A DNA stretch of 64,000 bases, taken from IMG/VR virus record IMGVR_UViG_3300031134_000001, positions 96,001 through 160,000 of that record; one strand, 5' to 3'. The notes beneath the pieces were generated by a model. It did no database searches and was not told the origin of the DNA. It worked only from the letters and a program-made list of their open reading frames with translations. Positions 1 through 64,000 of the stretch are shown here, piece by piece (positions within the stretch are counted from its first letter, which is position 1; each line of letters opens with the position of its first letter). Source of the stretch: a virus (taxonomy: Duplodnaviria; Caudoviricetes). Position numbers and translations under genes: made by a program.

Positions 1-1
1 G

Positions 2-937
2 ATTCTGTTGGTGCGTCGTTTGGCGTGGGTCAACATCTCGGGTCGTGATCCTAACTTCTCGTTGGTTGGTCGGGTCTACTCGTTTATCGAGCAGCACCTC
101 GAAGGCGCTGACCGTCAGTACAACGAACGGGTCAAGCCAAAGATCCCTGACAGCGGCATGTCAGGTAACGATCAAGAGAACCGGGCATCGGTTTCGGAAC
201 TGATCAAGATCCGCGAACCATTCTCGGCTGGCGACTTGACGCTATCTGAAGCATGTGCCCGCACACCAGAGATGTTCATCGCCCGTCTGCATCCAGAAAT
301 GATGGAAGGCTACTGGATGGAAATGGCGTTGAAGACGGTTGAGCCACTGCGCAAGAATCCACCGCAGCAGTTCCAGTTCACGATGCTGCAAAACGTGCTC
401 GGCGTTGAATGCCGACAGCGTGACGGCTTGTGGGAGCTGGACCCAACCCAACGGGAAAAGTGGGATGCCATCTTCCCACCTCGGGCCATCGATGAAATGA
501 ATCTCATCGAAGACTTGAACATGATGGCTGTGGCTGTAGCGTTGTTGTGCTACAAAGGCTTTTACGATGTGGCAGCTTTGATGACGGCCACCCCAGTGAA
601 AGACAGTCAAGGTAATTCGATTGGCGGTAGCGCACCACCTGCCGCACTCACCGATGACAACGTGAAAGCATTGGCGCAGCACTGGCCGTTTGCTCAGCGT
701 CCATCAGGAAAACTTCGGAATGATAACCCGAGGACGATCAAGCTGCCCAACGTAGCGGGAGCTTTGATCGACAACATTACTTTTAACCTGAGTAATTATC
801 AGTGGTTACTCAACATCCCAACACCATGGATCAAGATGTTGCCAGACCACGACGGCAATCGCCGTTATGCAGTGAAACCAAACTTTCGTAATCGTTTTGC
901 TGAACTCGCAATCAGCATCGCCACCAGGAGCTTGTAA
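2..937 (+). CDS. C-terminal part of a phiKZ gp68-like non-virion RNAP accessory (promoter-specificity) subunit; truncated by the window edge
   Basis: The frame is open from position 2. It lies directly upstream of the gp69/gp70/beta-C/beta-prime-C/helicase block, matching phiKZ gp68-gp75 order. Assignment is by synteny only. Confidence 0.5.
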   Translation: MLLVRRLAWVNISGRDPNFSLVGRVYSFIEQHLEGADRQYNERVKPKIPDSGMSGNDQENRASVSELIKIREPFSAGDLTLSEACARTPEMFIARLHPEMMEGYWMEMALKTVEPLRKNPPQQFQFTMLQNVLGVECRQRDGLWELDPTQREKWDAIFPPRAIDEMNLIEDLNMMAVAVALLCYKGFYDVAALMTATPVKDSQGNSIGGSAPPAALTDDNVKALAQHWPFAQRPSGKLRNDNPRTIKLPNVAGALIDNITFNLSNYQWLLNIPTPWIKMLPDHDGNRRYAVKPNFRNRFAELAISIATRSL

Positions 938-940
938 AAA

Positions 941-2608
941 ATGAATGATCCATATAACCAACAACCACATAACCCTTACGATTCATTCAACGAAAAGTAC
1001 GCTGACTACAGCGAGGACCGTCGCCCGACCTTCCCACACCACAATGCGGCGAAAGTCACCATCGAACAACTGTTCTTCATTCCGACCGGCACCTACCAGG
1101 AACAATGGCGGCGCCCGTGGACTGCCGAAGTCAATCAAGGCAACGTCAACCAAGTGTACGAAGCTGTGGCCCATGCTTACCATGACCACAAAATCAAACG
1201 CGACGCCGGCAGCATCTCGCCGGATCTGGCCTACGCCATCGACCCGATGAGTCTGGCCTCCGTGTCGGCTTCGTTCATCCAACCAGCCGCTGTCGGTGAA
1301 GCACCAGCACGTCACCGCATGAGGCACAGTCTGGCGCACCAGACGGCCCGTTTCATCATGACGCTCGCAGTGCATCGCCATGGCGCCGTCGAACCGAACC
1401 GTTATCTCATCAACGGCTACACCGATCACCTGGGCCTACTCAAAAAGGGTGACCGCGCTGGCTACAACCAGAGCGACTATGAAGTGGATCACACCATGGA
1501 AATGACGGTGAATTCCATCATGGAAGTGCGCCGCATGGAACGCCACACCGGTTACGGTCTGGAAGTCACGTCGGAAATGGTGTCGGTCAACCAAGTCCTG
1601 CTGGACCCGAACTTCACCGGCGTGGATCAGGCGCAGATCATCCGTCTGCGTCCGTATGAAGTGGCTACTGCGCTGACGCGCATGCAAGATCCGCAGATCA
1701 ATCGCAGCGGTGTGAGCACTACCGACACGCGTTACGTGCAAAACGGCACGCCGACGTTCTCGGATATCCACCACACCAATCCGAACGACTACATGGCCCG
1801 CACCATCTCGGGCCTGACCAACGGTCGTGACATGGCCGTGCACCGCAATCAGTCGGGTCTCCTCGATCCACTGACCAACGCTACGCGTGAGCTGCGCGAT
1901 CAGTCGGCAGCAAACGATCCGTTCCTCAAAGCGATCTCAAGCTTTACCGACGGCATCGTGTCGGCCACGTTCACGTTCCGTGATCTGTTGATGGTCGATC
2001 CGAATGCTGACAAAGACGGCATCTGCTTTATCGACATGCGTGACTATTCCAAGTTGGCGGGTCAGCGCGGCCACAACATGGCTGCCGGTGGTTACACGTC
2101 TGAATGGCAGGGTCGTGATGCAGCTACGCAATGGGCGGCGCAACTTGCCAACATGTTGCCACCGATGATGATGGACTTGGGCGTTCGCAAGATCGACCTC
2201 GTTGCATCCAACATCCATCGCGAAAAGATCTGCACGGCAGCCAATGCCTTGCCGTTCATCCGGGGTGTGAACATCGTGCCTCAGCAGCGGGCGTTGGAAG
2301 GATTGTTCTTCCAGCAGTTTGTGCAGCCGATGTCGTTCGATGGACAGATCCCGTATCAGATCGATGTGAGCGTGGACCTGTATGGCGAAATCATCATGAA
2401 CCTGTCGGTCGATGGCAGTCCGTTGTATCCATACGCGTTTCCGGCATTCATGTCGGCCGGCAGTTCGCCAATCCTGACGACGCAGGCCAATACGCTGGAC
2501 GCAATCGCGACTGCTTTCCGCGATCTGCAATCGCAAGTCCTGCCGCCACTTCGCCCCCTCATCACTGAAGTAGCGCGCCAGCCGTTGCCTACCGGCGCCC
2601 GCTATTAA
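941..2608 (+). CDS. picA: Phage-nucleus protein import factor, PicA/Imp1 (phiKZ gp69)-like
   Basis: 555-aa ORF with coding-like codon bias, between the gp68-like and gp70-like genes. The N-terminal LFFIPTGTYQEQWRRPW segment resembles my recollection of this family. Mainly synteny. Confidence 0.6.
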   Translation: MNDPYNQQPHNPYDSFNEKYADYSEDRRPTFPHHNAAKVTIEQLFFIPTGTYQEQWRRPWTAEVNQGNVNQVYEAVAHAYHDHKIKRDAGSISPDLAYAIDPMSLASVSASFIQPAAVGEAPARHRMRHSLAHQTARFIMTLAVHRHGAVEPNRYLINGYTDHLGLLKKGDRAGYNQSDYEVDHTMEMTVNSIMEVRRMERHTGYGLEVTSEMVSVNQVLLDPNFTGVDQAQIIRLRPYEVATALTRMQDPQINRSGVSTTDTRYVQNGTPTFSDIHHTNPNDYMARTISGLTNGRDMAVHRNQSGLLDPLTNATRELRDQSAANDPFLKAISSFTDGIVSATFTFRDLLMVDPNADKDGICFIDMRDYSKLAGQRGHNMAAGGYTSEWQGRDAATQWAAQLANMLPPMMMDLGVRKIDLVASNIHREKICTAANALPFIRGVNIVPQQRALEGLFFQQFVQPMSFDGQIPYQIDVSVDLYGEIIMNLSVDGSPLYPYAFPAFMSAGSSPILTTQANTLDAIATAFRDLQSQVLPPLRPLITEVARQPLPTGARY

Positions 2609-2613
2609 AAACA

Positions 2614-2639
2614 GTAGCCCTATCGACAGGTAGGGCTAC
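2614..2639 (+). terminator. Stem-loop between genes (possible attenuator/terminator, no U-tract)
   Basis: GTAGCCCTA / TAGGGCTAC inverted repeat just after the stop at 2608. Confidence 0.35.
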
Positions 2640-2660
2640 ATCACAAAAAAGGAAAGCAGC

Positions 2661-3989
2661 ATGAATAAAATCGACATGTTCGATACCTACAAGCAGCTTC
2701 TCGCCACGACCAGTATGGAAGTGACCGAAGAAGGCTTCGTACGGATGGAAATCGATGAGAATGAATACATTCCCGTCACAGCCAAAGACCAGAAAATCGT
2801 GGTGCTGCCGCTCGTTGAGCGTTTGCGCGATAAGAAGGTCGACGAATACGAAATCTTCCACTTGCTGCGCGACGGCGGTGGCAAAGACAGTGACCTGATG
2901 TCGCGTTATCGCCATTGGCTGATCAACCGTCTGAACCTGGTACTCGGCGGCCTGGGTGCCATCCTGCTCGATATCGCAGCCAGTCCTGCCATTACCAAAA
3001 CGCTTTCGCCAGAACAGCAAGCGTACCTGGGCATGGTCGCTGACGCCGACGTGGACTCCGTGAAGAACTTCGACAAGCTCGCCGATATGGCATCCAAAGC
3101 CAATCAGATCCAGCAAGTCTTCGTCTCGGTGTATCTGCAGCCGGCAGCTGTCCTCGATGTCAACGGCGAGAAGGTCAGCTTCAACCGCGTGGCCCGTTTC
3201 AACTTCCCTATCTTCGATGCCATCAAAGATGTCATTGCAGAAGACGAAGCGTACAAGGCAGCGCCCAAGGCCAAGAAACCGACCAAGGGCGACGGCAAGA
3301 TCTTCGGCGCCGCTATCCGGGTGAAAGATCGCGATGTGTTCATCGGTCTGCTCAAGTACATGTTGCCAGAACTGGATGTGCGTCATCGCTACGATATCGG
3401 TAGCAACTCGCGCATTTCGCCAAGCCTGGATGCCATGATGCGCGGCTTCCTGCCGATGATCACGCACCTGAACGCAATCATGGAACTGTTCACTGGCGTC
3501 AAGCCAGAGATCGATCGCGCCATTTCGGGGATGATGATCCCAACGGACTGGGAAGCAGCCTTCGAAAACCTGGATGTGCTGTGGCCGCAGATCCGTTCGG
3601 TTCCAACCCAAAGCGTGGGCGCCTTGGTCGAACCAGCGCCGACCGATCTGCGTCAGAATGCAGCAGTGGCTGCAACCGTGCATTCGCCGTACAATGCCCC
3701 AGCAGCACCACCGCCATGGGCATTGCCAACACCAACGCCACACGTACAGCCAACGCAGACCATCTACGGTAGTACCTACGCACCACCTGTACCAGTTCGT
3801 AGCGGTAACAGTGGTGGCGGTATGGATGTGGGTGAAATGATGCGTGGTCTGGGTGGCGGTCGTCACGCACCACAGCAACAGCACCCTGGTTACGTACAAC
3901 CGCAACAGCCGTACTATCCACCACCTGCGGCGACGATGTACCCAGGCCAGCAGCAGTACCAACCCCAGCAACAACAACGTCGTTATTAA
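2661..3989 (+). CDS. Conserved Chimalliviridae protein, phiKZ gp70-like, with P/Q/Y/G low-complexity C-terminal tail
   Basis: 442-aa ORF with SD (AAAGGA) upstream. Synteny. The last ~110 aa are low complexity (YPGQQQYQPQQQQRRY). Confidence 0.55.
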   Translation: MNKIDMFDTYKQLLATTSMEVTEEGFVRMEIDENEYIPVTAKDQKIVVLPLVERLRDKKVDEYEIFHLLRDGGGKDSDLMSRYRHWLINRLNLVLGGLGAILLDIAASPAITKTLSPEQQAYLGMVADADVDSVKNFDKLADMASKANQIQQVFVSVYLQPAAVLDVNGEKVSFNRVARFNFPIFDAIKDVIAEDEAYKAAPKAKKPTKGDGKIFGAAIRVKDRDVFIGLLKYMLPELDVRHRYDIGSNSRISPSLDAMMRGFLPMITHLNAIMELFTGVKPEIDRAISGMMIPTDWEAAFENLDVLWPQIRSVPTQSVGALVEPAPTDLRQNAAVAATVHSPYNAPAAPPPWALPTPTPHVQPTQTIYGSTYAPPVPVRSGNSGGGMDVGEMMRGLGGGRHAPQQQHPGYVQPQQPYYPPPAATMYPGQQQYQPQQQQRRY

Positions 3990-4046
3990 CGGCATAAAGC
4001 CAACCCGACCCGTAGTGGGATCGGGTTGGTCTTTCCTTTATGCGTT
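3989..4046. terminator. Bidirectional hairpin between convergent genes, flanked by ACGGCATA / TATGCGTT
   Basis: CCAACCCGA...TCGGGTTGG stem between the stops of 2661-3989(+) and 4089-4424(-). Flanks match the dispersed motif. Confidence 0.7.
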
Positions 4047-4088
4047 AATTTTTTTAGCTCTTCTGTTAAAAAAGATCACACGATCCTA

Positions 4089-4424
4089 TTAGCTGATGCG
4101 CGGCCAGCTATTGTGCGACTGTAGGATTTGTTCAACCAGGGCAAAGTCGGGCACAGTCATGGCCAACACATCTTCATGGAACTGGTTGGGGGATGTAAAC
4201 TGGTTGATACGCATGACCAACCAGTGGTATTGTCGCTTGACGGTTTGGGTGTCCAGGAAACTGAAGAAGTCTCCACGCCAACGATACGCGTCGGATGGAT
4301 CAATCAGAACGATCTGCGAATTGGTTTCTCGCAGAAACGTCATGTGATCTTCCAGCACGTTGCGAAACTCAGGATCATAGAAAATATCTGGTCCAGGATC
4401 AACCATCAGATTATTCAGCGCCAT
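4089..4424 (-). CDS. Small protein, T4 gp53/LysM-like baseplate wedge candidate
   Basis: 111 aa. YRWRGDFFSFL...YHWLVMRINQFTSP resembles the W-x-I-x-x-x-N-x-x-x-x-P pattern of gp53/tail-X LysM-like proteins. Confidence 0.45.
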   Translation of the reverse strand: MALNNLMVDPGPDIFYDPEFRNVLEDHMTFLRETNSQIVLIDPSDAYRWRGDFFSFLDTQTVKRQYHWLVMRINQFTSPNQFHEDVLAMTVPDFALVEQILQSHNSWPRIS

Positions 4425-4459
4425 TTTATCACCTTAACAAGCATTAGAAAATTGTAAGA

Positions 4460-4469
4460 CTATATCACT
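4460..4469 (+). promoter_or_regulatory. Candidate early (virion-RNAP) promoter CTATATCACT
   Basis: Lies in the AT-rich gap upstream of the nvRNAP beta-C gene. An identical 10-mer occurs at 59787-59796. One mismatch from the phiKZ early consensus TATATTAC. Confidence 0.55.
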
Positions 4470-4536
4470 AAAACAGAGCAGAACGCTCCGATAAGTAACA
4501 AGAAGATAGTTTGTTTTATTTACAAAAAGGATCGGT

Positions 4537-6801
4537 ATGAGTTACAACCATTCACCAGCTGTGAGTTTTGATCCACCGCTTAACTACCGGGTTATCAAAC
4601 CTTCGCTCGTCGTACCGAACGAGCACTTCCCGCAGGGTGAAAGTGTCATGGCCATTAACATGGCCAACGCCGCGATTTCGGCGTCACGTAAACAGATGTA
4701 CGGTAACAACTTGGGTCAGATCGTGGTGGTGTGCGGTATGACCGAACGGATTATTCAGACAGGCATGGACACCCTGTTATCCGACACCACGTTCTCCCAG
4801 CGCATGCCGGCCAAAGGCCAGATCGTTGGTTACTTCCACCGCTATGAACGTAAAATCGGTGAGAATGCATTTAAGACCAGCCCACCGCAGTCGGTCGCCA
4901 TCTTCCGCTCGTTTGACGATAGCGTGGATTACGAGTACGGCTTGGTGAGCCTGTCAGACTACAGCGCTTACCATCCGTACCTGGGCTTTAGTTATGTCGA
5001 CAAGCCCGGTATCACGCAGCTTCGTATTGGTCATACGATCGAAAAGGACACGGTGTTCCGTGATTCGCCAGGTGTGTTGAATGATCCAGAAGACACCAGC
5101 GGCGACCATGACTACGCGTTCACCGTGACGATCAACGTGGCCATGATGGGCCTGCGCGATGTGGCTGAGGATGGTATCGTCATCGCCCGCGGCGCCCTGA
5201 AGAAGTTTGGCTTTGAAACGTTCGAACGCCATGTGGTGGAATTTGGTCAACACATGGTGCCCCTCAATCTGTACGGCGATCCAAACGATCCAACGGACTA
5301 CAAGATCTGTCCGGACATCGGTGAGAAGATCGGCAAAGATGGTTGCTTGATGGCGCTGCGTACGTGGCGGCCTGACCTGGCGATTGCAGAACTGAGTGTG
5401 AACGCCCTGCGCCGGATCGACTACATGTTCGACAAGAAGGTCATGGCGGACGGTGAAGTCATCGACATCAAAGTGCACCACGATCGCAACACCGGCCTCG
5501 TCGGCACTCCAGCTGCCATGGAGACGCAGCCACTGAAGTACGACGAAGGCCGTCGTGAGTTCCTCGGCAAGATCTATCGCTGGTGGACTGACATCGTCAA
5601 GGATCTCGGACGTGATCCAATCCTGCAGCCGCAACTGCACAACCTGATCATCGAAGCCATCTCGGTGGTCAATCCTAACCAGGACAACAACACGGTCGTT
5701 AAGGTCCACAAGAAAACCCGGATCGACGACTACCGCATGGAGTTCACCATCCGGCACCGGATCGTGCCGAACATGGGCAACAAGTTCACCGATCTGTTTG
5801 GCGGTAAGGGCGTGGTCGTGTCCATCTGGGAAGATGAAGACATGCCGGTTGATGCAGACGGCAATCGTGCAGAAATGATCTTTGACCAAGCGGCTGTGAA
5901 CAACCGCATGATTCCTGGTCGTCTGTACGAGCACATCATCAACGGCAGCGCCCGTGATGTGTACCGCAAGATCGTGCGTGCTTTGGGCATTCAGGACATG
6001 CGCCGTCCAGCACAGATCCGTCAGGACCTGATGCGCATCCAAGCCGAGCAGCCAGAGCTGTTGTCCAAAGCGTGGGAATATCTGCTGGGCTTTTACGAAG
6101 TCACCGTGCCTAAACAAGCCGCGATCTTCCGTAACTGTGACTTCGGCGCCAGTCCGCTGCAGCACCTGTCGTACATCATGTCGAAAGGGCATACTGTTCT
6201 GTACATGCGTTCGGACCATCCACTGATGCTCAAGAACATGGTGTCGGACATCGAGCGGCTGTATCCATCGACGTTCGGTCCTGTGTACTACCGCGGTGCT
6301 TCGGGCAACCATGTCTGGACGGAAGAGCCTGTGCGTATCGCACCGTTGTCGATCATCATGCTGGAAAAGATCGCCGACACAGGTTCTGCTGTATCATCGA
6401 CCCGTCGTCAACATGCTGGCGTGCTTGCAACCCTGAGCAACGCCGACAAGTACTCCGAGCGTATCCGTAACCAGCCGACCAAAGCGTATGGTGAATCGGA
6501 AATTCGCATCGTGATTTCGTACTCGGGTACGTTGACAGCTGCCGAGATCCTCGATCGCAACAACAGCATCGAGTCACACAAAGCGATGTGCTGGAGTATC
6601 TTCGAGTCGACGCACCCAACCCGCATCGCGCGTGCTGTGGATCGTAATGTCATTCGCTTGGATGGTTCCCGTTCCTTGCAGACGGTGAATCACGTGTGGG
6701 CATGCTCGGGTATGGAAATGGCGTGGGATAACTATCGCCCAACCCATCCAGCGCACCACGCGATGCACAACATCCATGAAAGCGTTCTTAAAGCTGCGTA
6801 A
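4537..6801 (+). CDS. Non-virion RNA polymerase beta subunit, C-terminal half (phiKZ gp71/73-like)
   Basis: GNKFTDLFGGKGVV corresponds to the beta GDKxxxRHGQKGV motif. EDMPVDADGNRAEMIFD and YGESEIR (clamp GEME-like) are also present. Only the C-terminal half of beta is encoded. Confidence 0.9.
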   Translation: MSYNHSPAVSFDPPLNYRVIKPSLVVPNEHFPQGESVMAINMANAAISASRKQMYGNNLGQIVVVCGMTERIIQTGMDTLLSDTTFSQRMPAKGQIVGYFHRYERKIGENAFKTSPPQSVAIFRSFDDSVDYEYGLVSLSDYSAYHPYLGFSYVDKPGITQLRIGHTIEKDTVFRDSPGVLNDPEDTSGDHDYAFTVTINVAMMGLRDVAEDGIVIARGALKKFGFETFERHVVEFGQHMVPLNLYGDPNDPTDYKICPDIGEKIGKDGCLMALRTWRPDLAIAELSVNALRRIDYMFDKKVMADGEVIDIKVHHDRNTGLVGTPAAMETQPLKYDEGRREFLGKIYRWWTDIVKDLGRDPILQPQLHNLIIEAISVVNPNQDNNTVVKVHKKTRIDDYRMEFTIRHRIVPNMGNKFTDLFGGKGVVVSIWEDEDMPVDADGNRAEMIFDQAAVNNRMIPGRLYEHIINGSARDVYRKIVRALGIQDMRRPAQIRQDLMRIQAEQPELLSKAWEYLLGFYEVTVPKQAAIFRNCDFGASPLQHLSYIMSKGHTVLYMRSDHPLMLKNMVSDIERLYPSTFGPVYYRGASGNHVWTEEPVRIAPLSIIMLEKIADTGSAVSSTRRQHAGVLATLSNADKYSERIRNQPTKAYGESEIRIVISYSGTLTAAEILDRNNSIESHKAMCWSIFESTHPTRIARAVDRNVIRLDGSRSLQTVNHVWACSGMEMAWDNYRPTHPAHHAMHNIHESVLKAA

Positions 6802-6852
6802 CTAAAGAAAACACGCCCTGTCACCTAGGGCGGTAGTTCTAGGAAAGAAAAG

Positions 6853-8982
6853 ATGCCTACAGTATTAAAACGTTACGATGCTCGTTATTTTCTGCGCTTT
6901 GATCCAGAAGATCTTTGGAACTGGATCACAGGCCCGTTTATTCTCGTGATGGATGATAAGGAGGAGATTGAAACCAACCACGTAGAGACTTGCTACAGCA
7001 GCTACGCGTGGGACTTCCACCGTAAGTATCCCAACACCCCGCTCTTGGCTGAGCACCACATCCGCGGTATTTTGAAGTGGGACAAGAAGACCGGCATCGC
7101 TGGTCGCTTGTCAATCGGCGCTGATCTGGAACTGTTCGGCAACTGCATGATGTCGAGCTGGGAAGCGTACTTTCGCACGCCAGAGAAGATCAACCGCGTA
7201 ACACTCTGGCGCGACATGGCCGAAGCAATGAACCGGCATTACTGTCACTTCATCAAGTTCGCCGATCGTTACGTGGGTACGCTGGACATTCTGCACTTCC
7301 ATGAAGCAATGGACGATGAAGAGATCTACGCAGCGAACTTGGCAGTGCAACGTGGGGAAATCCAGATCCACGAAGTCTACGCCATCATCGACCGGGTCTT
7401 TAAGAAATCCAAGCGTTTGATGCACAACCCACTCGTGCGCGAGTATCGCTCCAAGCTGCTCAAGCAAACCCAGGTGCACCAGAACATCGGACCACGTGGG
7501 CGGCCTACCGACATGAACTCACGCATCTTCGGCCACACCATCTTGACCGGGTATGTCGAGGGGATTAACCGGATTGCTGAGTCGGCCATTGAAACACGCT
7601 CGGCAGCACGCGCTTCGTACTACGCGGCGGAATCGCTGCGCATGTCCGAGTACTTCTCGCGCAAGTTGCAGTTTGTCTCGCAAAACGTGTGCAACATCCA
7701 CCAGGACTGCGATTGCGGTTCGACCAAGTATCTGGAATGGAAGGTGCGTGACCGTAAGATCGATGAGCAAGGTGATGAAGTTCGGCCAAGCGATCTGATT
7801 TTACTTAACGGTAAGTACTATCTTAATGAGAGGACCGGCGCATTAGAGCCGATCCGGCCTGACTCGTTCCATCTGCTCGGTCAAACCGTGCGGGTACGCT
7901 CGACGTTGTATTGTGCGCATCCCGATCCTGTCGGCGTGTGCTCAACATGTTTCGGTGAATTGGCGTTTAACGTGCCACCTGAAGCGAACATCGGGCAGTG
8001 GTGCGCAACAACGATGGCAGAGCAAGCAACACAGGCTCTGTTGTCCGCGAAGCATTTGGAGCGTTCTAGCGCGTTGGAGCGGATCGAGATCGATCCACGC
8101 TGGACGAACTATATCGCAGGCGGGCTGAACAATTCGTCGTATGTGCTGTCCAAAGCCATCGAAGACAAAGACGTGAGCATCATCTTGCTGCGTAGTCAGG
8201 TTGAAAGCCTGCACGACATCAAGAGCGTCGAAGACATCGAAGAGCATCCGGAAGAGCACTACAGCGAACTGACCATGCTCAACATCAAGATCGCCGAAGG
8301 GTTGGATACCCCGATGGTGCCTACCCCTGGCAGCAAGAACAAGGTTGTTGGTGGTGGCGGCATTGTGGGTGTCGAAGTGGGTACGGCTGGTAGCCGGGAA
8401 GCTAGTTTGTCGTACGAGATGCTGAACTACATCCGTGAACATGGCTACCGGACTGTGTCGTTGTCGGAAGGTCAGGTTCGTGCGGGTCAACGCAATGAAG
8501 ACCGCTACGAAATCGACATGGTGAACTGGAACTGGGATGATCCTATCCTGGTGATGCCGGCCAAACACTTCAACAACTCCGACCACGTGGATCAAGTGGC
8601 GCGCCGACTGGAGTCGCGTGTGGAAGAGATGCGCAAACGATCGCGTATCGACACTGCCGATAAAATGGTCTTGGACTTGTTTAACTTCGTGAACATGAAG
8701 CTGAACGTGAACTTGTCGTGCTTGGAAGTTATCTTGTACGCCACCATGATCATCTCGGCAGAGGACAACGACTACAGTCTGCCAAAACCGTGGACCACAT
8801 CGCAACCGTCGGTGTTGTCCATGACGATGAAGGGACGGAGTTTGTCGGTGTTGATGGCCTTCGAGAAGCAGTACGAAGCGCTGATCGATCCGAGCAGCTT
8901 CATCCACACCAATCGTTTGAACCATCTGTTTGACGGCATCTACACGCCAACTCACGTATATGGACAAACACAACTAGAATGA
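6853..8982 (+). CDS. Non-virion RNA polymerase beta-prime subunit, C-terminal part (phiKZ gp74-like)
   Basis: Bridge-helix-like ETRSAARASYYAAESLRMSEYFSRKLQFVSQNV, then DCGS. Zn-binding RSTLYC...GVCSTCFG. Trigger-loop-like MAEQATQALLSAKH. Confidence 0.9.
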   Translation: MPTVLKRYDARYFLRFDPEDLWNWITGPFILVMDDKEEIETNHVETCYSSYAWDFHRKYPNTPLLAEHHIRGILKWDKKTGIAGRLSIGADLELFGNCMMSSWEAYFRTPEKINRVTLWRDMAEAMNRHYCHFIKFADRYVGTLDILHFHEAMDDEEIYAANLAVQRGEIQIHEVYAIIDRVFKKSKRLMHNPLVREYRSKLLKQTQVHQNIGPRGRPTDMNSRIFGHTILTGYVEGINRIAESAIETRSAARASYYAAESLRMSEYFSRKLQFVSQNVCNIHQDCDCGSTKYLEWKVRDRKIDEQGDEVRPSDLILLNGKYYLNERTGALEPIRPDSFHLLGQTVRVRSTLYCAHPDPVGVCSTCFGELAFNVPPEANIGQWCATTMAEQATQALLSAKHLERSSALERIEIDPRWTNYIAGGLNNSSYVLSKAIEDKDVSIILLRSQVESLHDIKSVEDIEEHPEEHYSELTMLNIKIAEGLDTPMVPTPGSKNKVVGGGGIVGVEVGTAGSREASLSYEMLNYIREHGYRTVSLSEGQVRAGQRNEDRYEIDMVNWNWDDPILVMPAKHFNNSDHVDQVARRLESRVEEMRKRSRIDTADKMVLDLFNFVNMKLNVNLSCLEVILYATMIISAEDNDYSLPKPWTTSQPSVLSMTMKGRSLSVLMAFEKQYEALIDPSSFIHTNRLNHLFDGIYTPTHVYGQTQLE

Positions 8983-10526
8983 GCTTTGCAACCATAACTG
9001 TTGGTAGTCACCATTTCGTGGTTACCAACATACATGCGCGCGTTAGGGCGGTCTGCCGTGAATTCTCTCGTCCACTCATTGTGTACAAGAAAGAATTCGC
9101 GGGCTATGGCCGCCCTAAGATTATCGTCATGGACAAGATCTACGCGGGAGCAACCGTGTCGCGTAGTGAACATCGTTACCACATCAACCATCTGGAGGAG
9201 TTCAAGAAGTTGTTGTACCGTCACCAGCTGGAAGGTGAGGGACTGATCGAATGGAACGAAATCCCGCCGTACGTACCTGACCCGATGGAACTGGAGATTC
9301 GTTCTCACTTTATTCCTACCCCGGATCAAGACGAGGCGATTAACTACATCTTGCAAACATCCCGCCCGAACAACAAAGCTGTCATCATGCAAGCTGGCGG
9401 GGGCAAGACCTTGACCACCATGATTGCCGCCGCCAAGCAGGGTGAGCGGATGGTGATCATGCTGGAAGCGCGTTACATCGGTCAGTGGTTAAAAGCGTTT
9501 GAAGAGAACTGCATCATCAAGAAAAAACGCATCGCTGTGATTCAAGGCAGTAAGTCGCTTAAAGCATTGATGTTCATGGCCGACGAAGGGAACATTCCTT
9601 ACGACGCTATTATCATTAGTGCGACCACGTTCGCAGGTTACATCAAGGACTACGAGGAGCACGAAGGTCAACTTGAGGCGATGGAAGGTTATCCATTCCC
9701 GCCGCAAGTCTTCTACGAGAAAGTCAAGGCAGGTCTACGCGTGATCGATGAAGGTCACGAAAACTTCCACTTTGTTTTCAAACAGGATCTTTATACCCAC
9801 GTCAAAAATTCGGTGGTTCTATCGGCGACGTTGTTTAACGATGAACCGTTCTTAAACAGCATGATGAAGTTGGCCTATCCGACGGCTGATCGGTTTGACA
9901 AAGGCGGCTTTAACAAGTACGTGCACGCGTACTCCCTGCATTACAGCATGCGGGCACCACGCGAGATTAAATGCCAAGGCAGTATGGGCTACTCGCATGT
10001 GGAGTTTGAAAAGAGTATACTCAAGTCGAAAGAGAAGACGCTAGCGTACTTCCGTATGGTGCGTGAAAGCATGCGCTATACGTACGAGTTTGATTATCGA
10101 CAGGGCGATCGGTGCTTGGTGTACTTCGGCACGATCGACATGTGTACACGCTTTACTGAGTTCATCCAGAAAGAGTTTGCGCATCTTCGTGTCGAGCGTT
10201 TTGTGGAAGACGATCCACTAACGAATCTGTTAGAAGCTGACATCAGTGTTTCGACATTGAAGTCGGCGGGTACGGGTAAAGATATCGCCATGCTCACCAC
10301 CGTGATCATGACGCCAGCTGTGAACGCATCACCGTCGAATATTCAAGGCTTTGGTCGCTTACGTGACTTGAACCGGAAAGATCCGACGTTGGGACGTCGC
10401 ATGCACTTCGTGTATTTCTGCTGCGACGATATCTTAAAGCACCTGGATTACCACGAGCGCAAGAAAGAGTTGTTACGCACGCGTGCTTTGCATTACGAGC
10501 CGCGGTATTTCGGTACGTTAATTTAA
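8979..10526 (+). CDS. Superfamily 2 (UvsW/DEAD-like) helicase, phiKZ gp75-like
   Basis: Motif I QAGGGKT, motif II IDEGH, motif III SAT, motif VI QGFGRLR. Confidence 0.9.
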   Translation: MSFATITVGSHHFVVTNIHARVRAVCREFSRPLIVYKKEFAGYGRPKIIVMDKIYAGATVSRSEHRYHINHLEEFKKLLYRHQLEGEGLIEWNEIPPYVPDPMELEIRSHFIPTPDQDEAINYILQTSRPNNKAVIMQAGGGKTLTTMIAAAKQGERMVIMLEARYIGQWLKAFEENCIIKKKRIAVIQGSKSLKALMFMADEGNIPYDAIIISATTFAGYIKDYEEHEGQLEAMEGYPFPPQVFYEKVKAGLRVIDEGHENFHFVFKQDLYTHVKNSVVLSATLFNDEPFLNSMMKLAYPTADRFDKGGFNKYVHAYSLHYSMRAPREIKCQGSMGYSHVEFEKSILKSKEKTLAYFRMVRESMRYTYEFDYRQGDRCLVYFGTIDMCTRFTEFIQKEFAHLRVERFVEDDPLTNLLEADISVSTLKSAGTGKDIAMLTTVIMTPAVNASPSNIQGFGRLRDLNRKDPTLGRRMHFVYFCCDDILKHLDYHERKKELLRTRALHYEPRYFGTLI

Positions 10527-10577
10527 ACGGCATAAGTCCCTCTCTACCCTTCGGGGTAGAGAGGTTCTTTATGATGT
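10527..10577. terminator. Bidirectional hairpin flanked by ACGGCATA / TATGATGT
   Basis: CCTCTCTACCC-TTCG-GGGTAGAGAGG stem with UUCG loop between convergent stops. Confidence 0.8.
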
Positions 10578-10595
10578 CTATTTTTTTTTGGTACT

Positions 10596-11051
10596 TTACG
10601 AGCGATAATCGGGACAATACACCGTCACAGTCATGCTCGTATCTTTGAGGAGTTCTTCGATCAAAGGTTTTACCTCACGATCAAAGTCAAGCCCTCCTTT
10701 ACCACAACCTAGTGCAGGCAGTGCCACACTTTCAATGTCATTGCGCACGCACCAGTCCAGTAGTTTCAGTAATCCATCGCGAACAATGTCCACAGAAGAA
10801 TCATTCCACCACCGCACTTTGGTGTGCAAGCAATACACCACAAAGCCATCAGCTCTAAATAAGAACGGAAACATCTTCTCAGGCGCATGCTTCTTACAGT
10901 GCACACGAAACCGATCGAAGAATCTAGGCACTCGCATACGAAACGCATACGCTAGACCATTTCCCATCACGCCGCCGGCGTTGGTAGGACAGACCAGCAC
11001 TTGGGCAGTATCCTTAAAGATGTCGCCCCGTTCAATATAGCGAATACCCAT
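10596..11051 (-). CDS. Macrodomain protein (DarG/Appr-1-p-processing-like ADP-ribose hydrolase)
   Basis: GDIFKD...LVCPTNAGGVMGNGLAYAFR and SVALPALGCGKGGLDF are the canonical macrodomain ADP-ribose-binding loops. Confidence 0.85.
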   Translation of the reverse strand: MGIRYIERGDIFKDTAQVLVCPTNAGGVMGNGLAYAFRMRVPRFFDRFRVHCKKHAPEKMFPFLFRADGFVVYCLHTKVRWWNDSSVDIVRDGLLKLLDWCVRNDIESVALPALGCGKGGLDFDREVKPLIEELLKDTSMTVTVYCPDYRS

Positions 11052-11060
11052 GTCACCCCC

Positions 11061-11501
11061 TTAGTTCACACGCATAGCTGCTTGCATCTTCTCAAGCTCA
11101 CTCGCAGTATGTGCCTCTTGGGTATTTTTCTTCCGTCGACGCTTTTCTGCAATGCGCCGGATCATCTCCAGTTCATGACGTGGTTTGCTGATGTAAGCAT
11201 CCCATTGCATATACTGGAAAATCTCTAAATCAAGGAAGTGTTCGAAATGGTCTTCTAAGAGCGTCCCGACGTAAGCATCTTCGGCAGGACGCAGCTTAAC
11301 CAAGGAAGCTGGGTTTAACGTCAACTCATCTTTGGTGGCCAGACCATAACGAACCAGATAGGCTTTGTGAAGTAACTGGGTTACCTGCACTGCACTTAAC
11401 CGCCCGCGGTGCGCCAGCTCTGGCTGGATAGCACTTAAGAACACATCGATCACGAGTGTCAGATCCGTTTGGAACTCGGCCCCGAAGTTCGGGTGACACA
11501 C
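11061..11501 (-). CDS. Conserved hypothetical protein; probable 'T' moiety of a frameshifted tail/baseplate assembly chaperone
   Basis: 146 aa from a GTG with no SD. The frame stays open upstream to 11624, across a slippery site in the preceding gene. Confidence 0.55.
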   Translation of the reverse strand: MCHPNFGAEFQTDLTLVIDVFLSAIQPELAHRGRLSAVQVTQLLHKAYLVRYGLATKDELTLNPASLVKLRPAEDAYVGTLLEDHFEHFLDLEIFQYMQWDAYISKPRHELEMIRRIAEKRRRKKNTQEAHTASELEKMQAAMRVN

Positions 11502-11515
11502 GTGACTGATGACGT

Positions 11516-13078
11516 CTATGGACGCTGACGGATTTGTTGGATCTTTTGGTAAAGGAGGCTGAAAAAAACAGACACCGGGTCGATAGGGATGATGTTCTCG
11601 AACCGTGGCAGGACTTTGTCGCTTTCATCGACGTGCACCTGCGGCACTGCAACGATCGAGACCATCGAGTCGTTGATGTATTGCTGCACTGCCTTGTAGT
11701 ACTTGTCGCGCACCACGTCGTCGCTCGACATGTTCGAGATCGTCATCTCCAGCGTGGGCCGGTCGACGATCTGCTTGCCCAACTTCGGCATGTCGATGCT
11801 TTCGATCCAGTGAACATACTGACGCATCGACGTGGCTTTGGCACGATCGTAGATCATGTCATTGCGTTGCTTTTCCGTCAGGTCTTGCGCGAACGCGTTC
11901 GTGACAGACTGCACCAGTTCATCCACCCAGCGCTGACCCGAGTTGAGGTATTCGTCAACGCTTGGCGTACGCAGCGTAATGCCGACTTCGTCGCTGAGCA
12001 TGATCGTTCGACGCTTGCCGACGACGAAGTGATCGCGGTAGATCGGCAGCGATGCTGGGTTCATCGAACCGGTAACGCGCTGCGCCATGTGACTGACTTG
12101 CCAGTCGTTCAGGCAGTTGCGATCGGTGTACAGGCACGTGCCCACGTTCAGCAGTTCCCGCACCACGGTGGTTGCTACGCCACGCGCGTCGAGCAGCGCA
12201 CGTTCGAACTGGAAACCTTTCGGATACACAGCCGCAGCCAAACCCCAGGCAATTGCTGGGATGTCCATGGCGTTGATCGCGCCGCGGATCTTGTCGGTAG
12301 TGTTAAAACCGGCGACCGTGGTTTCGAACATGCTGCGCATGGCCAGATCAACGATCGCGCTGTTGGTTACCACCACGTGGTTGGCGAACGTCAGGCCGTT
12401 GGTCGAACGACCGAAGTTGATCTTGTTGTCGCTGATGTGTTGCAGGGCGTCGAGCAGTTCGATTTCACCCGGCGACTTGACCGTGATCCAGAAGCCCGAA
12501 TGCCAGAGTGGGATCTGGACGATCGAGCCACGACCCAGCAGAGCACTCACGCGCAGCATAGCGCGCTCGCCGGTCAACAGAGGACCTTCATCCCCGCCGA
12601 ACTTGGGTGTTGCCAACGACATCGCACGACCGCCATCCACAGGCGAAATTTGCTGTTGCCAGTTGGCGCCTTCACGCTTGGCTGCCGGCAGGGCGTTGTC
12701 GTGGAACGAACCGTGGTTAATGCCGAGCGATACCGATTCTGCCCAGTTTTCACCCTGTGCGCTGTCGACCATGCTGGCTGCGTGCGGGTTCGTCTCGCCG
12801 TAGTTCAGCGTACGTGCCACGGTGTCGGGCGGCAAAGCGATGGTGGTCGCCAGATCATCCCACTGGTCGCCCAGCACGCGGTAGTACGGCGTGGTGATCG
12901 TGGCGTTGTTCAGTGGTTCTGGCGCAGGCCAGCTAAAGCTGCTTTCTGCATCGCCTTCAGGCGCATCTTCAGCGGGAATGCCAGCCGGTGCTGACACGGG
13001 CGACGACAGATCGATTTCTTCGAGTTGCGCTTCGGTCGACACAGCGACCGGTGCTTTATCAGGATCGTTAATTTGCAT
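11516..13078 (-). CDS. Conserved Chimalliviridae protein (phiKZ gp77-like by position); putative tail/baseplate assembly chaperone
   Basis: 520-aa ORF with strong coding bias, acidic disordered N-terminus, ending IIPIDPVSVFFSLL. Function inferred from the frameshift architecture. Confidence 0.6.
   Translation of the reverse strand: MQINDPDKAPVAVSTEAQLEEIDLSSPVSAPAGIPAEDAPEGDAESSFSWPAPEPLNNATITTPYYRVLGDQWDDLATTIALPPDTVARTLNYGETNPHAASMVDSAQGENWAESVSLGINHGSFHDNALPAAKREGANWQQQISPVDGGRAMSLATPKFGGDEGPLLTGERAMLRVSALLGRGSIVQIPLWHSGFWITVKSPGEIELLDALQHISDNKINFGRSTNGLTFANHVVVTNSAIVDLAMRSMFETTVAGFNTTDKIRGAINAMDIPAIAWGLAAAVYPKGFQFERALLDARGVATTVVRELLNVGTCLYTDRNCLNDWQVSHMAQRVTGSMNPASLPIYRDHFVVGKRRTIMLSDEVGITLRTPSVDEYLNSGQRWVDELVQSVTNAFAQDLTEKQRNDMIYDRAKATSMRQYVHWIESIDMPKLGKQIVDRPTLEMTISNMSSDDVVRDKYYKAVQQYINDSMVSIVAVPQVHVDESDKVLPRFENIIPIDPVSVFFSLLYQKIQQIRQRP
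11561..11567 (-). other. Candidate -1 programmed ribosomal frameshift heptamer U UUU UUC
   Basis: The minus strand reads GTT TTT TTC (V-F-F), 14 codons before the stop of 11516-13078. A -1 slip enters the open frame of 11061-11501. Confidence 0.55.
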
Positions 13079-13090
13079 GACGGCGCCTGA

Positions 13091-13660
13091 TTAGATTGCT
13101 GGGGTTTCGTACGAACTGGCCGATGGGACCGGTGGCTGCGTTTGAGCGGCTGCCGAAGCTTGCGCTTGTTGAATGACAGCGTTGCTGGCGGTGGCCGACG
13201 CGATTTGATTGACCTGGGCTTGTTCCTTGGCACGCAGAGCGTATTGCAGATTTTCGTCCAGTTCGAACATGACCGGCATGATGTTTTGCTGGTGCACGTT
13301 CAAATACATGATGTAACTTTGTTGCAGTTGCATCAGGGTATAGTGGACATCTTCGTCCTTTGGGTCAGGCCAGCCGGTCGTGTGGGCATGCTGGCGATGA
13401 ACTGCGGCGGTCTTGGCCAGCAGATCTTCGATGTCGACCGACATGCCGCGCAGCAGACCTTCGGTGCGGGTACGGTTTTTCAGGTGTGGAACGATTTCGT
13501 CGTGCGAGACCAGCTCGATCATGCGAGCGTACTGGGAGAACATGCCGCACTGTTGGGCATACATGTCGTTCAGGACTGCATACATGCTCTGCACGCCTTG
13601 TGCTTGAGCGTTCTTGGCGACTGCATCACGCTGTTGGCGTGCTTTGGATTTCTGTGTCAT
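13091..13660 (-). CDS. Hypothetical helical protein with A/Q-rich tail
   Basis: Likely start MTQKSK at 13660 with GGAG upstream. The ORF track extends to 13741. Confidence 0.7.
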   Translation of the reverse strand: MTQKSKARQQRDAVAKNAQAQGVQSMYAVLNDMYAQQCGMFSQYARMIELVSHDEIVPHLKNRTRTEGLLRGMSVDIEDLLAKTAAVHRQHAHTTGWPDPKDEDVHYTLMQLQQSYIMYLNVHQQNIMPVMFELDENLQYALRAKEQAQVNQIASATASNAVIQQAQASAAAQTQPPVPSASSYETPAI

Positions 13661-13909
13661 TTCTGTAAACTCCGAATACTTCAATTGGAAAAACGCGCGT
13701 GAGACCCGCCAAGTCTCTGGAAAAGCCTTTACGTAAGGCAACTGTCAGACGATGGCAAGCAGTAGATATTTTTTTACAAATTGAGATTTAGCATAAGAAC
13801 GAATGCACAAACCCAAAGGATGTGGAACAAAGTCCCAATCATTTGACAATACCCAACGAGTAATCGAACGGTAATCCCTTTTCTTTCCACCTTTAGGGTG
13901 ACCTTAACC

Positions 13910-14749
13910 ATGTTAGATTTGTTAACTGATTTCCTCGATACACAGACCACTGTGGAAGAGAAGCAATACGTGCTAGCAGCTGACCGCGTTGCGCAGCGCG
14001 CAGAGCTGGAATACGAACACGTCATTGAAGAAATACTGTCGGTGCAGCAAGAGCTGGACTCCGGTAGCGCTTTGAGCGAGATCATCAATGTCTACCGTCA
14101 ACTCATGCTCAACCTTCTGGATATGCATGCCGTGACGGTGAGCGACGACTTAAGTATCAAAGAGCTGGCTGACATCGTCAACGGTTTACTTGACATCGAC
14201 AACGTCGAGAACCCACACCTGTTATTCCATCTGGCCGACGAAGAAGCCCGTCCAGTGGAAAAGCTCTCGATCATGCTCTCGCAGGTCACGACCTTATCGA
14301 CCGAACAACTCATGCAAAGCGTGAGCGATGTGTCCGAGACGTTCTTCCGTCGCTTAAAGGAAGTCAACCAAGTCATCCATCACGAAGAAGACGATGATGA
14401 ACTGCACATGACCCGTGAACGTATCCACGCCTACCGCAAGTTCGACATCTACTTAAGCGCAATCGGCGCGGCGATCGTTCATGTCCCAAGCATGATGCGT
14501 GGCCACGCTAAGCCAGGGATGACGTTCGAACTGTATGCACGGTTGATCGACGGCATGCAGCCAATCCTGTCGATGCCCGGCAAGATGATTGCGCGTGAGT
14601 TGTTTGCAGCTGCCTTGATTTCCTCGGACGGCTTTGGTAACCCAGGCGAAATCGTTAAAGCCAATCTGGAGCAATTCATCCCTGACCTGAAACTCATTGG
14701 CGAAGTGATGGTAGAAGTGCGCCAACTCATGATGGGATACTCCAAATGA
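13910..14749 (+). CDS. Conserved hypothetical protein (phiKZ gp79-like by position)
   Basis: ATG at 13910, divergent from 13660. Its stop overlaps the vRNAP gene start (ATGA). Confidence 0.7.
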   Translation: MLDLLTDFLDTQTTVEEKQYVLAADRVAQRAELEYEHVIEEILSVQQELDSGSALSEIINVYRQLMLNLLDMHAVTVSDDLSIKELADIVNGLLDIDNVENPHLLFHLADEEARPVEKLSIMLSQVTTLSTEQLMQSVSDVSETFFRRLKEVNQVIHHEEDDDELHMTRERIHAYRKFDIYLSAIGAAIVHVPSMMRGHAKPGMTFELYARLIDGMQPILSMPGKMIARELFAAALISSDGFGNPGEIVKANLEQFIPDLKLIGEVMVEVRQLMMGYSK

Positions 14750-16107
14750 ATCGTTTAGAATTCTTCTTAGGCGCCATGCGCGCCGGTATGTATCGGCACA
14801 AGAACTGGGTGATCACAGCGTTTGCTGTCACGCAGGAAAATGCCGATGCTTATAAAGCCGATCCGTATCCATACCGGATTGTGCAAACACCGACTGGCAC
14901 GTTCTTCGTCAACCCAGAAAACCCGAGCGAACTGTTACCCATCGACGAAACCGTTCCCGGTCAAGCCCCGTTTGACAAGGCGATGAAAGTCCAGCTCAAA
15001 GCCGGCGACGTGGAGAACTTGACGCAAAACGTTGAGACCAGTTACGGCAACATTCTGGCCAACTGCATTGTGTTAGTCTACCCGTTCGGTAACAAGCTCC
15101 CGTTCATGCTCGGCAAAATGAAGCCTGAACAACTCGAAGCCATGATCCTGCCACGCCTGGTGGATGATCCGGTACAGAACGGCATGGTGCAAGCAGGTAG
15201 TCCGATGCCCGCACCTCGCTTACCGAATGCGCCCCAGGAAATCTACGTTTCCGAATACCTCAAGTTCACCAACGCCATGACGTACATCACTGGCTTTGCG
15301 TACTTGTGGGTGACAGGTGGTACGGAGAAGTGTCTGCTGCCGCCTCCGGGTCTGAAAGAGTTCAAGGCTGCGCTCTTTAAGAAGTACAATATCGATCCGA
15401 AAGACAAGAGCTTTGATCCTGCGGTGCTAGCCCAGATTGCCAAAGAGCTGAAAGAGCTCGATCAAGAATGGTTGAAGGGCGACGACGCGTTAAACTTCCT
15501 GATTGGTAGTAAAGTGGACGTCACGCGTGGTAAGAAGTTCTTGATGGTTGGCGCTGAAGCTGGTCTGGGCGATGGCCAGAACATGGAACTCGTACCGAAC
15601 TCCTTGGCTGAAGGTTGGGACGTGGACAAGATGCCCGCCATGATTAACAACCTGCGGGCAGGTTCGTTTAACCGTGGTGCCGAGACCATGAAGGGTGGTG
15701 AGTCGGTTAAGTGGCTGCAACGCGCGTCGTCCAACATCAACATCAAGCCCGGCGACTGTGGCACGAAACTGGGTCGGGTGGTAACGCTCGTACCGGAGAT
15801 GCGTTCGAAGTATCTGAACTTCAGTGCGATTGTGCCTGGTCCGGGCCTGCCTACCGTGCGCTTGACGGAAGACGTCATCGACAAGTACATGGGCAAGAAA
15901 CTCATGATGCGTTCTCCTATGTATTGCATCCACTCGCATACGGACTACTGCGCTACGTGCGTCGGCCCGCGTCTGGAAGAAAACCCAACCGGGTCTTCCT
16001 CGGCAATCTCCGAGTTTGGTTCTACCATCATGCTGATGTTCATGAAGGCCAACCACGGTAAAGCCTTGTTGCTTAAGAAGTACGATTACAAGCTTCGTAT
16101 CCTTTGA
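14746..16107 (+). CDS. Virion RNA polymerase beta-prime subunit, C-terminal part (phiKZ gp80-like)
   Basis: Second, divergent copy of the beta-prime-C motifs: GSFNRGAETMKGGESVKWLQRASSN..DCGT, RSPMYC..DYCATCVG, MFMKANH. Confidence 0.85.
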   Translation: MNRLEFFLGAMRAGMYRHKNWVITAFAVTQENADAYKADPYPYRIVQTPTGTFFVNPENPSELLPIDETVPGQAPFDKAMKVQLKAGDVENLTQNVETSYGNILANCIVLVYPFGNKLPFMLGKMKPEQLEAMILPRLVDDPVQNGMVQAGSPMPAPRLPNAPQEIYVSEYLKFTNAMTYITGFAYLWVTGGTEKCLLPPPGLKEFKAALFKKYNIDPKDKSFDPAVLAQIAKELKELDQEWLKGDDALNFLIGSKVDVTRGKKFLMVGAEAGLGDGQNMELVPNSLAEGWDVDKMPAMINNLRAGSFNRGAETMKGGESVKWLQRASSNINIKPGDCGTKLGRVVTLVPEMRSKYLNFSAIVPGPGLPTVRLTEDVIDKYMGKKLMMRSPMYCIHSHTDYCATCVGPRLEENPTGSSSAISEFGSTIMLMFMKANHGKALLLKKYDYKLRIL

Positions 16108-16138
16108 AGCACCTTTCATTATCCATTAGGAGTCTACC

Positions 16139-16960
16139 ATGAGCAAAAACAGTAACCGCAACCGCGCCGCCCAAACGACCGAAACCGCGAACGCTTACGA
16201 ACAACCGACTGGCGATACCGCTCCCGTCCAGTTCCCAAAAACCAACACGCCACCCGAAAAGTTCGAACCGACGAATAAACCGGAAGACACGCAAGGTGCC
16301 CAGGGTGAAACGTCATCGGCCGACACAGCAACGACTACACCCGCTGAAGCAGTCGAAACCAAAGTCGACCCACTCGGTCCAATCCCGGAAAATGCGAACG
16401 TTCTGCGTGGCATGGTTGCGGCATCGGCCCCAGAAGTCACTACGGCCGTAGCGCCGGCCGAACCAGTCGTCATCGCCAAGCAAACCGTTCAGCCGCTGAC
16501 CATCCCGGTCGACCCGTACCAGCTGCCGCTGTCGTGCTCGGCTGGTTCGCGCCTGACCGTGCAAGAGCTGCGCGAGTACGTCGAGAAGATGTCGAGCCGC
16601 GTGCGTATGCCGGCTGTTGAAGGTGGTCAAGTCCAGTCGGGCCTGTATCACATCCTGATCCAAGCCATCAACACCCGCGCTGAAGACTTCGACGCGACGT
16701 TCGGCACCGTGATGCGCATCGTCCGTGACAACCTGCCGACCGTGTTCAGCATGGAAAACATGCACCGCTACACGCCGTACGCGACGCTGCCATCGAAGTC
16801 CATGGCACACTTCCGCTATCTGCTGTCGGTGCTGACCGGCTTGGCCGATCCATCGCTGCGCAACGAGACCGCTCGCCAGACCAGTCTGGAAAAGGCGTTC
16901 CGCTCGATGAACATCAAAGAAGAAGCACGTCAACGCGTGCTGAACTTCTTCAACTTCTAA
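16139..16960 (+). CDS. Hypothetical protein with disordered T/P/E/A-rich N-terminal half and helical C-terminal domain
   Basis: 273 aa, SD AGGAG, strong codon bias. Confidence 0.75.
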   Translation: MSKNSNRNRAAQTTETANAYEQPTGDTAPVQFPKTNTPPEKFEPTNKPEDTQGAQGETSSADTATTTPAEAVETKVDPLGPIPENANVLRGMVAASAPEVTTAVAPAEPVVIAKQTVQPLTIPVDPYQLPLSCSAGSRLTVQELREYVEKMSSRVRMPAVEGGQVQSGLYHILIQAINTRAEDFDATFGTVMRIVRDNLPTVFSMENMHRYTPYATLPSKSMAHFRYLLSVLTGLADPSLRNETARQTSLEKAFRSMNIKEEARQRVLNFFNF

Positions 16961-16969
16961 ATCGTTACG

Positions 16970-17026
16970 ACGACATAGGAACTACTACCCCTACTAGCTG
17001 CGAGGCCGGTAGGGGTAGTATGCCGC
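16970..17026. terminator. Bidirectional hairpin flanked by ACGACATA / TATGCCGC
   Basis: TACTACCCCTAC...GTAGGGGTAGTA stem between convergent stops 16960 and 17029; no U-tract. Confidence 0.7.
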
Positions 17027-17028
17027 CA

Positions 17029-18798
17029 TTACGCGGCAATCGTGGCTGTATTCTCCAGCGCTTTTTTACGGAGGAACGATTGGTACATTTGATCGAGGCT
17101 AGGCGCCTTGTACAAGTCTTGGCAAATCTCCAGTGCATTGACATGACCACCAGCCAAGTTAAAGCCGATGCGTCGCCGGATATGATCCGGAATGCCTTCG
17201 ATGTACATGAGCTCTCGGTGTGTGGTGTACTTCGAGATGTTCATGCAAATACCCTCGTTCGGGTACGTACCAGCAATGTCCAAGTCACCCACGCCAATGC
17301 GGATGTTGGTCGGTACGTGGTGCACTTCTTCCAAACACTTCAGCCCCGAGTCCATGACCAAGTGCGCCGGCAGCATCGTAATCCAACCTTTGCCGTTGAC
17401 GGTTTTGTCATCGTTCTCATCACGCATCTCATCGGACGTACTGGCTAGTACCCGGTCCTGCTGCAACAAGTCAAAGAAGAACTTATTGCACAGCTTCTTC
17501 GGTTGCGATGGGAACAGCGCGTAGTCTGTCGGACCAGAGTACAACGGGAAGTTCAGGTTCAAGTCACCTGTTACTTCATCGAGCATCTCCATGCCGATAC
17601 AGTCAAACACGTTGTAGACGACATATTCGAATTTGTAGAACTCTTGCAAGAACGCGTGCTTCTCCCGACCGTGGTAACCATCTGCTTCGGTAAAGTTCAG
17701 CTTACCGCGCTTGAGGTACTTGTCCATGATGTCGTCCAGCGAATAACTCGACTCTTCTTGCTGGCCTGTACGAATCTGGCGATAGGCGCACATCGCATCG
17801 ATAAAGTAGAACGATGCTGGGGTAGTAACGATATGCCACTGCTGGGATGGTGAGAGTGGTGTCGTGTCGCCGTTGGCTTTCTTCTTTTGCGCAGGCCCGA
17901 TCTTAAATTCGAAATGCTTGTAGTCTTGGGGCATTCGTGGGTCGGAGAACACTTGCGCTGGATCGTCGCCATTAGCTTGCAAGGCTTCGAGCATTTTCAC
18001 CATGTCGAACTTGATGTTCCAGATGGCCAAGAAGTCAGGCTGCCATTCATGGGACTTGGCGATAACTGCTTTAACCACGTCCGCTGCCGTATCGACCAAC
18101 ACCACTTCCCACGTGATGTTACGCTGCTTCATCACGTCGCCGATGTAGTGCTGCATGGCTTCATGCAGCTTTTGTTCGACGTTAATGTGACCATCGAAGA
18201 AGGAACGTTTGATCGCCGTGAAGACGCGCTCTTTCATCGAGATCGTCTGCATGATGACTTCTTCTTCTTTACTGTGCATGTTCGTTTCCGTATCTGTCGC
18301 AGCCATGGTAGCTAGGCCGCGCAGTTGAGGGAACATGTCCATGTACATCTTCTTGAGCAGCGTCGTAGACGTCACGTCGGTGCCGTACAGATACGGTGAG
18401 CGAGCCAGCTTACGCATGTTGTCGCGCTCTGCTGGGAACGGTAACCCATAACGCTTGCGGGCTTTGTCGGTACGCTCGATCAGTTCTTTGCGTACTTTCT
18501 TTTGCAGTTCCGATTCCGTGCACACGAATTCGGTCAAGTCTGCCATCTCAGCAAACTCACGCTTTTCTTTGTGTTGCTGCACACCTGGCCGCTCAATCCA
18601 GAACTTGCGTTTGAAGTCTTTCTTGATGACGGTGTGTGGTACGAGAACAATCTTATCGCCTTCTTTGACGTGAGCAACACGTTTGATAAAATGAATATCC
18701 GGCATGCCCTGATCTGGCGGTGCGCAGTAAGTGCTATGCCGGCATTCGAAACCCAAGATGTCGTCCGGGTTGTACTCTTTGATATTCTTGATTTTCAT
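17029..18798 (-). CDS. Split family-B DNA polymerase, exonuclease-containing subunit (phiKZ gp82-like)
   Basis: ExoI DTET, ExoII WNIKFD, ExoIII YNVFD, and polymerase motif-A-like DLDIAGTYP. The ORF ends before motifs B and C. Confidence 0.85.
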   Translation of the reverse strand: MKIKNIKEYNPDDILGFECRHSTYCAPPDQGMPDIHFIKRVAHVKEGDKIVLVPHTVIKKDFKRKFWIERPGVQQHKEKREFAEMADLTEFVCTESELQKKVRKELIERTDKARKRYGLPFPAERDNMRKLARSPYLYGTDVTSTTLLKKMYMDMFPQLRGLATMAATDTETNMHSKEEEVIMQTISMKERVFTAIKRSFFDGHINVEQKLHEAMQHYIGDVMKQRNITWEVVLVDTAADVVKAVIAKSHEWQPDFLAIWNIKFDMVKMLEALQANGDDPAQVFSDPRMPQDYKHFEFKIGPAQKKKANGDTTPLSPSQQWHIVTTPASFYFIDAMCAYRQIRTGQQEESSYSLDDIMDKYLKRGKLNFTEADGYHGREKHAFLQEFYKFEYVVYNVFDCIGMEMLDEVTGDLNLNFPLYSGPTDYALFPSQPKKLCNKFFFDLLQQDRVLASTSDEMRDENDDKTVNGKGWITMLPAHLVMDSGLKCLEEVHHVPTNIRIGVGDLDIAGTYPNEGICMNISKYTTHRELMYIEGIPDHIRRRIGFNLAGGHVNALEICQDLYKAPSLDQMYQSFLRKKALENTATIAA

Positions 18799-18948
18799 GT
18801 GCTGTGCATTCCAAGTAGGTTAAGTGATTATCAGTATGACTTCCCCGATAACAGGCGCTTATTGTTGTGGTTATTGTGCTGAGCCAGATGATAGCACTCG
18901 CTGTTATTTTTACTTTTTACCCTCTAGGTTAATAAGGATACCTTAACC

Positions 18949-20262
18949 ATGCATCGCATGCCCCTGCTCTCTACCGAGGCAATTCACTATCAAGATACGC
19001 AGACGTTCAAAGAACTGGAGTTGGCATTTCGCGACATCATGTTCCAGACCGGCTCTGCCTACGAAGAACAACAACGCCGCAACGAACAGCTGATCGAAGC
19101 CATTATCAACAACCGCTTCAACTCGAACTGCTCGATCTCGTTCGGCGACGAATGGCCGTGCGTGCGTATCTACGACGAATACCAGAACAGTGTGCTGGTA
19201 CGTAACGAGTGGCGCGAGTTCTTCGCTGCCCAACTGAACTTCACCAAACGCTTCATCGGTGGCTCCGGCGGCATCAAGGCCGGCGTGAACATCATGAACG
19301 GTAAGCTCTCGGGTCTGTTTTCCCAGCTGCCGTTTACCATCTACCTGCCTGACATGATGCTCAAGCGTAATGCACGCTCGACAGAAGGCTACTCGATTCC
19401 AGCGCAGTACCGCGTCACTTCGGAAGAGATGGCATCAATCGTCCTGCACGAGATCGGGCACTTCTTCACGTACTGCGAAACGTTCAGCCGTACCGTCACG
19501 ACCAACCAAGCACTGGCTGCGATGGTCAAAGAACTCGACGGCAACTACTCGGTGGAAAAGCGTGAAGTCATCATCGCGCGTACCGTGGACGACTTGAAGC
19601 TTAAAGACGTGAACGTGGCTGCCCTGTCCAAAGTGAACAACAGCGCTATCCTGGAAACAGCGATCGTCTCGGAAGTGGCGGAGCAGTCACGTACGGAACT
19701 GGGCATCAGTATCTACGACTCGACCGCGTCGGAACAACTGGCTGACCAATTCGCTACCCGCTTCGGCGCTGGCGTTCACCTGATGACCGGCCTGAATAAA
19801 ATTCACGCGCTGTTCGGTGGCACCAACGCTACGAGCAGCACGCCATGGTTTGTGTTTGGCCAGATCATGTCGATCGCCATCATGTTCATTCCGCCAATCT
19901 GCATCCTGACCATTCCGCTGAACATCATCGGTATCTTAATGGGTGGCTTCGGTGACGCTGGTGACAACACCTACGACACACCGGAGATTCGTTTCCGCCG
20001 GATCAAGCAAGACACGATCAACCGCCTGAAGAACCGCGCCATCTCGGACGTTGAGCGCAAGCGTACGCTGGCTGATCTGGAAGCGATGGACAAAGCGATG
20101 CAAGGCGTTCGCGACAAACGCGAGTGGACCGAAATGGTTGCCCAGACCATCATCCCTGTGTACCGTCGTCACCGCAAAACCAAACTGCTGCAACAGCAGC
20201 TCGAACAACTGGCCAGCAACCCACTCTTCGTGCGCGCTGCTGAACTGAACACTTTACTGTAA
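18949..20262 (+). CDS. Virion (head/ejection) protein with HExxH zincin-like motif and a hydrophobic segment
   Basis: IVLHEIGH and EQLADQFATRFG, plus a ~35-aa hydrophobic stretch. N-terminal LSTE fits the S/A/G-x-E prohead protease site. First gene of the structural block. Confidence 0.6.
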   Translation: MHRMPLLSTEAIHYQDTQTFKELELAFRDIMFQTGSAYEEQQRRNEQLIEAIINNRFNSNCSISFGDEWPCVRIYDEYQNSVLVRNEWREFFAAQLNFTKRFIGGSGGIKAGVNIMNGKLSGLFSQLPFTIYLPDMMLKRNARSTEGYSIPAQYRVTSEEMASIVLHEIGHFFTYCETFSRTVTTNQALAAMVKELDGNYSVEKREVIIARTVDDLKLKDVNVAALSKVNNSAILETAIVSEVAEQSRTELGISIYDSTASEQLADQFATRFGAGVHLMTGLNKIHALFGGTNATSSTPWFVFGQIMSIAIMFIPPICILTIPLNIIGILMGGFGDAGDNTYDTPEIRFRRIKQDTINRLKNRAISDVERKRTLADLEAMDKAMQGVRDKREWTEMVAQTIIPVYRRHRKTKLLQQQLEQLASNPLFVRAAELNTLL

Positions 20263-20280
20263 CTACAAGGACCCATCGTC

Positions 20281-20811
20281 ATGAACCCAAAATACTTCGG
20301 CTTGAATGAAGCCATCGGCAAACTGATCAAAGTGCCAGCCGTCCAAGGCCGCATCGTCGCCATCGCTGTTGCTCTGGCTGCATCGAGTCAAGCGCACATG
20401 CCTTCGTCGCAACTGGAAAACCCGTCGGCGTTCTACGGCGAACAAGTGCACGGCTTCGTGGCTGAGAAGATCTCGGAAGTCGGCGAGTCGGTGATCTTCG
20501 CCAGCAACCTGTCGCTGGACTACGCGCAGATGTTCTGGAAGATGCGTTACACCGCAGCCTATCCAAACCGCATGCTGGTGGACAACGCATACCAAATCGA
20601 TCGCCTGCTGTCGGTACGCGCTTCGACCAGCCTGGACATCACGTCGATCTGGTCGGGCGGTCTCTTGGACGTCTCGGAAGAAATGAGCCAGTTCATGAAC
20701 ACCTACCGCGCCGAGATTATGGGCGTGGCTACGCGTGTGGCACTGATCCTGCAAGTGGAAGAAGTGCGTGACGGTGACCTGAACCCGACCGCTGCGGCAG
20801 GAGTGCTGTAA
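20281..20811 (+). CDS. Putative virion structural protein
   Basis: 176 aa in the structural operon, with an N-terminal GLNE candidate cleavage site. Confidence 0.6.
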   Translation: MNPKYFGLNEAIGKLIKVPAVQGRIVAIAVALAASSQAHMPSSQLENPSAFYGEQVHGFVAEKISEVGESVIFASNLSLDYAQMFWKMRYTAAYPNRMLVDNAYQIDRLLSVRASTSLDITSIWSGGLLDVSEEMSQFMNTYRAEIMGVATRVALILQVEEVRDGDLNPTAAAGVL

Positions 20812-22175
20812 TGTCCTTCATTGACGTCACCGCAGCACTGGCCAAAGCCAATGGCGACAACGTCGTGTTGGCAGCACCTACCGACGAAAGTCTGAACGCC
20901 GGCGCATTCCTGCCCGATGAACCAGTTGGCGATGTCTTAACCAACGAAGTGCCGGGCGATCCGAACGTGATCCTGGACGCACTGAACAAGCTCAACGAGC
21001 CAGTGGCGACCGAATCGATTTTCAACAACCTGGACTATCTGCGTAAGGACATGCTGAGCCTGCGCGGCATGAACCAGAAGATCGCTACCGAAGCCATGAC
21101 GCTTTTGCCCAACTTCGGCCAAGGTCGTCCGGTGAACTTCTACAGCCGTCACGTCTCGCCAACCGGTTACAGCGTCGCGCTGGAAGAAATCGAAGCTGGC
21201 ATGCAAAGCGATCTGCTCTCTTCAATCGCTGGCCAGATCAATCGTCTGGAATCGATGGTGGCAACGCCAGGCAACGGCTTCGTGCTGGAAAACCTCGACT
21301 TCAAACGCCGCGCTGATCAAGTCGTGAACCAAGGCTGTCTGTTGGAAGAGTTCGCTACTACGCTGGCGACCCGAACCGCCTTCCAATGGGACGACGCAAC
21401 GTTCCGTGGTTGCGTGGTTGACCCAACGCAGAACACCATGGTGCCTGCTGTCTTGGGTATCCCTGTCAAAGTGGCGCACGGGTTTGGTGAGATGGATGCG
21501 TACTACACTGCCCACAACGATGCTCCAGCGATGCTGGAAATCATGGAGTCGTATCTGAAGGAGTGGCTGGATCTGTTTGTTGGCATCACTGACCAACTCA
21601 AGCAAACCGACACCAAGATCAGCAGCGACACGCCTAAAGCACCCACGGTGTACTTCGGCGGCGGTGGCAAGAGCACCACGCTGGTGAACATCGCCGATGT
21701 GTTCCGTTCGGCCGCTGACAAGGTCGTTGATCCAGACCCATCCACACTCAACACCTTAACGCTGGTCAAGGCTGTGGGCAACGCTGCGCAACAAGCGCGG
21801 GTCGACGACATCATGTCGCGTGGCAAAGCGTTCGTGGAAGTGGCTACTCAAGTGGCTGCTGTACTCAAAGGTCTGAGTTCGGCGTTGCAGTCGAGCCCTA
21901 ACGTGGACCACATCAGCGCCGTGCACAAGCTGGTCGGTGATTTCGCAGTCGCCTCGCAAGCACTCAACGCTGGTTACACGGAAATGCTGCGCTGGTGTGT
22001 GAACGCCAGCATCGCTACGTCGTATGCTGGCACGTTGGCTGCCAAGGTCGGCGAAGTCGCATGGAAGGCTGCGCAGCAATGCCGCGAGACCATCCAGATG
22101 TCCGAGCACACCTACGTGTCGCTCAAAGTGCGTGCTGAGCTGATGCAAGCTGCACTCACCCAAAACGCAATGTAA
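20811..22175 (+). CDS. Putative head/inner-body protein
   Basis: 454 aa. ATES and ALEE candidate protease sites; helical Ala-rich C-terminus. Confidence 0.6.
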   Translation: MSFIDVTAALAKANGDNVVLAAPTDESLNAGAFLPDEPVGDVLTNEVPGDPNVILDALNKLNEPVATESIFNNLDYLRKDMLSLRGMNQKIATEAMTLLPNFGQGRPVNFYSRHVSPTGYSVALEEIEAGMQSDLLSSIAGQINRLESMVATPGNGFVLENLDFKRRADQVVNQGCLLEEFATTLATRTAFQWDDATFRGCVVDPTQNTMVPAVLGIPVKVAHGFGEMDAYYTAHNDAPAMLEIMESYLKEWLDLFVGITDQLKQTDTKISSDTPKAPTVYFGGGGKSTTLVNIADVFRSAADKVVDPDPSTLNTLTLVKAVGNAAQQARVDDIMSRGKAFVEVATQVAAVLKGLSSALQSSPNVDHISAVHKLVGDFAVASQALNAGYTEMLRWCVNASIATSYAGTLAAKVGEVAWKAAQQCRETIQMSEHTYVSLKVRAELMQAALTQNAM

Positions 22176-22222
22176 CATCATAGCTCCCGCCACCCACACC
22201 GGGTAGCGGGAGTCTATGCCGT
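22175..22222. terminator. Bidirectional hairpin flanked by ACATCATA / TATGCCGT
   Basis: CTCCCGC...GCGGGAG stem filling the gap between convergent stops; no U-tract. Confidence 0.7.
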
Positions 22223-22224
22223 CA

Positions 22225-25164
22225 TTACGACGTAATTACTTTGCGGAACGAGATCGTCACATCTTCCTCCGCCGCTAACGTACCGTCAGCCAGTGCCACC
22301 AAACGCTTACGGATAGACAAGCGATCCGTATCGTCAGCCACAGTGACCACCGAGTAGTTCTCAGCACCACCCAAGCCCGTGATCTGGATAGACACCACGT
22401 CGGAGCCATACGCTTGACGCAGGTTGTCCACGATTTCGGAAGTCGACACGGTCTTGTGTTTAAGTGCTTCAGAGAGCACCGACACCGTGGTTTCTTCCAG
22501 ACGCCCTTTCAAGTTCGGGTTGTCGTAGACTTGCTTGGAGACGCCGAGCGTCACGTTAAACGCTTGACCAGCTGGGATGTTGGTTCGCGCTTCATCCAGA
22601 ATGAACACGCTGATCATGCCGTTCGTGGTCTTCGGATAGAAGTAGATCCGGGTCTTGTCCAAGAGCGCACCCTTGAAGGTTTCCAGATCATTGGCAATCC
22701 ACTTAACCAGCGCATTGGTCAGTGCCGTACGGTAGGTCGCTGTGGTGGTATCAGTAGCGAACCAATACACACCCTCGATCAACATTAGATCGATTTGACG
22801 CAACATGCCGCGTGGGTTGGCTTGGATGAGTTGGCCGCTACTGTCGCGCTTGAAGTCACCTTTGCGATACCGATACGTAGGTTTGCCATCGCTACCCAGA
22901 ATCGGATCACCCTTGTGATGCAATGTCGTGTAGACCAGAGCGCCATCCACGATCTTGAGCTTCGTGCCATCGGCGTTATACTGGTAGACTTCTTCAGTAT
23001 AGAAAGCTGGTTGGTCTTCTTCCCAAGCTTCATACACAATCGACGATACCACTGAGCGAGCGCGAGTCCAGAGCATGTCAAGCGCTTCACCAAACTTCAG
23101 CTTGATGCGCTCGTGGTTAATACCCGCCACTTGGTTAGGCAGCAAATGGTGACCGACGTAGTCGTCCACTTGATTGGCGATCCAACGACCCGACAAAATC
23201 GCCGATGTGGAATACACCAGATCGAACGAATTAAGCAGTGGCGACTTGGTGATCCGCGCTTCCGAGTTGTACATGGTGAACTTGGTCAAGTCCAGCATGT
23301 TGTTGGCGTCAACGTTAAACGTGGTGCCCAGGTTAAAGTCAAACACCCGTTCATCCGTCTCTGTCTTACCAACTAACACACCGTTCAGGTAAGCGCGGTC
23401 ACGCTCGCCAAATGGGATGTAAGCCAGTTGCGCAAACACTTGGTTATCTGGAATTGCCTTGTACGTCTCATCCGAACGCGACACCACCCGCAGCGTGTAA
23501 CCGCCGGCAGTACGCAGCAGCGCGTACGTGGCAGTACCAACCAACATCATCGTGGTGTCGTTTTGTTTCACGAACACTTTTGATTCTGCTTCCGGATCAT
23601 TCAAGTAGTAAGGACGAATCTCGAACGCGTTGTTGGTGGTGTCAACAACGTAGTGGAACGGTGTGGTCAGGAAATTACCCACGGTCACTTCCAGCGCCCG
23701 CTTGTCTGGCGGCAGAGCCAGCAGACGTTTGATTTCTGCTTCTTTGACAGGCCGGGTAACGCCGTCAACGATCTGGTAAACCGTCTCTGGTGTGATGGTT
23801 AAGCTTGCGCCGTTGTCCACCACAGTCGACAATCCCGCTAGGGCCTCTGTAGAGATCGTCAGCGTCTCGATCGAGGCCGCAGCCGCCGTGAGTAGCTTGT
23901 TGACCGCGGACGTCGCGTTGGTGGCTTTAACGAGCTCAGGCGAGGGCATCTCCCGCGTGGCCAGATACACCCGGTTCGTCACGTTGTCCACGTTCTTGAC
24001 AACATCGTAACCAGCATTGCGGATTTGGGTCTCCAACTGCGCTGGCGTGATCGGTTCACGGATGGTGCCAGTGGCGTTGTTAATCACGTTGGTGCGCAGC
24101 GTCGCCATGTCCATTTCGTTCTTACCGCCAATCACGGTGTCGTTCGAATACACAGCCACGTTCATGTTCGGTAGCGCCGCCGAGAAGGGATTGCCTTCTT
24201 CGTTGGAGTCAAACGTTTTCCACGTCACGCTCACCGCATCACCCCGGTAGTCAACCAATGGCAAGTTGACTTGGCCTTTGGTCTGATACAGGTCCACCCG
24301 GATGGTGGAATAGAGCTGACCGGTCGTGACGTAGATCTGTGGAATCTTCACCGCCAAGAAACCATTTAACACACGCAGCACCGCGGTTGGACGCTTAACG
24401 TCATACACGCTTTCGGCATGCGTGGTCAAGAGTTCTTCCCAAGCGCCTGTGCGGGTGTTCTTGTGGTAGACCCGTGCGTAGTAGAACTGGTCAGCGATCT
24501 CCATGGTCATGATGAGATCTTTGGCCCGGCTCAACGGCGTGTGCATGGACCGGATACTGAACTGCGTGGTAGGCACATCGAACTTGACGTATTCTTCGTA
24601 CAGACCATCTTCTAAGATTTCGTAGTCGATGGTGTTACTCTCCAGGGCCTGGAGAGGTGAGACGACGTCGTTGTCGTAGGTGATTTGCAAACCACCGTGC
24701 GCCAGTTGCCGGATCTCGATTGGGTATTGCAAGCTGAATGTATAGACATCGGCAGTGAAATACGTGTTGCGAGGAATGACCAACTTCTTGTAGCCAGTCT
24801 CCGGTTCGATGCGCATGGCGTGTAGCAACTCGCTCTTGTTAAAGCGCAGGCTAAAGAGCGCTGTGGCTGGAATCGAGAAGCGGTTGATGTAGTCCTTATC
24901 GGACATGTGCAGATACAAGTCTTCTTGCGTCTGCGACAGCGAAGGATAACGCCGACGACTTTCAGCTGCGTGCTGCTGCATGAACGCAGCCGTCTCGTAG
25001 GCTGACGATGACAACGCTTGCACAAATGGCGAGGTTGCATCAAACACTTGTTGTTCGCCGTTGTTGATCTCGGTTAACGCTTGCACCACCACACGCTGCA
25101 AAGCGCTTGGGTTAAAGCGAAAACTACTGATATCATCAATCAGCTTTTGGGAAGCCAAAGTCAT
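22225..25164 (-). CDS. Large virion protein, baseplate wedge candidate (phiKZ gp87-like)
   Basis: 979-aa beta-rich ORF on the opposite strand, paired with the next gene as in phiKZ gp87/gp88. Synteny. Confidence 0.55.
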   Translation of the reverse strand: MTLASQKLIDDISSFRFNPSALQRVVVQALTEINNGEQQVFDATSPFVQALSSSAYETAAFMQQHAAESRRRYPSLSQTQEDLYLHMSDKDYINRFSIPATALFSLRFNKSELLHAMRIEPETGYKKLVIPRNTYFTADVYTFSLQYPIEIRQLAHGGLQITYDNDVVSPLQALESNTIDYEILEDGLYEEYVKFDVPTTQFSIRSMHTPLSRAKDLIMTMEIADQFYYARVYHKNTRTGAWEELLTTHAESVYDVKRPTAVLRVLNGFLAVKIPQIYVTTGQLYSTIRVDLYQTKGQVNLPLVDYRGDAVSVTWKTFDSNEEGNPFSAALPNMNVAVYSNDTVIGGKNEMDMATLRTNVINNATGTIREPITPAQLETQIRNAGYDVVKNVDNVTNRVYLATREMPSPELVKATNATSAVNKLLTAAAASIETLTISTEALAGLSTVVDNGASLTITPETVYQIVDGVTRPVKEAEIKRLLALPPDKRALEVTVGNFLTTPFHYVVDTTNNAFEIRPYYLNDPEAESKVFVKQNDTTMMLVGTATYALLRTAGGYTLRVVSRSDETYKAIPDNQVFAQLAYIPFGERDRAYLNGVLVGKTETDERVFDFNLGTTFNVDANNMLDLTKFTMYNSEARITKSPLLNSFDLVYSTSAILSGRWIANQVDDYVGHHLLPNQVAGINHERIKLKFGEALDMLWTRARSVVSSIVYEAWEEDQPAFYTEEVYQYNADGTKLKIVDGALVYTTLHHKGDPILGSDGKPTYRYRKGDFKRDSSGQLIQANPRGMLRQIDLMLIEGVYWFATDTTTATYRTALTNALVKWIANDLETFKGALLDKTRIYFYPKTTNGMISVFILDEARTNIPAGQAFNVTLGVSKQVYDNPNLKGRLEETTVSVLSEALKHKTVSTSEIVDNLRQAYGSDVVSIQITGLGGAENYSVVTVADDTDRLSIRKRLVALADGTLAAEEDVTISFRKVITS

Positions 25165-25167
25165 GGT

Positions 25168-26262
25168 TTATCCTTGCGGGTTCTTGAATTTTTGAATTAC
25201 CGAAGTGAGCTGCCGGTATTCGTCTTTGCGCACCCACCATTCGAGTTCGTACGTCTCTAAGTTAATGCGCGGATAACCGCGGTAGTTAAAGATGGGTAAC
25301 TCGGCGATGGGGATTTTCTGGAAGATCGTCTCACGTGTGCCGTCTGCCATGGCGGGGTTGAACCACTGTTCACTACACTGGTTAAACTCCCACATCAAAA
25401 TGTCGTCATGATACAAGGCGCCGGTATTGACAAAGTGCACACTCACTTGCTGCAGACCAGTGTTGACTTGACCTTCACCCACATCCGTCTCGTGGTTAAA
25501 CACAGCACCAGTTGGATTAGATACAGGAAAACCCCAACCGGTGGCGCCAATGCGCAGAACAAACTGCTTCTTTTCGTCTAAGACCAAACGATAGATGCGA
25601 GTGTCGTAATCCACCTCGTTTTCGAGGATGGCGTCGAAGTACGGCATGATGTCGTTGAAGTACACGCCCCGACCGTAAGTCTCCCAGTAAGAGAACAGCG
25701 CTGTGAGCGGGTCACCCGAGACGTTGCGGAAGTTCGCGGTTAAGTCCACGATCCGGTTAATCTCGTTGGTGCCGTCGTAAAGCGCGAACTGCTCTTGCCG
25801 GATACCAGCTTGCGAAGTCGAGTATTGCATCGCTTCGTCTGGCCAACCTGGCAAACTGATTAACAGGTTTGACAGCAGCGGAATGAACGGCATGCAAGGA
25901 TCGACGTACGGACTGGTGAAATCACCCTTCTTGTTACCAACTGGATCTAACCAGCATCGGATAATGCGTTGCAGCGAATCTTCGCGCGTCGATAGCATCG
26001 GCGCGAGCTTACGCATGATGCGCAAATTCTGGTCTGACAAGTTCATCCGTGGACGGGTGAAAAAGGTCAAACCAAATTGATCCTTATTAATTGGTATGAG
26101 ACTCGGCGCTTGCCTGTGGTTAATTCCACTGAAATTATCACCGATCGCCGTGGTGTGTAGTCCGGCTGGCGAGATCCGAAAAACGTCGTCAACCTCGGAA
26201 GATTTAGTCGGCGTGGCGCTATAGTCAACGTTCCGATAAACGTTAGAATTATCATCGGCCAT
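25168..26262 (-). CDS. Virion structural protein (phiKZ gp88-like, tail/baseplate)
   Basis: 364 aa, divergent from the inner-body genes. Synteny. Confidence 0.55.
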   Translation of the reverse strand: MADDNSNVYRNVDYSATPTKSSEVDDVFRISPAGLHTTAIGDNFSGINHRQAPSLIPINKDQFGLTFFTRPRMNLSDQNLRIMRKLAPMLSTREDSLQRIIRCWLDPVGNKKGDFTSPYVDPCMPFIPLLSNLLISLPGWPDEAMQYSTSQAGIRQEQFALYDGTNEINRIVDLTANFRNVSGDPLTALFSYWETYGRGVYFNDIMPYFDAILENEVDYDTRIYRLVLDEKKQFVLRIGATGWGFPVSNPTGAVFNHETDVGEGQVNTGLQQVSVHFVNTGALYHDDILMWEFNQCSEQWFNPAMADGTRETIFQKIPIAELPIFNYRGYPRINLETYELEWWVRKDEYRQLTSVIQKFKNPQG

Positions 26263-26296
26263 TTAGAAACCCTTGTACGGAAAAAAGGAAAAAGTA

Positions 26297-27568
26297 ATGT
26301 ATAGCGATATCGTGGGTGGTGGACTTACTGTCCTCAACCAAGCAGGTAATTTACTGCGCAATGGAGCTGCTAGCGATTCGCTGGTGGACTTCACCAAAGT
26401 CGGTCGTGTCGAGCCAATCGTTCTGATCGAACAAAATGCCATGCACCTGGACTGCATCGGTGAAGTGCAACAATCGTTGCTGTCGATCTTCTCGGGCTAC
26501 TACCTGCAAGCTGCGTCGCTGATGAACACCATCGGCAATGTGCGTGTGCTGGAACGCCTGGATGCATTGAATCCAAACCGTAGTCCAGTCAACGCTGGTA
26601 TTTCGTCGTGGCTCGTGGCTTCCGAATCGTACGAACACGGCCTGCCATTCGGTAACAACACCCGTCTGCAAGTAGCTGTCGAATCGTTCGGCACCGGTCT
26701 GGGTGTGGGTTCTGGCGGCTCGGGCAGTGGTCAGAACAAAAAGACGCAGGGTCGTACTGGCTCCGGTCCAGCCGCAGGCGGCATGGGTGGCATGGGTGCA
26801 CAACAAGCCCCAGCCCCAGCCTCAGGCGCCGGCAGCATGATCGACACCATGGCTGACAAGAGCTACGGTCGCGCTGGTAGCGGTAACCCGCAATCGATCA
26901 GCAAAGACATCGGTCGCACCATGACTGAACTGGCCAACCTGTCGGTCGGTAAAGCATACGAGATCGTCATCAGCGATGGTCAGAGCAACGTGCCAGTGCA
27001 AATCAACATTCGCCTGATCGCTTCGGTCCTGCCGACTCCCGATCTTGTTCATATTTTAGCCACGGGTAGCGACGACACGTCGTTCAAAGAACGTTGGCAC
27101 GGTATGAAGTCGGGCAAGCTCGCGTTCTGGAAAGACCTCGTGTTCTGCAACGACCTGATCGACAAGCGCCGTAACGACCTGATGAAAGACAAGTCCGGCA
27201 CGCTGGGTAACCTCTCGCGCGCCGACCTGGGCAATACCATCACGTCGGTCATCACCGGCCAACCAACCATCGCGTCGTCCTCGGCCATGGTGGTCCTGAC
27301 CAAAGACAGCGCTGAAAGTCTGGAACTGCAACTGGAAGGTAAACTGTCGAAGTTCGACGTACGTCAACGCATGATGAAGAAGACCGCCCTGATGATCATG
27401 GCGATCGTCGATGAAGTCGACTACAACACCGTGACGTTCTACCACCGCAACATCGCCACGCCAACGACCATCCGCATCAAGGACCTGAAGGCATCGTCGA
27501 AGGGCAATGGCCCGGACATCGGCGAGATCTTGAAAGCGTTCATGGGCGGTCACGCTCCGGCCCTGTAA
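26297..27568 (+). CDS. Inner-body/head protein (phiKZ gp89-like) with a G/S/A-rich insert
   Basis: ATG at 26297 after AAGGA. ASES and AVES candidate cleavage sites. Synteny. Confidence 0.6.
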   Translation: MYSDIVGGGLTVLNQAGNLLRNGAASDSLVDFTKVGRVEPIVLIEQNAMHLDCIGEVQQSLLSIFSGYYLQAASLMNTIGNVRVLERLDALNPNRSPVNAGISSWLVASESYEHGLPFGNNTRLQVAVESFGTGLGVGSGGSGSGQNKKTQGRTGSGPAAGGMGGMGAQQAPAPASGAGSMIDTMADKSYGRAGSGNPQSISKDIGRTMTELANLSVGKAYEIVISDGQSNVPVQINIRLIASVLPTPDLVHILATGSDDTSFKERWHGMKSGKLAFWKDLVFCNDLIDKRRNDLMKDKSGTLGNLSRADLGNTITSVITGQPTIASSSAMVVLTKDSAESLELQLEGKLSKFDVRQRMMKKTALMIMAIVDEVDYNTVTFYHRNIATPTTIRIKDLKASSKGNGPDIGEILKAFMGGHAPAL

Positions 27569-27589
27569 TTTAACTGGACATCATTTACC

Positions 27590-28528
27590 ATGAAAATCAT
27601 TGACTTTTTCAAGTCGCTGCTGCCGAACTTCGCCAAGCAGACCGTGCTGGAAGATATCCGCACCACCAAGCTGATCATGACCACGGTCACGATGCCGGCT
27701 TACCAAGAAGGCATGCGCGTTTTCGGCGGACGCAAGTTCAGTAACGAAAGCCTGCAAAAGGATTGGGAAATCTATCGCCGCAATGTCAAGGGCGCTTCTG
27801 GCGCCAATACCATCGTCGCGGTCGAAAAGTCGTTCAAGGATGTACTGTCGACGCTCGACCTGCTGGAAACGCTGGTGGAGAAGGACTACAACGAAGACAT
27901 CGAAGGTTCGGGCGTGACGTACTACAAAGCGGCTGTCCTGCAAATGATCGAGTCGGTCAGCTTTGCCGTGGACTTCGCCACCAAGTACCTGAACTACGTT
28001 TACGTGGTCGAGTCGGCTTCGTTGTTCGACGACAACGGTGTGCATCGTGACGAAAACGGCGGCATTACGGTGGTTGATGAAATCAACGCGTCGATCGTGC
28101 CTGCGGAAGTGCGTTTCCTGCATGATCGCTTCATGGACTTCTGCACCGTGATGGATACGTTGTCCAAGCCAACCACGAAGATCAAAGAAAACTTCGAGGA
28201 AATCCCGGACATCACCATCACGCCGTCGGGCGACCGCGCCATCCAATCGACGATGGGTACTGCCCGCCTCGATCCGTTCCGCCACGGCTTCGTGCCGCTG
28301 GCCATGAATCCGATCTACCACATTCGTATGCAGGCTGCTGACTGGCAGCACTATCGCTACGAGCGTGCCAAGGCCGACAAAGAGATGCTGCAGCTGCGTA
28401 AGCTCAAGCTCGAACGTGACATGGCGAATAAGCCTGACGCCGCTATCGAACGCCAGATCGAATACACGCAAAAGCGTATCGAAGATCTGTCCACCCAGAT
28501 CCGGAAAGTCGAGGAGCAATATGCCTGA
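27590..28528 (+). CDS. Inner-body/head protein (phiKZ gp90-like)
   Basis: 312 aa, C-terminal coiled coil, strong codon bias. Synteny. Confidence 0.6.
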   Translation: MKIIDFFKSLLPNFAKQTVLEDIRTTKLIMTTVTMPAYQEGMRVFGGRKFSNESLQKDWEIYRRNVKGASGANTIVAVEKSFKDVLSTLDLLETLVEKDYNEDIEGSGVTYYKAAVLQMIESVSFAVDFATKYLNYVYVVESASLFDDNGVHRDENGGITVVDEINASIVPAEVRFLHDRFMDFCTVMDTLSKPTTKIKENFEEIPDITITPSGDRAIQSTMGTARLDPFRHGFVPLAMNPIYHIRMQAADWQHYRYERAKADKEMLQLRKLKLERDMANKPDAAIERQIEYTQKRIEDLSTQIRKVEEQYA

Positions 28529-29123
28529 TTTCGCCCCGGCCTATAAAGGCTACCGCGTCTATCCACGCGGCTTTCTGGGAGCGAACCTGGGTGAGCAAGT
28601 CAAACCTACGGAGCGTCCCTTCGCTGCGCAACTGCGTTCCCACACGTACCACCCGGCCTGGCTGAACGGTACGCCCAATCCGAAAGAAGTCAACCGCGCA
28701 ATCGATGGTCTGTGGCGCCATCTGAATGATGGCCCGAGCGTGCTCGATGCTGTGGAATACCGTGAGAAAGTATTGACGGTTGCCCTCAAGGCGTTTGGCA
28801 CCCCTGACTTCTATGAGTGGCTGAACGTTCAAATCAAAGGTCCGTCGACTGGCGATTTGCACATGCGCTTCTTGCAAGACACCTTGGAATTCATCGAGAC
28901 CGGCCACCGCAGCTTAAACCTGCATGCCTGGGCCGCGATGCTCTCCATGTCCAACATCACTCACGATGATGTGGACGAAGGCCAATTCAACTGGTTCTTC
29001 ATCACAACCGACAAGCGCCCAAAGAACATGAGCGTGCTCGATGTGGTGCAGCGCTGGTGCGGTCAGAATGGCGGATTTGCCGACATGATCCAAACTCTAC
29101 ACGTATTGTTTGGCGAAGTCTAA
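28521..29123 (+). CDS. Conserved hypothetical protein (phiKZ gp91-like by position)
   Basis: ATG at 28521 with GAGGAG SD; overlaps the previous stop. Confidence 0.65.
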   Translation: MPDFAPAYKGYRVYPRGFLGANLGEQVKPTERPFAAQLRSHTYHPAWLNGTPNPKEVNRAIDGLWRHLNDGPSVLDAVEYREKVLTVALKAFGTPDFYEWLNVQIKGPSTGDLHMRFLQDTLEFIETGHRSLNLHAWAAMLSMSNITHDDVDEGQFNWFFITTDKRPKNMSVLDVVQRWCGQNGGFADMIQTLHVLFGEV

Positions 29124-29131
29124 TTATCCCT

Positions 29132-29205
29132 ATGACTTACCTTGCGCTAACTTTGTAGATAGTATAGTAGCAAGGTAAGATGTCATTTCCTATTCCGCGC
29201 GGAAT
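29132..29205 (+). promoter_or_regulatory. Structured leader of the major inner-body gene: hairpin plus 14-bp palindrome, with TATG at its 5' edge
   Basis: CTTACCTTGC (29136-29145) / GCAAGGTAAG (29170-29179); perfect palindrome ATTCCGCGCGGAAT (29192-29205). Confidence 0.45.
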
Positions 29206-29255
29206 GAAGTAGTTATTTATTCAATCAATTAAACCCATTGCAATGGAGCATCAAA

Positions 29256-30671
29256 ATGCGTAACAGCCGTAACTATGGTATCGTCACCCGTCTGGCCATC
29301 GAAGGTCTGGAAGCCAATGCCGTCGCCCCAGGTGAAGAAGTCGCAGCAGAACCCGTCGAAGCCGGCGCGGACAGCCTCGAAGCCGAACTGGTCGAGATCA
29401 ACAGCGATGTCGTGAACATCGAAGTCACCGAAGAAACCACCGACAGCGCCGTCGAAGTCGTGGAAGAAATGGAAGAAGCCGCAGTCGCCCTGGAATCGAT
29501 CGCTGCCAACGGCGGCCTGGATCGCAACGGTGCGCGCGTCTGGAACCTGTACGCAGCTTCCCTGAACCGCCGCGTCGGTTTCGACGAAAACTACAAGCTC
29601 CTGTCGGTCGAATCGTTCGGCGGCACCGCTGACCGCGTCAGCACCACCCGCCTGGCTGCTGAATCGATCGCTGACAAAGCGAAAGAACTGTGGGGCAAGA
29701 TCGTGGAAATGTTCCGCGCCGCTGTCGCTGCTGTCGTCGCTGTCTGGAACCGCCTGTTCGACGGCGCCACCAAGCTCAAGGCTCGCGCCGAGAAGCTGGC
29801 CAAGGCCGCTAGCGACATCAAAGCTGACGACAAGCAAGCCACGTTCGAAAACCAGAAGCTGGCCGAAAACCTGCACATCGGCGGCACCGTCGACGCGAAG
29901 AAAGCTGCTGCTGCCATCGTCGCCGAAACCGTCATGCTGAGCGCCATCACCAAAGCCTCGATCCAGTTCGCCGGCCAAGCCACCTCGATGATCGAATCGG
30001 GCGACCTGGGCATGCTGACCCAACTGACCCAAACCATCCACGGCGCCGCCAACAGCGGCTTCACCAAAGTGGCTGACGCTGCTTCGGTCGGCATGGGTGC
30101 TGCTGGCGAAGGTCTGGAACTGATGCGCGGTGAAGAACTGCCAGGTAACAAGGCCGTGATCGCCTTCGTCCCAACCGCTGGCGCCAAGCCAGAAGCCCTG
30201 GGCCGCGTCGGCTACAAGCTCGGCACCTTCGATGCGTCGAAGAAAGTCGCTGACAAGTCGCAACTGCCGACCCTGTCGAAAGAAGACGTCATCGCTGTCG
30301 CCAAGACCATCGGCCAAGCTGCTGACCATCTGCTGTCGTACAAGTCGGCACAGAAAGAAGCCGAAGCTGCTGCGAAGAAAGTCATCGCCCTGGCCGAGCA
30401 GAAAGCCAAAGAAACCGCACGTGCTTCGACCGGCGAAGGCGCAGTCAACGCAGTCAAAGGCGCCGGCAAGGCCCTGATGGCTGGTTCGGATGAGCGCGCC
30501 ATCGCCAAAGGCGCCATGAACGCCGTGGTCAGCGCCGCGCCTCCACTGGCCGGCTTCGCACTGAACGCTGGTGGTTACGTCCTGCAATACGGCGAGCAAT
30601 CGCTGAAGCAGTACGGCGCCGCCAAGAAGGAAGAAAAGCCAGCAGCTGAGCCTGCCAAGGCAGCCGCTTAA
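29256..30671 (+). CDS. Abundant inner-body protein (phiKZ gp93/95/97 paralog family)
   Basis: ATG at 29256 after GGAG, with extreme codon bias. Acidic propeptide with AIE, SLE, ALE, SVE and AAE sites, then ESIADKAKELWGKIVEMF. Confidence 0.7.
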   Translation: MRNSRNYGIVTRLAIEGLEANAVAPGEEVAAEPVEAGADSLEAELVEINSDVVNIEVTEETTDSAVEVVEEMEEAAVALESIAANGGLDRNGARVWNLYAASLNRRVGFDENYKLLSVESFGGTADRVSTTRLAAESIADKAKELWGKIVEMFRAAVAAVVAVWNRLFDGATKLKARAEKLAKAASDIKADDKQATFENQKLAENLHIGGTVDAKKAAAAIVAETVMLSAITKASIQFAGQATSMIESGDLGMLTQLTQTIHGAANSGFTKVADAASVGMGAAGEGLELMRGEELPGNKAVIAFVPTAGAKPEALGRVGYKLGTFDASKKVADKSQLPTLSKEDVIAVAKTIGQAADHLLSYKSAQKEAEAAAKKVIALAEQKAKETARASTGEGAVNAVKGAGKALMAGSDERAIAKGAMNAVVSAAPPLAGFALNAGGYVLQYGEQSLKQYGAAKKEEKPAAEPAKAAA

Positions 30672-30687
30672 TTAACGGCTAAGTAGT

Positions 30688-30738
30688 ATCCCCTTCACTC
30701 TCGGCAGCATGGAGGGTGAAGGGGATTACTTCTTTTTT
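30688..30738 (+). terminator. Intrinsic terminator
   Basis: ATCCCCTTCAC / GTGAAGGGGAT stem followed by a T-rich run. Confidence 0.75.
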
Positions 30739-30774
30739 TCCATCATCCGAACAAATTCACGTAAAGGTACTGTG

Positions 30775-32214
30775 ATGCGTCGCTATCAACTGAACAAAGA
30801 CGTTGCTGTCAAAGTCGCTGCTAAGCCAGCGAACGAAGGCATCGACGTCACCCTCGCCATCGAGAACATGACGATCGACCAAGTCCTGGTCAATCGCTAC
30901 GTGCCATCGCTGGAAGAAGAAATCGTCGATCTGCAAGAAGCGGATCAACTGCAAGCGCAAGCTGACGCCGACGTGGCTGAAACCACCCGCGTGGAAGACG
31001 TCACCGACGTCATGCTGAACGTTGCAGACACACTCGACACCGTCGAAGAAATCACCCCGCAACAAGCCATGCTGACCGACACCGTGTCGGAAATGGCTGT
31101 GGCTGGTACGGATGGCGATCCTGACGACGTGATCCCGTCGGCCGCTGACGTGACCGAAGGCAAGATCTCGCTCGAATCGTTCGTCGAAGACATCCGCAAA
31201 CGCGCCGCCGAAATCTGGGCCCGCATTCGCCAGTTCTGCCTGGAAATCTGGAACACCATCAAGGAGTTCTTCAACCGCATCTTCCACGCTGCGCCGCGCC
31301 TGCTGGCTCGCGTCAAGGAACTGCGTAGCGCCGTCGAAGCCAAGAAGAAAGGCAACCTCGCGCCAACCGCCGGGTTCGTCGTACCGCTGATGGGCGCCAA
31401 CTCGGTGTCGTATCCAGGCTACATGGTGCGCAACCAATCCGAACTGGCCAAGGGTCTGTCCCAGCTGGAAGGTCTGGCCAAGTACGCTTACGGCAACTAC
31501 CTCAAAGACTGCAAGTCGATGGGTGAGTTCGTCGCTGGCGAACTGAAGAAGTTCGATGTCAAGAACCCAGCTGAACACCTGAAGAACGTTGCCCAAACCG
31601 TGCAACGCAACAACTTCACCAACTGGCCTGGCAATCCGCCAACCGGTTACATGGGCTGCTTCGACGTCATCCCATCCAAGCTCGACAAGAACAAGACCAA
31701 GGACTTGTCGCACGCACAGATCGTCTCGGCGCTGCGTAGCTCGGGCATGCGTCTGCAAGCGCGTCACGGCAGTGCTGCACTGGTTAACACCAAGAACCAG
31801 TTCACCACCATGGACTTCCCGCAAATGGAATCCACGCTCAAGCAAGTCGAGAGCCTGGTCAAGCTGATCGTCGGTTTCGAATCGTCGGCTGACAGCAAGT
31901 CCCTGGAAAAGGTCCGTCAAGACCTGATCAGCGGTGGCGACCATGCTTCGGCTGAAGTCGGCAAGATCAACGTCACAGCTGGCGGCACCGACGCCATGAG
32001 CGCGACCGAGCGTCAGTACACGATGGACGTCATGAAATCGCTGGCCAACTTCAACACCACGCTCACGCGCTGGATGACGGAGCTGACCATGCCAGTGACG
32101 AAGAAGATCTACCAAAGCTGCCGTACGTCGCTCGTGCTGGTCGAGAAGTCGCTCGGCGACTACAAGGCCGGTGCTGCTGCGTCTGCAGTTGCTGGTGGCG
32201 GTATCGCTTCGTAA
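30775..32214 (+). CDS. Inner-body protein, paralog of 29256-30671
   Basis: ATG at 30775 after AAAGG. Acidic propeptide with AIE and SLE sites; SLESFVEDIRKRAAEIWARIRQF...RLLARVKEL aligns with the preceding gene. Confidence 0.7.
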   Translation: MRRYQLNKDVAVKVAAKPANEGIDVTLAIENMTIDQVLVNRYVPSLEEEIVDLQEADQLQAQADADVAETTRVEDVTDVMLNVADTLDTVEEITPQQAMLTDTVSEMAVAGTDGDPDDVIPSAADVTEGKISLESFVEDIRKRAAEIWARIRQFCLEIWNTIKEFFNRIFHAAPRLLARVKELRSAVEAKKKGNLAPTAGFVVPLMGANSVSYPGYMVRNQSELAKGLSQLEGLAKYAYGNYLKDCKSMGEFVAGELKKFDVKNPAEHLKNVAQTVQRNNFTNWPGNPPTGYMGCFDVIPSKLDKNKTKDLSHAQIVSALRSSGMRLQARHGSAALVNTKNQFTTMDFPQMESTLKQVESLVKLIVGFESSADSKSLEKVRQDLISGGDHASAEVGKINVTAGGTDAMSATERQYTMDVMKSLANFNTTLTRWMTELTMPVTKKIYQSCRTSLVLVEKSLGDYKAGAAASAVAGGGIAS

Positions 32215-32228
32215 GCGAGTCCTCCTCG

Positions 32229-32268
32229 AAAAAACCCTACTGTCCTGTTGGATGGTGGGGTTTTTTTT
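32229..32268 (+). terminator. Intrinsic terminator followed by TATGACGC
   Basis: AAAAAACCCTAC...GTGGGGTTTTTTTT. Confidence 0.7.
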
Positions 32269-32320
32269 ATGACGCCTATAAAAAGGTGGATGGTATGAGC
32301 TTTACTTTAGGAAGCAAATT

Positions 32321-33865
32321 ATGCCAATGATTAAGTTACCCGTTCCAGAAACCACTGAGAGTGTTACCCGTCCTGTGATGTTGGACGTTGTACGTCAACT
32401 CATGGTCTTGACCGGTATCTCCAAGAAAACCAACATCGTCTACTTTGGCGACATGGAACGTAGCAAACAGCTTAACTCTGCCATCGGTGAATCCGAGAAA
32501 GACGATCCCAACACCTTTGCGGCCAATGACAAGATCACCATTGAAATCTCTGAGAACTATTACAGCGATCTCGTGGTCAACGACGCCGTCGAGCGCCCTG
32601 AGAATCTGCTGGTGTTCCAAGACGCGCCGCTGTCGATCACGGTCAAGCCGATCTACAAGCAAATGGATGCCAACATCAGTTTCAAGTACCGCACCAAAAA
32701 CGAGAACGAAGCCATTCAATGGCGCGACTACATCAAGTCACGCATCACGCAAAAGTCTGAACTGTATCTGCACAATGTCAGTTACGCGTTCGGCATTCCG
32801 GAAGAATGCATCTTTATCCTCAAAGAACTGCACCGCCTGCGGGAGAACGTTGCGGGCTTTGACGAAGACTTTGACACGTACTTCGCCAAACACCGTACGC
32901 CCAAGATGACGATGCTGACGAACTTAAACGGTACGGCCAAGATGTGGGCTGTGCCTGAAACGCAAACCCGCATCCAAGGTTGGTTCGATTGGGGCGAAGC
33001 GCCTGAGAAGGCCACGCGCGATGGTGATGGCGGTACGTACACCGTGTCGTTTAATTACATCTTCCGCTACGCTCGCCCGTCTGAAGTTTACATGATGTAC
33101 CCGATCGTTGTGCATAACCAAATGCTTGACAAGAAGTTCCGGGATGTGAAACTCGAAGACCATAACGACCTGGAAACAGTAGCGTCCATGAACTCACGCT
33201 TGTTCCGTTCGTTTGAGGGGGCGCTCTGGAGCGACAAACAAGTACAAGACTTTGGTTTTTCAGTGCCATCCTACGATGAGTTCTGGCCAGCCATGACGGC
33301 CCGCAATACCCGGCGGCTGTTAACCTTGCTGTTTACGCTCGACCAGATGAATCCGCGACTGTTCATGAATATCGGCACTGTCAAGAACCGGCAATTCCAT
33401 CCTGATATTTTGGCGTACATCCGCGCTGAGCGTGAGTACCTGGCCAAGCCCGCCATGAGTGCGATCAATATCGGTCTGTACAAGAACGAGTTTTTAATCG
33501 ACCATGATCCCGTGCCGTTTACGATCGACGCTGATTTGAATGTGGTAGGTAAGCTGTCGATTAACTGGCGTGTGCAGCATCACTTGCGCATCAGTCTGTT
33601 TACCGATTGGCAATCCTTGCGTGGCGGCGCCTTACAGCGCTTACAAGACCATGGCCGCGCCGCCATTCTCATGTTGCTGGCCATTGACCCAACACTCAAG
33701 CAACGTGGGTTCTTGCCTGTCTTAATCGACGATAACTTCGTCTCCAAGACCAGTTTGTTAATCGCCATCCAAAACATGCAACCAATGGAAACCCCAGTGT
33801 TCATGGGGCCTACTGGCATGATGTATACTGTCCAGACGGTGTTCGTCGAGACGGATCGTCAATAG
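32321..33865 (+). CDS. Virion structural protein (tail/baseplate region, phiKZ gp98-like by position)
   Basis: 514-aa ORF in the conserved structural block. Confidence 0.55.
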   Translation: MPMIKLPVPETTESVTRPVMLDVVRQLMVLTGISKKTNIVYFGDMERSKQLNSAIGESEKDDPNTFAANDKITIEISENYYSDLVVNDAVERPENLLVFQDAPLSITVKPIYKQMDANISFKYRTKNENEAIQWRDYIKSRITQKSELYLHNVSYAFGIPEECIFILKELHRLRENVAGFDEDFDTYFAKHRTPKMTMLTNLNGTAKMWAVPETQTRIQGWFDWGEAPEKATRDGDGGTYTVSFNYIFRYARPSEVYMMYPIVVHNQMLDKKFRDVKLEDHNDLETVASMNSRLFRSFEGALWSDKQVQDFGFSVPSYDEFWPAMTARNTRRLLTLLFTLDQMNPRLFMNIGTVKNRQFHPDILAYIRAEREYLAKPAMSAINIGLYKNEFLIDHDPVPFTIDADLNVVGKLSINWRVQHHLRISLFTDWQSLRGGALQRLQDHGRAAILMLLAIDPTLKQRGFLPVLIDDNFVSKTSLLIAIQNMQPMETPVFMGPTGMMYTVQTVFVETDRQ

Positions 33866-33887
33866 CCACCTTTAAGAAAGAATACGC

Positions 33888-35255
33888 ATGCCTGTTATCG
33901 AAGACGACGCCCCTGGCGCGTTACCATCCAAGACCCCATCCCCTGTTCAGATCGCAGCGCCTGAATACAAAGGCATTACGGTCGATACTCGCTACGAGCC
34001 AGCCCGCGCTTTACTGACACACATCGAGGGGATGGCGTGGACGGTGAATTACTACAGCCAAGTGCTGGGCAAAGACAATGCGTTGTCCAGCCAGAACGTG
34101 GATCGCTCGGCGGTGTTCCAAGGCTACAAGCGCATCATCGCGTTAGAGCTCAAAGTCACCACAGCGCTTAACACCACGCAAGACCAACAGACCAAGAACT
34201 TCTCGGTCACCGGTCAAGCCAACCTGATTCCGTGTGGCCTGATCCCCAACGAAGGCGACTGCTTTATCGCTGACGTAGGTGACGGCCGTGAAGCGGTGTT
34301 TGAAATCACCAGCAGTGAAAAGCGTTCGATCTACAAAGACGGCGCGTACGTGATCGACTACAAGCTCGTGGACTATAGCGAGCAAGATGCGCGTATCGCT
34401 GACTTGACCATCAAGACTGTGGAAGAGTTGCAGTTCGATCGCGCGAGTCTGGAAGCTGGTCAGAAAGGTCTGATCCATAGCACTGACTTTGCCATCACGC
34501 AAAAGCTGCGCGGTTACTACGCTGAAATGTCGGACTACTACTTCGGCCGATTCTTCAGCAACAAACGTGGGACGATGCTGCTGCCAGCGCAGAACGTGGA
34601 GATTTACGATCCGTTCTTAACTGACGCCGTGCTGCGCATGTTCCGGGATGAGCCGCACGAGAACATCCGCCGTATTCGCCAGCTGAACATCTACGAAGAC
34701 GACAACTACGATTCGCCCACAGTCTGGACAGCGCTGCGTAACAAACGCCGTAAGGACCTGATCGGTTGCACGCGTCGTGTGGCTCTGGTCGCTACCAAGC
34801 ACTTCTCGCCTAATCCAGTGCTAAACAGTGCACGGTATTCGGGTGTGCAGTACGTGGTGTATCCGGTCGATGCGGTCAAGTCGGAAGACTACCATCACCG
34901 TGATCTGAGTAAACCGCTGGCTGTGGAAAGCATCCAGCTCTCACCGACACGCTTGATCAGCCTGACTGATCTGATCCAGATCACAGAACTCAATGGTTTG
35001 CCGTCGTTTAGCGCGCAAGCGATTTTGCCATCGCACAAAGACACGTATGTCTTCTCGCCCGCGTTCTACAACCAAACCAACCCAGGACAGTCTGCGCTCG
35101 AACTGGCGTTTAACGCCTACCTGGATGACAAAGCGTACAACATGAAACTACTGCAAGAACTGTGCGTGAGCTACACCTCGTGGGCACCACTCGAACAGTT
35201 CTACCAAATGCCATTCTTGATGGCCATTGTGCGTAGTGCAATCGGGAGGCTGTAA
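33888..35255 (+). CDS. Virion structural protein (phiKZ gp99-like by position)
   Basis: 455 aa; its stop overlaps the next start (TAATG). Confidence 0.55.
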   Translation: MPVIEDDAPGALPSKTPSPVQIAAPEYKGITVDTRYEPARALLTHIEGMAWTVNYYSQVLGKDNALSSQNVDRSAVFQGYKRIIALELKVTTALNTTQDQQTKNFSVTGQANLIPCGLIPNEGDCFIADVGDGREAVFEITSSEKRSIYKDGAYVIDYKLVDYSEQDARIADLTIKTVEELQFDRASLEAGQKGLIHSTDFAITQKLRGYYAEMSDYYFGRFFSNKRGTMLLPAQNVEIYDPFLTDAVLRMFRDEPHENIRRIRQLNIYEDDNYDSPTVWTALRNKRRKDLIGCTRRVALVATKHFSPNPVLNSARYSGVQYVVYPVDAVKSEDYHHRDLSKPLAVESIQLSPTRLISLTDLIQITELNGLPSFSAQAILPSHKDTYVFSPAFYNQTNPGQSALELAFNAYLDDKAYNMKLLQELCVSYTSWAPLEQFYQMPFLMAIVRSAIGRL

Positions 35256-35956
35256 TGGCGTGGATTCCTGTTCACCAGCGTAGTACTGGCTGGTACTTGT
35301 TTAACAAGCTGTTTCACGTGCGGATCAATCCGCGGCAAGTGCGTACTGCCGAAGACATCAAACTGTTCGGTACACCCACTACCGGCAACGAAGACTTCGA
35401 CCGGGAGATGGACAAAGCCGAGCACGTGGTGATGTGGCCGATCTCGCAGATGGAAGCGCACTTCTCTGGTGGCTACAACGTGAAACTCGTCAAGCGTGAT
35501 GAGTGTTCCGAGATCTACACCTTGATCAGCAACCACCTCTCGGCGATGCGTAACTTAACCGTAGAGTCGGAGAACTCGGCCAACAGTCCTGAGATGATGG
35601 ATGAACTCATTCGACTGGACCGGTTTGCTGAAGCGGTGTTTACCCATGCACGTTACGGTCTGCGCGACAACCTGCAACACGCGGGTTACGCACGGCGTGC
35701 AAAAGCCCGTGACCGCTTTGCTAGTCTGGCGGACTTGATCCACCGCGGCGAAGTCAGTCAAGCGACAGTTAACATGGTGCCGAGTAACTCTGTAGTGGGT
35801 CGTAACTACGGTACGGCAGAAGACTTGCCAGCACCCATTCCTGAAACCGGCCTAGTGCCATTAGATCCAATCGTGGAAGATCCGCGTTTACCCAAACGCG
35901 TAAGCTTGGCCCAAATGTTCGAAGAACGAAAGAACCTGGGTGCACGGTGGACGTAG
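35255..35956 (+). CDS. Conserved hypothetical protein (phiKZ gp100-like by position)
   Basis: 233-aa ORF, translationally coupled to the previous gene. Confidence 0.55.
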   Translation: MAWIPVHQRSTGWYLFNKLFHVRINPRQVRTAEDIKLFGTPTTGNEDFDREMDKAEHVVMWPISQMEAHFSGGYNVKLVKRDECSEIYTLISNHLSAMRNLTVESENSANSPEMMDELIRLDRFAEAVFTHARYGLRDNLQHAGYARRAKARDRFASLADLIHRGEVSQATVNMVPSNSVVGRNYGTAEDLPAPIPETGLVPLDPIVEDPRLPKRVSLAQMFEERKNLGARWT

Positions 35957-35965
35957 TGAGGACGT

Positions 35966-37327
35966 ATGGATATTGAAAAAAGTTCGCTCTGGCGTGAAGT
36001 ACAAGGCGTCTTAAGTGGTGGTAGTAAACCCGTACACCAGACATGGAGTGTGCGGATCTTTGCTGGTGGCGATACGATCATCCCGTTTAAGATCGTGTCG
36101 GTCGATATTGACCGCGATTACTTGAACAACTACACCGACTTCATTTTGGTAGACGTGCGGGTGCCTCTAGGCACTTACGCGAAACGGTTGTATCCACATC
36201 TGGCCAACGTAGAGATCGAGTTAAAGCGGGTCAACATTGGCGAGACCAGTGACGCAGCGCAGTTAAACGATGCTGTGGAAGTCGAGCGCTATACGGCCAT
36301 CATGATCGACACGGGTAATCCGATCATCGAAAACGGTGTGGGTAACACCACCTCTGAAGAAGACTTAAACCGCATCGAGATTTTAACGGTGAAGTTCCAA
36401 CTCTTGAATAAAGTGTTGGAGCAAATCCGCGTCATCCCCGTCGGCGGTATCCGCCGCAACATGACGGGTGAAGATGTGGTCAAGTCTGTCTTGACGCAAG
36501 CTTCGCAACTGGCAGACGTTGATACCAGTCGCAAGATCAAAGGCGTGCGGATGGTGCCTGCCTCGAACCAGCAAAAGCGTAGTGCGGTGATTCTGCCGCA
36601 CAACCTGGAGATGGTGAATGTGCCGCACCACGTGCACTACCACTGTGGCGGTTTGTACAACTCGGGGTTGGGTTACTATCTGCAAGACGATTACTGGCAT
36701 GTGTTCCCAGCGTTTGACAATACCCGGTTCAATGAAGGTGGCACAACCTTAACCATCATTAACCTGCCTCCACGTCGCTTGCCGGGTGTTGAGCGTACCT
36801 ACCGTAAGGATGGTGACAACTTGGTGGTGTTGGCTACTGGCGACTCGAACTTCCGAGATGTGAGTAACACCATGCAGCTCAATGCCGGTAACGGTGTGCG
36901 CTTTGCTGACGCGACATCCTTGCTCGATAGTTTCGCTACGGTGGCTAACAACAAAGCCCAAGCAGCGCGGGGCCGTAGCAATACCGAGATCATCACGGAC
37001 AAACGCCCGAATGGCATTAACTACACACCGACGGCTGCGCGCAGCATCAATGCCAATCCCTACGTGGAGTATTCGGCGCTGGCAGCGCGTCAAGGTAGCG
37101 GTATTAATCTGGTGTGGGAAAATGCCGACCACACGCTCTTGTATCCTGGGATGCCTGTGCGGGTGATGTATCTGGACGGGGCGGAGATCAAAGAGTTGTA
37201 CGGCGTGCTGTTAGGCGCGCATCTGTACGCGAGTCTGCGTGATGTTGGCGTGACGTCTGAACGGTTCGTGAACAACTTAACGTTAAGCGTGTTCGTCAAA
37301 CCAATGAGCAAAATGGCAGCAACCTAG
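35966..37327 (+). CDS. Baseplate hub-like virion protein (phiKZ gp101-like)
   Basis: 453-aa beta-rich ORF ending the conserved block; C-terminal LYPGMPVRV resembles hub proteins. Confidence 0.5.
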   Translation: MDIEKSSLWREVQGVLSGGSKPVHQTWSVRIFAGGDTIIPFKIVSVDIDRDYLNNYTDFILVDVRVPLGTYAKRLYPHLANVEIELKRVNIGETSDAAQLNDAVEVERYTAIMIDTGNPIIENGVGNTTSEEDLNRIEILTVKFQLLNKVLEQIRVIPVGGIRRNMTGEDVVKSVLTQASQLADVDTSRKIKGVRMVPASNQQKRSAVILPHNLEMVNVPHHVHYHCGGLYNSGLGYYLQDDYWHVFPAFDNTRFNEGGTTLTIINLPPRRLPGVERTYRKDGDNLVVLATGDSNFRDVSNTMQLNAGNGVRFADATSLLDSFATVANNKAQAARGRSNTEIITDKRPNGINYTPTAARSINANPYVEYSALAARQGSGINLVWENADHTLLYPGMPVRVMYLDGAEIKELYGVLLGAHLYASLRDVGVTSERFVNNLTLSVFVKPMSKMAAT

Positions 37328-37439
37328 AGAGGAGGCGGGGAATTGTTGTATTCCCTGCGCTTCTTTGGTAGTTATTTATTTATCTTATGCCTTACAGCTT
37401 TGCGCTGTCTTAGTTTACCCAGCTTTTTAAGGAGCCGCG

Positions 37440-38015
37440 ATGGCGACTGACCTCACTAAAGCGCCGTTGGAAATCCTGGTTGATCTGATCAACGACACCA
37501 ATGGCTGCGCTCTAACCACATCGGACATCACGTTCGGCCCCCCTTCTGCTTTGTTAAACAGCGCTCGCAATACGAGCCTGCGTATCACAGCAACCCCTAG
37601 CAGCGTCTACAGCGGCTCACGTGACGTTACGTACGACCGCATTGACATGGCGACCATTCCGGGCCTGCGCAGCACTGGGTTCGATCTGGGCACTGCCAGG
37701 ACTATCCGCGATTTGATCCCCATGATCAACAACGCGTATTTGCTTAACCTGCAGCCGGAAGATTACTACGACGACATCTTACCGAACTTCGGCCAAGGTG
37801 CTGACGTCAGTTACCACTTTACGCTGCGCGCCAAACCAGCGTCCTACATTTACCGTAATTGGTTGGTGTTGTCGGGCAATGGCAATCGCTTGGTGATTGG
37901 TGATGTGATTACCCAGAATCTGTTGTCGGGTTTCATCTTGCCAGAAATGAGCCAAGAACTGGAAGGCACTGAAATCTTAAATGGTTTCTTCTTCCCAGCG
38001 ACCGACCCCGTGTAG
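37440..38015 (+). CDS. Tail-associated paralog-family protein (phiKZ gp131-like N-terminal domain)
   Basis: LVDLINDTN...RNTSLRITA...YSGSRDVTYDRIDM pattern, shared with 38121-38609 and 44730-45257. Confidence 0.65.
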   Translation: MATDLTKAPLEILVDLINDTNGCALTTSDITFGPPSALLNSARNTSLRITATPSSVYSGSRDVTYDRIDMATIPGLRSTGFDLGTARTIRDLIPMINNAYLLNLQPEDYYDDILPNFGQGADVSYHFTLRAKPASYIYRNWLVLSGNGNRLVIGDVITQNLLSGFILPEMSQELEGTEILNGFFFPATDPV

Positions 38016-38034
38016 TTCCCCTGTTGGCTACAAA

Positions 38035-38096
38035 GTAGCATCCCTATCTCTACTTACCTACACGGGCGAGTGGGGGTAGGGATGCTACTTTTTTTT
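38035..38096 (+). terminator. Intrinsic terminator
   Basis: GTAGCATCCCTA / TAGGGATGCTAC stem plus T8. Confidence 0.8.
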
Positions 38097-38120
38097 GTTG
38101 CATTTTACAAGGAAGTCATT

Positions 38121-38609
38121 ATGTCCAGCACCGATCGTATTTTGCAGATGGTGACGGAGAAGAACCGTCCAACCTATCCGCTCACCACAGAGCGCGTTGC
38201 GCTAAGCGGTTTGTTGGTTGAAAATGCCAACGATCACAACACACGCTTGACCATGCGAGCTCGGGGCAACAACACGGGCTACACAGGACAAGTCGACCTT
38301 TTCTACACCCGCGTGAGCTTGACCGCACTGGGTGCGTTGTACATCGCTCGGGAAAAACCGTTCTCGTTGGCTGAACTACTGGCCGCTATTAACGTTAACA
38401 AGAACGCTCAGATTACCACGGAAGACATCACCAACGTTGATGTACCGCCAACCGAGACGGGCGTGCCACTGGCCTTTACGTTAAGTGCCCAAGACGAATC
38501 GATGGTCTGGTTAGGTAACACCCGTGTGAATATCTTAACCGGCATCCCCGCAGCTGCCCCCGATCTGTTTACCTTCTTGAACAAAGAAGCTTCGCATTTG
38601 TTCGGATAA
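38121..38609 (+). CDS. Tail-associated paralog-family protein
   Basis: ATG at 38121 after AAGGA. HNTRLTMRA..GYTGQVDLFYTRVSL matches the family pattern. Confidence 0.65.
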   Translation: MSSTDRILQMVTEKNRPTYPLTTERVALSGLLVENANDHNTRLTMRARGNNTGYTGQVDLFYTRVSLTALGALYIAREKPFSLAELLAAINVNKNAQITTEDITNVDVPPTETGVPLAFTLSAQDESMVWLGNTRVNILTGIPAAAPDLFTFLNKEASHLFG

Positions 38610-38634
38610 GCACTCTTATAAAACACAGGAAGGA

Positions 38635-41600
38635 ATGAACATGTCGGAATTTGACGACCTGATTGACAAATTTAAGACCAGCATGGTAATGTCTGGCACC
38701 TACGTCAATGGCGACGATGGTACGGATATTCAAACAGCTAGCGGTCCCGTACCGTCCCTGGCTAAGCAAGCCAAGCTCGGTCGACTGCGTATCGACGCGG
38801 TGTTGCCGGACTTAACGCGTGTGCTGGTGTTGGAAGGCGATCGTGACTACAACGCCAACCAACAAGGCTGGGGTCGTTTGCACTTGGGGCTGGATCGTGT
38901 CGACAATACACCCGATGCATCCAAGCCGCTCTCGACTGCCATGCAACGCGCAATCGAAGAACTCATCACGCAGATCAAGCTTAAAGAAAACAAGTCCGAT
39001 CGCGATGTGCCCAACGGTTACCCGAGCTACACGGCTAGCCGCTTAAAGCTCATCGGCACTGCCAACCAACCCGTGGGCTACATCAGCCATCAGAACACGG
39101 TGGAACGTTCGTGGACGCTGCCTGACAAGAGTGGTGAGCTCGCACTCAAGAGCGACTTGACCGGCACCAATAGCGGCACCAACACTGGTGACGAAACGCA
39201 GACCACGATCTTAACCAAGCTTGGCGCAACGAAAGTAACCGGCACCAACACTGGTGACTTCGATTCCGTCACCACGTACACGACTGTCTCGGGCCTGCCG
39301 AACGTGGGTGTGGACAAACGCATCTACATCGTCAAGTCCAACGCCACGATGTACTTCTGGAATGGTGCGGCCTACCAGTTACTCACGACCTTGATCACGG
39401 ATAGTGACTCGGTCCCAGAAGGCAACAACAAATACTTCACCCAACTGCGCGCCATCCAATCGGTGCTGAGCACCTACGCGGTGACGCCCGCCGGTGTGGT
39501 AGTTGCTAGCGACACGGTGGTTGGTGCGATTGCGAAACTGCAAGCCCAGATCAACACCGCGATCAATGACTACAACGCCAAGCTCGCAGAACGTGAAACC
39601 CTGGTCAACAAAGCCACAACCTTCGCTACCGTCAATCACACGCTCTACCCAACGGTGCAAGCGGTCAAGACGTACGCTGACGCGCTCGTAGCGGGCGTTA
39701 TCAAGGACTGTGGCAACTGGGACGCGTCGAGCAACGCATTCCCCGCCACGGGCGGCTCAGGCACCTCTGGTGCGATTCGTAAAGGTAACTTCTGGTACGT
39801 GAATGTGGCAGGCACCTTGGGTGGTGTGGCTGTCAATATCGGCGACTCGTTCCGCGCTCTGGTTGATAGTCCAGAACAAGTGGCTGCAAACTGGGCGGTC
39901 CTTGAATCGAATCTCGGGTATGTTCCCTACAACGCCACAAACCCGGCCAAGTACATCTCCGCCATTACTGGTGCGATGGTCACGGGGGCTCTGGGTTATA
40001 CGCCTTTAAAGACGGCGGACAAAGACGCGAGCAGCGGCGTTGTGGGTATGACTGGTTTTGCGGTAAACCTGAAGAACGCCGACGGTACGTTTGTATCCAA
40101 GCTGATCAACAACGCCACGGGTGTGCGTCAATGGACGATGCCTGATAAAGACGGCGTGGTGGCTTTGATGTCGGATCTGACTGGCTTGACCAGTGGTACC
40201 AACACAGGCGATGAAACCAAAGACACGTTGCTGTCCAAACTCGGCGCGACCCAAGTTACCGGTAGCAACACGGGTGACCAGACCATCACCTTAACGGGTG
40301 ACGTCACAGGCGGCGGTACGGCCGGTGTAGCCACGACCATCGCAGCAGGCGCCGTAACCTTGAACAAGTTCCAAACGGTCCCTACCGGCGTTCTGGTGGG
40401 TCGTAGCGATGGTGGGACGGGTACTGCGCAACTGCTTAACGCTGCCAGTGTCAAAGCACTGCTGGGTTTGAATGCAGTGGACAACACGAGCGACGCCAAC
40501 AAAGTCGTTAGCGCAGCGCAGCAAACGGCACTGAACGCCAAAGAGAACACGGTTAACAAAGCGGTTGACTTTAGCGTGACGGACAACGTGCGTTACCCAA
40601 CGACGCTGGCTGTGAAGACCTTCGTGGATGCGCGTATCGCTGGTGTGGTGTCGGACTGTGGCAACTGGGATGCCTCGACTGGCGCTTACCCAACTGTGGG
40701 TGGTACTGGCACAAACGGGGCGATCAAGAAAGGCAACCTGTTCTACATCTCGACGGCCGGTGCCATCGGCGGCGTGATGTTAACCAACGGCGATAGCATT
40801 CGCGCTCTGGTGGACAACCCAGGTCAAAGCAATCTGAACTGGGGCGCTCTGGAGACGAACATTGGTTACGTGCCATACAACGCTACCAACCCAGCAGGCT
40901 ACATCTCCGGCATCAATGGCGCCATGGTCGCTAGCGCTCTGGGTTACGCGCCCGAGAATCCGAGTGCTCGCAACGCAGCCAACGGTTACCCAACCTTGCA
41001 AAACTACGGTGTGGTGTTAAAGAACGGCGATGGCGGCGCAGCTTCGGCTATCCGCAGCTCAGCAACAGTCGCCCGTAGCTGGACCATGCCAGACAAAGAC
41101 GGCATCGTTGCACTCCTGTCCGACTTGAGCGGTTTGAACTCCGGTACGAATACGGGTGACGAAACCCAAGCCACCATTCTGAACAAGTTGGGCGCGACCA
41201 GGGTTACAGGTAGCAATACCGGCGACGAAACTGGCACAACCATTCGTGCTAAGTTAGGCGGTGGTGCGTTGTCTGGTTCGAACACCGGTGATGAAACCGC
41301 CGAGACCATTCTGGCGAAACTGCCGATGGTGCCTGTGAACAAAGCCGGTGACTCGTTAACCGGTGCGCTGAACTTCGCGCCTGGAGCGCAGATCGTTAGT
41401 GCGGCCTCGCTGAACCTATCTGCTGTTAATAGCAACGTCGTGGAAGTAACTGGCGTTACGCAAATCACCAGTATCACGTTGGCTGACGGCATGATGCGCT
41501 TTGTGCGCTTTGCAGGTCGTTTGACTTTGGTGCATGGCGCAAATCTGGTTCTGCCTACCAATGCCAGTGTCATTACCAATCCAGGCGACTGGGCTGTGCT

Positions 41601-42015
41601 AGTCGGTCGCCCTAACGGTGTGGTCCAGTGCGTAAACTACATGCGCGCTTCGGGCATGCCGGTGTTTGGTAACTCGCGCGAGAAGGTGCGCCAGATTCTG
41701 GCCAACACGACTTCGACTGTGATTGACTTGAACACTGGTGACGAAGCAACTGTCTTCAAAGTGACGATCGCATCGAACACCACCATCACGTTCATCAACG
41801 CACCATCTTCGCCAACAGGCGAAATCTTCAACTTCTCCTTGATCACTATCAACGACGCTACCGATGGCCGGGCCATGGCTTTTGGCAATACCATCGAATG
41901 GGCCTTCAAGCAACTGCCCGCACGCACCACAGGCGCTAACGCCAAAGACGTGTGGTCGTTCTACGTTGATGGTTCCACGTATGGCGGCGCCCTGTCGTCG
42001 CAAGATCAAGGCTAA
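38635..42015 (+). CDS. Long tail fibre with internal ~316-aa module repeats
   Basis: 1126 aa, G/T/N-rich. VDNTxDAxKxxSxAxQxA fibre motif twice; three WTxPDKxG..SDL.G..SGTNTGDET modules; start could be 38641. Confidence 0.8.
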   Translation: MNMSEFDDLIDKFKTSMVMSGTYVNGDDGTDIQTASGPVPSLAKQAKLGRLRIDAVLPDLTRVLVLEGDRDYNANQQGWGRLHLGLDRVDNTPDASKPLSTAMQRAIEELITQIKLKENKSDRDVPNGYPSYTASRLKLIGTANQPVGYISHQNTVERSWTLPDKSGELALKSDLTGTNSGTNTGDETQTTILTKLGATKVTGTNTGDFDSVTTYTTVSGLPNVGVDKRIYIVKSNATMYFWNGAAYQLLTTLITDSDSVPEGNNKYFTQLRAIQSVLSTYAVTPAGVVVASDTVVGAIAKLQAQINTAINDYNAKLAERETLVNKATTFATVNHTLYPTVQAVKTYADALVAGVIKDCGNWDASSNAFPATGGSGTSGAIRKGNFWYVNVAGTLGGVAVNIGDSFRALVDSPEQVAANWAVLESNLGYVPYNATNPAKYISAITGAMVTGALGYTPLKTADKDASSGVVGMTGFAVNLKNADGTFVSKLINNATGVRQWTMPDKDGVVALMSDLTGLTSGTNTGDETKDTLLSKLGATQVTGSNTGDQTITLTGDVTGGGTAGVATTIAAGAVTLNKFQTVPTGVLVGRSDGGTGTAQLLNAASVKALLGLNAVDNTSDANKVVSAAQQTALNAKENTVNKAVDFSVTDNVRYPTTLAVKTFVDARIAGVVSDCGNWDASTGAYPTVGGTGTNGAIKKGNLFYISTAGAIGGVMLTNGDSIRALVDNPGQSNLNWGALETNIGYVPYNATNPAGYISGINGAMVASALGYAPENPSARNAANGYPTLQNYGVVLKNGDGGAASAIRSSATVARSWTMPDKDGIVALLSDLSGLNSGTNTGDETQATILNKLGATRVTGSNTGDETGTTIRAKLGGGALSGSNTGDETAETILAKLPMVPVNKAGDSLTGALNFAPGAQIVSAASLNLSAVNSNVVEVTGVTQITSITLADGMMRFVRFAGRLTLVHGANLVLPTNASVITNPGDWAVLVGRPNGVVQCVNYMRASGMPVFGNSREKVRQILANTTSTVIDLNTGDEATVFKVTIASNTTITFINAPSSPTGEIFNFSLITINDATDGRAMAFGNTIEWAFKQLPARTTGANAKDVWSFYVDGSTYGGALSSQDQG
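39112..41163 (+). repeat. Coding tandem module repeats within the tail fibre
   Basis: WTxPDK modules start at 39112, 40132 and 41080. DCGNWDAS modules start at 39706 and 40654 (948-nt period). Copies are diverged largely at synonymous sites. Confidence 0.8.
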
Positions 42016-42021
42016 TGTTTC

Positions 42022-42047
42022 GAGGCGGGCTCACGCTCGCCTCTTTT
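42022..42047 (+). terminator. Small intrinsic terminator
   Basis: GAGGCGGGC / GCTCGCCTC stem plus TTTT. Confidence 0.55.
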
Positions 42048-42065
42048 ACTTAACAAAGGTCGCTT

Positions 42066-43181
42066 ATGAAGTTATCTGGACGACTACGTCAGCAAATGAC
42101 GAACCGCGCACGTGGTACGATCACGTTGAACGCGCCGAGTGTTGTGCAACTGCCTTACGGACGGGGCTTGATTAAAGTCGGCGGTCGGGGTGGTTCTGGT
42201 AACGCACCGACTGGCGGTAGTGTGGCGAACTACAACAGTCCGACCCCAGGCACAGTTGCTAACTACAATCCTCCGACTGGCGGCACGTACGCTGGAACCA
42301 ATCCCACGGTAGCGGGTAATATCGCTGGTTACAATCCCACCAACGGCGGTAACGTAGCAGGTTACAACCCTACGACGCCGGGCAATGTGTCTGGCTACAA
42401 TGCAGGTTCGCCCGGCAACGTTGCGAACTACAATGCTCCGTCAGGTGGTAATTTGGCGGGATACAATGCACCGACGCCAGGCACGGCATATACCAATCCA
42501 GACATCACAACGCCAGGCAACACCAATCAACCAACGTATTCGCCGGGATATACCAATCCACCGAGCGACCAAGAAACACATGTGCCAACTCGCAACGGAT
42601 GTCCTGCCGGCTGGACATATGGCGGGTTAAACGATGGTTATAATTCCGGCACACAGTACCATGTCTGTTTCTTATCGCAGCCTGGCAACACCAATCCCGG
42701 CACGTACACACCAGGTTATACCAACCCGTCGAACATCACGTGGGGTAATCCTGCGACAAATGCCCCAGTGCCTGGAAACGCGTATTACAATCCGGTCTCG
42801 CCGGGCAATGCGAACTACAATTCACCAGTGCCTGGAAATGCCAATTACTACAGCCCAACATCGGGTACGGCAAACTACAACCCCACGTCGGGTGGCAATG
42901 CGATTTACAATCCTTCCACGGGCGGTAACGCACGCTACAATCCCACGGTAGCAGGCACAGCCAACTACAACCCTCCAGCTCCCGGTAACGCGAACTACAA
43001 TTCGACCGTTCCCGGTAATGCGGGAACGCCTGCGGTTATTGGTGGTGTCGCGTTCCCAGGCGGTGCTGCGGGTTCTGTGGCGTCGTTCGTCTCGCCCGCT
43101 CCATCGAACATTTCGTACAACAAGAGTGGTGTGCCTATTAACGTGCCTCCGGGTGGTTATGTGGTCATTACCACGATTTAA
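42066..43181 (+). CDS. G/N/P/Y tandem-repeat fibre-like protein
   Basis: 8 x 11-aa repeats, a central Cys-pair region, then 8 x 10-aa repeats. Confidence 0.75.
   Translation: MKLSGRLRQQMTNRARGTITLNAPSVVQLPYGRGLIKVGGRGGSGNAPTGGSVANYNSPTPGTVANYNPPTGGTYAGTNPTVAGNIAGYNPTNGGNVAGYNPTTPGNVSGYNAGSPGNVANYNAPSGGNLAGYNAPTPGTAYTNPDITTPGNTNQPTYSPGYTNPPSDQETHVPTRNGCPAGWTYGGLNDGYNSGTQYHVCFLSQPGNTNPGTYTPGYTNPSNITWGNPATNAPVPGNAYYNPVSPGNANYNSPVPGNANYYSPTSGTANYNPTSGGNAIYNPSTGGNARYNPTVAGTANYNPPAPGNANYNSTVPGNAGTPAVIGGVAFPGGAAGSVASFVSPAPSNISYNKSGVPINVPPGGYVVITTI
42216..42479 (+). repeat. Eight 33-nt coding repeats (GxVAxYNPxxx)
   Basis: Counted from the translation, aa 51-138. Confidence 0.85.
42774..43013 (+). 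repeat. Eight 30-nt coding repeats (GNAxYNPxxx)
   Basis: Counted from the translation, aa 237-316. Confidence 0.85.
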
Positions 43182-43193
43182 AAAGGCTTTACC

Positions 43194-44126
43194 ATGCAAC
43201 TTGCAAAATGGTATCTCGTTTGCGATCGAGTGAATAAACGCGCGATCGATCTGATCGTGCTGCCAGACATCTGGGGACAAGCCACGGGTCTGCGTAACCA
43301 AAGCGATGAAGACTTGGAGTTCTTCTGGCAATGGTCCCCGCACACTGAAACCAACTTCTTAACCGTGGACCGCGCACTGGAACTCGATTACGACATCGAA
43401 TCGATTACCAACGTCCTTGACATGAATAAGCCAGCCGTCTTGGAATGGGTACGCTCCATGCGTGATCCAGTTCTGGCAGCCACCGACAGCATCATCGTGT
43501 CAGATCGCTGGAATAGCTTGGATGTGGTTGCGCAAAACGACGCTACGGTGTTTCGTAATGCACTGCGTGACTTAACTACGCAGCAAGATCTATTCCGCCT
43601 GAAGTGGCCTAGCATTCCGCCTGTGCTCAATTTCCTGCGCAAGATGGATGTCAGTGCGATCACACAGCCAAGTGAAGAATTCTTGGCGATGTTTAGTGAG
43701 CCGTATCCAGCGCTGTCGTTAGCGGCTCGCCGGAGCAACATGTGGTTGCGCATCAAAGCAGAGCGCGACCGCCGCATTAATGGTGGTATCAAGATCATGG
43801 TTGACGGTAAGGCGTACTGGTTCTGGACTGACGATCCGTCCTGCAAACAGTACGCGCTGCTTGACGGTCACACCACACGTAACAACATGGCGTTAACCCA
43901 GGTCATCAACAACTGGAAAACCATGTCTGGAGAATTCGTCCCAATGACCGTGGCTATTTTGCGCGAAGTCATCGGGGCGGGTATCAGCAACGAAGGCGCT
44001 ATCTTCGACGTTGCTGAAGACCACAATAAAGCGATGGCGGCATTGGAAGAACCTGAAAGTTACGACTTCAGTCAAGGCTGGCCAGCATCGTTCGAAGAGT
44101 ATCAAGCTGCGATGGGGTTAATGTAG
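43194..44126 (+). CDS. Tail fibre assembly chaperone, DUF4376-like C-terminal domain
   Basis: IKAERDRRINGG...WFWTDDPS...WKTMSGEFVPMT...YDFSQGWP is typical of this phage fibre-chaperone family; follows fibre genes. Confidence 0.7.
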   Translation: MQLAKWYLVCDRVNKRAIDLIVLPDIWGQATGLRNQSDEDLEFFWQWSPHTETNFLTVDRALELDYDIESITNVLDMNKPAVLEWVRSMRDPVLAATDSIIVSDRWNSLDVVAQNDATVFRNALRDLTTQQDLFRLKWPSIPPVLNFLRKMDVSAITQPSEEFLAMFSEPYPALSLAARRSNMWLRIKAERDRRINGGIKIMVDGKAYWFWTDDPSCKQYALLDGHTTRNNMALTQVINNWKTMSGEFVPMTVAILREVIGAGISNEGAIFDVAEDHNKAMAALEEPESYDFSQGWPASFEEYQAAMGLM

Positions 44127-44160
44127 CGCGATACAATTTACCTTTAGAAAGGATCAGTAA

Positions 44161-44622
44161 GTGCAAGTTTTCTTCTACAAAGGTACCCGGCCCGGTTTGG
44201 CAGGTATCTATAGCTGGGGTGTGCGTAAAGTGACGCAGTCGCCTTACTCGCATTGTGAAATTCTGTTTAGTGACGGCATGTCTGCATCGGCGTCGTTTAC
44301 CGATCATGGTGTGCGTTTCAAAAAGATCGACTATGAACCAGAACACTGGGACGTGATCGATCTGCCATCGGAACTGTTCGAAGCACGAGCACGTCAATGG
44401 TTCATCGAACACAACGGCGATCCGTACGATCTCCTGGGCAACGTGTACTTCCTGTTTAGCTTGATCGGCGGTGATAAAGACAAGTGGTTCTGCTCGGAAG
44501 CACTGGGCGCAGCCCTGGGTCTGCCAGAGCCATGGCGGTTCGATCCAGGCACGTTGTACGAAGCTGTGAAGTGGTTGTCCGAATCACTCAAAGCCCAACA
44601 AGCTTTGCAAGTGGCTGCATAG
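44161..44622 (+). CDS. Permuted papain-like (NlpC/P60, YiiX/YebB-like) amidase/peptidase
   Basis: His-before-Cys order: YSHCEILF ... YDLLG ... WFCSE. GTG start after GAAAGGA. Confidence 0.75.
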   Translation: MQVFFYKGTRPGLAGIYSWGVRKVTQSPYSHCEILFSDGMSASASFTDHGVRFKKIDYEPEHWDVIDLPSELFEARARQWFIEHNGDPYDLLGNVYFLFSLIGGDKDKWFCSEALGAALGLPEPWRFDPGTLYEAVKWLSESLKAQQALQVAA

Positions 44623-44666
44623 ACGGCATAGACGTGGAGGGTCACCCCCTCCACGTTTTATGCTTT
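44623..44666 (+). terminator. Hairpin flanked by ACGGCATA / TATGCTTT; TATG may also serve as a late promoter
   Basis: ACGTGGAGGG / CCCTCCACGT stem. Confidence 0.7.
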
Positions 44667-44729
44667 CAAATCGAAAAAGTCGTTGTTATCGTATGTCTAT
44701 CAGTAATTTTTAATTTTACGAGGGTCATC

Positions 44730-45257
44730 ATGGATGATGAAATCAACGTACTACGCGACCCGGAGGAAGAGCTTATTGAGTTGATCAATAAGGACAACAT
44801 CACTCCCAAAGGCAGTATCAACTTAACGCTTGACGACGTTGAGTTATCTGACCCGGTCTCTGTTTCGTATGGCGGACGGAACACGCGCGTGACGGTTAAG
44901 GCCAAGCCGTCGTCAAAGTACACCGGCACCAAGGACGTGTTTTACAACCGGCTCGCACTTAGCGACTTGGGTTACATTGGCATCATTTCAGACGAACCGA
45001 TCTCTGCCCAGATGATCCTTGAAATGATTACCAGCAAAAAAGGCATCTCGATGCTGGCCGACGATTTCGAGCCAATCATCATTCCTTACCTGGAAGCTGG
45101 TGAAGCGCTCAAGATCAATCTGATTGCCAAGCCCACGGCGATCAAGTGGTATGGCCAAACCCAAGCAGACTACGCATTCGGCATTCCAGCCGGTCTGGGA
45201 TTACTGCACGAACTGATCCACAATACGTTGCCTACCCAAGGCTACTTAACACAGTAG
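44730..45257 (+). CDS. Tail-associated paralog-family protein (third copy)
   Basis: ATG at 44730 after GAGG. LIELINKDN...RNTRVTVKA...YTGTKDVFYNRLAL. Confidence 0.65.
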   Translation: MDDEINVLRDPEEELIELINKDNITPKGSINLTLDDVELSDPVSVSYGGRNTRVTVKAKPSSKYTGTKDVFYNRLALSDLGYIGIISDEPISAQMILEMITSKKGISMLADDFEPIIIPYLEAGEALKINLIAKPTAIKWYGQTQADYAFGIPAGLGLLHELIHNTLPTQGYLTQ

Positions 45258-45266
45258 GAGATACAC

Positions 45267-45773
45267 ATGTCTTTCAATGATTCAGTCGTCCAAGGCATTG
45301 CCGACTTCGACTTACTGCACCGCATCATGCACGGTCCAGCCAACGAAACCGTGGGAACGTCGGGTGGTCAAGTTCCTACCATCGCTAACGTGATTGCCGG
45401 TTTGTTCAGCCGGGTCATGGCTTCGATGAGCGCTGTCAGCACGACGGCGCTGAACTTGGATATGGAAGGTAACAAATCCTTCACCGTCCCCCAAGGCAAA
45501 GCGTTCCAGCCAGGTAACTGCGTTGTCGCTTATGCCGGCAATGAAAAATTCATCGCTGGTATCGTGCTCAGCTATACCGGCACCATGCTGACAATCAAAC
45601 CTACGCTTGTGAACGGCGAAGGTTCGTCCAATAACTGGACCATCGGCTTTTCTGGCCCTGTGGGTCCACGCGGCGCGGCAGGCCTGCCTGGTAAAGACGG
45701 CAAGGATGCCACCAGCACCGGCACCGGCGGCTCGGTAGAAAAGCTGATCAGCAAACTGCCTTGGGAAGTCTGA
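45267..45773 (+). CDS. Short fibre adaptor: anchor motif, small beta domain and collagen-like tail
   Basis: ETVGTSGGQVPTIAN resembles TDIQTASGPVPSLAK in the long fibre; GPVGPRGAAGLPGKDGKD. Confidence 0.65.
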   Translation: MSFNDSVVQGIADFDLLHRIMHGPANETVGTSGGQVPTIANVIAGLFSRVMASMSAVSTTALNLDMEGNKSFTVPQGKAFQPGNCVVAYAGNEKFIAGIVLSYTGTMLTIKPTLVNGEGSSNNWTIGFSGPVGPRGAAGLPGKDGKDATSTGTGGSVEKLISKLPWEV

Positions 45774-45815
45774 CCACTTTCCTCATCACCAATTACAATT
45801 ACTGAGGTATTTTTC

Positions 45816-47570
45816 ATGGCAACCAATCGCGTTATTGTCAAGGAAAGCGACAACGGCGGCATCTTCCCTCTGCGTGGGGATATGGATGTGCTGGTCAATT
45901 TCCGACCGACTGAAAGCTTTGGCATTCGTTTTGTGACGTATACCGATGCTGACTTCGTCATCAACTTCCAGGTGTGCAAAATCCGCCTGCCTGACCAGAC
46001 GCTGGCTGACTCGATGAGTGTCGGCGGTAAAGCATCGCTCTTCGTCGAACTCAAGTTCAACGCCAAATACGACACGTGGGACATCGTCGGCCACAACCTG
46101 TTCGCAGCAACTGCCGGTTCTGGCGGTGGTGGCGGTAGCGGTGGTACTGTTGGCGGTGGTGGTGCACCAGACGTCACCACTGGTAATCGTCCAGAAGTGC
46201 TGCTGCTGCCTGACGCTAACGGTGTGTTGACACCAGACGGCAGCATCTCGAACCGTTTCCGTTTCCAGATGACACGCAACATCACGCTGGCCAATCCGGT
46301 GAACTTCTTCAACAACGAACACATCTACCTGACCGGCTACCAAGACGAAGGCGGTGGTAAGAAGATTTCGTTTGGTCGTGCACTGATGCTGCCAGGCCAG
46401 ATGCCGTTCGTACCACCGCTGAACCCGAATGCGGCTTTCTTGATGGAACTGCGTCCAACGCAACACATCAAGACCGGCGCACTGAACTGGGCACTCTGGG
46501 GCTATCCAGACAAAGCCATGGCCAACGGTCTGGGCTTGGTGACAGAGCTGACCATGTTCGGCGACAAGAAATACTACACCATGGCGCAAACGTTCGCAGA
46601 CGCCAAAGGTGGCGGCACAATCAAGATCCTGCGTAACGGCCTGTCGGCTGAAGTCACGGCAACGTTGGAATGCCAAGCAGGCAACACCTACACCGTGGCT
46701 GGTATGCCGATCATCACCAACTCCGAAGACAAGCGTCCGACGCTGGAACTGTTGGGTGTGGACTTTGGTAGTGGCGGTGCGAATCGTCCGGCCTGGGGTA
46801 AAGCGCTGCTGAACTTCGAAGGCTCGGGCAAAGTTTACGTACGTGACCTGATCATCCAAGGCACGCGCGCTGAAGACGGCTCCGGTCGTGGTATCTGCCC
46901 GAACGGCACTGTAGAGATCCACGTGAATAACGTGCGCCTCTACAACAACAACAACGGCATGATGTGGGGTCATATGGCCTCGACCATCTACGTTACCGAT
47001 TCTCAGTTCGACTTTAACGGTATCGGTACCGAAGGTCGTGAAGACGGTTACACGCACAACCTGTACGCTGGTCACAGCGATGGTGTGGTTGCTTTGCGCT
47101 GCTCGTTCACCCGCTCGCAAAAGGGTCACGACTTCAAGAGCCGCGCTGCCTACAGCGAACTCAAGCAATGCTTCCTGAGCGGCGCCAACGAAGGTCGTGA
47201 ACTGGAACTGCCAAACGGTGGTCGTCTGCTGGCTGAACACTGCGTCTTCGAGAAGGTCGGCGGTAAAGATGGTCAGAACGACTTGTGCGTGTTTGGTCAA
47301 GAAGGTATTGAGAAGGATCGTCCGCGTGAGTACATCATGCGCAACTGCCGCTTCATCAACCAACGCGGCGCTGGTACGACTTCGACCTTCGTGCACAACA
47401 TGGACGCGGAAGTTCCTTGCCGGATCATCGATCCTGAGTTCGTCGGCGACTGGACTCTGGCGCGCCCTGACAAAGGCTTGATCAACTGCATCGTGGAATA
47501 CACGGGCGGTCCGCTCGGCCCACAACTGCCAGTTGGTCACCCATTCGTCGAGATGACCCCACCGGTTTAA
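45816..47570 (+). CDS. Tailspike-like protein with a right-handed beta-helix (pectin-lyase-like) C-terminal domain
   Basis: Periodic beta-helix-like segments (VYVRDLIIQG, IHVNNVRLYNNNNG, IYVTDSQFDFNG) and GYTHNLYAG...GHDFKSRA. Confidence 0.7.
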   Translation: MATNRVIVKESDNGGIFPLRGDMDVLVNFRPTESFGIRFVTYTDADFVINFQVCKIRLPDQTLADSMSVGGKASLFVELKFNAKYDTWDIVGHNLFAATAGSGGGGGSGGTVGGGGAPDVTTGNRPEVLLLPDANGVLTPDGSISNRFRFQMTRNITLANPVNFFNNEHIYLTGYQDEGGGKKISFGRALMLPGQMPFVPPLNPNAAFLMELRPTQHIKTGALNWALWGYPDKAMANGLGLVTELTMFGDKKYYTMAQTFADAKGGGTIKILRNGLSAEVTATLECQAGNTYTVAGMPIITNSEDKRPTLELLGVDFGSGGANRPAWGKALLNFEGSGKVYVRDLIIQGTRAEDGSGRGICPNGTVEIHVNNVRLYNNNNGMMWGHMASTIYVTDSQFDFNGIGTEGREDGYTHNLYAGHSDGVVALRCSFTRSQKGHDFKSRAAYSELKQCFLSGANEGRELELPNGGRLLAEHCVFEKVGGKDGQNDLCVFGQEGIEKDRPREYIMRNCRFINQRGAGTTSTFVHNMDAEVPCRIIDPEFVGDWTLARPDKGLINCIVEYTGGPLGPQLPVGHPFVEMTPPV

Positions 47571-47621
47571 TCCCAACATACACCGATGCCGGTTATCCGG
47601 CATCGCTTACGTGGAGTAATT

Positions 47622-49019
47622 ATGGCACTGAATAATCTGCAAATTACCACTGAACACAATCGTGCGCAGATCGATTTGCATGGCGACATGGACGTAACGT
47701 TGGGCGTGGGTTTGCCTGCATCGTTCAACGTCCTTTTCTTTACAACCACCAGTGAGAAGTTCGCGATCAAAACGATCGAAACCATCATCGGTCTGGATGG
47801 TAAAGCTACCCAGCTGTTGAACTTTGGCGGTTCGCCCGGCCTGTCCATCAAGCTGGCTTACAACGCCACTGATAAGAAGTGGATGGTGGTTGACAACAAC
47901 ATCATGCGTAGCAGCGGTGTGAGTGAACACCTGATCGGCGAATACGAGTGGGAAAAGGAAGCGCTCCCAACCATTCGTGTGGCGGCCATCCCAGGTAGCG
48001 TCACCGCCGCTGGCAACGTGACGATCACGGCAACGGTCTCATCGCCTTATACGGTGGACTATGTCGAGTTCTACCGTAACGATGTCAAGGTCGCTACTGA
48101 CCGCGCAGCGCCGTACTCGTTCGTTGATCCGGTCACGATCGCCAACAACGGTAGTATTTCGTATCACGCTAAGCTGTTCGATACGCGCAACAACATCATT
48201 TCCAGCGAACCCGTAACGGTGGTGGTTAATATCGCTCCGCCTGTGGTGGAACCTGAACCAACACCAGATTCGACGCCACCGTCGGTCAACATGTCGGTCG
48301 ATACAACCAGCTTCACAGCACCTGGCATCTTAACGTTGACGGCGCAAGCCAACGACGATGTGGGCGTAACCAAAGTTGAGTTCCTGCGCAATGGCGTGGT
48401 GTTCGCGGTCAAGACGGTTGCACCTTACAGCACCACGCAAGGCATCACCGATGCGGACAACGGCACGATTGTCTACGCCGCGCGCGCACACGACTCGCGT
48501 AACTCGACGACGACGCCTTCGGTAAATGTGAGTGTGCAGATTTCCAAGCCATCGGAAGTCACGCAGTTAACCGTCGACACAAGTATCACCAGTTCCACGG
48601 AAGGTTCTATCGCCATCGCTGACAGCGGTACGAGCGCAACCGGTAAACGACTGGCTGCGGCGCAGGCGATCATCGATCAGATGTCGCCATCGCACACGCT
48701 GAACATCTACCGTGATGGTTTGACCATCTTCAGCGCCAAGTTCGCCGGACCCATGACCATCTACAACGATGGCAAGGATATCGGCGTTGGACTGAACGAT
48801 GTGGTCTCGGGCGTAGCTACTCGCTCGGCGGACATCAACACCGGTAAGTGGGCGTTCCAGCTGGTGGGTGGTGCTTCGGGTCAGCGTTTGATTGCAGGTA
48901 CCGTGGGTCCAACCGGATCGGGCGCTGACATCATTCTGCAAGACTCGCCGTTCCAAGGCCAGCAGTTCGACGCTATCGTCATCTTCATCCTCGATCGTTC
49001 GATCGACGGTTTGTCTTAA
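47622..49019 (+). CDS. Tail-associated protein with two bacterial Ig-like domains
   Basis: ATG at 47622 after GGAG. VEFYRNDVKVATDRAAPYS and DDVGVTKVEFLRNG..APYS are Ig-like repeats. Confidence 0.75.
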   Translation: MALNNLQITTEHNRAQIDLHGDMDVTLGVGLPASFNVLFFTTTSEKFAIKTIETIIGLDGKATQLLNFGGSPGLSIKLAYNATDKKWMVVDNNIMRSSGVSEHLIGEYEWEKEALPTIRVAAIPGSVTAAGNVTITATVSSPYTVDYVEFYRNDVKVATDRAAPYSFVDPVTIANNGSISYHAKLFDTRNNIISSEPVTVVVNIAPPVVEPEPTPDSTPPSVNMSVDTTSFTAPGILTLTAQANDDVGVTKVEFLRNGVVFAVKTVAPYSTTQGITDADNGTIVYAARAHDSRNSTTTPSVNVSVQISKPSEVTQLTVDTSITSSTEGSIAIADSGTSATGKRLAAAQAIIDQMSPSHTLNIYRDGLTIFSAKFAGPMTIYNDGKDIGVGLNDVVSGVATRSADINTGKWAFQLVGGASGQRLIAGTVGPTGSGADIILQDSPFQGQQFDAIVIFILDRSIDGLS

Positions 49020-49034
49020 TTTTCGAGGTATTTC

Positions 49035-51650
49035 ATGCTTACATGTGATCGTGTGTTAGCCAATGCAGTGCGTAAGCTCGGCGATAAACAAAGCCAAATG
49101 AGCTACATCGCCAATGCATTGGGTCCTAACCGTGTGGTACGAGCGTGGCACGACGCCAGCGGTACTGCGAAGTACCCAGCATTAACCGGCACCGAAATCA
49201 TCAGCCTGCAAATGGATGGTAATTTGAGTCTGGCCGGCGGCTCCATCACGGGCTTGGGCTTTACCAACAAAGTCAACAAGTTCCTGCCGAACATCAACCT
49301 GGCTACTGGCCAGGCAGTCATGCGTATCGAAGGTAACGGCCACTATATCCAAGGTACACTGGGTCTGCTTGGCAACTTCGACTTCTCGCTGTCGGCCAAC
49401 CCAGATCCACTGCGCGGCCTGGCGTTCTCCAATGCATCGCGCATGAACGCGCCGGTGTTTGTGCCGTCGGGTACCGGCCCTAAAGCCCCCGATAAAGTGC
49501 GCACATCGCCGCACCGCATCAAACTGTACGACTGGAGCGATCCACGTTCGCCAGTGCTGGTCAAATCGATTCCCTTCGACAACCGTCAACCTGACTGGGT
49601 GTACGAAGATGCTGAGATGGCCCGCAGTACAGGTGACGCGGCTGTGTGGCAGACCGAGAATGCGTTCTGGGATAACTTCAGTCTGGGCGCTACGCTCGTG
49701 ATTGCGGACCCAAGCTGCACCGAAGTCGGCAACGTTCCGCTGTACCAGATCATGGTCGGCTGGAAGTACGAAGCGTCGTGGAGCACCTACCCACGCAGCA
49801 ACACGCAGATGCGCGAAACCGTGGTGATGAACCCACCACCGTACAAGATCGTGGTTGAAGACCAGAACGGCACTACGATGTACGTCTGGGAAATGCACGA
49901 TGGTTCGCCAATCAACGACTTCCGTCTGTATTCGGGTAACAGTCACCGTGGTGGTCGCTCCGCTACCGCAGCGCTGCAACCGCAGTTCAACACGATGATG
50001 ATGCTGTTCTGGCAGAACACCCGCCCGCGCCGCACCGACTTCATCGAGAAGCTGTACCCTGGTTCGCTGAACTTCCGCCAGACGATGTCCAAGAGCTACC
50101 TGAGTATGATCAGCGTTGAACCGCTGCTCACCGGTGGCTACGGCGGTAACTCGGCCAACGGCCTGGCACACATGTACTACTCGACCAAATGGCCGAACGT
50201 GTATGGTCCACAACCGATTACCGACCCGTACATCAGCGCTGGTGCCAACAACGTGTACAGTGCGCTGTACAACGCGTGGGCGCAGGGTTACGGCTACGAG
50301 CCCGGTGCATTTGGTAACCACAACTGGTATACCTCGCCAGGTGGTCCACGCGGTGACCGCTGCGTCATCCCAACGTTCCTGGCCATGTACCTGACGGACC
50401 CAAGTGGTTACCGTCTGCAAGGCAATGTGCCGCACCGTGAGCTGGTTGATGAATGGTTCAAGAACTCCTGGAACCACAGTAACCACCACCTGACGAACGC
50501 GGCCACTTTGGCCACGATCCCGCTCGATGAAGTCATTGGCGATGAATGGGTGCTGGACGCAGCGTACTACGGCGTCTACCCACGTGACAAATCGATCCTG
50601 ATGTGCGGCGACCAACGTGAAGGTACGTCCCAGCGTCACTACGACCTCGAAGGTAACATGTACATCTCGGGTTGGGCCCGCGATCCACTGCACGACTACC
50701 ACAGCCGTGGTTGGGCGTCGATGGCGTTTTGCAGCCCAGCGCATGGTATCGGTAGTAAGTTCGATACCTTGACCTCGATGATGTTGCACCAGAACCCGTA
50801 CAAAGATCCGACCGATTATTACATGGTGCGGACAATGGCATGGCACTGGATGCACCTCGTGATCGCATGGAAGAATGCTAGTCAGCATCCGACCCTGGGT
50901 ATCCCACGCATCAAGATCGAGAACCACTTCGCCAAGATGCTCGAAGCGTACTACAACACATTCTACAAGCGTGTGTTCATCGACATGGACCAAGACCCAA
51001 CCGCAGTCATCATGCGTAATCTGGGTATCAGCGTTGACTGGTCGAATGGTCGTTGGGGTGACAAAGGCGGTCGTCTGGGCTTCTACATGGCTCACGTGCT
51101 CCAGCTGATGAAACAGACCGGTATGTGGCACGCCATGATTCGTCGTGGTACAGTGTATGAGACCGTCCTGAAAAATCTCATCGAGAACATGGACCGGTAC
51201 TGCTTCGGCATGATCACCGACGGTCGCGGCGCTGCAACTGGCTACCAAGCTATCGGCGGCAACAACTACGACGTCTCCACCATCCCTAGCGACTGGGCTG
51301 ACTGGTACGAACGCAACAAGAACGAGCCTTGGGCTGGTGACTTCGTGCACCGCGCTGAATGGCTCAACGGTCAGAACCGCTATGGCCCAATCGAGTACAA
51401 CCCGAATGAAGACGTCGGTAACTCGAACATGGTGTCCTACGCCCGTATCCGCCGTGACTACTTCCCTGAGATCCCACATCCGAAGCTGCAAGCGGCTAAC
51501 GATGAGTTCGATCGCTACGAAGCCATTGTCGCAGCGAAGGTGGCAGCGGAACCGGTCGATCGTAACAAGTACGATCTCGACTACAAGTACCGTTGCCAAG
51601 GCTTGTCGCCGTTCAAGGGACCGAAACCAGGCAATCTCGTTTTAGCGTAA
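49035..51650 (+). CDS. Large hypothetical tail-cluster protein, aromatic-rich, possibly carbohydrate-active
   Basis: 871 aa, SD GAGG, W/Y/H-rich C-terminal two-thirds. No motif confidently recognised. Confidence 0.6.
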   Translation: MLTCDRVLANAVRKLGDKQSQMSYIANALGPNRVVRAWHDASGTAKYPALTGTEIISLQMDGNLSLAGGSITGLGFTNKVNKFLPNINLATGQAVMRIEGNGHYIQGTLGLLGNFDFSLSANPDPLRGLAFSNASRMNAPVFVPSGTGPKAPDKVRTSPHRIKLYDWSDPRSPVLVKSIPFDNRQPDWVYEDAEMARSTGDAAVWQTENAFWDNFSLGATLVIADPSCTEVGNVPLYQIMVGWKYEASWSTYPRSNTQMRETVVMNPPPYKIVVEDQNGTTMYVWEMHDGSPINDFRLYSGNSHRGGRSATAALQPQFNTMMMLFWQNTRPRRTDFIEKLYPGSLNFRQTMSKSYLSMISVEPLLTGGYGGNSANGLAHMYYSTKWPNVYGPQPITDPYISAGANNVYSALYNAWAQGYGYEPGAFGNHNWYTSPGGPRGDRCVIPTFLAMYLTDPSGYRLQGNVPHRELVDEWFKNSWNHSNHHLTNAATLATIPLDEVIGDEWVLDAAYYGVYPRDKSILMCGDQREGTSQRHYDLEGNMYISGWARDPLHDYHSRGWASMAFCSPAHGIGSKFDTLTSMMLHQNPYKDPTDYYMVRTMAWHWMHLVIAWKNASQHPTLGIPRIKIENHFAKMLEAYYNTFYKRVFIDMDQDPTAVIMRNLGISVDWSNGRWGDKGGRLGFYMAHVLQLMKQTGMWHAMIRRGTVYETVLKNLIENMDRYCFGMITDGRGAATGYQAIGGNNYDVSTIPSDWADWYERNKNEPWAGDFVHRAEWLNGQNRYGPIEYNPNEDVGNSNMVSYARIRRDYFPEIPHPKLQAANDEFDRYEAIVAAKVAAEPVDRNKYDLDYKYRCQGLSPFKGPKPGNLVLA

Positions 51651-51657
51651 CAACACT

Positions 51658-51687
51658 AGCAGGTGGGCTTCGGCTCGCCTGCTTTTT
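51658..51687 (+). terminator. Intrinsic terminator
   Basis: AGCAGGTGGGC-TTCG-GCTCGCCTGCT plus a T-run. Confidence 0.8.
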
Positions 51688-51711
51688 CTCTGTAATTAAA
51701 AAGAGGTCAAA

Positions 51712-54700
51712 ATGGCTGTTTACACTACCCCTATGGGTAATCAGGTTCGCTTAAAGCTCAAAGGCTCGATCGTCGAGAGCGGTAGTGAGCCGAACTGGAG
51801 CTATAGCGGCGCAGCTGCTGGTGTTCCAAACACACAGCGTACCGGTATTTTCCCAGGCATTATCCCTGCCAACCAAAATGGCTCGATCGCCATCAAGGTC
51901 ACAACGCCGGGTGAAATCTCCCTGGCACTGCACAAGAGCACCACGCAACCGGCTGACGGTACGGACTTCGACTTCCGTTCGACGATTCGTTCGTCGACGC
52001 AAACGTATCAGCCAGTCAAACCCGGTCAAGCTACCGACACCCCTGAACTGCCGAAGGTCGACGACATCATGCAGATGCGTCGCCAAGACACCACCATCGT
52101 CGCTGAACTCTCGCGTGATAATGGCGCCACGTGGATCACGTTGGTAACCTGGACCGGCGTGCCGTTCACCCAAGAACTGACCGGTATGCTGTTCCTGGGT
52201 GTGGGTACCGTCATCGGTGGCCTTTACAGCAAAGGTCTGCGTCTGGGCGCCGCCTTCGATACGTTCGAAGGTCTGGCTGCTGGTACGTCGCTCACCAACC
52301 GGCTGTGGAAGAGTGGTGACTTTAGCTGGCCAACCGATGCTCTGGTGCGTCTGAAAGCCAACGGCGCCGGTTACGTGACACGTGACCTGACGCTGAACGA
52401 CACTCGCACCGTGGCGCGCCTGACCATGCGTGAAGGCGACCTCGGTTTGGCAGTGGCATTCAAGCACACCAACACTGACGAAACCTTAACTCCGATCTTG
52501 CGTATCGGTTGCGATAGCTCAGGCGCTGCCGGTATGCAGGTCAAGCTCGTGGGTGGTCGAATGCTGGCCTTGGAGCAGGGTTATGGACTCGACGGCGGTA
52601 GCAATTCAGTACCTGCCGTCCTCATGCTCGACCAGGAATACCTGTTCGAAGCATCGCTCTCGGACGATGCCAGCGGCAAAGTGTACAACTTCCGCCTGAT
52701 GCGCGCTCCTGGCGGCGCCCGTACCAGTCTGGTAGCACAAGGTACGGTTACCGCAAAATACGTACACACCGGTGGTCGCATGGCGATCGAAGCTTCGACA
52801 CAGTCCAATGAAATGGACCCAATCCAGCGTGTGGAAGCACTCACGACGCCTGTGGCGATCATCGACCAAGGTGGTTCGGCTTTCCCAGTAGATGATGGCG
52901 TTGTCATTACCTCGCTCATCGGTAAAGGCGCCGACTGCCACTTCGCTGAAATCGCTGACTGGTGGAATTGGGTGCCTGAAAGTCTGGTGGCCCAAAGGCG
53001 TAGTCACGTCGGTCTGCTCGACAAGACTGCAGTGTTCGCTTATCCCACCCTGAACATGTCCGGCAAGACGACCAGCCCTGAGTTCAGCCTGTTGCTGCGC
53101 CCACGTCCAGGTCATGCTTGGTACGAGCACCCAGACTTCCTGACGGGTCCACTGCGCTACAACCCAGAGCGTGGTGTGGCAATCGAACTGAGCTACCAGT
53201 ACAACGATCTGCTTACAGTGGGTTGCGAAAACTTCGCGGTTGAGAGTTGCCAGATCAAGAGCAAAGACCAAGCATGGTCGGGTGGCTGCTTGGTGCGCGT
53301 TGCGGCGTATAACAGCCCACTGCGCATGAACTTTATCGACACCGGCGTTATCGCTGGCCGCTGGAGTGTTGGTGTCAAGACCATGGGTGATGGCCACTAC
53401 GGCAACATCGTTTGGATTCCAGGTTCGCCCGAATTCGCGGTGCACCACGACACCCAAGGCGGTTTCTGGGAAAACAACACGATCGTCGGCGCTTCGGATG
53501 GCGGAGCAGCTACCGATACCATCGCGCTTACCAGCTCACGCGGCACTCATCGTAACAACGCTTTCTTCGGCTTCGCAGAGAACTTCCGCTCTTACTACGG
53601 TACGGCAGTGGACTTCCTTAACTGCGCTACCGACAAAGCAGAAAACATGGCGTTTGCTGTGTCGACCGGTAAGAAAGAAAACAATCTGTATGGTCTGGCC
53701 GCAACTGACCAGTTCATGAACACCACCAAGCTCGGTTGCGACTTGCGCGTGAAGGAAGGTTCGGCATTCTACAACGCTGGCGCAACGCCAAGTTCGTGGA
53801 ACACCCGCTCCATCAACGGCGCTCGTGTCAAGCAAGGTGTGGTTGACATCGGTGCATGGGAAGCGCCGCGGCGTCTGCCAAGCAAAATCGTGATCAGCGG
53901 TAAAGCCACCAACACCACCGGTTACACCACCCCGATCCGCGTCACCCTCAACCAAGTGCTGGTCGGTGATGAAACACAAACCGTCAAGATGTCCGATGGC
54001 GCGCAAGGTGTGTTTACGCCAGCAACGTTCATCCTGTCGGCGGCTCAACCATTCCAAGACGTGGTGTACGCTTCGGCTGGTGATCTGGGCGCTCGCACGA
54101 TCACGGCCATGGACCACATGGGCACTTACGACATTGCTGACGGCACGTTCGCCATGCAAGTCATCGCGCCTTCGCCAGCGACCAAGCTCGTGGTGGAAAA
54201 CGTGGTAGCAGGTAAAGTGGGCGAAGCGGTAACGTTCACCCTCTCGACTGACAACCCACTGTTTAGCGATCACTCGATCGTCTACACGCTGTCCTCGGAC
54301 GGCCCTGGTGTGTTTGCGGAAAAGACCGGCACCCTGAACAAAGGTAACCTCAACGACGTCATCTCGTTCATGCCGCTCGATTCGGGTGACTACAACATCA
54401 CCATTTCGCCTAACGGCAATCTGGCGATGGCAACGATGGTGGTGAAAGTAACTGTAGCGGCGCTGCCTCCGACCTATGGTCCGGGCGAGAACCGTTACTA
54501 CGTGGGTCCGGGTCGTCAGTTCCTGACCATGGATGCATGTATTGCTTACATCAACAATCGCGATCTGGTGACGGACAAAGCCTCGATCTTCGTCCATGTG
54601 GCTGGCAACATTTCGGTCAAGGGCCAAATCTCGCTGACACAAGACTCGACATATTTCGTCACCATCTTGCCATCGGGTAGTAAAGGTTATCGCACCAAAG

Positions 54701-57651
54701 CTACCATGGGTAAATTCCATTACCCGGACGATGGTGCCGAGATGACGTTTGCGGGCGGTGACTTCAAAGTGCCACCAGGCACGGTCGTGAAAGAAATGCG
54801 TCTGAAGTTTAGTGACGGCTCGCGCCTGAACTTTACTGGCCTGCGCACGGGTTCGGTGATGAGTTACTTGCGAGACAATCGCATTTTCGTTGAGCGTCTG
54901 GGAACGGATTGGGTGATTGGTTGCGGCGAGTTCGCCTCCAGTTTGGAAATCTTCAACAACGTGTTTGTTGCTACCCGCCCTGGTGTAGTGGCTGGTCTGG
55001 GTGACGGCTACGGCGCGATCTACGGTAACACCTTTGTTGGTCTGGGTGCTGCTGTGGGTGACGTTACGTTGGCGTTTGGTTACTACGGTAATCCAGGCGG
55101 TCAACAAGTTATCCAGAACAACGTGTTCTTGGATTGCGGTGGCTGGCCAATGAACTTTGCCAACACGGCGCCAAACCGCTACAATCCGGACTTCTTCACC
55201 AACAACTACACCAACACACCGCTGTCGGGCGCAAAAGACTTGGTGCTGCCAATCGGTATGTTGGCACACACCACGAGTGCTCTGGTCGTGGACAAAGCGC
55301 TGGATCTGCGTCCTGCTGAAAACAGCATGCTGCTGGGTAAGGCAACGGCGATCGCGATTTCGAAGAACGATGGTGCGGGTAACAACCGCGGCTTCCAACC
55401 AGACATCGGCGCATTCCAGCGCACACCAGCTACTACACTGCCGATCGTGACAGCAACCAAGCAAGACCTCCAAGGTCAGATGTTGAAGTTGGGTGTGTCG
55501 TTGGTCAACACGGTCGACACGCTGAATGTCATCGTCGAAGCTGATGGTAGCGGCGGCGCAAGCCGTGGTCCGCTGCCAGTGACGTTTACCGCCACAGACG
55601 CTGCAATCGACATCAGCAGCTTGACGCCAGGTAAGTACAAGGCGCCAGTCTTCACAGCAGCTAACGCGGGTGGTTCGGGCAAGTCGACGGGCTTCCTGCC
55701 ATTTACCATCGACCCAATCGTGGTCAATGCAACACTGGCTGACTTTATCGGCGTGACCGATACGGTGCTCGCGCAAGGTCGTCCTAAGTTGCCGTTCCGT
55801 GGTACGACGAACGGTTCGGTGGTTGATCTGTTGCCACCGACTGTGAAGCTCTCCGCAAACCAGACCAACTTCATCGAACAAGGTTTCGTCGAACTGACGG
55901 CTGAAGTGGGCGATGACGTGGGTGTAACCAAGGTTGAGTTCTACAAGAACGATATCCTGGCCATGGTGCGTGAGGCTGCGCCTTGGACTTACTCGCTGTT
56001 GATGTCAGCTACCTCGACCAAAACATCGGTCTGGAAAGCCAAGGCGTTTGACCTGTCCGGCAAGTCCACTACCAGCGATGCGGTCAATGTGTATTCCAAC
56101 ATCCCATCGCCTGATCTGGTTGCGCCAACGGTGGTGAGCATTGTCGCCAACGACAAGCACAACCTGACGATCGAATTCTCGCGCGCTATGAACACGGCGC
56201 CTGACTACGACTTCGCAGGTTCCGGCAGTTACGCGCTGGGTGACCACATGGTGATGTCTTCGCGCTGGCTCGATGGTAGCAATACCAAACTGAGCATGGG
56301 TCTGGACGGTCACTGGACGATGGCTGCTGGTGAAGTGTTGTCGTTCTCGTACATCCAAAACAAGATCCGCGGCTGGCGTAGCGCTGATGGCGTGTTGGTC
56401 GGTTCGTTGCACGACATCCCGGTTACCAACAACATCCCAGTGGAACTGAAGGAGCCGCTGCACCATGCTGTTAGCAACATCGGCGCTAACCTGCCGATCG
56501 CGTCGACGCCATGGACTCGCGGTAGCGCGAGCTGGGAACCAAACACCAAGCTGGTCGGTAAAACCGGTGGTGGTGTGGTGCCAGGTGCAGGTAACCCAGT
56601 GATCGCTGGTATCGCCCGTAGCGGTGAGTTCTTCAACGATGGTTACTTCTACCAACGTGGTCTGGCGGTCTTCTTCAAGATGAACGCGGCAACTGATTCG
56701 GCGTACGGTCTCATCCTGCGTTCGGACAACAGTGAGACAGCGTTTGGTAAAGGTCTGCGCGTTTGGGTAACCAACGACGGCGTGGTGCATTTCAACCACG
56801 TACCTGAAAGCAGCATCACCCCAACGGTGTTGCCGGATATCCCAACGTCGGCGCTGGTAGCTGGTCAAGAGTACTGCCTGGAAATTCAGCAGTTTCTCAT
56901 CAGTGGCTTCTCGGTGTACGAGTACCGTCTGTCTGCAAGCGCTAACCGCGTACGTGGTGCGACGCTGGCGAGTGTGCGGTTCCATACCACGGAATCGAGC
57001 AACTCGCCGTACATGAAAGTCTACGCGGTCAATCCATCGGCCACGCCAGCGACCATCACGCACTTCGAAGGTCCAACTGGCTTCTTCGGCGCACCAGAAG
57101 TCTGGCCAGCCATGACTCTGCCAAACAAGGCACGTTTGTCGAAACTGTCAAACATTGTCGAGAGCGGCTCGGCGCCGGATTACGTCTACACCGGTAAAGG
57201 TGCGATGCTGGCCGACACCCCAGGTGGCGTGTTCGATCTGATGTTCAGTAATCGCGCATGGGCCTCCAACGGTATCCAAGCGACGCTGGGTGATCAGATC
57301 AACGACATCCATCTGGCAGTTTGCATGAGCAAGACGGCAAACGTCGTTGGTGAGTTGTTACCAGTGAAGAACACGCTGATGGCCATTCGTGCATCGGCGG
57401 TGGGTAAGAAGTACGAAGTGTTGGTCAACAACAAACTGCGTGCTGCCCAGAAACAGGTAACCATCGCTGCTGGTGACATGATCCGTATCCGCTGCGTAGC
57501 AACGGCGATCTTCGCTGAAGTCATGAAGAACGGCGTGTGGATCAAGCTCGGCTACATCCGTAGCGCTACCAATCCTGACGGCAGTAACTCGATGATGTAC
57601 AGTCAGTTGCTGCTGCCAGGTAACTCGACGGTCTCGGGTTTGAAATACTAA
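51712..57651 (+). CDS. Giant multidomain receptor-binding/adhesin-like protein (lectin-like, two beta-helices, Ig-like domains)
   Basis: 1979 aa. Two beta-helix units end in DIGAWE and DIGAFQ; Ig-like DDVGVTKVEF; homologous terminal domains (IVESGSxPxxxYxG). Confidence 0.75.
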   Translation: MAVYTTPMGNQVRLKLKGSIVESGSEPNWSYSGAAAGVPNTQRTGIFPGIIPANQNGSIAIKVTTPGEISLALHKSTTQPADGTDFDFRSTIRSSTQTYQPVKPGQATDTPELPKVDDIMQMRRQDTTIVAELSRDNGATWITLVTWTGVPFTQELTGMLFLGVGTVIGGLYSKGLRLGAAFDTFEGLAAGTSLTNRLWKSGDFSWPTDALVRLKANGAGYVTRDLTLNDTRTVARLTMREGDLGLAVAFKHTNTDETLTPILRIGCDSSGAAGMQVKLVGGRMLALEQGYGLDGGSNSVPAVLMLDQEYLFEASLSDDASGKVYNFRLMRAPGGARTSLVAQGTVTAKYVHTGGRMAIEASTQSNEMDPIQRVEALTTPVAIIDQGGSAFPVDDGVVITSLIGKGADCHFAEIADWWNWVPESLVAQRRSHVGLLDKTAVFAYPTLNMSGKTTSPEFSLLLRPRPGHAWYEHPDFLTGPLRYNPERGVAIELSYQYNDLLTVGCENFAVESCQIKSKDQAWSGGCLVRVAAYNSPLRMNFIDTGVIAGRWSVGVKTMGDGHYGNIVWIPGSPEFAVHHDTQGGFWENNTIVGASDGGAATDTIALTSSRGTHRNNAFFGFAENFRSYYGTAVDFLNCATDKAENMAFAVSTGKKENNLYGLAATDQFMNTTKLGCDLRVKEGSAFYNAGATPSSWNTRSINGARVKQGVVDIGAWEAPRRLPSKIVISGKATNTTGYTTPIRVTLNQVLVGDETQTVKMSDGAQGVFTPATFILSAAQPFQDVVYASAGDLGARTITAMDHMGTYDIADGTFAMQVIAPSPATKLVVENVVAGKVGEAVTFTLSTDNPLFSDHSIVYTLSSDGPGVFAEKTGTLNKGNLNDVISFMPLDSGDYNITISPNGNLAMATMVVKVTVAALPPTYGPGENRYYVGPGRQFLTMDACIAYINNRDLVTDKASIFVHVAGNISVKGQISLTQDSTYFVTILPSGSKGYRTKATMGKFHYPDDGAEMTFAGGDFKVPPGTVVKEMRLKFSDGSRLNFTGLRTGSVMSYLRDNRIFVERLGTDWVIGCGEFASSLEIFNNVFVATRPGVVAGLGDGYGAIYGNTFVGLGAAVGDVTLAFGYYGNPGGQQVIQNNVFLDCGGWPMNFANTAPNRYNPDFFTNNYTNTPLSGAKDLVLPIGMLAHTTSALVVDKALDLRPAENSMLLGKATAIAISKNDGAGNNRGFQPDIGAFQRTPATTLPIVTATKQDLQGQMLKLGVSLVNTVDTLNVIVEADGSGGASRGPLPVTFTATDAAIDISSLTPGKYKAPVFTAANAGGSGKSTGFLPFTIDPIVVNATLADFIGVTDTVLAQGRPKLPFRGTTNGSVVDLLPPTVKLSANQTNFIEQGFVELTAEVGDDVGVTKVEFYKNDILAMVREAAPWTYSLLMSATSTKTSVWKAKAFDLSGKSTTSDAVNVYSNIPSPDLVAPTVVSIVANDKHNLTIEFSRAMNTAPDYDFAGSGSYALGDHMVMSSRWLDGSNTKLSMGLDGHWTMAAGEVLSFSYIQNKIRGWRSADGVLVGSLHDIPVTNNIPVELKEPLHHAVSNIGANLPIASTPWTRGSASWEPNTKLVGKTGGGVVPGAGNPVIAGIARSGEFFNDGYFYQRGLAVFFKMNAATDSAYGLILRSDNSETAFGKGLRVWVTNDGVVHFNHVPESSITPTVLPDIPTSALVAGQEYCLEIQQFLISGFSVYEYRLSASANRVRGATLASVRFHTTESSNSPYMKVYAVNPSATPATITHFEGPTGFFGAPEVWPAMTLPNKARLSKLSNIVESGSAPDYVYTGKGAMLADTPGGVFDLMFSNRAWASNGIQATLGDQINDIHLAVCMSKTANVVGELLPVKNTLMAIRASAVGKKYEVLVNNKLRAAQKQVTIAAGDMIRIRCVATAIFAEVMKNGVWIKLGYIRSATNPDGSNSMMYSQLLLPGNSTVSGLKY

Positions 57652-57665
57652 TCGAGTAATCGGTT

Positions 57666-57682
57666 GTTAATCTTAGATTAAC
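57666..57682. promoter_or_regulatory. Perfect 8+1+8 inverted repeat, operator-like
   Basis: GTTAATCT-T-AGATTAAC. Confidence 0.35.
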
Positions 57683-57728
57683 CATAGACTCCCTCCCGGC
57701 CTTGCGGCTGGGAGGGGGCTTATGCCGT
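57681..57728 (+). terminator. Hairpin followed by TATGCCGT, ending the tail cluster
   Basis: CTCCCTCCCGGCC...GGCTGGGAGGGGG stem; no U-tract; CATA on the left flank. Confidence 0.65.
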
Positions 57729-57823
57729 CATGTGGTACTAGAATATTTCACGTCCATATTACACAGGTAGATAGAACAACCAATGTTCTACGACATGTCT
57801 AAACTCTTCCTGAAAGGAACATC

Positions 57824-58927
57824 ATGCTCGACCGTACCGTTAGTAACCGCATTGCGATGCTGCGCCCACTTTTGATCATCGCCATGGTGTTCTCTCACAT
57901 GCAGAGTACATCGATCAACATGTCGGACATCGATCCTGGCTTTTTCAATCACGTCGGCGCATTCTTCATCCACGGCATTGCGCGTGGTACGGTGCCTACC
58001 ATGTCAATGATTGCTGGCTTCCTACTCTTTAGCATGAGCCTTGATTTACAGTTTACCAAGATGGTCAAGAAAAAGATGACTACACTGGTCATTCCTTTCA
58101 TCGCTTTCAATCTCGCCTACGTCGCCTATGTGGTCGTATGCGACATTGTGTTCAAAGAAAACCGTCTAGGCGACTTGGCTACTTTGGCAGCAAGCATCGG
58201 TTGGTTTGATGTCTTGTTTGGTTTTGGTCAATACCCAGTTAACGCACCGTTGTACTTTGTGCGTGACCTGATTGTCTTTAGCCTGATGGCCCCGCTTTTG
58301 GGCGGCATCATGCGTACTCTCCCAGTCTTGGGTCTGGCTGGCTTGATCGTGATCTTCGGTTTCAATCACGACGGCAATCTGGTGTTTCGTAGTTCCAGCC
58401 TCATCCTGTTCTATATCGGCGGGATGGCAGCAGTCTACAAATGGGACCTCCTGGCAATGGACAAGTATGCTAAACCATGCGCTGTGATTTTCCTGCTCTT
58501 GTGCCTGGCGTTGATGGCGTTTAAGATGGCCGACAACACGATCCTCGTGATGGCTGCGCCCTTCTTGATCTGGCCAGCAGCATCGCTCTTGAGCAAAACC
58601 CGTATCGAAGCCTGGGGTCTGAAACATGCTAAGTACAGCTTCTTCATCTTTGCGGCGCACATGCCGTTGATGGAACTGACCTGGCTGGCTGTGACGGGTC
58701 CACTCAAGTTTGTGCCATACATCGTTTACTGGGCTATCACCCCGTTTGCAGTGTCGGCATTCTTGATGGTCGTCTACAACGTGAGCATGCGTGTTGCGCC
58801 TACGGCGTTTAACATCATGGTCGGCGCACGTCCTGCGAAACCGAAGTATGCAGATCGTCGCAAAACCGCGCGTCCTGTCAACGCTCCTGTCTACTCGGCA
58901 GAAGAGCGCATGACACTCGCGCATTAA
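57824..58927 (+). CDS. Membrane acyltransferase, Acyl_transf_3 family, ExoH-like
   Basis: Many hydrophobic helices. SNRIAMLRPLLIIAMVFSH, VPTMSMIAGFLLF, LVIPFIAFNL, PVNAPLYFVRDL and SFFIFAAH follow the ExoH/OafA pattern. Confidence 0.8.
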   Translation: MLDRTVSNRIAMLRPLLIIAMVFSHMQSTSINMSDIDPGFFNHVGAFFIHGIARGTVPTMSMIAGFLLFSMSLDLQFTKMVKKKMTTLVIPFIAFNLAYVAYVVVCDIVFKENRLGDLATLAASIGWFDVLFGFGQYPVNAPLYFVRDLIVFSLMAPLLGGIMRTLPVLGLAGLIVIFGFNHDGNLVFRSSSLILFYIGGMAAVYKWDLLAMDKYAKPCAVIFLLLCLALMAFKMADNTILVMAAPFLIWPAASLLSKTRIEAWGLKHAKYSFFIFAAHMPLMELTWLAVTGPLKFVPYIVYWAITPFAVSAFLMVVYNVSMRVAPTAFNIMVGARPAKPKYADRRKTARPVNAPVYSAEERMTLAH

Positions 58928-58966
58928 TTAATCCATCCTTATAACCAACAACATAAAGGAACTATC

Positions 58967-59569
58967 ATGAGCAGTATTACTTACAGTGTCAACAACGAAC
59001 TTTACGCCGCCCAACACTTGATTCTCGGATGGACGATCTGGGCTGACGGCGGGCGTCCATGTCCGGTGAGTCATTTGTATTCCCACTACGAACTTTACGG
59101 CATCAAGCAAATGCGTGATTTGTTTTCTGGACCGACTTATCCACAAGGCCTGCGTGATGCGTTCGATGCAGTAATCGCATTGGCCGAAGCCAAGGAGCGG
59201 CGAGCGGCGAGCGAACTGGCAGATCGCTACGAGGCGGCTGAAGCCTGTGCTGAAGCCATGGTCGACAAGCAGATTCGAGAACTGCGTGACCAACTCAAAA
59301 CTTGTCAAGAGCTTAACCAGCAGGCTCTGACGCAAATTGCGATCATGTGGGTTAGCGCTCGAATGGCAGAAACTACGTCCGTACCTGAGATTCAGCGCCT
59401 GATCCGTCTGAAGTCATTTATCATGGACCGGGTGTTTCAGTTTAGCTGGCGTGATTATGGATTGCATGGCAAGTTTCTTGCAAGCACAGATTGCCGTGTT
59501 TGTGTGAAAAAGCCAGCCACAGAAGAACTCGCGGAATTGATTCTTGGGATCATCCCGTTTGAGCGGTAA
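58967..59569 (+). CDS. Hypothetical protein with central coiled coil
   Basis: 200 aa, SD AAAGGA. Confidence 0.65.
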   Translation: MSSITYSVNNELYAAQHLILGWTIWADGGRPCPVSHLYSHYELYGIKQMRDLFSGPTYPQGLRDAFDAVIALAEAKERRAASELADRYEAAEACAEAMVDKQIRELRDQLKTCQELNQQALTQIAIMWVSARMAETTSVPEIQRLIRLKSFIMDRVFQFSWRDYGLHGKFLASTDCRVCVKKPATEELAELILGIIPFER

Positions 59570-59572
59570 TAC

Positions 59573-59601
59573 AAGAGAGACCTTCGGGTCTCTTTTTTTT
59601 T
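59573..59601 (+). terminator. Intrinsic terminator
   Basis: AGAGACC-TTCG-GGTCTCT plus a long T-run. Confidence 0.85.
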
Positions 59602-59631
59602 GTTTGTTTCTGTGAGAGTAAGTAAGGAGTG

Positions 59632-59656
59632 AGCTATTAGCTTAAAGCTAATAGCT
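59632..59656. promoter_or_regulatory. Perfect 12+1+12 inverted repeat
   Basis: AGCTATTAGCTT-A-AAGCTAATAGCT in a ~260-nt non-coding gap. Confidence 0.4.
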
Positions 59657-59786
59657 AGGTATAGAGGTGAAAGTTGCCTAGGGGATGGAGGGTTGTGGAG
59701 GGGGTAGCAAGCGATTAACCACCTGCCTTGTGGGCAAGTAGGAGTTAATTTGGCTCAACTGTTAATGGTTCTAAATAGAAATAAAC

Positions 59787-59796
59787 CTATATCACT
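59787..59796 (+). promoter_or_regulatory. Candidate early promoter CTATATCACT
   Basis: Identical to 4460-4469; AT-rich context upstream of the small-gene cluster. Confidence 0.55.
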
Positions 59797-59831
59797 TCTG
59801 TGTATTCTTTAATGGAATGAAAGGAATCTAA

Positions 59832-60221
59832 ATGATGACAAAAACTAACGGTGGAGTATGGGTTCCTCCCAGCTCGTTGTTCAAACTACCTCCTGAATTA
59901 CGAGCTCGCGCAGAAGCCCTTCTTGCTAAGCCAATGGATGCGACGGCTTACGCAGAGTCAGAAGCTTTGGGTATCGATCTTCAGAATTTCTTTCATCCTC
60001 ATGTTCCATATCTCGGTCAGATGGAAAGCGATGATGGGTTGTTGATGGATCGCATCGTCGCTGCGCGTGACAAGTATGTGGCCGATGCAGATAATCAAAA
60101 GCTGTATTTCGAGAAGCTTCAAGCGGGTATGGCCATGGCTCTCGAAGCTGCCCATTTCTTGGGAGGTCATTTACAGATTTCCTATCAACCCAAGAAAAAC
60201 GTGGAACCCAAGGAGCCGTGA
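59832..60221 (+). CDS. Hypothetical early-type protein
   Basis: 129 aa, SD AAAGGA. Confidence 0.7.
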   Translation: MMTKTNGGVWVPPSSLFKLPPELRARAEALLAKPMDATAYAESEALGIDLQNFFHPHVPYLGQMESDDGLLMDRIVAARDKYVADADNQKLYFEKLQAGMAMALEAAHFLGGHLQISYQPKKNVEPKEP

Positions 60222-60222
60222 C

Positions 60223-60402
60223 GTGGCCACCATTGAAACTCAGAAGTATGCGGATCTTGATCGATTGAGGTCCCAACTCAATGGTACAGTAGCGGCCATT
60301 GATCACCGTGAAGTTGATCTGGAACTGCTGAACTCGGCAATCAAATTGTCAGAGAAACTTACCAGCCTGTTGCAAGGTATCAAAACCGAGATCACTCAAT
60401 GA
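60223..60402 (+). CDS. Small helical hypothetical protein (59 aa)
   Basis: GTG at 60223 with AGGAG at 60211; C-terminal part of track ORF 60067-60402. Confidence 0.55.
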   Translation: MATIETQKYADLDRLRSQLNGTVAAIDHREVDLELLNSAIKLSEKLTSLLQGIKTEITQ

Positions 60403-60414
60403 AGGAGCCGTAAC

Positions 60415-60957
60415 ATGGTCATGCTAAGAAAGCACATTGATCGCAATCTCCAGATGTTTAAAGACTATCTGGAAACGGGCGATCTCGCAGCAGTGGGACT
60501 AAAGCATGGCTTGCAGGAGCGTTCTGCCTACAGCACCGTCGGCACTGTGCGCATGCATATCCTGCGGATGCTCGATCGTTACCAGATGCCTTTGCCCAAG
60601 AACCGCAAGCGTGTCGACGTCAAGAATGAAAAGGCTTATTGGCTTGATATGCTGCAAACGTATCACGTCTACTTGACTGAGTACTACGAAGTCAATATGA
60701 GTAGTCTGGTGGGCAAGATCGGGATCAACGGGATGGCGGTTGAAAAGCTCAATCGTTTGGAGATCTACACGGTCAGCGATTTACTTGGTGCGATGCAAAC
60801 GGATAAGCCAGTCTTGGCTAAGACATTCAAGTATATCTATCCAAGCATCAAAGACATCGAAAAGCGTCTGCAGAAACTGGGTCTTGATCCGTATGGTGGT
60901 CGTGAACAAACCATCAAACAACCGGAACAAATACTCACAGCTACAGTTCCGCTTTAA
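60415..60957 (+). CDS. Putative HTH plus RNAP alpha-CTD-like (helix-hairpin-helix) protein
   Basis: N-terminal RNLQMF...AAVGLKHGLQERSAYSTV is HTH-like. C-terminal IGINGMAVEKLNRLEIYTVSDLL...SIKDIEKRLQKLGL follows the alpha-CTD pattern. Confidence 0.5.
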   Translation: MVMLRKHIDRNLQMFKDYLETGDLAAVGLKHGLQERSAYSTVGTVRMHILRMLDRYQMPLPKNRKRVDVKNEKAYWLDMLQTYHVYLTEYYEVNMSSLVGKIGINGMAVEKLNRLEIYTVSDLLGAMQTDKPVLAKTFKYIYPSIKDIEKRLQKLGLDPYGGREQTIKQPEQILTATVPL

Positions 60958-61018
60958 AAATACCGTAAACACATTCTTTATGGCGTAGTACCCCGATAAC
61001 CAATAACTAAATAACGTT

Positions 61019-61381
61019 ATGAAGAACCTTACACCTAGCGTCATTGTTCTGATACGTCAAGATGGGTCGAGAGCTTATTTGCCCGCCAGTGCTACTTGCC
61101 CCACAATTGAGGAAGTACCGGCCGAAGCACTTGGTCGTTTGGGTGAGTTGGAGATCATCCGCCAGTCGTATAAGCGTGTACATTTTCATGGGTTGACTGA
61201 CGACCGTGAAAAGTTGCCGTTCATTGTCAGTCGAGAAGTCTTCGATGCATTACCTGATGACGCTACCGACTTCGTTATGTGCGATGTCGAGACCGCTATC
61301 GTGAATGGTTTGGGCTTGCCTCATGTCATTCGTCGTTTCATTGCAAAACCCGCAGCACAAATCCCCTTTAAAGCAGTCTAA
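61019..61381 (+). CDS. Small conserved phage-type hypothetical protein (NLTP...IVS..V..A motif family)
   Basis: 120 aa; MKNLTPSVIVL and FIVSREVFDALP. Confidence 0.6.
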   Translation: MKNLTPSVIVLIRQDGSRAYLPASATCPTIEEVPAEALGRLGELEIIRQSYKRVHFHGLTDDREKLPFIVSREVFDALPDDATDFVMCDVETAIVNGLGLPHVIRRFIAKPAAQIPFKAV

Positions 61382-61408
61382 CAATTAACAACATTCAAGG
61401 ATACTATC

Positions 61409-61837
61409 ATGTTCGGATTCGGTAACAAAGACAAAAAAGCAGACAACTCGGTCACCATCAAATTCTCGCTGATGGCCCCAGTGCTGTTCCACAAAGACTG
61501 CAACGGTCTTCCTGAGCACGGCAAGCTGTGCGCTGAACACGCGACCCTGAACGTCAGCAAGAGCGACGGCGTGCGCTTCCACTTCGAAGGCATCGAACCA
61601 CCGCAGATGACGGCTGAAGTTCTGGCCTACATCACCGACCAAGCTGAGCGCCAAGGTTACATCGTGCATTACCTGCACAGCTACGTGAACGTGCTGAACC
61701 AACTGCCAGCACCGGTTCTGCGTCCACGTTCGGCAACCCCGGCACCAGTGCTGCACGCCTCGCCCAACACTTCCGCACGCGGTCACAACCGCAGCCTGCG
61801 TAAGCCAGCTGAACCCACGCAAGCGGCAGCAGCGTAA
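61409..61837 (+). CDS. Hypothetical protein with P/A/R-rich tail
   Basis: 142 aa, SD AAGGA, strong codon bias suggesting high expression. Confidence 0.7.
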   Translation: MFGFGNKDKKADNSVTIKFSLMAPVLFHKDCNGLPEHGKLCAEHATLNVSKSDGVRFHFEGIEPPQMTAEVLAYITDQAERQGYIVHYLHSYVNVLNQLPAPVLRPRSATPAPVLHASPNTSARGHNRSLRKPAEPTQAAAA

Positions 61838-61862
61838 TCGGCCGGAGAAGTAAGGTCATACT

Positions 61863-61915
61863 AGCCCTCCTCCACTCAACGAGTGGGGGAGTTGGCTTAC
61901 TCTATTTATTTTTTT
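61863..61915 (+). terminator. Intrinsic terminator
   Basis: AGCC..CTCCTCCACTC / GAGTGGGGGAG..GGCT stem plus a T-rich run. Confidence 0.55.
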
Positions 61916-61928
61916 GGATTGTTGAATT

Positions 61929-62147
61929 ATGACAACGAAAACCTATCTGGTTAAAAAGTGCAAAGAAGACGGATCAACACCCATGGGGGAATGCCCGGAA
62001 GTTGAAATCGAAGCGCCTACACTGCCGTGGCACAACGACTACCAAAGCTTGTTGGCCGAGTTTTACAAGCGTTACCCAGAATGGTTAATTGTCAGCTGGG
62101 GACACAAAGCAGAAATCTTGGCGCATCGCGCCGCTCACAATAACTAA
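61929..62147 (+). CDS. Small hypothetical protein
   Basis: 72-aa ORF in the co-directional cluster. Confidence 0.55.
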   Translation: MTTKTYLVKKCKEDGSTPMGECPEVEIEAPTLPWHNDYQSLLAEFYKRYPEWLIVSWGHKAEILAHRAAHNN

Positions 62148-62159
62148 CACGAAGAAATC

Positions 62160-62795
62160 ATGTCCACGATCAAAGGTAAGTTCTTGACACTCGAAGGCGT
62201 TGACGCCAGTGGGAAGTCCACCAACATTCAACCGTTGGCGGAACATTTGCGCTCCCGCGGTTATAAGGTTCACGTGACGCGTGAGCCAGGTGGCAGTCCA
62301 GCTGCGGAAGCGATTCGCGGTGTCTTACTCAACAAGGATCTGGAAATGTCGGATGCGACTGAGCTTTTGCTCTTTCTCGCGGCGCGGCGTGACCACGTTG
62401 AGAAAGTCATCAAGCCCTATCTCGAAAAGGGTTACGTCGTGATCTCCGATCGCTTCAGTGATACGATGTACGCTTACCAAGGACATGCTCGTGGTCTGAG
62501 CGAAATGATGTTGTCGTTAGAGCAGACACTCGGCGGGGAGATCGAACCTGACTATACGCTGTTCTTCGATATCCCCTTCGAAGAAAGCTGCCGGCGCTTA
62601 GCAGCCCGTACTGAAAAGCAAGATCGCATGGACTTACAAGCCAGCGACTTCCGCCGTCGTTGTTTTGACGGTTACCAAATCCGCTTCAAAGAAAACCAAC
62701 ACCGCATGCACCGGATCGATGCTCTACCTAACTCCAAGGTCGTGAAAGAGAAAGTGCTCGCCTGGGCTAACACAGTGTTTGAAAACCTGAACTAA
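62160..62795 (+). CDS. tmk: Thymidylate (dTMP) kinase
   Basis: P-loop EGVDASGKST, TREPGG, ISDRFSDTMYAYQG, PDYTLFFD. Confidence 0.95.
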   Translation: MSTIKGKFLTLEGVDASGKSTNIQPLAEHLRSRGYKVHVTREPGGSPAAEAIRGVLLNKDLEMSDATELLLFLAARRDHVEKVIKPYLEKGYVVISDRFSDTMYAYQGHARGLSEMMLSLEQTLGGEIEPDYTLFFDIPFEESCRRLAARTEKQDRMDLQASDFRRRCFDGYQIRFKENQHRMHRIDALPNSKVVKEKVLAWANTVFENLN

Positions 62796-62798
62796 GTC

Positions 62799-63044
62799 AT
62801 GGTCAAACACAAAGGGCTGAGCATTCGTGTCGGTACCAAGACATTCCATGATGTCGGTAAGATGAACCGCAGTGGCCTATGGACCGTACAAGACGCCATA
62901 GAACGCGAGCAGTCCAACGTCAGTCATGCATTGCAAGGCAACGTCTCAGCGGCAACAACCGTGCAGCTGCACAACAAAATGCGAAGTCTGGAAAAGCGTG
63001 CTGAACGTGTGCGTCAACTGATTCGTTGTTTACATAACCAATAA
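62799..63044 (+). CDS. Small coiled-coil protein, paralog of 63053-63364
   Basis: Shares the IxxGxxxFxDVxKM...LxTVxxA(I/L)xxE motif. Confidence 0.65.
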   Translation: MVKHKGLSIRVGTKTFHDVGKMNRSGLWTVQDAIEREQSNVSHALQGNVSAATTVQLHNKMRSLEKRAERVRQLIRCLHNQ

Positions 63045-63052
63045 AGAAAAGT

Positions 63053-63364
63053 ATGCCAAATATCAAAGCAGGTGGCCGTGTCTTCCGTGATGTGCAAAAG
63101 ATGGACATGGAACAACTTCAAACGGTGCGCATTGCGCTCGTGAAAGAGATGCAGAAGCTGGTAGCGTCGGCGCAACGACAAAAGCTGGCGGAGAATCCTT
63201 CGCGCGCTGCCAGGGGCTTGATGTCACAGATGGATAGCACGATGCAGCAACTGGAGCACCGCCTCAAGATGGTTGATGGCTTTGCCAAACAAACCATCAA
63301 GAAAGCCATCCCGGAAGTGCCCAAGCATTACCTCGACAAACAGGAAGGTGCAGCCGATGAATAA
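63053..63364 (+). CDS. Small coiled-coil protein, paralog of 62799-63044
   Basis: Same N-terminal motif. Confidence 0.65.
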   Translation: MPNIKAGGRVFRDVQKMDMEQLQTVRIALVKEMQKLVASAQRQKLAENPSRAARGLMSQMDSTMQQLEHRLKMVDGFAKQTIKKAIPEVPKHYLDKQEGAADE

Positions 63365-63830
63365 GTCAGACACCGAACCGCTGCGTCCGATCACTGAAGT
63401 TATCGGACAGCCAAACAAGTATCATCCGTTTATCGACGTCGATGGTAACGGCTCGATCATCATCACGGCGCTCAAGCTTATTCCGCAAAACGAGAAGAGC
63501 TTGATCTTTACGAACATCTCGGGCATGTTCAACGACAAAGGTTTCGCTGAGCCGGATGACGCTAGCGTCATTACGTACGACTTCAATGAAGCGAAGATCT
63601 TCGTGGGTAACTTGGCTGGTTACGCTGATATGGCGATCAACGACATCGAACGTCTGTACCGGAACGAGATCGATTCGCTGGGCCTGCGTAATCTGCCTAA
63701 CCTCACGTACGATGATTTGTCAGATGAACCGATTGACTACAACGTCGCGGCGATTCAATGGCAGCGCAGTGACTTTGACAAGATCATCGCGTACATCACG
63801 TTGACGTACAAAAACAATGTCAGCCATTGA
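63357..63830 (+). CDS. Acidic hypothetical protein
   Basis: ATG at 63357 after GGAAGG; overlaps the previous stop. Confidence 0.65.
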   Translation: MNKSDTEPLRPITEVIGQPNKYHPFIDVDGNGSIIITALKLIPQNEKSLIFTNISGMFNDKGFAEPDDASVITYDFNEAKIFVGNLAGYADMAINDIERLYRNEIDSLGLRNLPNLTYDDLSDEPIDYNVAAIQWQRSDFDKIIAYITLTYKNNVSH

Positions 63831-64000
63831 AAAGCGATACACCGGGAAAAAGCGCGAAGTGCAAGGTTGGTTTTCTACGCATACGGAATATCAGTGCGTT
63901 CTAACTGACCTTAGTACTAGCGCGACGCGCATTTTCTGGGAACGGGCCCATCGCGGCAATACGCTGCCATGGATCATAAGCACCTTTCGACGAAATAAAG
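63817..64000 (+). CDS. Hypothetical protein, runs off the window edge
   Basis: ATG at 63817 overlapping the previous gene; no stop to 64000. Confidence 0.35.
   Translation, partial: MSAIEKRYTGKKREVQGWFSTHTEYQCVLTDLSTSATRIFWERAHRGNTLPWIISTFRRNK

Follow-up and report, generated by a model that had tools for sequence, protein, structure and literature searches.

The ends of transcripts have been mapped in phiKZ and in the related phage 201phi2-1. For phiKZ, 133 terminators were placed by ONT-cappable-seq, and the motif derived from 61 of them, BCCYCCCCHWWDGGGRRGGBYTTATKYYGT, consists of a stem-loop followed by TTAT; six bidirectional terminators were found between convergent genes (Putzeys et al., 2024; PMC10914365). 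In 201phi2-1 a very similar motif (A) was identified in 59 terminators, together with a second motif (B) that elongates the stem, and eight named terminators reduced read-through in a two-reporter assay in uninfected P. chlororaphis (PMC11512511). As these eight terminate in uninfected cells, the host RNAP suffices for them.

The sequence TATG is also known from transcription initiation. Late promoters of phiKZ require it as their core, with the G as the start, although it does not suffice alone (Yakunina 2015, PMC4666361), and a pocket of phiKZ gp123 binds it in the single-stranded non-template DNA (PMC12809450). In Bacillus phage AR9 the late promoter is AACA-N6-TA/G, which is read on the template strand; the AR9 nvRNAP thus reads a different promoter on the other strand. 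For multisubunit RNAPs in general, the strongest determinants of the consensus elemental pause are G-10 and Y-1G+1 (PMC5423485, PMC6336406).

Here we analyze a 64,000-nt stretch of phage DNA (the window). A preliminary description had singled out hairpins at gene ends that carry a TATG-containing signal on their flanks, and offered two readings: a sequence-specific terminator for the phage-encoded RNAPs, or terminator/promoter units that fire antisense RNA into convergent genes.

Materials and Methods

Genes were called with an ad hoc codon-usage ORF caller and hairpins with a heuristic finder. For enrichment, a hairpin side was counted as carrying TATG when the tetramer lay within -4 to +12 nt of the stem. 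Related phages were sampled as stretches of 21-50 kb. For phiKZ, transcript ends T001-T066 from the supplement of the bioRxiv version were placed on bases 1-150,000, and start sites P008-P066 were considered; the coordinates were typed from a PDF read by machine and span roughly half the genome, and all statements on phiKZ ends and starts below refer to this part of the data.

Results

The phage and its relatives

The window (bases 96001-160000) is part of one contig of 271,026 bp and 52.5% GC, consistent with a genome of approximately 271 kb, and its source is an uncultured phiKZ-like jumbo phage. The window encodes split RNAP beta genes (4537-6801 and 6853-8982; phrog_3295 and phrog_3015), a DNA polymerase and internal head proteins, and a homolog of gp123, 27% identical to the phiKZ protein, is located at 244690-246384 of the genome. 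The RNAP beta genes (4537-8982) and the gp123 homolog place the phage among those with phiKZ-like split multisubunit RNAPs. Among the cultured phages of the collection, Burkholderia phage FLC9 is nearest (40% amino acid identity over the RNAP beta piece), followed by phiKZ-like phages of Ralstonia, Xanthomonas, Klebsiella and Pseudomonas. A nucleotide search of the phage collection gave no match, and a protein search with the 1126-aa gene returned short domain matches only. The scan of viral contigs yielded a single relative, L001, with a helicase 54% identical at the amino acid level. No Rfam family was matched in the window. The DNA of this phage is best represented in a phyllosphere metagenome, which may be its source; the data sets listed for it include no RNA run.

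Seven elements in the window

The elements in the window are as follows; "plus" and "minus" tails are the sequences 3' of the hairpin on the respective strand.

3988..4046, both strands: putative bidirectional terminator element between convergent genes 2661-3989 (+) and 4089-4424 (-); minus tail TATGCCGTT (3988-3996), overlapping the TAA stop of the plus gene; inner hairpin 3996-4033; plus tail TATGCGTT (4039-4046), then a T7 run
10526..10578, both strands: putative bidirectional terminator element between a helicase-like gene, 8979-10526 (+), and 10596-11051 (-); hairpin 10539-10564; plus tail TATGATGTC (10570-10578), then a T9 run; minus tail TATGCCGTT (10526-10534)
16969..17027, both strands: putative bidirectional terminator element between 16139-16960 (+) and the DNA polymerase gene 17029-18798 (-); hairpin 16983-17020; plus tail TATGCCGCC (17019-17027); minus tail TATGTCGTC (16969-16977); without a T-run
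22174..22223, both strands: putative bidirectional terminator element between 20811-22175 (+) and 22225-25164 (-); hairpin 22183-22213; plus tail TATGCCGTC (22215-22223); minus tail TATGATGTT (22174-22182); without a T-run
32228..32276, plus strand: putative terminator 3' of the internal-head-protein-like gene 30709-32214, combining both signal types; hairpin 32228-32267, its 3' arm ending in a U-run; tail TATGACGCC (32268-32276) directly after
44622..44667, both strands: two-sided element 3' of gene 44161-44622 (+); hairpin 44630-44658; plus tail TATGCTTTC (44659-44667); full minus tail TATGCCGTC (44622-44630)
57678..57729, plus strand: one-directional element 3' of gene 51712-57651 (+), which encodes 1979 aa; hairpin 57683-57724, its outer helix formed by CAUA/UAUG; full tail TATGCCGTC (57721-57729); opposite side degenerate (TATGGTTAA)
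3' of 57678..57729, up to 57763: separate promoter-like motif, ACTAGAATATTTCACGTCC-ATATTACA

The seven sites fold at -25 to -35 kcal/mol with z-scores of -3.9 to -7.1 on the strands tested, and 0 of 200 shuffles were as good. The minus tail at 44622-44630 probably serves a small minus-strand ORF, 44666-44932, that was not called.

The flanks quoted earlier for six of these sites are as read: ACGGCATA..TATGCGTT at 3989, ACGGCATA..TATGATGT at 10527, ACGACATA..TATGCCGC at 16970, ACATCATA..TATGCCGT at 22175, ACGGCATA..TATGCTTT at 44623 and (AC)CATA..TATGCCGT at 57681. The same is true of TATGACGC after the 32229 terminator, which is present 3' of hairpin 32228-32267. Three of the sites had been said to lack a U-tract, and 16970, 22175 and 57681 indeed show no T-run. 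All convergent junctions in the window had been said to carry the element; this is the case for all four called junctions, with a probable fifth at 44622/44666. The description of the inner stems as unrelated was slightly overstated, as several stems have a common CTCCCTCTACCC..GGGTAGAGGGAG core.

Enrichment at gene ends

The genome-wide motif search proposed in the preliminary description reveals enrichment at gene ends, both in this genome and in the stretches from its relatives. Exact copies of TATGCCGT/ACGGCATA occur 27 times in the genome, where about 5 are expected. When one mismatch is allowed, 44 of the 90 matches are intergenic, with intergenic DNA making up 10.9% of the genome, and nearly all of these 44 lie directly 3' of a GC-rich hairpin. 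TATG is present beside 61 of 134 intergenic hairpin sides, against an expectation of approximately 2.5% and 14 of 454 for genic hairpins, and is the commonest hairpin-adjacent 4-mer in the genome (61/256 sides, P=2e-47). Its occupancy is higher for convergent sides (23/30) than for tandem sides (24/63), and a hairpin is present at 15 of about 16 real convergent junctions. Within genes, TATG and CATA are depleted, with observed/expected ratios of 0.66 and 0.52 under a Markov model. About 12 gene ends in this genome form a minority class with a canonical hairpin and a T-run.

Anatomy and direction of the tail

The stem-loops are GC-rich, with a C/Y-rich 5' arm (C-rich in the listed example stems), a G/R-rich 3' arm and a short loop, as in CTCCCTCTACCC-TTCG-GGGTAGAGGGAG. 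Directly 3' of the stem follows a tail of the phiKZ form (T)TAT(G/T)YYGT; relative to the stem end, TATG starts between -4 and +11 nt, with +1 as the commonest position. On the sides that face an incoming gene, the five positions after TATG are (in %) C68/A26, C68/T21, G81, T87 and C66/T28; the logo was aligned on TATG, by which positions 1-4 are inflated.

The elements lie at gene ends, downstream along transcription, often overlapping the stop codon or beginning at it, and are two-sided between convergent genes. The full tail, TATG[CA][CT]GT[CT], is found on 29 of 47 incoming-gene sides versus 2 of 14 other sides (Fisher p=0.002, rank test p=3e-5). On sides without an incoming gene TATG is still over-represented (14/41) and the extension is lost; in one-directional units the 5' side retains only (G)CATA. 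Thus, the tail is present on both flanks at convergent junctions because the full tail marks the side downstream of an incoming gene. Two non-incoming sides with a near-full tail adjoin small genes that were probably missed, such as ORF 44666-44932.

The earlier observation that the flanks often mismatch their own partner is borne out: in eight two-sided elements, tail positions 5-9 are complementary to their own partner at 21/40 positions, no more than to the arms of other elements (23.6 for shuffled partners), and position 5 pairs with its partner in one of the eight. The proposal that sequence rather than pairing is selected therefore holds for the tail extension (positions 5-9). CATA and UAUG can pair and are usually in register, with an offset of no more than 2 nt in 20 of 29 cases. 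That the flanks are kept solely to extend the stem is rejected for positions 5-9, which lack partner-specific complementarity, and is still plausible for CATA/UAUG.

The U-tract immediately after the hairpin that characterizes bacterial intrinsic terminators is absent from this layout. About a quarter of the elements have a T-run 10-16 nt past the stem, and where T-runs are present they mostly follow the tail.

Conservation in related phages

TATG-bearing hairpin sides number 13 of 56 in the stretch from FLC9, 19 of 84 in RP12, 25 of 69 in phiKZ, 7 of 22 in 201phi2-1 and 16 of 43 in Klebsiella phage Eowyn, each orders of magnitude over expectation. In the stretch of AR9 one of 28 hairpin sides has TATG, versus 6% expected. 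The motif is conserved at gene ends across genomes of 38% to 56% GC, and in this genome, phiKZ and 201phi2-1 one of these elements lies 3' of the major capsid gene. The phiKZ DNA has the same two-sided layout as observed here, for example ACGACATAA-stem-TTATGTCGT.

In L001 the tails are kept at the orthologous junctions; of three such junctions compared, two have different stems. The element orthologous to 10526..10578 has a different stem, and the counterpart of 16969..17027, at 18652, is homologous in both stem and flanks.

Position of RNA ends in phiKZ and 201phi2-1

Looked up in these relatives, RNA 3' ends fall within the tail. When placed on the 201phi2-1 genome, all eight named terminators carry the hairpin and tail motif, and all eight coordinates lie within the tail, seven at position 6 and one at position 5, just ahead of G7. 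The common register of the eight ends is hairpin-CUUUAUGN[Y]|GU. In the part of the phiKZ data placed on the genome, 22 terminators with a hairpin and TATG end at tail position 3 (8 terminators), 5 (7), 6 (6) or 7 (1), at the resolution of ONT 3'-end mapping (approximately +/-2 nt), which cannot separate termination from processing. All 22 ends are pyrimidines and 14 are directly before G4 or G7, eight of them exactly before G4.

The mapped ends in the relatives are thus 3-9 nt past the stem, which makes the tail the last stretch to be transcribed. As G7, T8 and C9 are at or beyond most mapped ends, their conservation points to recognition by the transcribing enzyme, of DNA or of the hybrid, and not to RNA pairing alone. 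Relative to an end at Y6, the logo for this genome has G at -10 in 72%, Y at -1 in 89% and G at +1 in 81%. The tail resembles the consensus pause in its two Y-G steps, in the stem G's about 9-10 nt upstream and in the mapped ends on Y; this is a resemblance only.

Relation of the tail to the late promoter

The preliminary description identified TATG as the core of phiKZ late promoters, and the overlap in sequence is real. The gp123 homolog of this phage keeps the pocket residues S144, F151, H185, S330, H331, S334 and Q466, has the conservative changes K158R, N186Q and Y406F, and differs at K190, N398, Y399 and S402. As the pocket is largely kept, recognition of TATG is plausible in this phage too.

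Starts at the G of TATG are not seen at the phiKZ homologs. Among the phiKZ starts considered, none on the same strand lies within 8 nt of the tail G4 at any of 19 motif terminators, and no start is near the five minus-strand arms checked, four of which are at convergent junctions. The starts that follow such terminators are 21-58 nt downstream and belong to separate early, middle or late promoters. A near-exception is the late start P049 (94330), on a second TATG that overlaps a tail. Only four phiKZ antisense RNAs with a defined start were found, and the model promoter P119L has no hairpin before its TATG. A role of the hairpin as a promoter part, as in N4, was considered and rejected, as P119L and most of the listed phiKZ late promoters lack a hairpin.

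In the genome described here, tails are not placed as late promoters upstream of a same-strand gene would be, as 23 of 47 face the 3' end of a convergent gene. The 100-nt spacer upstream of the capsid gene contains no TATG. A different motif, TTTCACGnC-TATATCACT, lies 25-70 nt downstream of many elements and matches the early-promoter consensus of phiKZ-like phages, TATATTAC (TTTRARR-N-TATATTAC in 201phi2-1).

Discussion

A probable terminator of the phiKZ type

With considerable confidence, we interpret the elements as transcription terminators of the conserved phiKZ type. Of the readings offered before, the terminator alternative is supported by homology, through the motifs of phiKZ and 201phi2-1, and by anatomy, as the tail follows incoming transcription. 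The qualification that it is specific for the phage RNAPs is unproven, because eight motif-bearing terminators of 201phi2-1 work with the host RNAP.

Each unit starts with a GC-rich hairpin, located 0-30 nt after the stop codon, whose 5' arm is rich in C and whose 3' arm is rich in G, with a loop of 4-5 nt, and then continues, after a spacer of 0-5 nt that is often pyrimidine-rich, with the tail T1-A2-T3-G4-(C/A)5-(C/T)6-G7-T8-(C/T)9. By homology with the mapped relatives, we propose that the polymerase transcribes the hairpin and halts in the tail, leaving an RNA 3' end on a pyrimidine before G4 or G7, approximately 3-9 nt past the stem, so that the tail would take the place of the U-tract in a bacterial intrinsic terminator. 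We favor a mechanism in which the sequence would direct the polymerase to pause at the two Y-G steps, once the hairpin has just formed. At convergent junctions one hairpin would serve both directions, and since each strand needs its own tail, the ACGGCATA..TATGCCGT layout would result. In one-directional units, (G)CATA may pair with UAUG(C), and the released 3' end would then be enclosed by an extended helix. Counting against a terminator, the tail hybrid UAUGCCGU is not weak, unlike that of a U-tract.

Why the tail should contain the core of the late promoter is a separate matter. That terminator tail and late promoter share TATG because one site of the non-virion RNAP reads both is a speculative extension that we consider unlikely. 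Under such a scheme, the gp123 pocket would capture the non-template T1-A2-T3-G4 after the hairpin and stall the enzyme with the RNA ending in U3, the other Y-G step, before G7, providing a second stop, and at a promoter the same site would set the start at the G. If true, a promoter core would double as the pause/release signal of a U-tract-independent terminator, conserved across the sampled phiKZ-like phages of Pseudomonas, Klebsiella, Ralstonia and Burkholderia, and absent from the AR9 stretch.

Alternative explanations

The tail might itself be a working late promoter, with G4 as +1, so that the elements would be dual-function units that re-initiate transcription for the next gene, or in antisense direction at convergent junctions. 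TATG with a start G is, after all, the necessary core of phiKZ late promoters, the pocket residues of gp123 are largely kept, TATG and CATA are depleted within genes (0.66 and 0.52), and in the phiKZ data covered P049 uses a second TATG overlapping a tail and 8 of 22 ends are exactly before G4. Nevertheless, the same data place none of the starts near G4 at 19 terminators and none at five minus-strand arms, with the next starts 21-58 nt away, only four antisense RNAs with a defined start were found in phiKZ, and P119L has no hairpin before its TATG. In this genome the full motif is commonest where no gene lies downstream, tandem units have lost it on the side that faces antisense, and many elements are followed by promoter-like motifs that are distinct from the tail. 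We therefore regard dual function as improbable, and the antisense-firing units of the preliminary description find no support in the 0 of 19 phiKZ tails with a start or in the loss of the TATG extension on antisense-facing tandem sides. We likewise give little credence to a signal for RNA processing, stability or export, by which the RNA would be cleaved in the tail, trimmed back to the hairpin or bound by a factor, and terminated elsewhere. The 3' ends from ONT-cappable-seq do not distinguish processing from termination, G7 and T8 are conserved just past most mapped ends as a cleavage site would be, and the 5' (G)CATA can pair with a released end. Against this, the 201phi2-1 elements are strong terminators between two reporters in uninfected cells, without a phage factor, the ends 3-9 nt past the stem have the geometry of hairpin-dependent termination, and many convergent units have a T-run on one arm.

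An element acting at the level of the DNA, whether a palindrome bound by a protein dimer, a cruciform, or a cassette for mobility or recombination like REP or the promoter-stem-loop cassettes of T4-type phages, seems very improbable to us. It would fit the imperfect palindrome formed by the arms, the near-identity of several stems between loci (CTCCCTCTACCC..) and the reported shuffling of genes at repeated regulatory stem-loop cassettes in T4-type phages. The full tail, though, tracks the direction of the incoming gene and not symmetry, the arms do not co-vary, the tails persist in L001 where stems differ at two of three orthologous junctions, and the gene-end motif is conserved over genomes of 38% to 56% GC.

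Implications

The analysis reveals no new class of element; the family is real, abundant and functionally coherent. For uncultured phiKZ-like jumbo phages, a hairpin followed by TATGYYGT is a reliable marker of the ends of transcription units, with two-sided elements marking convergent junctions and the early-promoter-like motif TTTCACGnC-TATATCACT often following the element. The conserved bases of the tail are not simply a U-tract: they persist at 53-56% GC, extend past the mapped RNA ends and contain the late-promoter core, and A2, G4, G7 and T8 are kept across genomes of 38-56% GC.

Comparison with known systems

Bacterial intrinsic terminators share with these elements a GC-rich hairpin, an RNA end a few nucleotides downstream and the use of one hairpin for two convergent genes. 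In the phage elements a specific mixed sequence, in which A2, G4 and G7 are invariant, takes the place of the U-tract, and bases beyond the RNA end are conserved. The late promoters of phiKZ have the identical tetramer TATG, and their start G is the base before which 8 of the 22 terminated RNAs end in the phiKZ data covered; unlike the tails, they lack a hairpin and the conserved YYGT extension.

The closest similarity is with the terminators of phiKZ-like phages. In 201phi2-1 the hairpin is followed by TTATGNYGT, and the stem-elongating upstream motif is comparable to the (G)CATA 5' flank observed here; its authors discuss stem length and antitermination and not the tail. The phiKZ motif has the same C-rich/G-rich stem and short loop, with T-A-T-(G/T)-Y-Y-G-T directly after, is located at gene ends, and is bidirectional between convergent genes. 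Evidence differs in kind, as RNA ends are mapped in phiKZ and elements reporter-assayed in 201phi2-1, whereas ours are read from sequence. Differences from phiKZ are that the T-run preceding the tail is short or absent here and that position 5 is C or A and the Y positions are mostly C (TATGCCGTC versus TTATGTTGT), so that the tail is much less U-rich than that of phiKZ. The family is thus a GC-rich local version of the terminator motif known from phiKZ and 201phi2-1.

Terminator classes and arms of convergent junctions

Beside the elements that carry the TATG tail (TATG[CA][CT]GT[CT] after a GC-rich hairpin), canonical hairpins with an immediate T-run form a second, smaller class of terminators, with about 12 gene ends genome-wide vs about 50 for the TATG-tail class. 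In many convergent junctions, the arm on the plus strand has the sequence TATGA(C/T)GTCT and then a run of T7-T9, 10-16 nt past the stem, whereas the minus-strand arm reads TATGCCGT and has no T-run, so that tail position 5 (A vs C) is systematically unlike between the two arms. Downstream of some hairpins lies a further conserved sequence composed of a T-run and TTTGTTTGTTTCT(A)G (window 59573-59613; genome 47207, 91178, and 184328), and at genome 47207 and 91178 it is preceded by a TATGA tail.

Features at gene ends and starts (genome coordinates refer to the whole contig)
Window 30688-30740, 38032-38100, 42022-42050, 51658-51690, 59573-59600: hairpin and immediate T-run
Window 10570-10592, 4039-4056; genome 26864, 47190, 71248, 235225: plus strand, TATGA(C/T)GTCT and T-run arm
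Window 44666-44932: minus strand, candidate ORF of 88 aa, rejected by our own ORF caller
Window 4436-4470, 59763-59797; variant 57737-57763: promoter-like motif upstream of plus-strand genes
Genome 244690-246384 (outside the window): homolog of phiKZ gp123, the beta-like subunit of the non-virion RNA polymerase

The candidate ORF at 44666-44932 has no match among the PHROG families. Because the minus-strand tail is complete at 44622-44630, a transcript probably reaches the terminator element from the side of this ORF. In a related viral contig (L001, 54% amino-acid identity), the helicase gene is followed by two terminator elements separated by about 600 bp (11548-12215), vs one in the window (10527-10600), a difference that may reflect gain or loss of a small gene with the elements at its borders.

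Across the whole genome, TATG is depleted on the sense strand of genes (observed/expected 0.66, second-order Markov model), and its complement CATA more strongly (0.52, same model). GGGG, CCCC, GAGG, and CTCC, from which the terminator stems are built, are likewise under-represented in genes.

Promoter-like motif and comparison with phiKZ

The motif (CTA..AA..)TTTCACGnC-TATATCACT(A/T) occurs in at least 12 copies across the genome. The copies lie 20-110 nt ahead of genes on the plus strand, frequently right behind a terminator element, and the RNAP beta gene at 4537 has one of them upstream. The motif agrees with the early-promoter consensus published for phiKZ-like phages (TATATTAC). The gp123 homolog retains most residues of the published pocket for non-template-strand TATG. 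The asymmetry described above between plus- and minus-strand arms is the same in phiKZ, for example at the mapped RNA 3' ends 34942 and 70298.

Follow-up and report, generated by a model that had tools for sequence, protein, structure and literature searches.

Chimalliviridae core genes of the phiKZ gp077 family share a candidate recoding site, most probably for -1 ribosomal frameshifting

Phage P2 makes its E and E+E' proteins by way of the slippery sequence T_TTT_TTG, a U-run nearly identical to that of the locus described here. The G/GT frameshift of lambda is also part of a tail assembly chaperone system (PMC5009743), and the 10A/10B pair of T7 gene 10 results from a -1 shift on G_GUU_UUC (Condron, Atkins and Gesteland 1991, as cited in PMC5009743). 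In T4, the 26' product arises by internal initiation and not by frameshifting (annotation of NC_000866). Neither phiKZ nor the jumbo phages appear in the 2016 recoding review (PMC5009743), and a full-text literature search covering phiKZ, Chimalliviridae and jumbo phages found no published description or annotation of the site presented below, in agreement with an initial annotation of this DNA that considered it undescribed in the family. Based on comparative sequence analysis, we propose (probability about 0.78) that programmed recoding, most probably by -1 ribosomal frameshifting, takes place at a conserved site in the core gene of the phiKZ gp077 family. The proposal is supported directly by the anatomy of the site, its family-wide conservation, the missing start codons of the downstream ORF and the coding-type evolution of the intervening spacer.

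The window examined here is a stretch of 64,000 nucleotides from a virus record of the Caudoviricetes (IMGVR_UViG_3300031134_000001, positions 96,001 to 160,000). The initial annotation had noted a T_TTT_TTC heptamer near the end of a 520-aa gene and, in its -1 frame, a downstream 146-aa ORF. Re-reading of the window sequence and its ORFs showed this observation to be accurate in every detail, and the locus comprises the following features.

13078..11516, minus strand: zero-frame ORF of 520 aa, the short product (ORF reading)
11567-11561, minus strand: slippery heptamer T_TTT_TTC, the proposed -1 shift site (sequence and X_XXY_YYZ phase)
11519..11560, minus strand: putative dual-coding overlap of 14 codons, from the shift site to the zero-frame stop (synonymous-codon identity)
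11518-11516, minus strand: zero-frame stop TAG, end of the 520-aa form (sequence)
11061..11561, minus strand: -1-frame extension of 166 codons plus the stop at 11063-11061 (ORF reading and phrog_12109)
11499..11501, minus strand: GTG, the sole canonical start candidate for a separate downstream ORF (start scan)
11444..11511 (approximate), minus strand: predicted RNA hairpin enclosing the GTG (folding, z = -2.7)

GTT TTT TTC forms codons 504-506 of the 520-codon ORF, with the heptamer made up of the last base of Val504 followed by Phe505 and Phe506, in the correct phase and 42 nt upstream of the zero-frame stop. The -1 frame is open for 187 codons (11624 to 11064) and reads QPPLPKDPTNPSASIDVISHVCHPNFG after the heptamer. 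The predicted fusion is therefore 506 + 166 = 672 aa, the size initially estimated, with FENIIPIDPVSVFFQPPLPK as its junction peptide; the predicted tryptic counterpart in phiKZ is FPHLIPIDMLSTFFYFGGLEVK. The first ATG, GTG or TTG in the -1 frame of the window is the GTG at 11501, which is not preceded by a Shine-Dalgarno-like sequence, and the first ATG lies 117 codons past the shift site. The location of the GTG within a hairpin, also part of the initial annotation, was borne out by folding of a 132-nt stretch (MFE -35.5 kcal/mol, z = -2.7). The ATA at 11519-11517, which shares bases with the TAG stop, was considered as a reinitiation codon and rejected because five of the seven close relatives have GTA or TTA there.

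According to the proposed mechanism, the majority of ribosomes would read GTT TTT TTC in the zero frame and terminate at TAG 11518-11516 to give the 520-aa protein, while a minority would slip back one base on U_UUU_UUC, the P-site tRNA-Phe shifting from UUU to UUU and the A-site tRNA-Phe from UUC to UUU. Translation by the shifted ribosomes would continue in the -1 frame from CAG CCT CCT, extending the chain by 166 residues to the 672-aa fusion. For most members of the family there would be no other way to translate the conserved N-terminal portion of the downstream domain, and the gene would therefore yield a short and a long isoform in a ratio that the site determines. We infer slippage by the ribosome rather than during transcription, and a requirement for both isoforms.

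Homologues of the 520-aa protein include phiKZ gp077, PhiPA3 gp074, 201phi2-1 gp136, EL gp47 and Goslar gp081, and the family corresponds to Chimalliviridae core gene cg18 (core-genome table, PMC10299810 supplement). The protein matches phrog_4585 (E 1.3e-94), and a tblastn search with it recovered 220 phage records. Homologues of the extension are PHIKZ076.4, PhiPA3 gp073, 201phi2-1 gp135, EL gp48, Goslar gp082 and RAY gp266; the partner in phiKZ is thus PHIKZ076.4 and not gp76 as first proposed. The extension has a predicted all-helical structure with a long C-terminal helix, contains the conserved motif HVxHPxFG, and aligns to phrog_12109 starting seven residues before the GTG. Database records list the downstream genes separately at lengths of 74 to 182 aa, a spread expected if gene callers guess their starts. 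There is no mass-spectrometry identification note for 201phi2-1 gp136/gp135, and there is one for the neighbouring gp138. Goslar gp81/gp82 are not mentioned by name in the virion structure paper.

Conservation was assessed in 45 usable Chimalliviridae loci, with some tallies based on 44 loci and the motif tally on the 35 that carry the motif. The 45 loci include phiKZ, PhiPA3, 201phi2-1, EL, Goslar, RAY, SPN3US and PCH45, and represent the lineages of these phages and of Vibrio phages (phiKZ, EL, SPN3US, Goslar, PCH45, RAY and Vibrio lineages). In every locus (45/45) the downstream ORF occupies the -1 frame, which contains no stop between the conserved Phe-Phe codons and its end 151-192 codons on. 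A slippery heptamer is retained in 42 of the 45 (T_TTT_TTY in 38 and G_TTT_TTT in four) and lost in three, so that the conservation across the family proposed as a check in the initial annotation was found for both the frame and the site. At least 12 different spacer lengths separate the site from the conserved motif, each of them keeping the -1 frame, and recurrence of the same frame relation and T-run despite these changes exceeds what chance would produce. All 45 loci use TTT for the first Phe, and the codon before Phe-Phe ends in T in 38 of the 42 heptamer-keeping loci, irrespective of genomic GC and of whether that codon encodes Val, Thr, Ala, Tyr, Ser, Leu or Gly, which indicates that the nucleotides at the site are themselves under selection. 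A -1-frame stop located just 1-4 codons 5' of the T-run in 12 loci (e.g. 4 codons in phiKZ and 2 codons in PCH45) pins the position of the shift. Synonymous-codon identity among eight close relatives is 0.85 in the overlap versus 0.45-0.67 in the gene body.

Programmed -1 frameshift sites often have a stimulator, either a hairpin or pseudoknot located 5-9 nt 3' of the heptamer or a Shine-Dalgarno-like sequence 5' of it, but do not require one. No conserved RNA structure was detected in the 60 nt 3' of the site (44 loci; mean fold z-score -0.3), and upstream Shine-Dalgarno-like motifs were not enriched (5/44 loci versus 19% at control positions). Many loci have a small CUGC-UCGN-GCAG stem derived from Leu-Leu-x-Gln codons, which the clade of the window lacks, and near the site the window itself has only a weak 4-bp stem. 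The initial annotation had called for folding of the downstream region. The hairpin at about 11511-11444 is real by this analysis, but it was rejected as a stimulator because it begins ~56 nt after the heptamer, too far for a classical stimulator; nor is the GTG it encloses conserved, and no comparable structure is conserved in the relatives. As an X_XXY_YYZ -1 frameshift, the locus therefore has the heptamer, the open frame and the conservation, but not a recognisable stimulator. In E. coli, H_HH.U_UU.Y heptamers are among the most efficient, and U_UU.U_UU.C/U shifts at >0.1% without a stimulator (PMC4066793).

Were there no recoding, the downstream ORF would be an ordinary gene translated from GTG 11501 and sharing its frame by chance. 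This would agree with the separate genes in database records and with a hairpin that could regulate initiation at the GTG, and some relatives do have starts of their own: RP12 (L039) has an ATG just past the upstream stop, and within the eight-member clade formed by the window and seven close relatives an ATG directly follows HVxHP in three members only (L015, L016 and L049), which are those without the heptamer. Loss of the heptamer in these three is correlated with gain of an ATG, suggesting that the extension domain is probably able to act as a separate protein and that the fusion may not be essential everywhere. However, the GTG of the window is replaced by GTC in 7/7 close relatives, and in 31 of the 35 motif-bearing loci no ATG, GTG or TTG precedes the onset of the conserved motif HVxxPxFG. 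The first such codon is at least 30 codons past the site in 25/44 (85 codons in phiKZ and 136 in L030). The spacer ahead of any start shows 51, 49 and 105 substitutions at -1-frame codon positions 1, 2 and 3, as in the gene body, a pattern by which the stretch 5' of any start evolves like coding sequence, and its length has changed independently without loss of the -1 frame. Chance sharing of the frame is accordingly very improbable. Lower still, to the point of being negligible, is the likelihood that one gene was split by a homopolymer sequencing error or by recent frameshift mutation. Homopolymer runs are error-prone and the upstream ORF is broken in one related contig (L042), but the zero-frame tail past the T-run (SLLYQKIQQIRQRP and its equivalents) and its stop are kept in every relative, in-frame fusions are absent from the homologues (0/57 gene-finder-called homologues longer than 622 aa), and the independently sequenced isolates phiKZ, EL, SPN3US, Goslar, RAY and PCH45 share the same layout.

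Recoding could also take place during transcription, with the RNA polymerase of the phage (or of the host) stuttering on the run of seven T to yield transcripts with one additional U that would encode the same 672-aa fusion. Efficient slippage of bacterial RNA polymerase typically involves runs of nine or more. Although a homopolymer of 6-8 T is present at the site in 42/45 loci, runs of 6-7 T are short by this measure; the run ends in C in nine loci, and six, including the four with G_TTT_TTT, have only six T. Three studies of a phiKZ-type phage provide RNA-seq contigs that contain the run of seven T unchanged and without indels, these being consensus sequences in which slippage of a few per cent would be invisible. 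Favouring transcriptional slippage are the lack of a ribosomal stimulator for the T-run site and the rarity of UUUUUUU in all frames of E. coli genes, which has been partly attributed to such slippage (PMC4066793). Overall we regard it as unlikely, and a -1 ribosomal frameshift remains our preferred explanation.

The function of the two proteins was approached through profile and structure searches. Sequence-profile searches of Pfam, NCBIfam, PHROGs and PDB gave nothing beyond PHROGs of no assigned function. The 520-aa model had no Foldseek match in the PDB at E <= 0.001, and a VIA wide search against solved structures reached a best Z of 5.3 for a helical segment only. Searches with the extension model returned its own orthologues and generic long-helix matches, together with a single insignificant match to a chaperone (E 4.9). 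Residues about 170-510 of the 520-aa model matched PF12322-type models in Foldseek (E 4e-5 to 1e-2, probability 1.0, TM by target 0.42-0.56), all of them predicted models, and an Atlas match of the same region had a TM of 0.59 over 238 residues; the nearest named Atlas clusters also carry PF12322. The PF12322 sequence profile matched neither the 520-aa protein nor any other in the genome of this phage, and among 57 homologues it matched two, with a best E of 0.008 that is below the gathering-score cut-off. Alignment of the family profile with T4 gp26, gp51 and a 22-member gp51 alignment (hhalign) was not significant, the gp51-family profile having a probability of 0.3. The predicted core thus appears to bear a weak resemblance to the T4 gp26/gp51 baseplate-hub assembly fold. 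Complex prediction for this core and the extension scored 0.43 versus 0.00 for the best control, a score reached by 58/80 solved complexes and 2/110 mismatched pairs, although docking passes at <=0.60 are more often wrong than right absent a good prior; the predicted interface involves the HVxHPxFG motif and core residues 202-235. We read this score as weak support and not as evidence of binding. The fold resemblance lends some indirect support to a role in tail or baseplate assembly. As a tentative assignment that we consider possible but not probable, the gene would encode a virion-assembly factor akin to T4 gp26/gp51, the baseplate-hub assembly proteins, and its extension would dock onto a conserved face of the core. 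The gp077 homologue of phage Churi is among the early-detected proteins (PMC11849849), which fits poorly with a late assembly factor.

The initial annotation had further interpreted the two genes as a phiKZ-type G/GT tail chaperone pair. The frameshift-fusion layout agrees with this, but the chaperone role does not find similar support, as neither protein matches a chaperone family in Pfam, PHROG or NCBIfam and the locus is not part of a tail module. It does not lie between tail tube and tape-measure genes, neither of which was found near the 520-aa gene. Its neighbours encode a helicase, a macro-domain protein, a virion RNA polymerase subunit and a DNA polymerase, together with homologues of gp78/gp79.

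If the site is recoded, two proteins instead of one would come from a core gene in a phage family that has been studied intensively, and the downstream gene would be misannotated in database records as too short or with an arbitrary start; in phiKZ, the 80-aa PHIKZ076.4 stands in place of a 165-codon extension. Core-genome counts, the reading of knockout and Tn-seq experiments, proteomics search databases and structure prediction would all be affected. The site would also offer a way into what an uncharacterised core protein does, one whose fold is predicted with confidence and has no solved counterpart. Deeply conserved -1 frameshifting on a bare U-run, lacking a recognisable stimulator, would be useful for studying what sets frameshift efficiency.

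Among the known systems, T7 gene 10A/10B likewise combines a U-rich site near the 3' end of a long ORF with a minority C-terminal extension and no classical nearby stimulator. In contrast, T7 gene 10 encodes the capsid protein and its extension comprises about 50 aa, whereas the extension described here is a conserved, predicted folded domain of 166 aa that is listed in databases as a separate gene. T4 gene 26 yields two products from one gene, as the gene in the window would, but the latter encodes a protein about twice the length of the gp26/gp51 family and has no significant sequence-profile match to it. The layout also parallels that of lambda G/GT and P2 E/E+E', where a conserved -1 shift shortly before the stop of one ORF joins it to the next, with a short and a long form made at a fixed ratio and kept across a whole, divergent phage group. 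The tail chaperone pairs are smaller (roughly 140/280 aa versus 520/672 aa) and located between tube and tape-measure genes, whereas the gene in the window lies elsewhere and matches no known chaperone family in sequence or fold. In an unlikely but more far-reaching reading, frameshifting would give every nucleus-forming jumbo phage a hidden long isoform of core protein cg18, and the short and long pair would serve this family as the functional equivalent of G/GT-type assembly chaperones, on a hub-assembly scaffold like that of T4 gp26/gp51. If true, this would link two classes of tail-assembly factor previously thought unrelated, and would explain why phiKZ-like and T4-like myophages have no recognised tail chaperone frameshift.

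The minus strand of the window carries a real, deeply conserved recoding site that gives a predicted 672-aa fusion, comprising 506 residues of an upstream 520-aa protein (the core) and 166 of an extension domain encoded in the -1 frame. The upstream gene and the shift site, both located by reading the sequence, are:

13078 to 11516 (-): upstream ORF of 520 codons, from ATG 13078 to TAG 11518-11516
11567-11561 (-): slippery heptamer T_TTT_TTC in exact X_XXY_YYZ phase, codons 504-506 (GTT TTT TTC)

The zero-frame stop lies 42 nt 3' of the heptamer, and the -1 frame has no stops from 11624 to 11064 (-), reading QPPLPKDPTNPSASIDVISHVCHPNFG past the heptamer (166 codons in all). Its sole canonical start before codon 117 is a GTG at 11501, which lacks a Shine-Dalgarno-like sequence. 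On rechecking, the initial annotation was correct in all of its sequence statements, namely the ORF, the heptamer, the open -1 frame, the fusion size and the GTG without a Shine-Dalgarno. A 5-bp hairpin (GCGUC-CAUA-GACGU, window 11512-11525 (-)), present in some close relatives only, places the zero-frame UAG partly in its loop.

A total of 45 usable loci were compared, including the window, 29 IMG/VR contigs, four close relatives recovered via their proteins and 11 further phages (FLC9, RSF1, PhiPA3, PCH45, phiKZ, 201phi2-1, Goslar, RAY, SPN3US, a Vibrio phage and EL). One contig, L042 (IMGVR_UViG_3300011972_000001), was left out of the counts; its gp077-family ORF (~1500-2600) is broken early by a stop at 1737 and goes on for 302 codons in the +1 frame, possibly through misassembly or a second frameshift. 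The initial annotation had named family-wide conservation of the heptamer and overlap as one check, and the downstream ORF indeed lies in the -1 frame of the upstream gene at all 45 loci, with a slippery heptamer at 42 (T_TTT_TTT in 29, T_TTT_TTC in nine and G_TTT_TTT in four; degraded in three). At every locus this frame stays open from the conserved Phe-Phe codons of FF(T/S)LL until it reaches its own stop codon 151-192 codons on. All 45 loci use TTT for the first Phe codon, and the codon ahead of it ends in T in 38 of the 42 loci with a slippery heptamer, irrespective of the encoded amino acid; selection therefore acts on nucleotides at the shift site, besides the protein. Between the site and the zero-frame stop lie 24 to 132 nt, and the spacing to the conserved HVxxPxFG motif takes at least 12 distinct values, every one in frame. 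A -1-frame stop just 1-4 codons upstream of the T-run in 12 loci pins the shift to that run. Gene finders called no homologue longer than 622 aa, which means that core and extension nowhere form a single in-frame ORF.

Independent initiation is poorly provided for, with the first ATG, GTG or TTG falling after the start of HVxxPxFG in 31 of the 35 loci having the motif, and at least 30 codons past the shift site in 25/44 (85 in phiKZ, 136 in locus L030). The position of the window's GTG 11501 is GTC in 7/7 close relatives. In the spacer of eight codons 3' of the zero-frame stop, pairwise substitutions number 51, 49 and 105 at -1-frame codon positions 1, 2 and 3, the same pattern as in the gene body. 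Synonymous-codon identity, 0.45-0.67 in the body of the upstream gene, reaches 0.85 over its last 15 codons, as dual coding would predict. The downstream gene is annotated inconsistently in reference records, with database lengths from 74 to 182 aa and some entries overlapping the upstream gene, because start codons are late or missing in most loci. For PHIKZ076.4 (phiKZ NC_004629, 2727-3230) the record gives an 80-aa product that begins at an internal ATG, leaving ~85 conserved codons unannotated, and for RAY gp266 (2601-3149) it gives a 136-nt overlap into gp267.

Degraded heptamers (GTT TTT ATC, ACC and TCC) occur in three of the seven close relatives, L015:2919-3000, L016:2985-3070 and L049:3542-3620; in the window's clade, only these three have gained an ATG immediately behind HVxHP. 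Judging from these sequences, they seem to have gone over from making the extension domain by frameshifting to expressing it on its own. All three retain the U_UU.U tetramer, which is shift-prone by itself in E. coli (PMC4066793).

Heptamers of the form H_HH.U_UU.Y are among the most efficient in E. coli (Sharma et al., PMC4066793), where U_UU.U_UU.C/U shifts above 0.1% without stimulators. No conserved stimulator was found at these loci, either by folding the 60 nt 3' of the site (mean z -0.3, no better than shuffles) or among upstream Shine-Dalgarno-like motifs (5/44 loci vs 19% at control positions). The hairpin initially noted around the GTG is real (z -2.7), but it lacks conservation and starts ~56 nt past the site. 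The same fusion product would arise from transcriptional slippage along the T-run, but we consider this unlikely, as T6 runs, C-ending runs and the G_TTT_TTT variants favour the ribosome; moreover, in three RNA-seq studies of a phiKZ-type phage, assembled contigs run unbroken across the site and show an unaltered T7, at the level of consensus only.

The 520-aa protein is a member of phrog_4585 (E 1.3e-94), and the 220 phage records in which tblastn found homologues are all of phiKZ-like jumbo phages; annotated relatives include phiKZ gp077, PhiPA3 gp074, 201phi2-1 gp136, EL gp47 and Goslar gp081. In Prichard et al. the gene appears as cg18, a core gene labelled 'hypothetical protein' (PMC10299810 supplement). 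The downstream frame matches phrog_12109, in an alignment beginning 7 residues upstream of the GTG, and its phiKZ counterpart is PHIKZ076.4 rather than gp76. The window spans positions 96001-160000 of a virus record that measures 271,026 bp and has direct terminal repeats, and the neighbourhood (nvRNAP subunits, an SF2 helicase, a macro-domain gene, gp78/gp79 homologues, a vRNAP subunit and DNA polymerase) is not a tail module. The macro-domain gene (PF01661, E 1.4e-8; phrog_335) stands alone at 10596-11051 (-), directly 3' of the extension ORF, and is in the same place in close relatives L046-L049 and Goslar (gp83).

The 520-aa protein is modelled with confidence (pLDDT 88, pTM 0.86), and searches of solved structures gave no counterpart. 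Apart from orthologues, residues ~170-510 match predicted structures annotated as T4-like baseplate-hub assembly proteins (PF12322) in Foldseek (E 4e-5 to 1e-2, TM by target 0.42-0.56) and the ESM Atlas (TM 0.59 over 238 residues), where the nearest named clusters also carry PF12322. The PF12322 HMM matches 2/57 homologues weakly, and profile-profile comparison with the gp51-family alignment was not significant; the possible relationship is thus taken as a lead only. Early detection of the Churi homologue (gp256) in infection (PMC11849849) counts against a late assembly role. The adjacent, divergently transcribed T4 genes 26 and 51 (NC_000866, 7803-9229) are paralogues, since both products match PF12322 strongly (E 8.8e-64 and 3.9e-52, respectively); a second, internal product, 26', is annotated for gene 26. 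The extension model (pLDDT 78) consists of helices only, the terminal one long, and matched only its own orthologues. Complex prediction weakly supports core-extension contact, scoring 0.43 vs 0.00 for the best control, a value reached by 58/80 solved complexes and 2/110 mismatched pairs, although passes at ≤0.60 are wrong more often than right without a good prior. In the predicted complex HVxHPxFG packs on core residues 202-235, nearly invariant positions among them.

The initial annotation had proposed a G/GT-type tail chaperone pair, a membership that fails on position, size and homology. It also named no earlier description of the site, and we found none in papers and database records on phiKZ-like and jumbo phages. 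The arrangement works like that of T7 gene 10A/10B and of the tail-chaperone frameshifts (lambda G/GT, P2 E/E+E'), and the site is a new case of this known type of recoding.

What the first reader, a model, noticed from the sequence alone, without database searches (positions are those of the whole stretch)
42066..43181. Mirror-symmetric repeat protein: a fibre that may fold back on itself with a Cys-pair tip
Seen: exactly 8 x 11-aa repeats (aa 51-138) and 8 x 10-aa repeats (aa 237-316) flank a core in which PGNTN..TY.PGYTNP brackets a loop with the only two cysteines (C179, C201). The repeats correspond in reverse order: N3 NPTVA equals C6 NPTVA, N2 NPPTG matches C7 NPPAP, N4 NPTNG matches C5 NPSTG, N1 SPTP matches C8 STVP. 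Inference: the two arms pair antiparallel into a hairpin stalk, the N- and C-termini form one base domain, and the loop is a disulfide-closed, possibly variable, receptor-binding tip. Length change would need matched gain or loss in both arms.
Basis: partly seen in the sequence, partly recalled or inferred. Interest (0 to 1): 0.7.

Follow-up and report, generated by a model that had tools for sequence, protein, structure and literature searches.

The report
Out-and-back repeat stalk on phage fibre
This jumbo-phage gene encodes an unnamed tail-fibre protein whose chain appears to run out along a stalk of 11-residue repeats and back along 10-residue repeats, with arm lengths that change together across relatives and a variable tip that probably recognises the host.

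Summary
The ORF at 42066-43181 (371 aa) is real. Its two repeat arrays (about 8-9 x 11 aa, then about 8-9 x 10 aa), its only two cysteines (C179, C201) and the direct 16-aa motif flanking the Cys loop are all present and far above chance.

Across the family, repeat tails resemble each other in parallel order, not mirror order.

- In 69 two-arm homologs the arm counts correlate (r 0.87). In 34 sister pairs the changes correlate (r 0.84; 16 same sign, 1 opposite).
- An arm of 11-mers always faces an arm of 10-mers (37 normal, 4 swapped, 0 same-type), giving 21.00 +/- 0.12 residues per rung.
- AlphaFold2 places the N- and C-termini in one small beta-sandwich. Its best, weak matches are the TNF-like domains of cyanophage Pam3 fibre gp24 and of ALK.

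The gene follows a fibre whose C-terminal domain is conserved in 8 loci, and it precedes a fibre-assembly chaperone. A two-hairpin paralog in the same genome shares the tip and sits next to a prolyl-hydroxylase-like oxygenase.

Most likely it is a distal fibre adhesin with a length-tunable fold-back stalk. The stalk fold, oligomeric state, disulfide and hydroxylation are untested. This scan has met the family before on other DNA (e1-5336370, e1-5335858).

The parts
42066..43181 (+). Whole ORF, 371 aa (P0001): member of an unnamed metagenomic phage family
   Evidence: It has 158 homologs and 131 representatives of 50%-identity clusters. No Pfam, PHROG or NCBIfam hit.
42066..42215 (+). N-terminal half of the split base domain (aa 1-50)
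   Evidence: AF2 pLDDT 75-97. Conserved family motif (consensus). 66% identical to the ortholog P0002.
42216..42512 (+). Outgoing arm: 8 canonical plus 1 degenerate 11-aa unit (aa 51-149)
   Evidence: AF2 gives one 4-residue strand plus one bridge per unit, confident for the four units nearest the base.
42513..42560 (+). Linker 1, PGNTNQPTYSPGYTNP (aa 150-165), short pentapeptide-like units
   Evidence: AF2 confidence is low.
42561..42680 (+). Tip core (aa 166-205) with C179 (42600-42602) and C201 (42666-42668)
   Evidence: AF2 pLDDT about 80 with three strands. 69% identical to the second core of paralog P0211 but only 33% to ortholog P0002.
42681..42773 (+). Linker 2, PGNTNPGTYTPGYTNP (aa 206-221), plus the transition to the return arm (aa 222-236)
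42774..43043 (+). Return arm: 8 canonical plus 1 degenerate 10-aa unit (aa 237-326)
   Evidence: AF2 is confident for the five units nearest the base.
43044..43178 (+). C-terminal half of the split base domain (aa 327-371)
   Evidence: AF2 pLDDT 91-98. Structural matches span residues 14 to 371 as one beta-sandwich.
41656..42006 (+). Conserved C-terminal domain (about aa 1008-1124) of the upstream 1126-aa fibre (ORF 38635-42015): candidate docking site
   Evidence: 34-55% identity to the C-termini of the genes upstream of family members in 7 other loci, whatever their N-terminal parts.
43194..44126 (+). Downstream tail-fibre assembly chaperone-like gene (DUF4376 plus Phage_tail_APC)
   Evidence: Orthologs follow P0002 and P0007.

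Best explanation
P0001 is most likely the distal, host-recognising subunit of a tail fibre.

Its first ~50 and last ~45 residues fold together into one small beta-sandwich base. I infer that this base docks on the conserved C-terminal domain of the upstream 1126-aa fibre, and that the downstream Tfa-like chaperone helps assembly.

From the base the chain runs out through 11-residue units, crosses a variable tip that carries the Cys pair, and returns through 10-residue units. Each level of the stalk therefore pairs one 11-mer with one 10-mer (21 residues per rung), and the number of rungs sets the stalk length.

Shown here:
- the repeat anatomy;
- co-variation of arm counts;
- the 11/10 complementarity;
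- the predicted single base domain;
- the conserved gene order;
- the mosaic pattern, in which the tip is shared with the in-genome paralog and the base with orthologs.

Inferred: docking on the fibre, receptor binding by the tip, and the physical geometry of the rungs.
For: Arm counts:
- N- and C-arm unit counts correlate in 69 two-arm homologs (Pearson 0.87). The difference is 0 or -1 in 54 of 69, over a range of 2 to 11 units.
- In 34 disjoint nearest-relative pairs, the change in N-arm count correlates with the change in C-arm count (r 0.84). 16 pairs change in the same direction, 1 in opposite directions, and in 8 only one arm changes.

Arm types:
- Arm types are complementary: 37 proteins have mostly 11-mers in the N-arm and mostly 10-mers in the C-arm, 4 have the reverse, and none has two arms of the same type. 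One further protein has an evenly mixed C-arm.
- There are 21.00 +/- 0.12 residues per rung.
- The antiparallel register gives better 11/10 complementarity in 3 base-domain clusters, equal in 7 and worse in 0.

Structure prediction:
- AF2 on P0001 gives pLDDT above 90 for residues 1-90 and 280-371.
- AF2 on P0002 (mean pLDDT 79) is confident for the base, for 5+5 units and for the core.
- VIA-align matches treat both termini as one sandwich. The best are Pam3 fibre gp24 (7ypx_A; Z 4.9 with rmsd 3.1 over 78 residues, and Z 5.3 with rmsd 3.4 over 76) and ALK (7nx3_A; Z 5.0, rmsd 3.7 over 73).
- Pam3 gp24 is described as a TNF-like domain bearing glycine-rich out-and-back loops with a hypervariable distal tip, held by a Tfa-type chaperone (PMC9608196).

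Gene context:
- Every upstream gene in 8 loci ends in the same ~100-aa domain.
- A Tfa-like chaperone follows directly in the window, in L007 and in L014, and lies further downstream in the oxygenase cassettes.

Mosaicism and selection:
- The base is 66-67% identical to ortholog P0002, but the core is only 33% identical. Against the same-genome paralog P0211 the base is 31-34% identical, the core 69% and the linkers 74-76%.
- Near-identical copies in straw metagenomes carry 14 SNPs, 12 of them synonymous, and no indels.
Against: - No coordinates were available, so I could not see which strands pair. The AF2 stalk is confident only near the base in P0001. That could partly reflect alignment depth.
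- Base-domain matches are weak (Z about 5) and shared with many generic beta-sandwiches.
- No virion proteomics, expression or binding data exist for this family.
- Long arrays of 11-mers alone occur in a 1732-aa protein (P0162, up to 28 units), so 11-mers do not strictly need a 10-mer partner.
- Family-wide similarity of repeat tails runs in parallel order, not mirror order. I explain this by entry and exit cap units, but I have not proved it.
Confidence: 0.6

Rival explanations
1. Same out-and-back topology, but the stalk is an intertwined homotrimer. The six arms of three chains form one needle, as in the T4 gp37 tip, so arm pairing is partly or wholly between chains.
For: The best base-domain matches are TNF/C1q-like domains, and Pam3 gp24 is trimeric. 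A Tfa-type chaperone, which assists trimeric fibre tips, follows the gene. In T4 gp37 the D10 domain is made of residues 811-881 plus 1010-1026, with the needle inserted between them (PMC6957217). Arrays of 11-mers alone in P0162 suggest these units can assemble between chains.
Against: Nothing here speaks against it. P0001 has no HxH iron-site motifs, so it is not a gp37-type needle. S16 gp38, a distal adhesin, is a monomer on a trimeric fibre (PMC6851490).
Confidence: 0.3
2. The repeat arms are substrates of the phage's prolyl-hydroxylase-like 2OG-Fe(II) oxygenase. Hydroxylation of Pro (x-P-G or Y-N-P) or Asn is needed to stabilise the stalk. This adds to the best explanation and does not replace it.
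For: A PF13640 oxygenase lies within three genes downstream of a family member in 7 of 11 loci examined. In the window's own genome it follows the paralog P0211 directly (G000:C1:183-851, 75 bits). Its best solved relative is the prolyl hydroxylase-type protein 4iw3_A (E 9.5e-9), and the H-x-D...H residues align. P0001 has 16 P-G and 15 Y-N-[PAS] sites.
Against: P0001's own locus, its ortholog locus L007 and L014 have no adjacent oxygenase, so action on P0001 would have to be in trans. No chemistry has been shown for any member. The substrate could be another cassette protein.
Confidence: 0.3
3. It is an assembly factor or non-virion accessory of the upstream fibre, like T4 gp38, and not a structural adhesin.
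For: It sits between a fibre gene and a chaperone gene. T4 gp38 occupies a similar place and is a chaperone, not a virion part (PMC9608196 introduction).
Against: A length-variable stalk and a hypervariable tip are hard to explain for a chaperone. The tip is shared between two paralogs of one phage while the bases differ. A dedicated Tfa-like chaperone is already present.
Confidence: 0.08
4. There is no fold-back. The two arrays are independent solenoids or rods stacked in series, with the core as a hinge.
For: The two arrays have different periods. The ESM Atlas's own low-confidence model (pLDDT 0.43) resembles a DUF4097 beta-solenoid (TM 0.57).
Against: Serial rods give no reason for matched counts or for 11/10 complementarity. 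AF2 puts both termini in one domain at pLDDT above 90.
Confidence: 0.05

Closest known systems
Cyanophage Pam3 tail fibre gp24 with chaperone gp25 (PDB 7YPX; PMC9608196)
   Same: A TNF-like beta-sandwich from which extended out-and-back segments run along the fibre axis to a hypervariable distal tip. The fibre gene is followed by a Tfa-type chaperone. It is the best structural match to both models (Z 4.9 and 5.3).
   Different: Pam3 has six short loops made of glycine-rich motifs (GGGGxGG; 39% Gly). P0001 has one long insertion of 11-aa and 10-aa units (16% Gly, no Gly run above 2) with predicted short beta-strands. There is no sequence relationship. The match is weak.
Gp38 adhesin of S16/T2-type phages (PDB 6F45; PMC6851490)
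   Same: A separate small distal adhesin encoded just after the long-fibre gene. It has conserved repeat motifs alternating with hypervariable distal loops that set host range.
   Different: Gp38 has a helical attachment domain, a five-ringed beta-helix and a polyglycine-II sandwich. It has no split base domain, no 10/11-aa repeats and no variable rung number. It was not among the top 50 structural matches.
T4 gp37 receptor-binding tip, domains D10/D11 (Bartual et al. 2010, as described in PMC6957217)
   Same: The closest topological precedent. The collar domain D10 is built from two separated segments (811-881 and 1010-1026). The needle and tip are inserted between them, so the chain goes out and back.
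   Different: The gp37 needle is a trimer held by seven His-coordinated iron ions. P0001 has two His and no HxH motif. There is no repeat-number variation of this kind and no sequence similarity.
ALK/LTK glycine-rich domain (PDB 7NX3, 7LS0)
   Same: A TNF-like sandwich with a large repeat insertion. It matches at Z 5.0 (rmsd 3.7, 73 residues, 18% identity) for P0002 and Z 4.2 for P0001.
   Different: It is a eukaryotic receptor. From my own knowledge, its insert is a lattice of polyglycine-II helices. Pfam ALK_LTK_GRD does not hit P0001.
Viral and bacterial protein prolyl 4-hydroxylases (PPHD 4IW3; PBCV-1 P4H 5C5T)
   Same: The oxygenase that travels with this family is of this type and keeps the metal-binding residues.
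   Different: No substrate is known here, and P0001's own locus lacks the enzyme.

Membership tests
Unnamed metagenomic 'split base + 11-mer arm + core + 10-mer arm' phage family (this report) | Conserved N-terminal (R-x-E-x-T ... F-N-A-P-G ... Y-G-K/R ... G-R-G) and C-terminal (L-G-V-x-F-P-G-G ... V-P-x-G-G-Y-V-x-I) segments | tested here: met
   Full-length hits with E down to 3e-63 and 98-100% coverage. Alignment consensus.
Unnamed metagenomic 'split base + 11-mer arm + core + 10-mer arm' phage family (this report) | Two repeat arms of matched unit number and opposite unit length (11 against 10) | tested here: met
   P0001 has 8 and 8 canonical units, or 10 and 9 by the profile caller. Its arms are all 11-mers against all 10-mers.
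Unnamed metagenomic 'split base + 11-mer arm + core + 10-mer arm' phage family (this report) | Encoded directly after a gene that ends in the conserved ~100-aa C-terminal domain | tested here: met
   Window fibre aa 1008-1124 matches 7 other upstream genes.
Gp38 / Pam3 gp24-type glycine-rich (polyglycine-II) receptor-binding domains | Glycine-rich motifs (runs such as GGGGxGG; 39-50% Gly) that form PGII helices | tested here: not met
   The longest Gly run is 2, and Gly makes up 60 of 371 residues. AF2 assigns short beta-strands to the units.
Gp38 / Pam3 gp24-type glycine-rich (polyglycine-II) receptor-binding domains | TNF-like or beta-sandwich body that carries the distal loops | tested here: inconclusive
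   7ypx_A matches at Z 4.9 and 5.3 with 76-78 residues aligned. Many unrelated sandwiches score within 1 Z unit.
Gp38 / Pam3 gp24-type glycine-rich (polyglycine-II) receptor-binding domains | Sequence-level relationship | tested here: not met
   No Pfam or PHROG hit. A family profile against all PDB sequences gives no hit at E up to 10.
T4 gp37-type needle | HxH motifs that coordinate iron along a trimeric needle | tested here: not met
   Two His (172, 199) and no HxH.
T4 gp37-type needle | Split collar domain with an out-and-back insertion | tested here: met
   This is an analogy of topology only. AF2 gives a single base domain built from both termini. The gp37 D10 residues are cited from PMC6957217.
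Collagen-like phage fibres | (G-X-Y)n with period 3 | tested here: not met
   No run of 4 or more G-X-Y triplets. Identity at lag 3 is 0.06-0.09.
Substrates of protein prolyl 4-hydroxylases | Hydroxyproline in repeat peptides | not testable with these tools
   Only gene neighbourhood is available: 7 of 11 loci.

The most novel reading that the evidence does not exclude
The stalk is a protein architecture not represented among solved structures. The two antiparallel arms of one chain interlock so that every rung is one 11-residue unit plus one 10-residue unit (21 residues). Rungs are added or lost in matched pairs, which gives phages a modular ruler for how far the receptor-binding tip projects. 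The family's dedicated prolyl-hydroxylase-like enzyme stabilises the structure after translation.
Probability: 0.2. Interest if true: 0.85.

Novelty: new variant of a known kind. Interest (0 to 1): 0.62.

Why it matters
Receptor-binding proteins decide phage host range, and most in uncultured jumbo phages cannot be read from sequence.

This family (about 130 clusters at 50% identity, with no Pfam or PHROG model) has a simple, checkable grammar:
- a conserved split base;
- a stalk whose length is set by paired 11+10-residue rungs;
- an exchangeable tip.

The grammar makes the domain boundaries predictable for annotation and for structural work. The matched-arm rule is a clean natural example of co-evolving repeat numbers within one protein. 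The recurrent link to a prolyl-hydroxylase-type enzyme offers a concrete candidate substrate for phage 2OG oxygenases.

Tried and rejected
- Homotrimer prediction of the closest homolog P0002 (3 copies, alignment A2) returned no verdict (score 0.00). It is evidence neither way.
- Foldseek found nothing at E <= 0.001 against PDB, BFVD and AFDB clusters.
- The ESM Atlas shape search on my model gave TM <= 0.33. The only stalk-spanning row was a Phage_base_V cluster, too weak to use.
- The Atlas's own low-confidence model of P0001 resembles DUF4097 (TM 0.57). I did not rely on it because its pLDDT is 0.43.
- Pfam, PHROGs and NCBIfam gave no hit for P0001. A family profile against PDB sequences gave none.
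- megablast and tblastn against 50,697 cultured-phage records gave no match for the locus, the protein or its C-terminal base.
- The fibre's C-terminal domain gave two weak hits (Roseobacter phage CRP-603 and Curtobacterium phage Kithara). The gene after the CRP-603 fibre is not a family member.
- The residue-level mirror test was not significant in P0001 and is reversed family-wide.
- No fusion of a family member to the fibre C-terminal domain was found among 14 long hits. I did not run the 'longer' homolog search, so fused forms are not excluded.
- No RNA holder was listed among public runs.
- Population data showed no repeat-number polymorphism, but only contigs of one 99%-identical strain were available.
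- Collagen, pentapeptide-repeat and gp37-type readings were rejected on period and motif grounds.

Full report
**What is there.** The window is bases 96001-160000 of a 271,026-bp virus record with direct terminal repeats, a jumbo phage. ORF 42066-43181 (+) encodes 371 aa (P0001). It is read in register as follows:
- a non-repetitive N-terminus (aa 1-50);
- eight canonical 11-aa units plus degenerate units at the ends (51-149);
- the motif PGNTNQPTYSPGYTNP (150-165);
- a 40-aa core with the only two cysteines, C179 and C201;
- a near-copy of the motif, PGNTNPGTYTPGYTNP (206-221; 13 of 16 identical, in direct orientation);
- eight canonical 10-aa units plus degenerate ones (237-326);
- a non-repetitive C-terminus (327-371).

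The periodicity is far above chance: identity is 0.62 at lag 11 and 0.57 at lag 10, against 0.13 in shuffles (z 13 and 11). At DNA level the units match only 61-65%, so the repeats are old and kept at protein level. The descriptive part of the finding is therefore confirmed.

**The mirror claim.** The listed tail matches (N3=C6 and so on) exist. Shuffling unit order reaches the same score in 10% of trials for that register and in 31% when ten registers are allowed. Across 42 homologs with at least 4 units per arm, tails are less alike than chance in mirror order (mean z -0.52) and more alike in parallel order (mean z +0.58, p 6e-4). Part of this comes from direct duplicates of the last two units of each arm, for example GNFAGxNPAVP-GNPNYN before both the core and the C-terminal domain in P0015 and P0086. 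I read these as exit caps that precede a globular domain. So the sequence is not mirror-symmetric. Both arms use the same motif in the same chain direction.

**The hairpin test.** The family has 158 hits in 5.8 billion proteins and 131 representatives of 50%-identity clusters. All are metagenomic and unnamed. I built 11-mer and 10-mer profiles and a dynamic-programming unit caller.
- In 69 homologs with both termini and exactly two arms, unit counts range from 2 to 11 and correlate between arms (Pearson 0.87). The difference is 0 or -1 in 54 of 69.
- To remove shared ancestry, I paired each protein with its nearest relative by base-domain identity, giving 34 disjoint pairs. The changes correlate at r 0.84. 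16 pairs change in the same direction, 1 in opposite directions, and in 8 only one arm changes. One example is P0031 against P0109: their bases are 92% identical, with 11/11 against 7/7 units.
- Arm type is complementary. Of 42 proteins with at least 4 units per arm, 37 have mostly 11-mers in the N-arm and mostly 10-mers in the C-arm, 4 have the reverse, one has an evenly mixed C-arm, and none has two arms of one type.
- There are 21.00 +/- 0.12 residues per rung.
- Where arms are mixed, the base-anchored antiparallel register gives better 11/10 complementarity in 3 clusters, equal in 7 and worse in 0. That is weak but one-directional.
- Multi-core members follow the same bookkeeping. The same-genome paralog P0211 reads 7 units, core, 14 units, core, 7 units, which is two hairpins in tandem.

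Unequal crossing-over in one arm cannot by itself keep the counts matched. Selection for two arms of equal length and paired unit type is the simplest explanation.

**Structure prediction.**
- AF2 on P0001 with 70 homologs gives pLDDT above 90 for residues 1-90 and 280-371, about 80 for 170-205, and below 50 for the mid-arms and linkers.
- AF2 on the closest homolog P0002 (303 aa, 5+5 units, same synteny) gives mean pLDDT 79, with the base, all ten units and the core confident.
- In both models each unit has one 3-4-residue strand plus one single-residue bridge.
- I had no coordinates, so I cannot say which strands pair or whether the arms intertwine.
- VIA-align against 48,161 PDB chains returns only small beta-sandwiches that span both termini, so the termini form one domain. 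The best matches are Pam3 fibre gp24 (7ypx_A; Z 4.9 with rmsd 3.1 over 78 residues, and Z 5.3 with rmsd 3.4 over 76) and ALK (7nx3_A, Z 5.0). TNF and C1q family members score Z 3.6-4.2. These scores are weak.
- The Pam3 paper describes gp24 as a TNF-like domain whose strands extend into glycine-rich out-and-back loops with a hypervariable distal tip, embraced by a Tfa-type chaperone (PMC9608196).
- No library gave an analogue of the stalk.

**Context.**
- In the window the gene follows a 1126-aa repeat fibre after a 50-nt gap. It precedes, after 12 nt, a DUF4376 / Phage_tail_APC chaperone-like gene.
- The closest homolog has the same order in a 269-kb contig.
- I examined 11 loci in all. In the 8 loci with DNA and an upstream gene, that gene's product ends in the same ~100-aa domain (34-55% identity), although the proteins range from 386 to 1126 aa. 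One of them carries Pfam Phage_phiTE_241_C.
- A Tfa-type chaperone follows directly in 3 loci.
- A PF13640 2OG-Fe(II) oxygenase lies within three genes downstream in 7 loci, usually followed by a DUF6065-like gene.
- The window's own genome has such a cassette at its left end: a 414-aa gene, then P0211 (746 aa), then a 222-aa oxygenase. A weak DUF6065 match lies across the terminal repeat. The oxygenase's best solved relative is 4iw3_A (E 9.5e-9), and the H-x-D...H residues align.

**Mosaicism.** Against ortholog P0002 the base halves are 66-67% identical and the core 33%. Against paralog P0211 the base halves are 31-34% identical, the core 69% and the flanking linkers 74-76%. The tip therefore tracks the phage and the base tracks the partner fibre. 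This is the pattern expected if the tip meets the host and the base meets the fibre.

Across the family the cores are 17-221 aa long. 24 of 69 have exactly two Cys, 15 of those as C-P with spacing mostly 18-27. 38 of 69 have none. Cys is almost absent elsewhere. The Cys-closed loop is thus one tip class among several.

**Population data.** The same gene occurs at about 99% identity in straw metagenomes of several 2025 studies. There are 14 SNPs, 12 of them synonymous, two replacements (D146N, S194A) and no indels. 9 of the 14 lie in codons 139-236. This shows purifying selection on an intact gene.

**Reading.** It is most likely a distal fibre subunit with a split beta-sandwich base, a fold-back stalk of 21-residue rungs whose number is evolutionarily tunable, and an exchangeable tip.

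By topology the closest precedents are:
- the T4 gp37 tip, where collar D10 is made of residues 811-881 plus 1010-1026 with the needle inserted between them (PMC6957217);
- the Pam3 gp24 and S16 gp38 class (PMC9608196; PMC6851490).

It is not a member of either. It has no glycine-rich motifs, no HxH motifs and no sequence relationship. I class it as a new variant of a known kind.

**Open points.**
- The rung geometry.
- Monomer or trimer; the trimer job gave no verdict.
- The disulfide.
- Docking on the fibre.
- Hydroxylation.

Earlier notes of this scan describe the paralog cassette (e1-5335858) and a double-hairpin member in another genome (e1-5336370). My tests agree with both.

Noticed in passing
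G000:C1:183-4377 (outside the window, left end of the same genome; locus L010): A paralog cassette on the minus strand. A 414-aa gene ends in the shared fibre C-terminal domain. It is followed by the 746-aa two-hairpin paralog P0211 and then by a 222-aa PF13640 prolyl-hydroxylase-like oxygenase. A weak DUF6065 match lies at C1:270306-270821, across the terminal repeat.
   Followed up: partly
window 37440-38015, 38070-38609, 44484-45257: Three small DUF7941 paralogs flank the fibre genes. The same family flanks the homologous loci L007 and L014.
   Followed up: no
L014:5311-6837: Two family members (P0048, 225 aa, 3+3 units; P0007, 278 aa, 5+5 units) lie in tandem between an 871-aa fibre and its DUF4376 chaperone. 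They may be alternative or stacked tips.
   Followed up: no
protein P0162 (1732 aa, metagenomic): It has arrays of 11, 4 and 28 consecutive 11-aa units with no 10-mer partner. P0175 has eight 10-mers alone. The unit types therefore also occur outside the hairpin layout.
   Followed up: no
window 42482-42683: In straw-metagenome variants, 9 of the 14 SNPs cluster in the linker and core region (binomial p 0.003), and nearly all are synonymous. This may reflect exchange with the paralog's second module.
   Followed up: partly
window 44161-44622: A 153-aa ORF after the chaperone matches phrog_1128 (E 4e-41), which is annotated enoyl-CoA hydratase/carnitine racemase-like. That is an odd neighbour for fibre genes.
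   Followed up: no
locus of P0019 (ENA contig, no DNA held): The cassette with swapped arm types (10-mers first) also carries a PF11397 GlcNAc-transferase-like gene after the oxygenase and DUF6065 genes.
   Followed up: no
window 57824-58927: An Acyl_transf_3 membrane acyltransferase lies directly after the large tailspike and fibre genes.
   Followed up: no

Follow-up and report, generated by a model that had tools for sequence, protein, structure and literature searches.

Masking of a phage receptor by acylation of surface glycans is textbook knowledge for temperate phages; in lytic phages, to our knowledge, receptor masking is known mainly with protein receptors, as in the case of T5 Llp. 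The locus described here raises the question of what use a presumably lytic jumbo phage could make of a membrane acyltransferase of the AT3 type, encoded directly behind its tail-fibre genes. The preliminary description of this locus had proposed that the phage acylates the very glycan that its own spikes recognise, and that spikes and acyltransferase may travel together as a matched lock-and-key cassette. The DNA analysed, i.e. a stretch of 64,000 nucleotides (hereafter the window), corresponds to bases 96001-160000 of a complete virus genome of 271,026 bp with direct terminal repeats, which originates from a phyllosphere metagenome.

The window phage and its acyltransferase

The window phage encodes split beta subunits of a multisubunit RNA polymerase (phrog_3295 and phrog_3015), a PhuZ tubulin and a 673-aa homologue of chimallin, the nuclear shell protein gp54 of phiKZ (E 5.5e-13). 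PhuZ was found by its match to phiKZ gp39 (PDB 3zbp, E 2.5e-24, phmmer against the PDB), and gave no match to the Pfam tubulin profile. A second chimallin-like ORF had no match in the PDB and no paralogue detectable by BLAST. The tyrosine integrase profile (PF00589) did not match anywhere in the complete genome of the phage. As PhuZ and the chimallin homologue are present and no tyrosine integrase was found, it is reasonable to regard the window phage, on the basis of its gene content, as phiKZ-like, nucleus-forming and presumably lytic, in agreement with what had been assumed in the preliminary description.

A protein database search returned many homologues of the acyltransferase and showed that the named genomes carrying relatives belong almost exclusively to Massilia, the others being those of Herbaspirillum, Janthinobacterium and Variovorax. 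Given this predominance of Massilia, and the phyllosphere origin of the sample, the phage probably infects Massilia or one of its relatives within the Oxalobacteraceae.

The acyltransferase gene (57824..58927, + strand) starts with ATG, has no internal stop codon and is preceded, five bases 5' of the start codon, by the ribosome-binding site AAGGAA (57814-57819, + strand). Its product, an AT3-only membrane acyltransferase of 367 aa (the window copy is hereafter called allele A), matches the Pfam profile Acyl_transf_3 (PF01757; E 3.2e-22, 79.5 bits with a cut-off of 31), residues 12-309 being aligned with profile positions 6-313 of 326. The earlier identification of an intact Acyl_transf_3 membrane protein was therefore correct, and no other PF01757 match was obtained across the 271,026 bp of the genome. 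No NCBIfam model and no PHROG (matches up to E 10 included) corresponded to the protein. A collection of 50,697 phage records, searched at the DNA level and by tblastn, gave no match, and scans of IMG/VR with the acyltransferase, the 871-aa tail-module protein (see below) and a 180-aa protein returned no relatives.

Helix 1 of AT3 proteins is defined by an R-X10-H motif, which corresponds to Arg14/His25 of OafB (PMC9833829). In an alignment of 75 homologues both R14 and H25 of the window protein are invariant, with exactly 10 residues between them, and 16 more residues are invariant, including K84, R147, D213 and H279. [quoted passage not shown]

An AlphaFold2 model based on the 75-homologue alignment is all-helical over 367 aa (pLDDT 93.3, pTM 0.87). 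The all-helical model, together with the top reviewed fold matches, all of which are stand-alone AT3 proteins, displays the AT3-only architecture of about 10 transmembrane helices with no fused SGNH domain. The best of the reviewed (Swiss-Prot) fold matches is ExoH of S. meliloti (TM 0.78, residues 2-358, 25% identity, E 9.6e-13), followed by the far weaker YcfT, YfiQ, OpgC and IcaC; in a tblastn search, ExoH encoded on pSymB was 27.5% identical to the window protein. The designation ExoH-like, used in the preliminary description, is appropriate at the family level but does not extend to orthology, in view of this identity and of a different locus context. Among solved structures (Foldseek against the PDB) the only resemblance, and a weak one, was to HGSNAT (TM 0.44), which fits the TmAT superfamily, of which HGSNAT is a member (PMC12423673). 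A sequence profile search of the PDB with the acyltransferase gave no match, and a fold search of BFVD gave one marginal match.

Upstream tail genes and expression signals

Four large + strand ORFs are located 5' of the acyltransferase gene (45816-57651). A block of tail genes directly upstream had been described before, but its extent is 11.8 kb and not ~13 kb. The block begins with a 584-aa putative tail or adhesin protein (45816..47570, + strand), whose match to Pfam Beta_helix is sub-threshold (E 3.7e-5, 23.8 bits with a cut-off of 25.9). It is followed by a 477-aa Ig-domain protein of the tail module (47586..49019, + strand) with a Big_7 domain (E 4.6e-18) and a weak Hoc-like PHROG match, homologues of which are present in the modules of the relatives L030 and L046 (see below). 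The third ORF encodes an 871-aa tail-module protein assigned to no family (49035..51650, + strand), with homologues in the relatives, and the last gene of the structural block encodes a 1979-aa putative tail fibre or spike (51712..57651, + strand) with Big_7 at residues 1378-1436.

As to the beta-helix and Ig content claimed for these genes, the Ig part was confirmed by Big_7 in the 477-aa and 1979-aa proteins, whereas the beta-helix part comes down to the single sub-threshold match and to language-model leads. For the 1979-aa fibre, beta-helix or pectin-lyase-like leads were obtained from language-model features only; relaxed Pfam scans of the fibre proteins yielded Big_7 and the one sub-threshold Beta_helix match, nothing further, and a scan of metagenome contigs with the fibre returned unrelated Big_7 matches only. 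As the predicted fold of the variable fibre domain (residues 420-880, three sequences) had a pLDDT of 33, the idea of a depolymerase is treated as a lead. Considering the Ig domains, the sub-threshold beta-helix match and the language-model leads, we regard the upstream proteins as putative glycan-binding or glycan-cutting fibres.

The fibre gene is closed by a terminator-type element (57683..57728, + strand; -32.8 kcal/mol, z -5.1), composed of a GC-rich hairpin (57683-57724) and the following TATGCCGT. The proposed terminator between the fibre and acyltransferase genes thus finds its counterpart in a strong hairpin belonging to a genome-wide hairpin-TATGCCGT class, but this hairpin has no T-run. 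TATGCCGT is present in 27 copies in the genome, on both strands and nearly always directly 3' of a GC-rich hairpin, and the hairpin-TATGCCGT element is kept upstream of all four acyltransferase alleles described below. A late promoter of the phiKZ type (T-3ATG+1) was considered for TATGCCGT but rejected as the main reading, because the motif is itself part of an extended hairpin, in which it makes up the 3' arm and the 5' arm ends with GCATA, and because it is also found between convergent genes, on both strands.

Analysis of k-mer enrichment in the intergenic regions revealed a promoter family of roughly 40 nt, GGnnCTAnAnnnTTTnAnGnC-TATATCAC-T. There are 13 perfect TATATCAC cores, all on the + strand, and 11 of them fall into the gaps of a crude gene prediction, in most cases at a distance of 35-90 nt from the start codon that follows. 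The strongest site is located 89 nt upstream of the chimallin homologue, and another site precedes an RNAP beta gene (window position 4461). There is a close similarity between this family and the early consensus published for 201phi2-1 and phiKZ, TATATTAC (PMC7058600), and motifs of that kind are the early promoters of these phages recognised by the virion RNAP (PMC7598289). An early class fits the family, since its sites precede the genes of the chimallin homologue and of an RNAP beta subunit.

An early-type (virion RNAP-type) promoter-like element is also present before the acyltransferase gene (57725..57774, + strand); its core, CATATTAC, occupies 57755-57762 and is separated from the start codon by 61 nt. 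The bare CATATTAC 8-mer, the early-like sequence of the preliminary description, was rejected as evidence, as it is no more frequent than expected by chance (2 copies versus about 3.4 expected per strand). The surrounding 50 nt, on the other hand, are a weak member of the promoter family. With a matrix (PWM) built from 12 TATATCAC sites of the window phage this stretch scores 22.7 bits, against 28-47 for canonical sites; only 16 of 541,954 positions score as high or higher, and the maximum scores in five block-shuffled genomes were 11.8-20.8. In the relatives, the element at the same position scores 22.7 bits in L002 and 18.4 in L029 (allele B) and 32.3 in L030 (allele D), while before allele C (L004) it is degenerate (7.2 bits). 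Owing to the 22.7-bit match, and to the occurrence of the same element before alleles B and D, early expression of the acyltransferase in infection appears likely.

Downstream of the acyltransferase gene lies a variable accessory gene, a 200-aa ORF with no Pfam or PHROG match (58967..59569, + strand), which is probably co-transcribed with it. The unit ends with a canonical intrinsic terminator (59573..59606, + strand) consisting of a 10-bp stem and a T-run, 100% conserved in L002, and the next gene (59832-60221) is preceded by a perfect TATATCAC early-type promoter core (59788..59795, + strand; 37.8 bits).

Exchange of alleles and fibre modules

The relatives recovered comprise L002/L003, L004, L029, L030 and L032, which represent the lineage of the window phage, and one distant phage, L046. 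The latter is a phage contig of 43% GC, for which no similarity to the window genome was detected beyond a homologous tail module (proteins of 913 and 1061 aa); its acyltransferase gene is convergent on the last tail gene. In every relative recovered, i.e. in five lineage contigs and the distant phage, an AT3 gene adjoins the last tail-fibre gene, and the co-occurrence with the tail cluster, named earlier as a way to check the proposal, was therefore observed throughout. The window gene begins 172 nt after the last fibre gene and the position is the same in five relatives. Four alleles occupy this slot: A in the window phage, B in L002/L003, L029 and L032 (68% identical to A), C in L004 (62%) and D in L030 (35%). 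An uninterrupted ORF was seen in each of the seven phage contigs. A copy of allele A (approximately 96%) was also encountered in a wastewater run.

Comparison of the window with L002 showed that the DNA is about 100% identical up to position 57750, including the hairpin and the promoter-like element, and that identity then drops to about 68% exactly over the acyltransferase ORF, with sharp recombination boundaries. Relative to L002/L003, the window carries an extra 645 bp (58927->59573) with the 200-aa ORF, after which identity is again 100%. The L002-type joint with allele B recurs in independent straw-metagenome contigs. The 200-aa ORF, absent from L002/L003, is 80% identical in L030, and L029/L032 have a version of 132 aa (41% identical); between 57760 and 60400 small variable genes form a mosaic, the recombination boundaries of which are sharp. 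As the dS value for alleles A and B is 1.6, compared with 0.19 for the neighbouring fibre gene, the difference between them reflects replacement by a long-separated allele and not fast drift. Swaps as sharp as this one, in phages that hardly differ elsewhere, suggest that an arms race is proceeding rapidly here.

The dN/dS ratio is 0.15 for alleles A and B compared with each other and 0.16 for a pair of phage-borne allele B copies, which differ by 16 synonymous and 9 non-synonymous changes; this indicates that the acyltransferase is under purifying selection in phages. The gene is predicted to encode an intact, constrained and functional AT3-only acyltransferase of the inner membrane.

The tail module varies as well. 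Starting at the 3' end of the acyltransferase gene and continuing downstream, the DNA of L030 is 87-96% identical to the window, and its fibre set (892 and 1042 aa) differs from that of the window phage. Over its full length the 871-aa protein shows 99.6-100% identity to its counterparts in L002/L029 and 76% in L004, 27% to the 892-aa protein of L030 and 25% to the 913-aa protein of L046, whereas the 1979-aa fibre is 95.6% identical in L029 and 60% in L004. For the larger-module protein, the fibre and the acyltransferase, respectively, pairwise identities were as follows: L030 and L046 – 50, 43 and 50%; L030 and the window – 27, 23 and 35%; the window and L004 – 76, 60 and 62%; the window and L029 – 99.6, 95.6 and 68%. 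As these values co-vary, fibre type and acyltransferase clade travel together (module types I and II), and their co-exchange supports the idea of a cassette. The pairing is not strict, since the window and L029 combine fibres that are 95.6% identical with acyltransferases that are 68% identical. The lock-and-key proposal is thus sustained for the exchange between module types, but not as a strict rule, for which the same values, found with L002/L029, leave no room. The sole divergent patch between the L029 and window fibres (residues 420-840, 75-92% identity) could, in this single case, be the change that matches the A/B swap of the acyltransferase.

The bacterial relatives closest to allele A (57-58% identical) come from Massilia aurea and matching metagenome contigs. 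The M. aurea-type genes reside in a Wzx/Wzy-type polysaccharide locus with genes for GT2, GT4, Wzy_C, a flippase, LMWPc/kinase and UDP-glucose dehydrogenase. Together with alleles A, B and C they form a fully supported clade of seven, while allele D belongs to a separate deep clade, which also contains metagenome sequences and the L046 acyltransferase and whose sister group consists of genes from Herbaspirillum and Massilia sp. TN1-12. A single clade for the four phage alleles was rejected by the AU test (lnL difference 192, p 6.8e-5), therefore the slot must have been filled at least twice.

The distant Massilia homologues have a host-like GC3 of 85-89%. The M. aurea-type genes have a GC content of 49-50% and a GC3 of 58-63%, within loci of 61-70% GC, and for the phage alleles these values are 50-51% and 60-67%. 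Judging from these data, the acyltransferase family is at home in the Oxalobacteraceae, but the sub-clade shared with phages is compositionally foreign in the bacterium. The phylogenetic comparison with bacterial homologues, envisaged in the preliminary description, has thus pointed to at least two origins of the phage alleles and to relatives in the Oxalobacteraceae, and the tree is compatible with either direction of transfer: the gene may as readily have passed from phage to host, or have come from a mobile pool shared by both, as have been captured by the phage from a host. As the bacterial copies closest to the phage alleles resemble phage genes in composition, hosts may have recruited a phage gene for resistance.

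Possible roles and known systems

On balance, we lean towards a glycan-based form of 'lytic conversion', in which an AT3 enzyme produced early would acylate a surface glycan and mask the receptor of the cognate fibres. Fibres and acyltransferase are exchanged as a host-range module, in which the acyltransferase allele can also be replaced alone. A polysaccharide is suggested as the target class by the location of the closest bacterial relatives inside a Wzx/Wzy-type locus. The injected virion RNA polymerase would, as the motif suggests, transcribe the gene early from the weak early-type promoter, in a unit that would run from the promoter (57755) through the acyltransferase gene and the 200-aa ORF to the terminator (59573). 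The 10-helix protein would enter the inner membrane and, like other members of the AT3 family, take acyl-CoA (acetyl or succinyl) from the cytoplasm; the acyl group would then pass through the R14/H25 pore to a repeat unit of an exopolysaccharide, capsule or O-antigen on the periplasmic side. By analogy, and considering the gene linkage, the acylated polymer would be neither bound nor cut by the cognate fibres, and infected cells and debris would cease to adsorb sibling or competing phages, as with Sf6 Oac or T5 Llp. What counts against masking is that AT3 enzymes modify newly made polymer only, so old unmodified polymer would persist within one lytic cycle.

It is also conceivable, though unlikely, that the acyltransferase excludes unrelated competitors or host-range variants of the same lineage, thus protecting the long jumbo infection, with no fit to the adjacent fibres. 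The swap of the acyltransferase alone, next to fibres that are 95.6% identical, would fit such an arms race better than a strict lock-and-key, and modification of the host surface against rivals has been proposed for jumbo phages generally (PMC7824862). However, neither the constant place at the end of the fibre module nor the joint change of fibre type and acyltransferase clade, L046 included, would be explained. The linkage and co-exchange with fibres would likewise be left without explanation if the enzyme served to remodel the matrix or envelope apart from adsorption, i.e. to alter EPS properties, periplasmic glucans or peptidoglycan, and in this way stabilised the cell, tuned lysis or aided diffusion of the progeny in biofilm. 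Many acceptors are modified by AT3 enzymes (PMC9558356), enzymes for the succinylation of periplasmic glucans (OpgC) and of PNAG (IcaC) are among the reviewed fold matches, and the habitat is that of phyllosphere and straw biofilm communities; nevertheless, we consider this role decidedly improbable, as the closest bacterial homologues lie in a Wzx/Wzy polysaccharide locus, and not in opg or peptidoglycan loci.

The mosaic nature of 57760-60400, with its sharp recombination boundaries and a 200-aa ORF that comes and goes, would also suit a neutral passenger (moron) that was gained, to no benefit, because a recombination hot-spot follows the fibre genes. Such a passenger, already disfavoured, is highly improbable, considering that none of the seven phage contigs has a broken ORF, that dN/dS is close to 0.15 and the catalytic motif does not vary, that distant alleles came to occupy the slot in independent events, and that the promoter is conserved before the gene.

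If masking of a glycan receptor by acylation, which we favour, is indeed the role of the gene, then an early AT3 that is retained, diversified and exchanged with fibres would join glycan acylation and lytic receptor masking, and the acyltransferase clade would be a sequence-readable marker of the glycan receptor type in uncultured phages. For the use of phages against biofilm or plant-associated bacteria it would matter that such genes could leave survivors or debris insensitive to the phage concerned. A tentative and rather doubtful extension is that nucleus-forming jumbo phages of the Oxalobacteraceae carry exchangeable lock-and-key modules of fibres and early receptor-masking acyltransferases and that, in addition, genes flow from phage to host, in which case M. 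aurea-type EPS loci (where the gene has a GC3 of about 60% and its locus a GC content of 65-70%) would have captured a phage gene as heritable resistance.

Several known systems share features with the one proposed here. Like ExoH (P33692), the succinoglycan O-succinyltransferase of S. meliloti, the window protein is a stand-alone AT3, similar to it in length and in fold (TM 0.78), and many members of the family carry the JGI label 'ExoH'. Unlike ExoH, to which it is 25-28% identical, it has no exo-cluster context and its bacterial relatives are found in another polysaccharide locus, of the Oxalobacteraceae; neither succinyl specificity, nor the acyl donor, nor a succinoglycan acceptor can be inferred for it from sequence. 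Jumbo cyanophages of the P-SSM2 type carry surface-polysaccharide gene clusters, which have been proposed to prevent superinfection; no such surface modification is described for phiKZ-like phages in the same article (PMC7824862). A host-surface-modifying enzyme in a jumbo phage is thus the common feature, but in the T4-like cyanophages this function is assigned to multi-gene sugar-synthesis clusters, which are not fibre-linked and not of the AT3 type.

Acylation of the receptor glycan by Sf6 Oac blocks the endorhamnosidase tailspike of Sf6 itself (PMC9558356). As with Sf6 Oac (OacA) and the AT3 proteins of other serotype-converting phages, an AT3-only membrane acyltransferase is encoded here beside a putative glycan-recognising tail gene. 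Sf6, however, is temperate and Oac acts in lysogens, whereas the window phage is phiKZ-like, has no match to the PF00589 integrase profile and appears to use an early promoter of a lytic type.

The lytic phages T5 and BF23 mask their own receptor by means of Llp, whose gene adjoins the receptor-binding oad/hrs, and the module of receptor binder and blocker differs between close relatives and can recombine internally (PMC4728585). Similarly, the candidate blocker of the window phage adjoins the fibre genes and is exchanged with them, as seen in the type I/II modules and in the A/B swap. Llp is a small lipoprotein acting on a protein receptor (FhuA, BtuB), while the candidate described here would be a polysaccharide-modifying enzyme. 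What is new, in comparison with these systems, is the lytic nucleus-forming setting, the early-type promoter and the exchange of modules.

Accessory genes around the acyltransferase

The 367-aa acyltransferase (window 57824-58927, + strand) is followed by a 200-aa ORF without a family match (58967-59569), whose insertion fills precisely the gap from the acyltransferase stop codon to the terminator downstream of it. Among phage contigs of the same lineage, L002 and L003 lack this ORF, L030 carries a copy that is 80% identical, and L029 and L032 have a 132-aa version (41% identical) in its place. Next to the acyltransferase, the 200-aa ORF is the second rapidly changing accessory gene of their putative shared early unit.

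The small genes next after this unit (59832-60402) are mosaic too. A 129-aa ORF located there is 97% identical in L030, versus 68-72% in L002 and L029, and approximately 190 bp (60208-60401) are absent from L002 and from straw-metagenome contigs. The whole stretch between 57.8 and 60.4 kb of the window is a recombination hot-spot.

In L002, a JGI contig, the gene for the 1979-aa fibre (window 51712-57651, + strand) was called as three ORFs of 441, 749 and 795 aa (L002 1600-7472), separated by two frameshifts. As the near-identical copies in L029 and L032 are unbroken, these frameshifts are probably assembly errors and not genuine breaks.

Acyltransferase genes on other contigs

In Massilia aurea-type loci (L005 10001-11128 of Massilia aurea, as well as L006 and L008), the acyltransferase gene forms a sharp low-GC island, with a GC content of 48-50% and GC3 of 58-63%, within an EPS locus of 61-70% GC. 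Such an island suggests that the bacterium acquired the gene recently, the source being a phage-like gene pool. In two short metagenome contigs of 43-44% GC, L011 (349-2841) and L012, AT3 acyltransferase genes are paired in tandem (376 and 377 aa); the second shares 61% identity with the enzyme of the window and branches as the sister of the Massilia aurea-type genes.

Candidate transcription signals

An early-type promoter family, composed of the core TATATCAC and a conserved upstream portion of about 30 nt, has 13 sites, all on the + strand; among them are window positions 4461 and 59788 and, beyond the window, genome 86477-86484. Its strongest copy lies 89 nt 5' of the chimallin homologue (genome 86573-88594). 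This family could serve to delimit the early regulon of this uncultured phage.

The motif TATGCCGT occurs in 27 copies on both strands of the 271-kb genome, nearly all of them directly preceded by a GC-rich hairpin. One such element lies at window 57683-57728; further sites include 3996, 10534, 22215 and 44630, and 20-odd fall outside the window. In the otherwise unrelated phage contig L046, TATGCCGT is likewise found 5' of the acyltransferase. GCATA ahead of the hairpin often mirrors TATGCCGT behind it, so that the motif becomes the conserved base of a stem that is extended and in many cases bidirectional. The hairpin-linked motif may be a phage-polymerase-specific signal for termination or RNA processing, and it stands where intrinsic terminators usually have a T-run.
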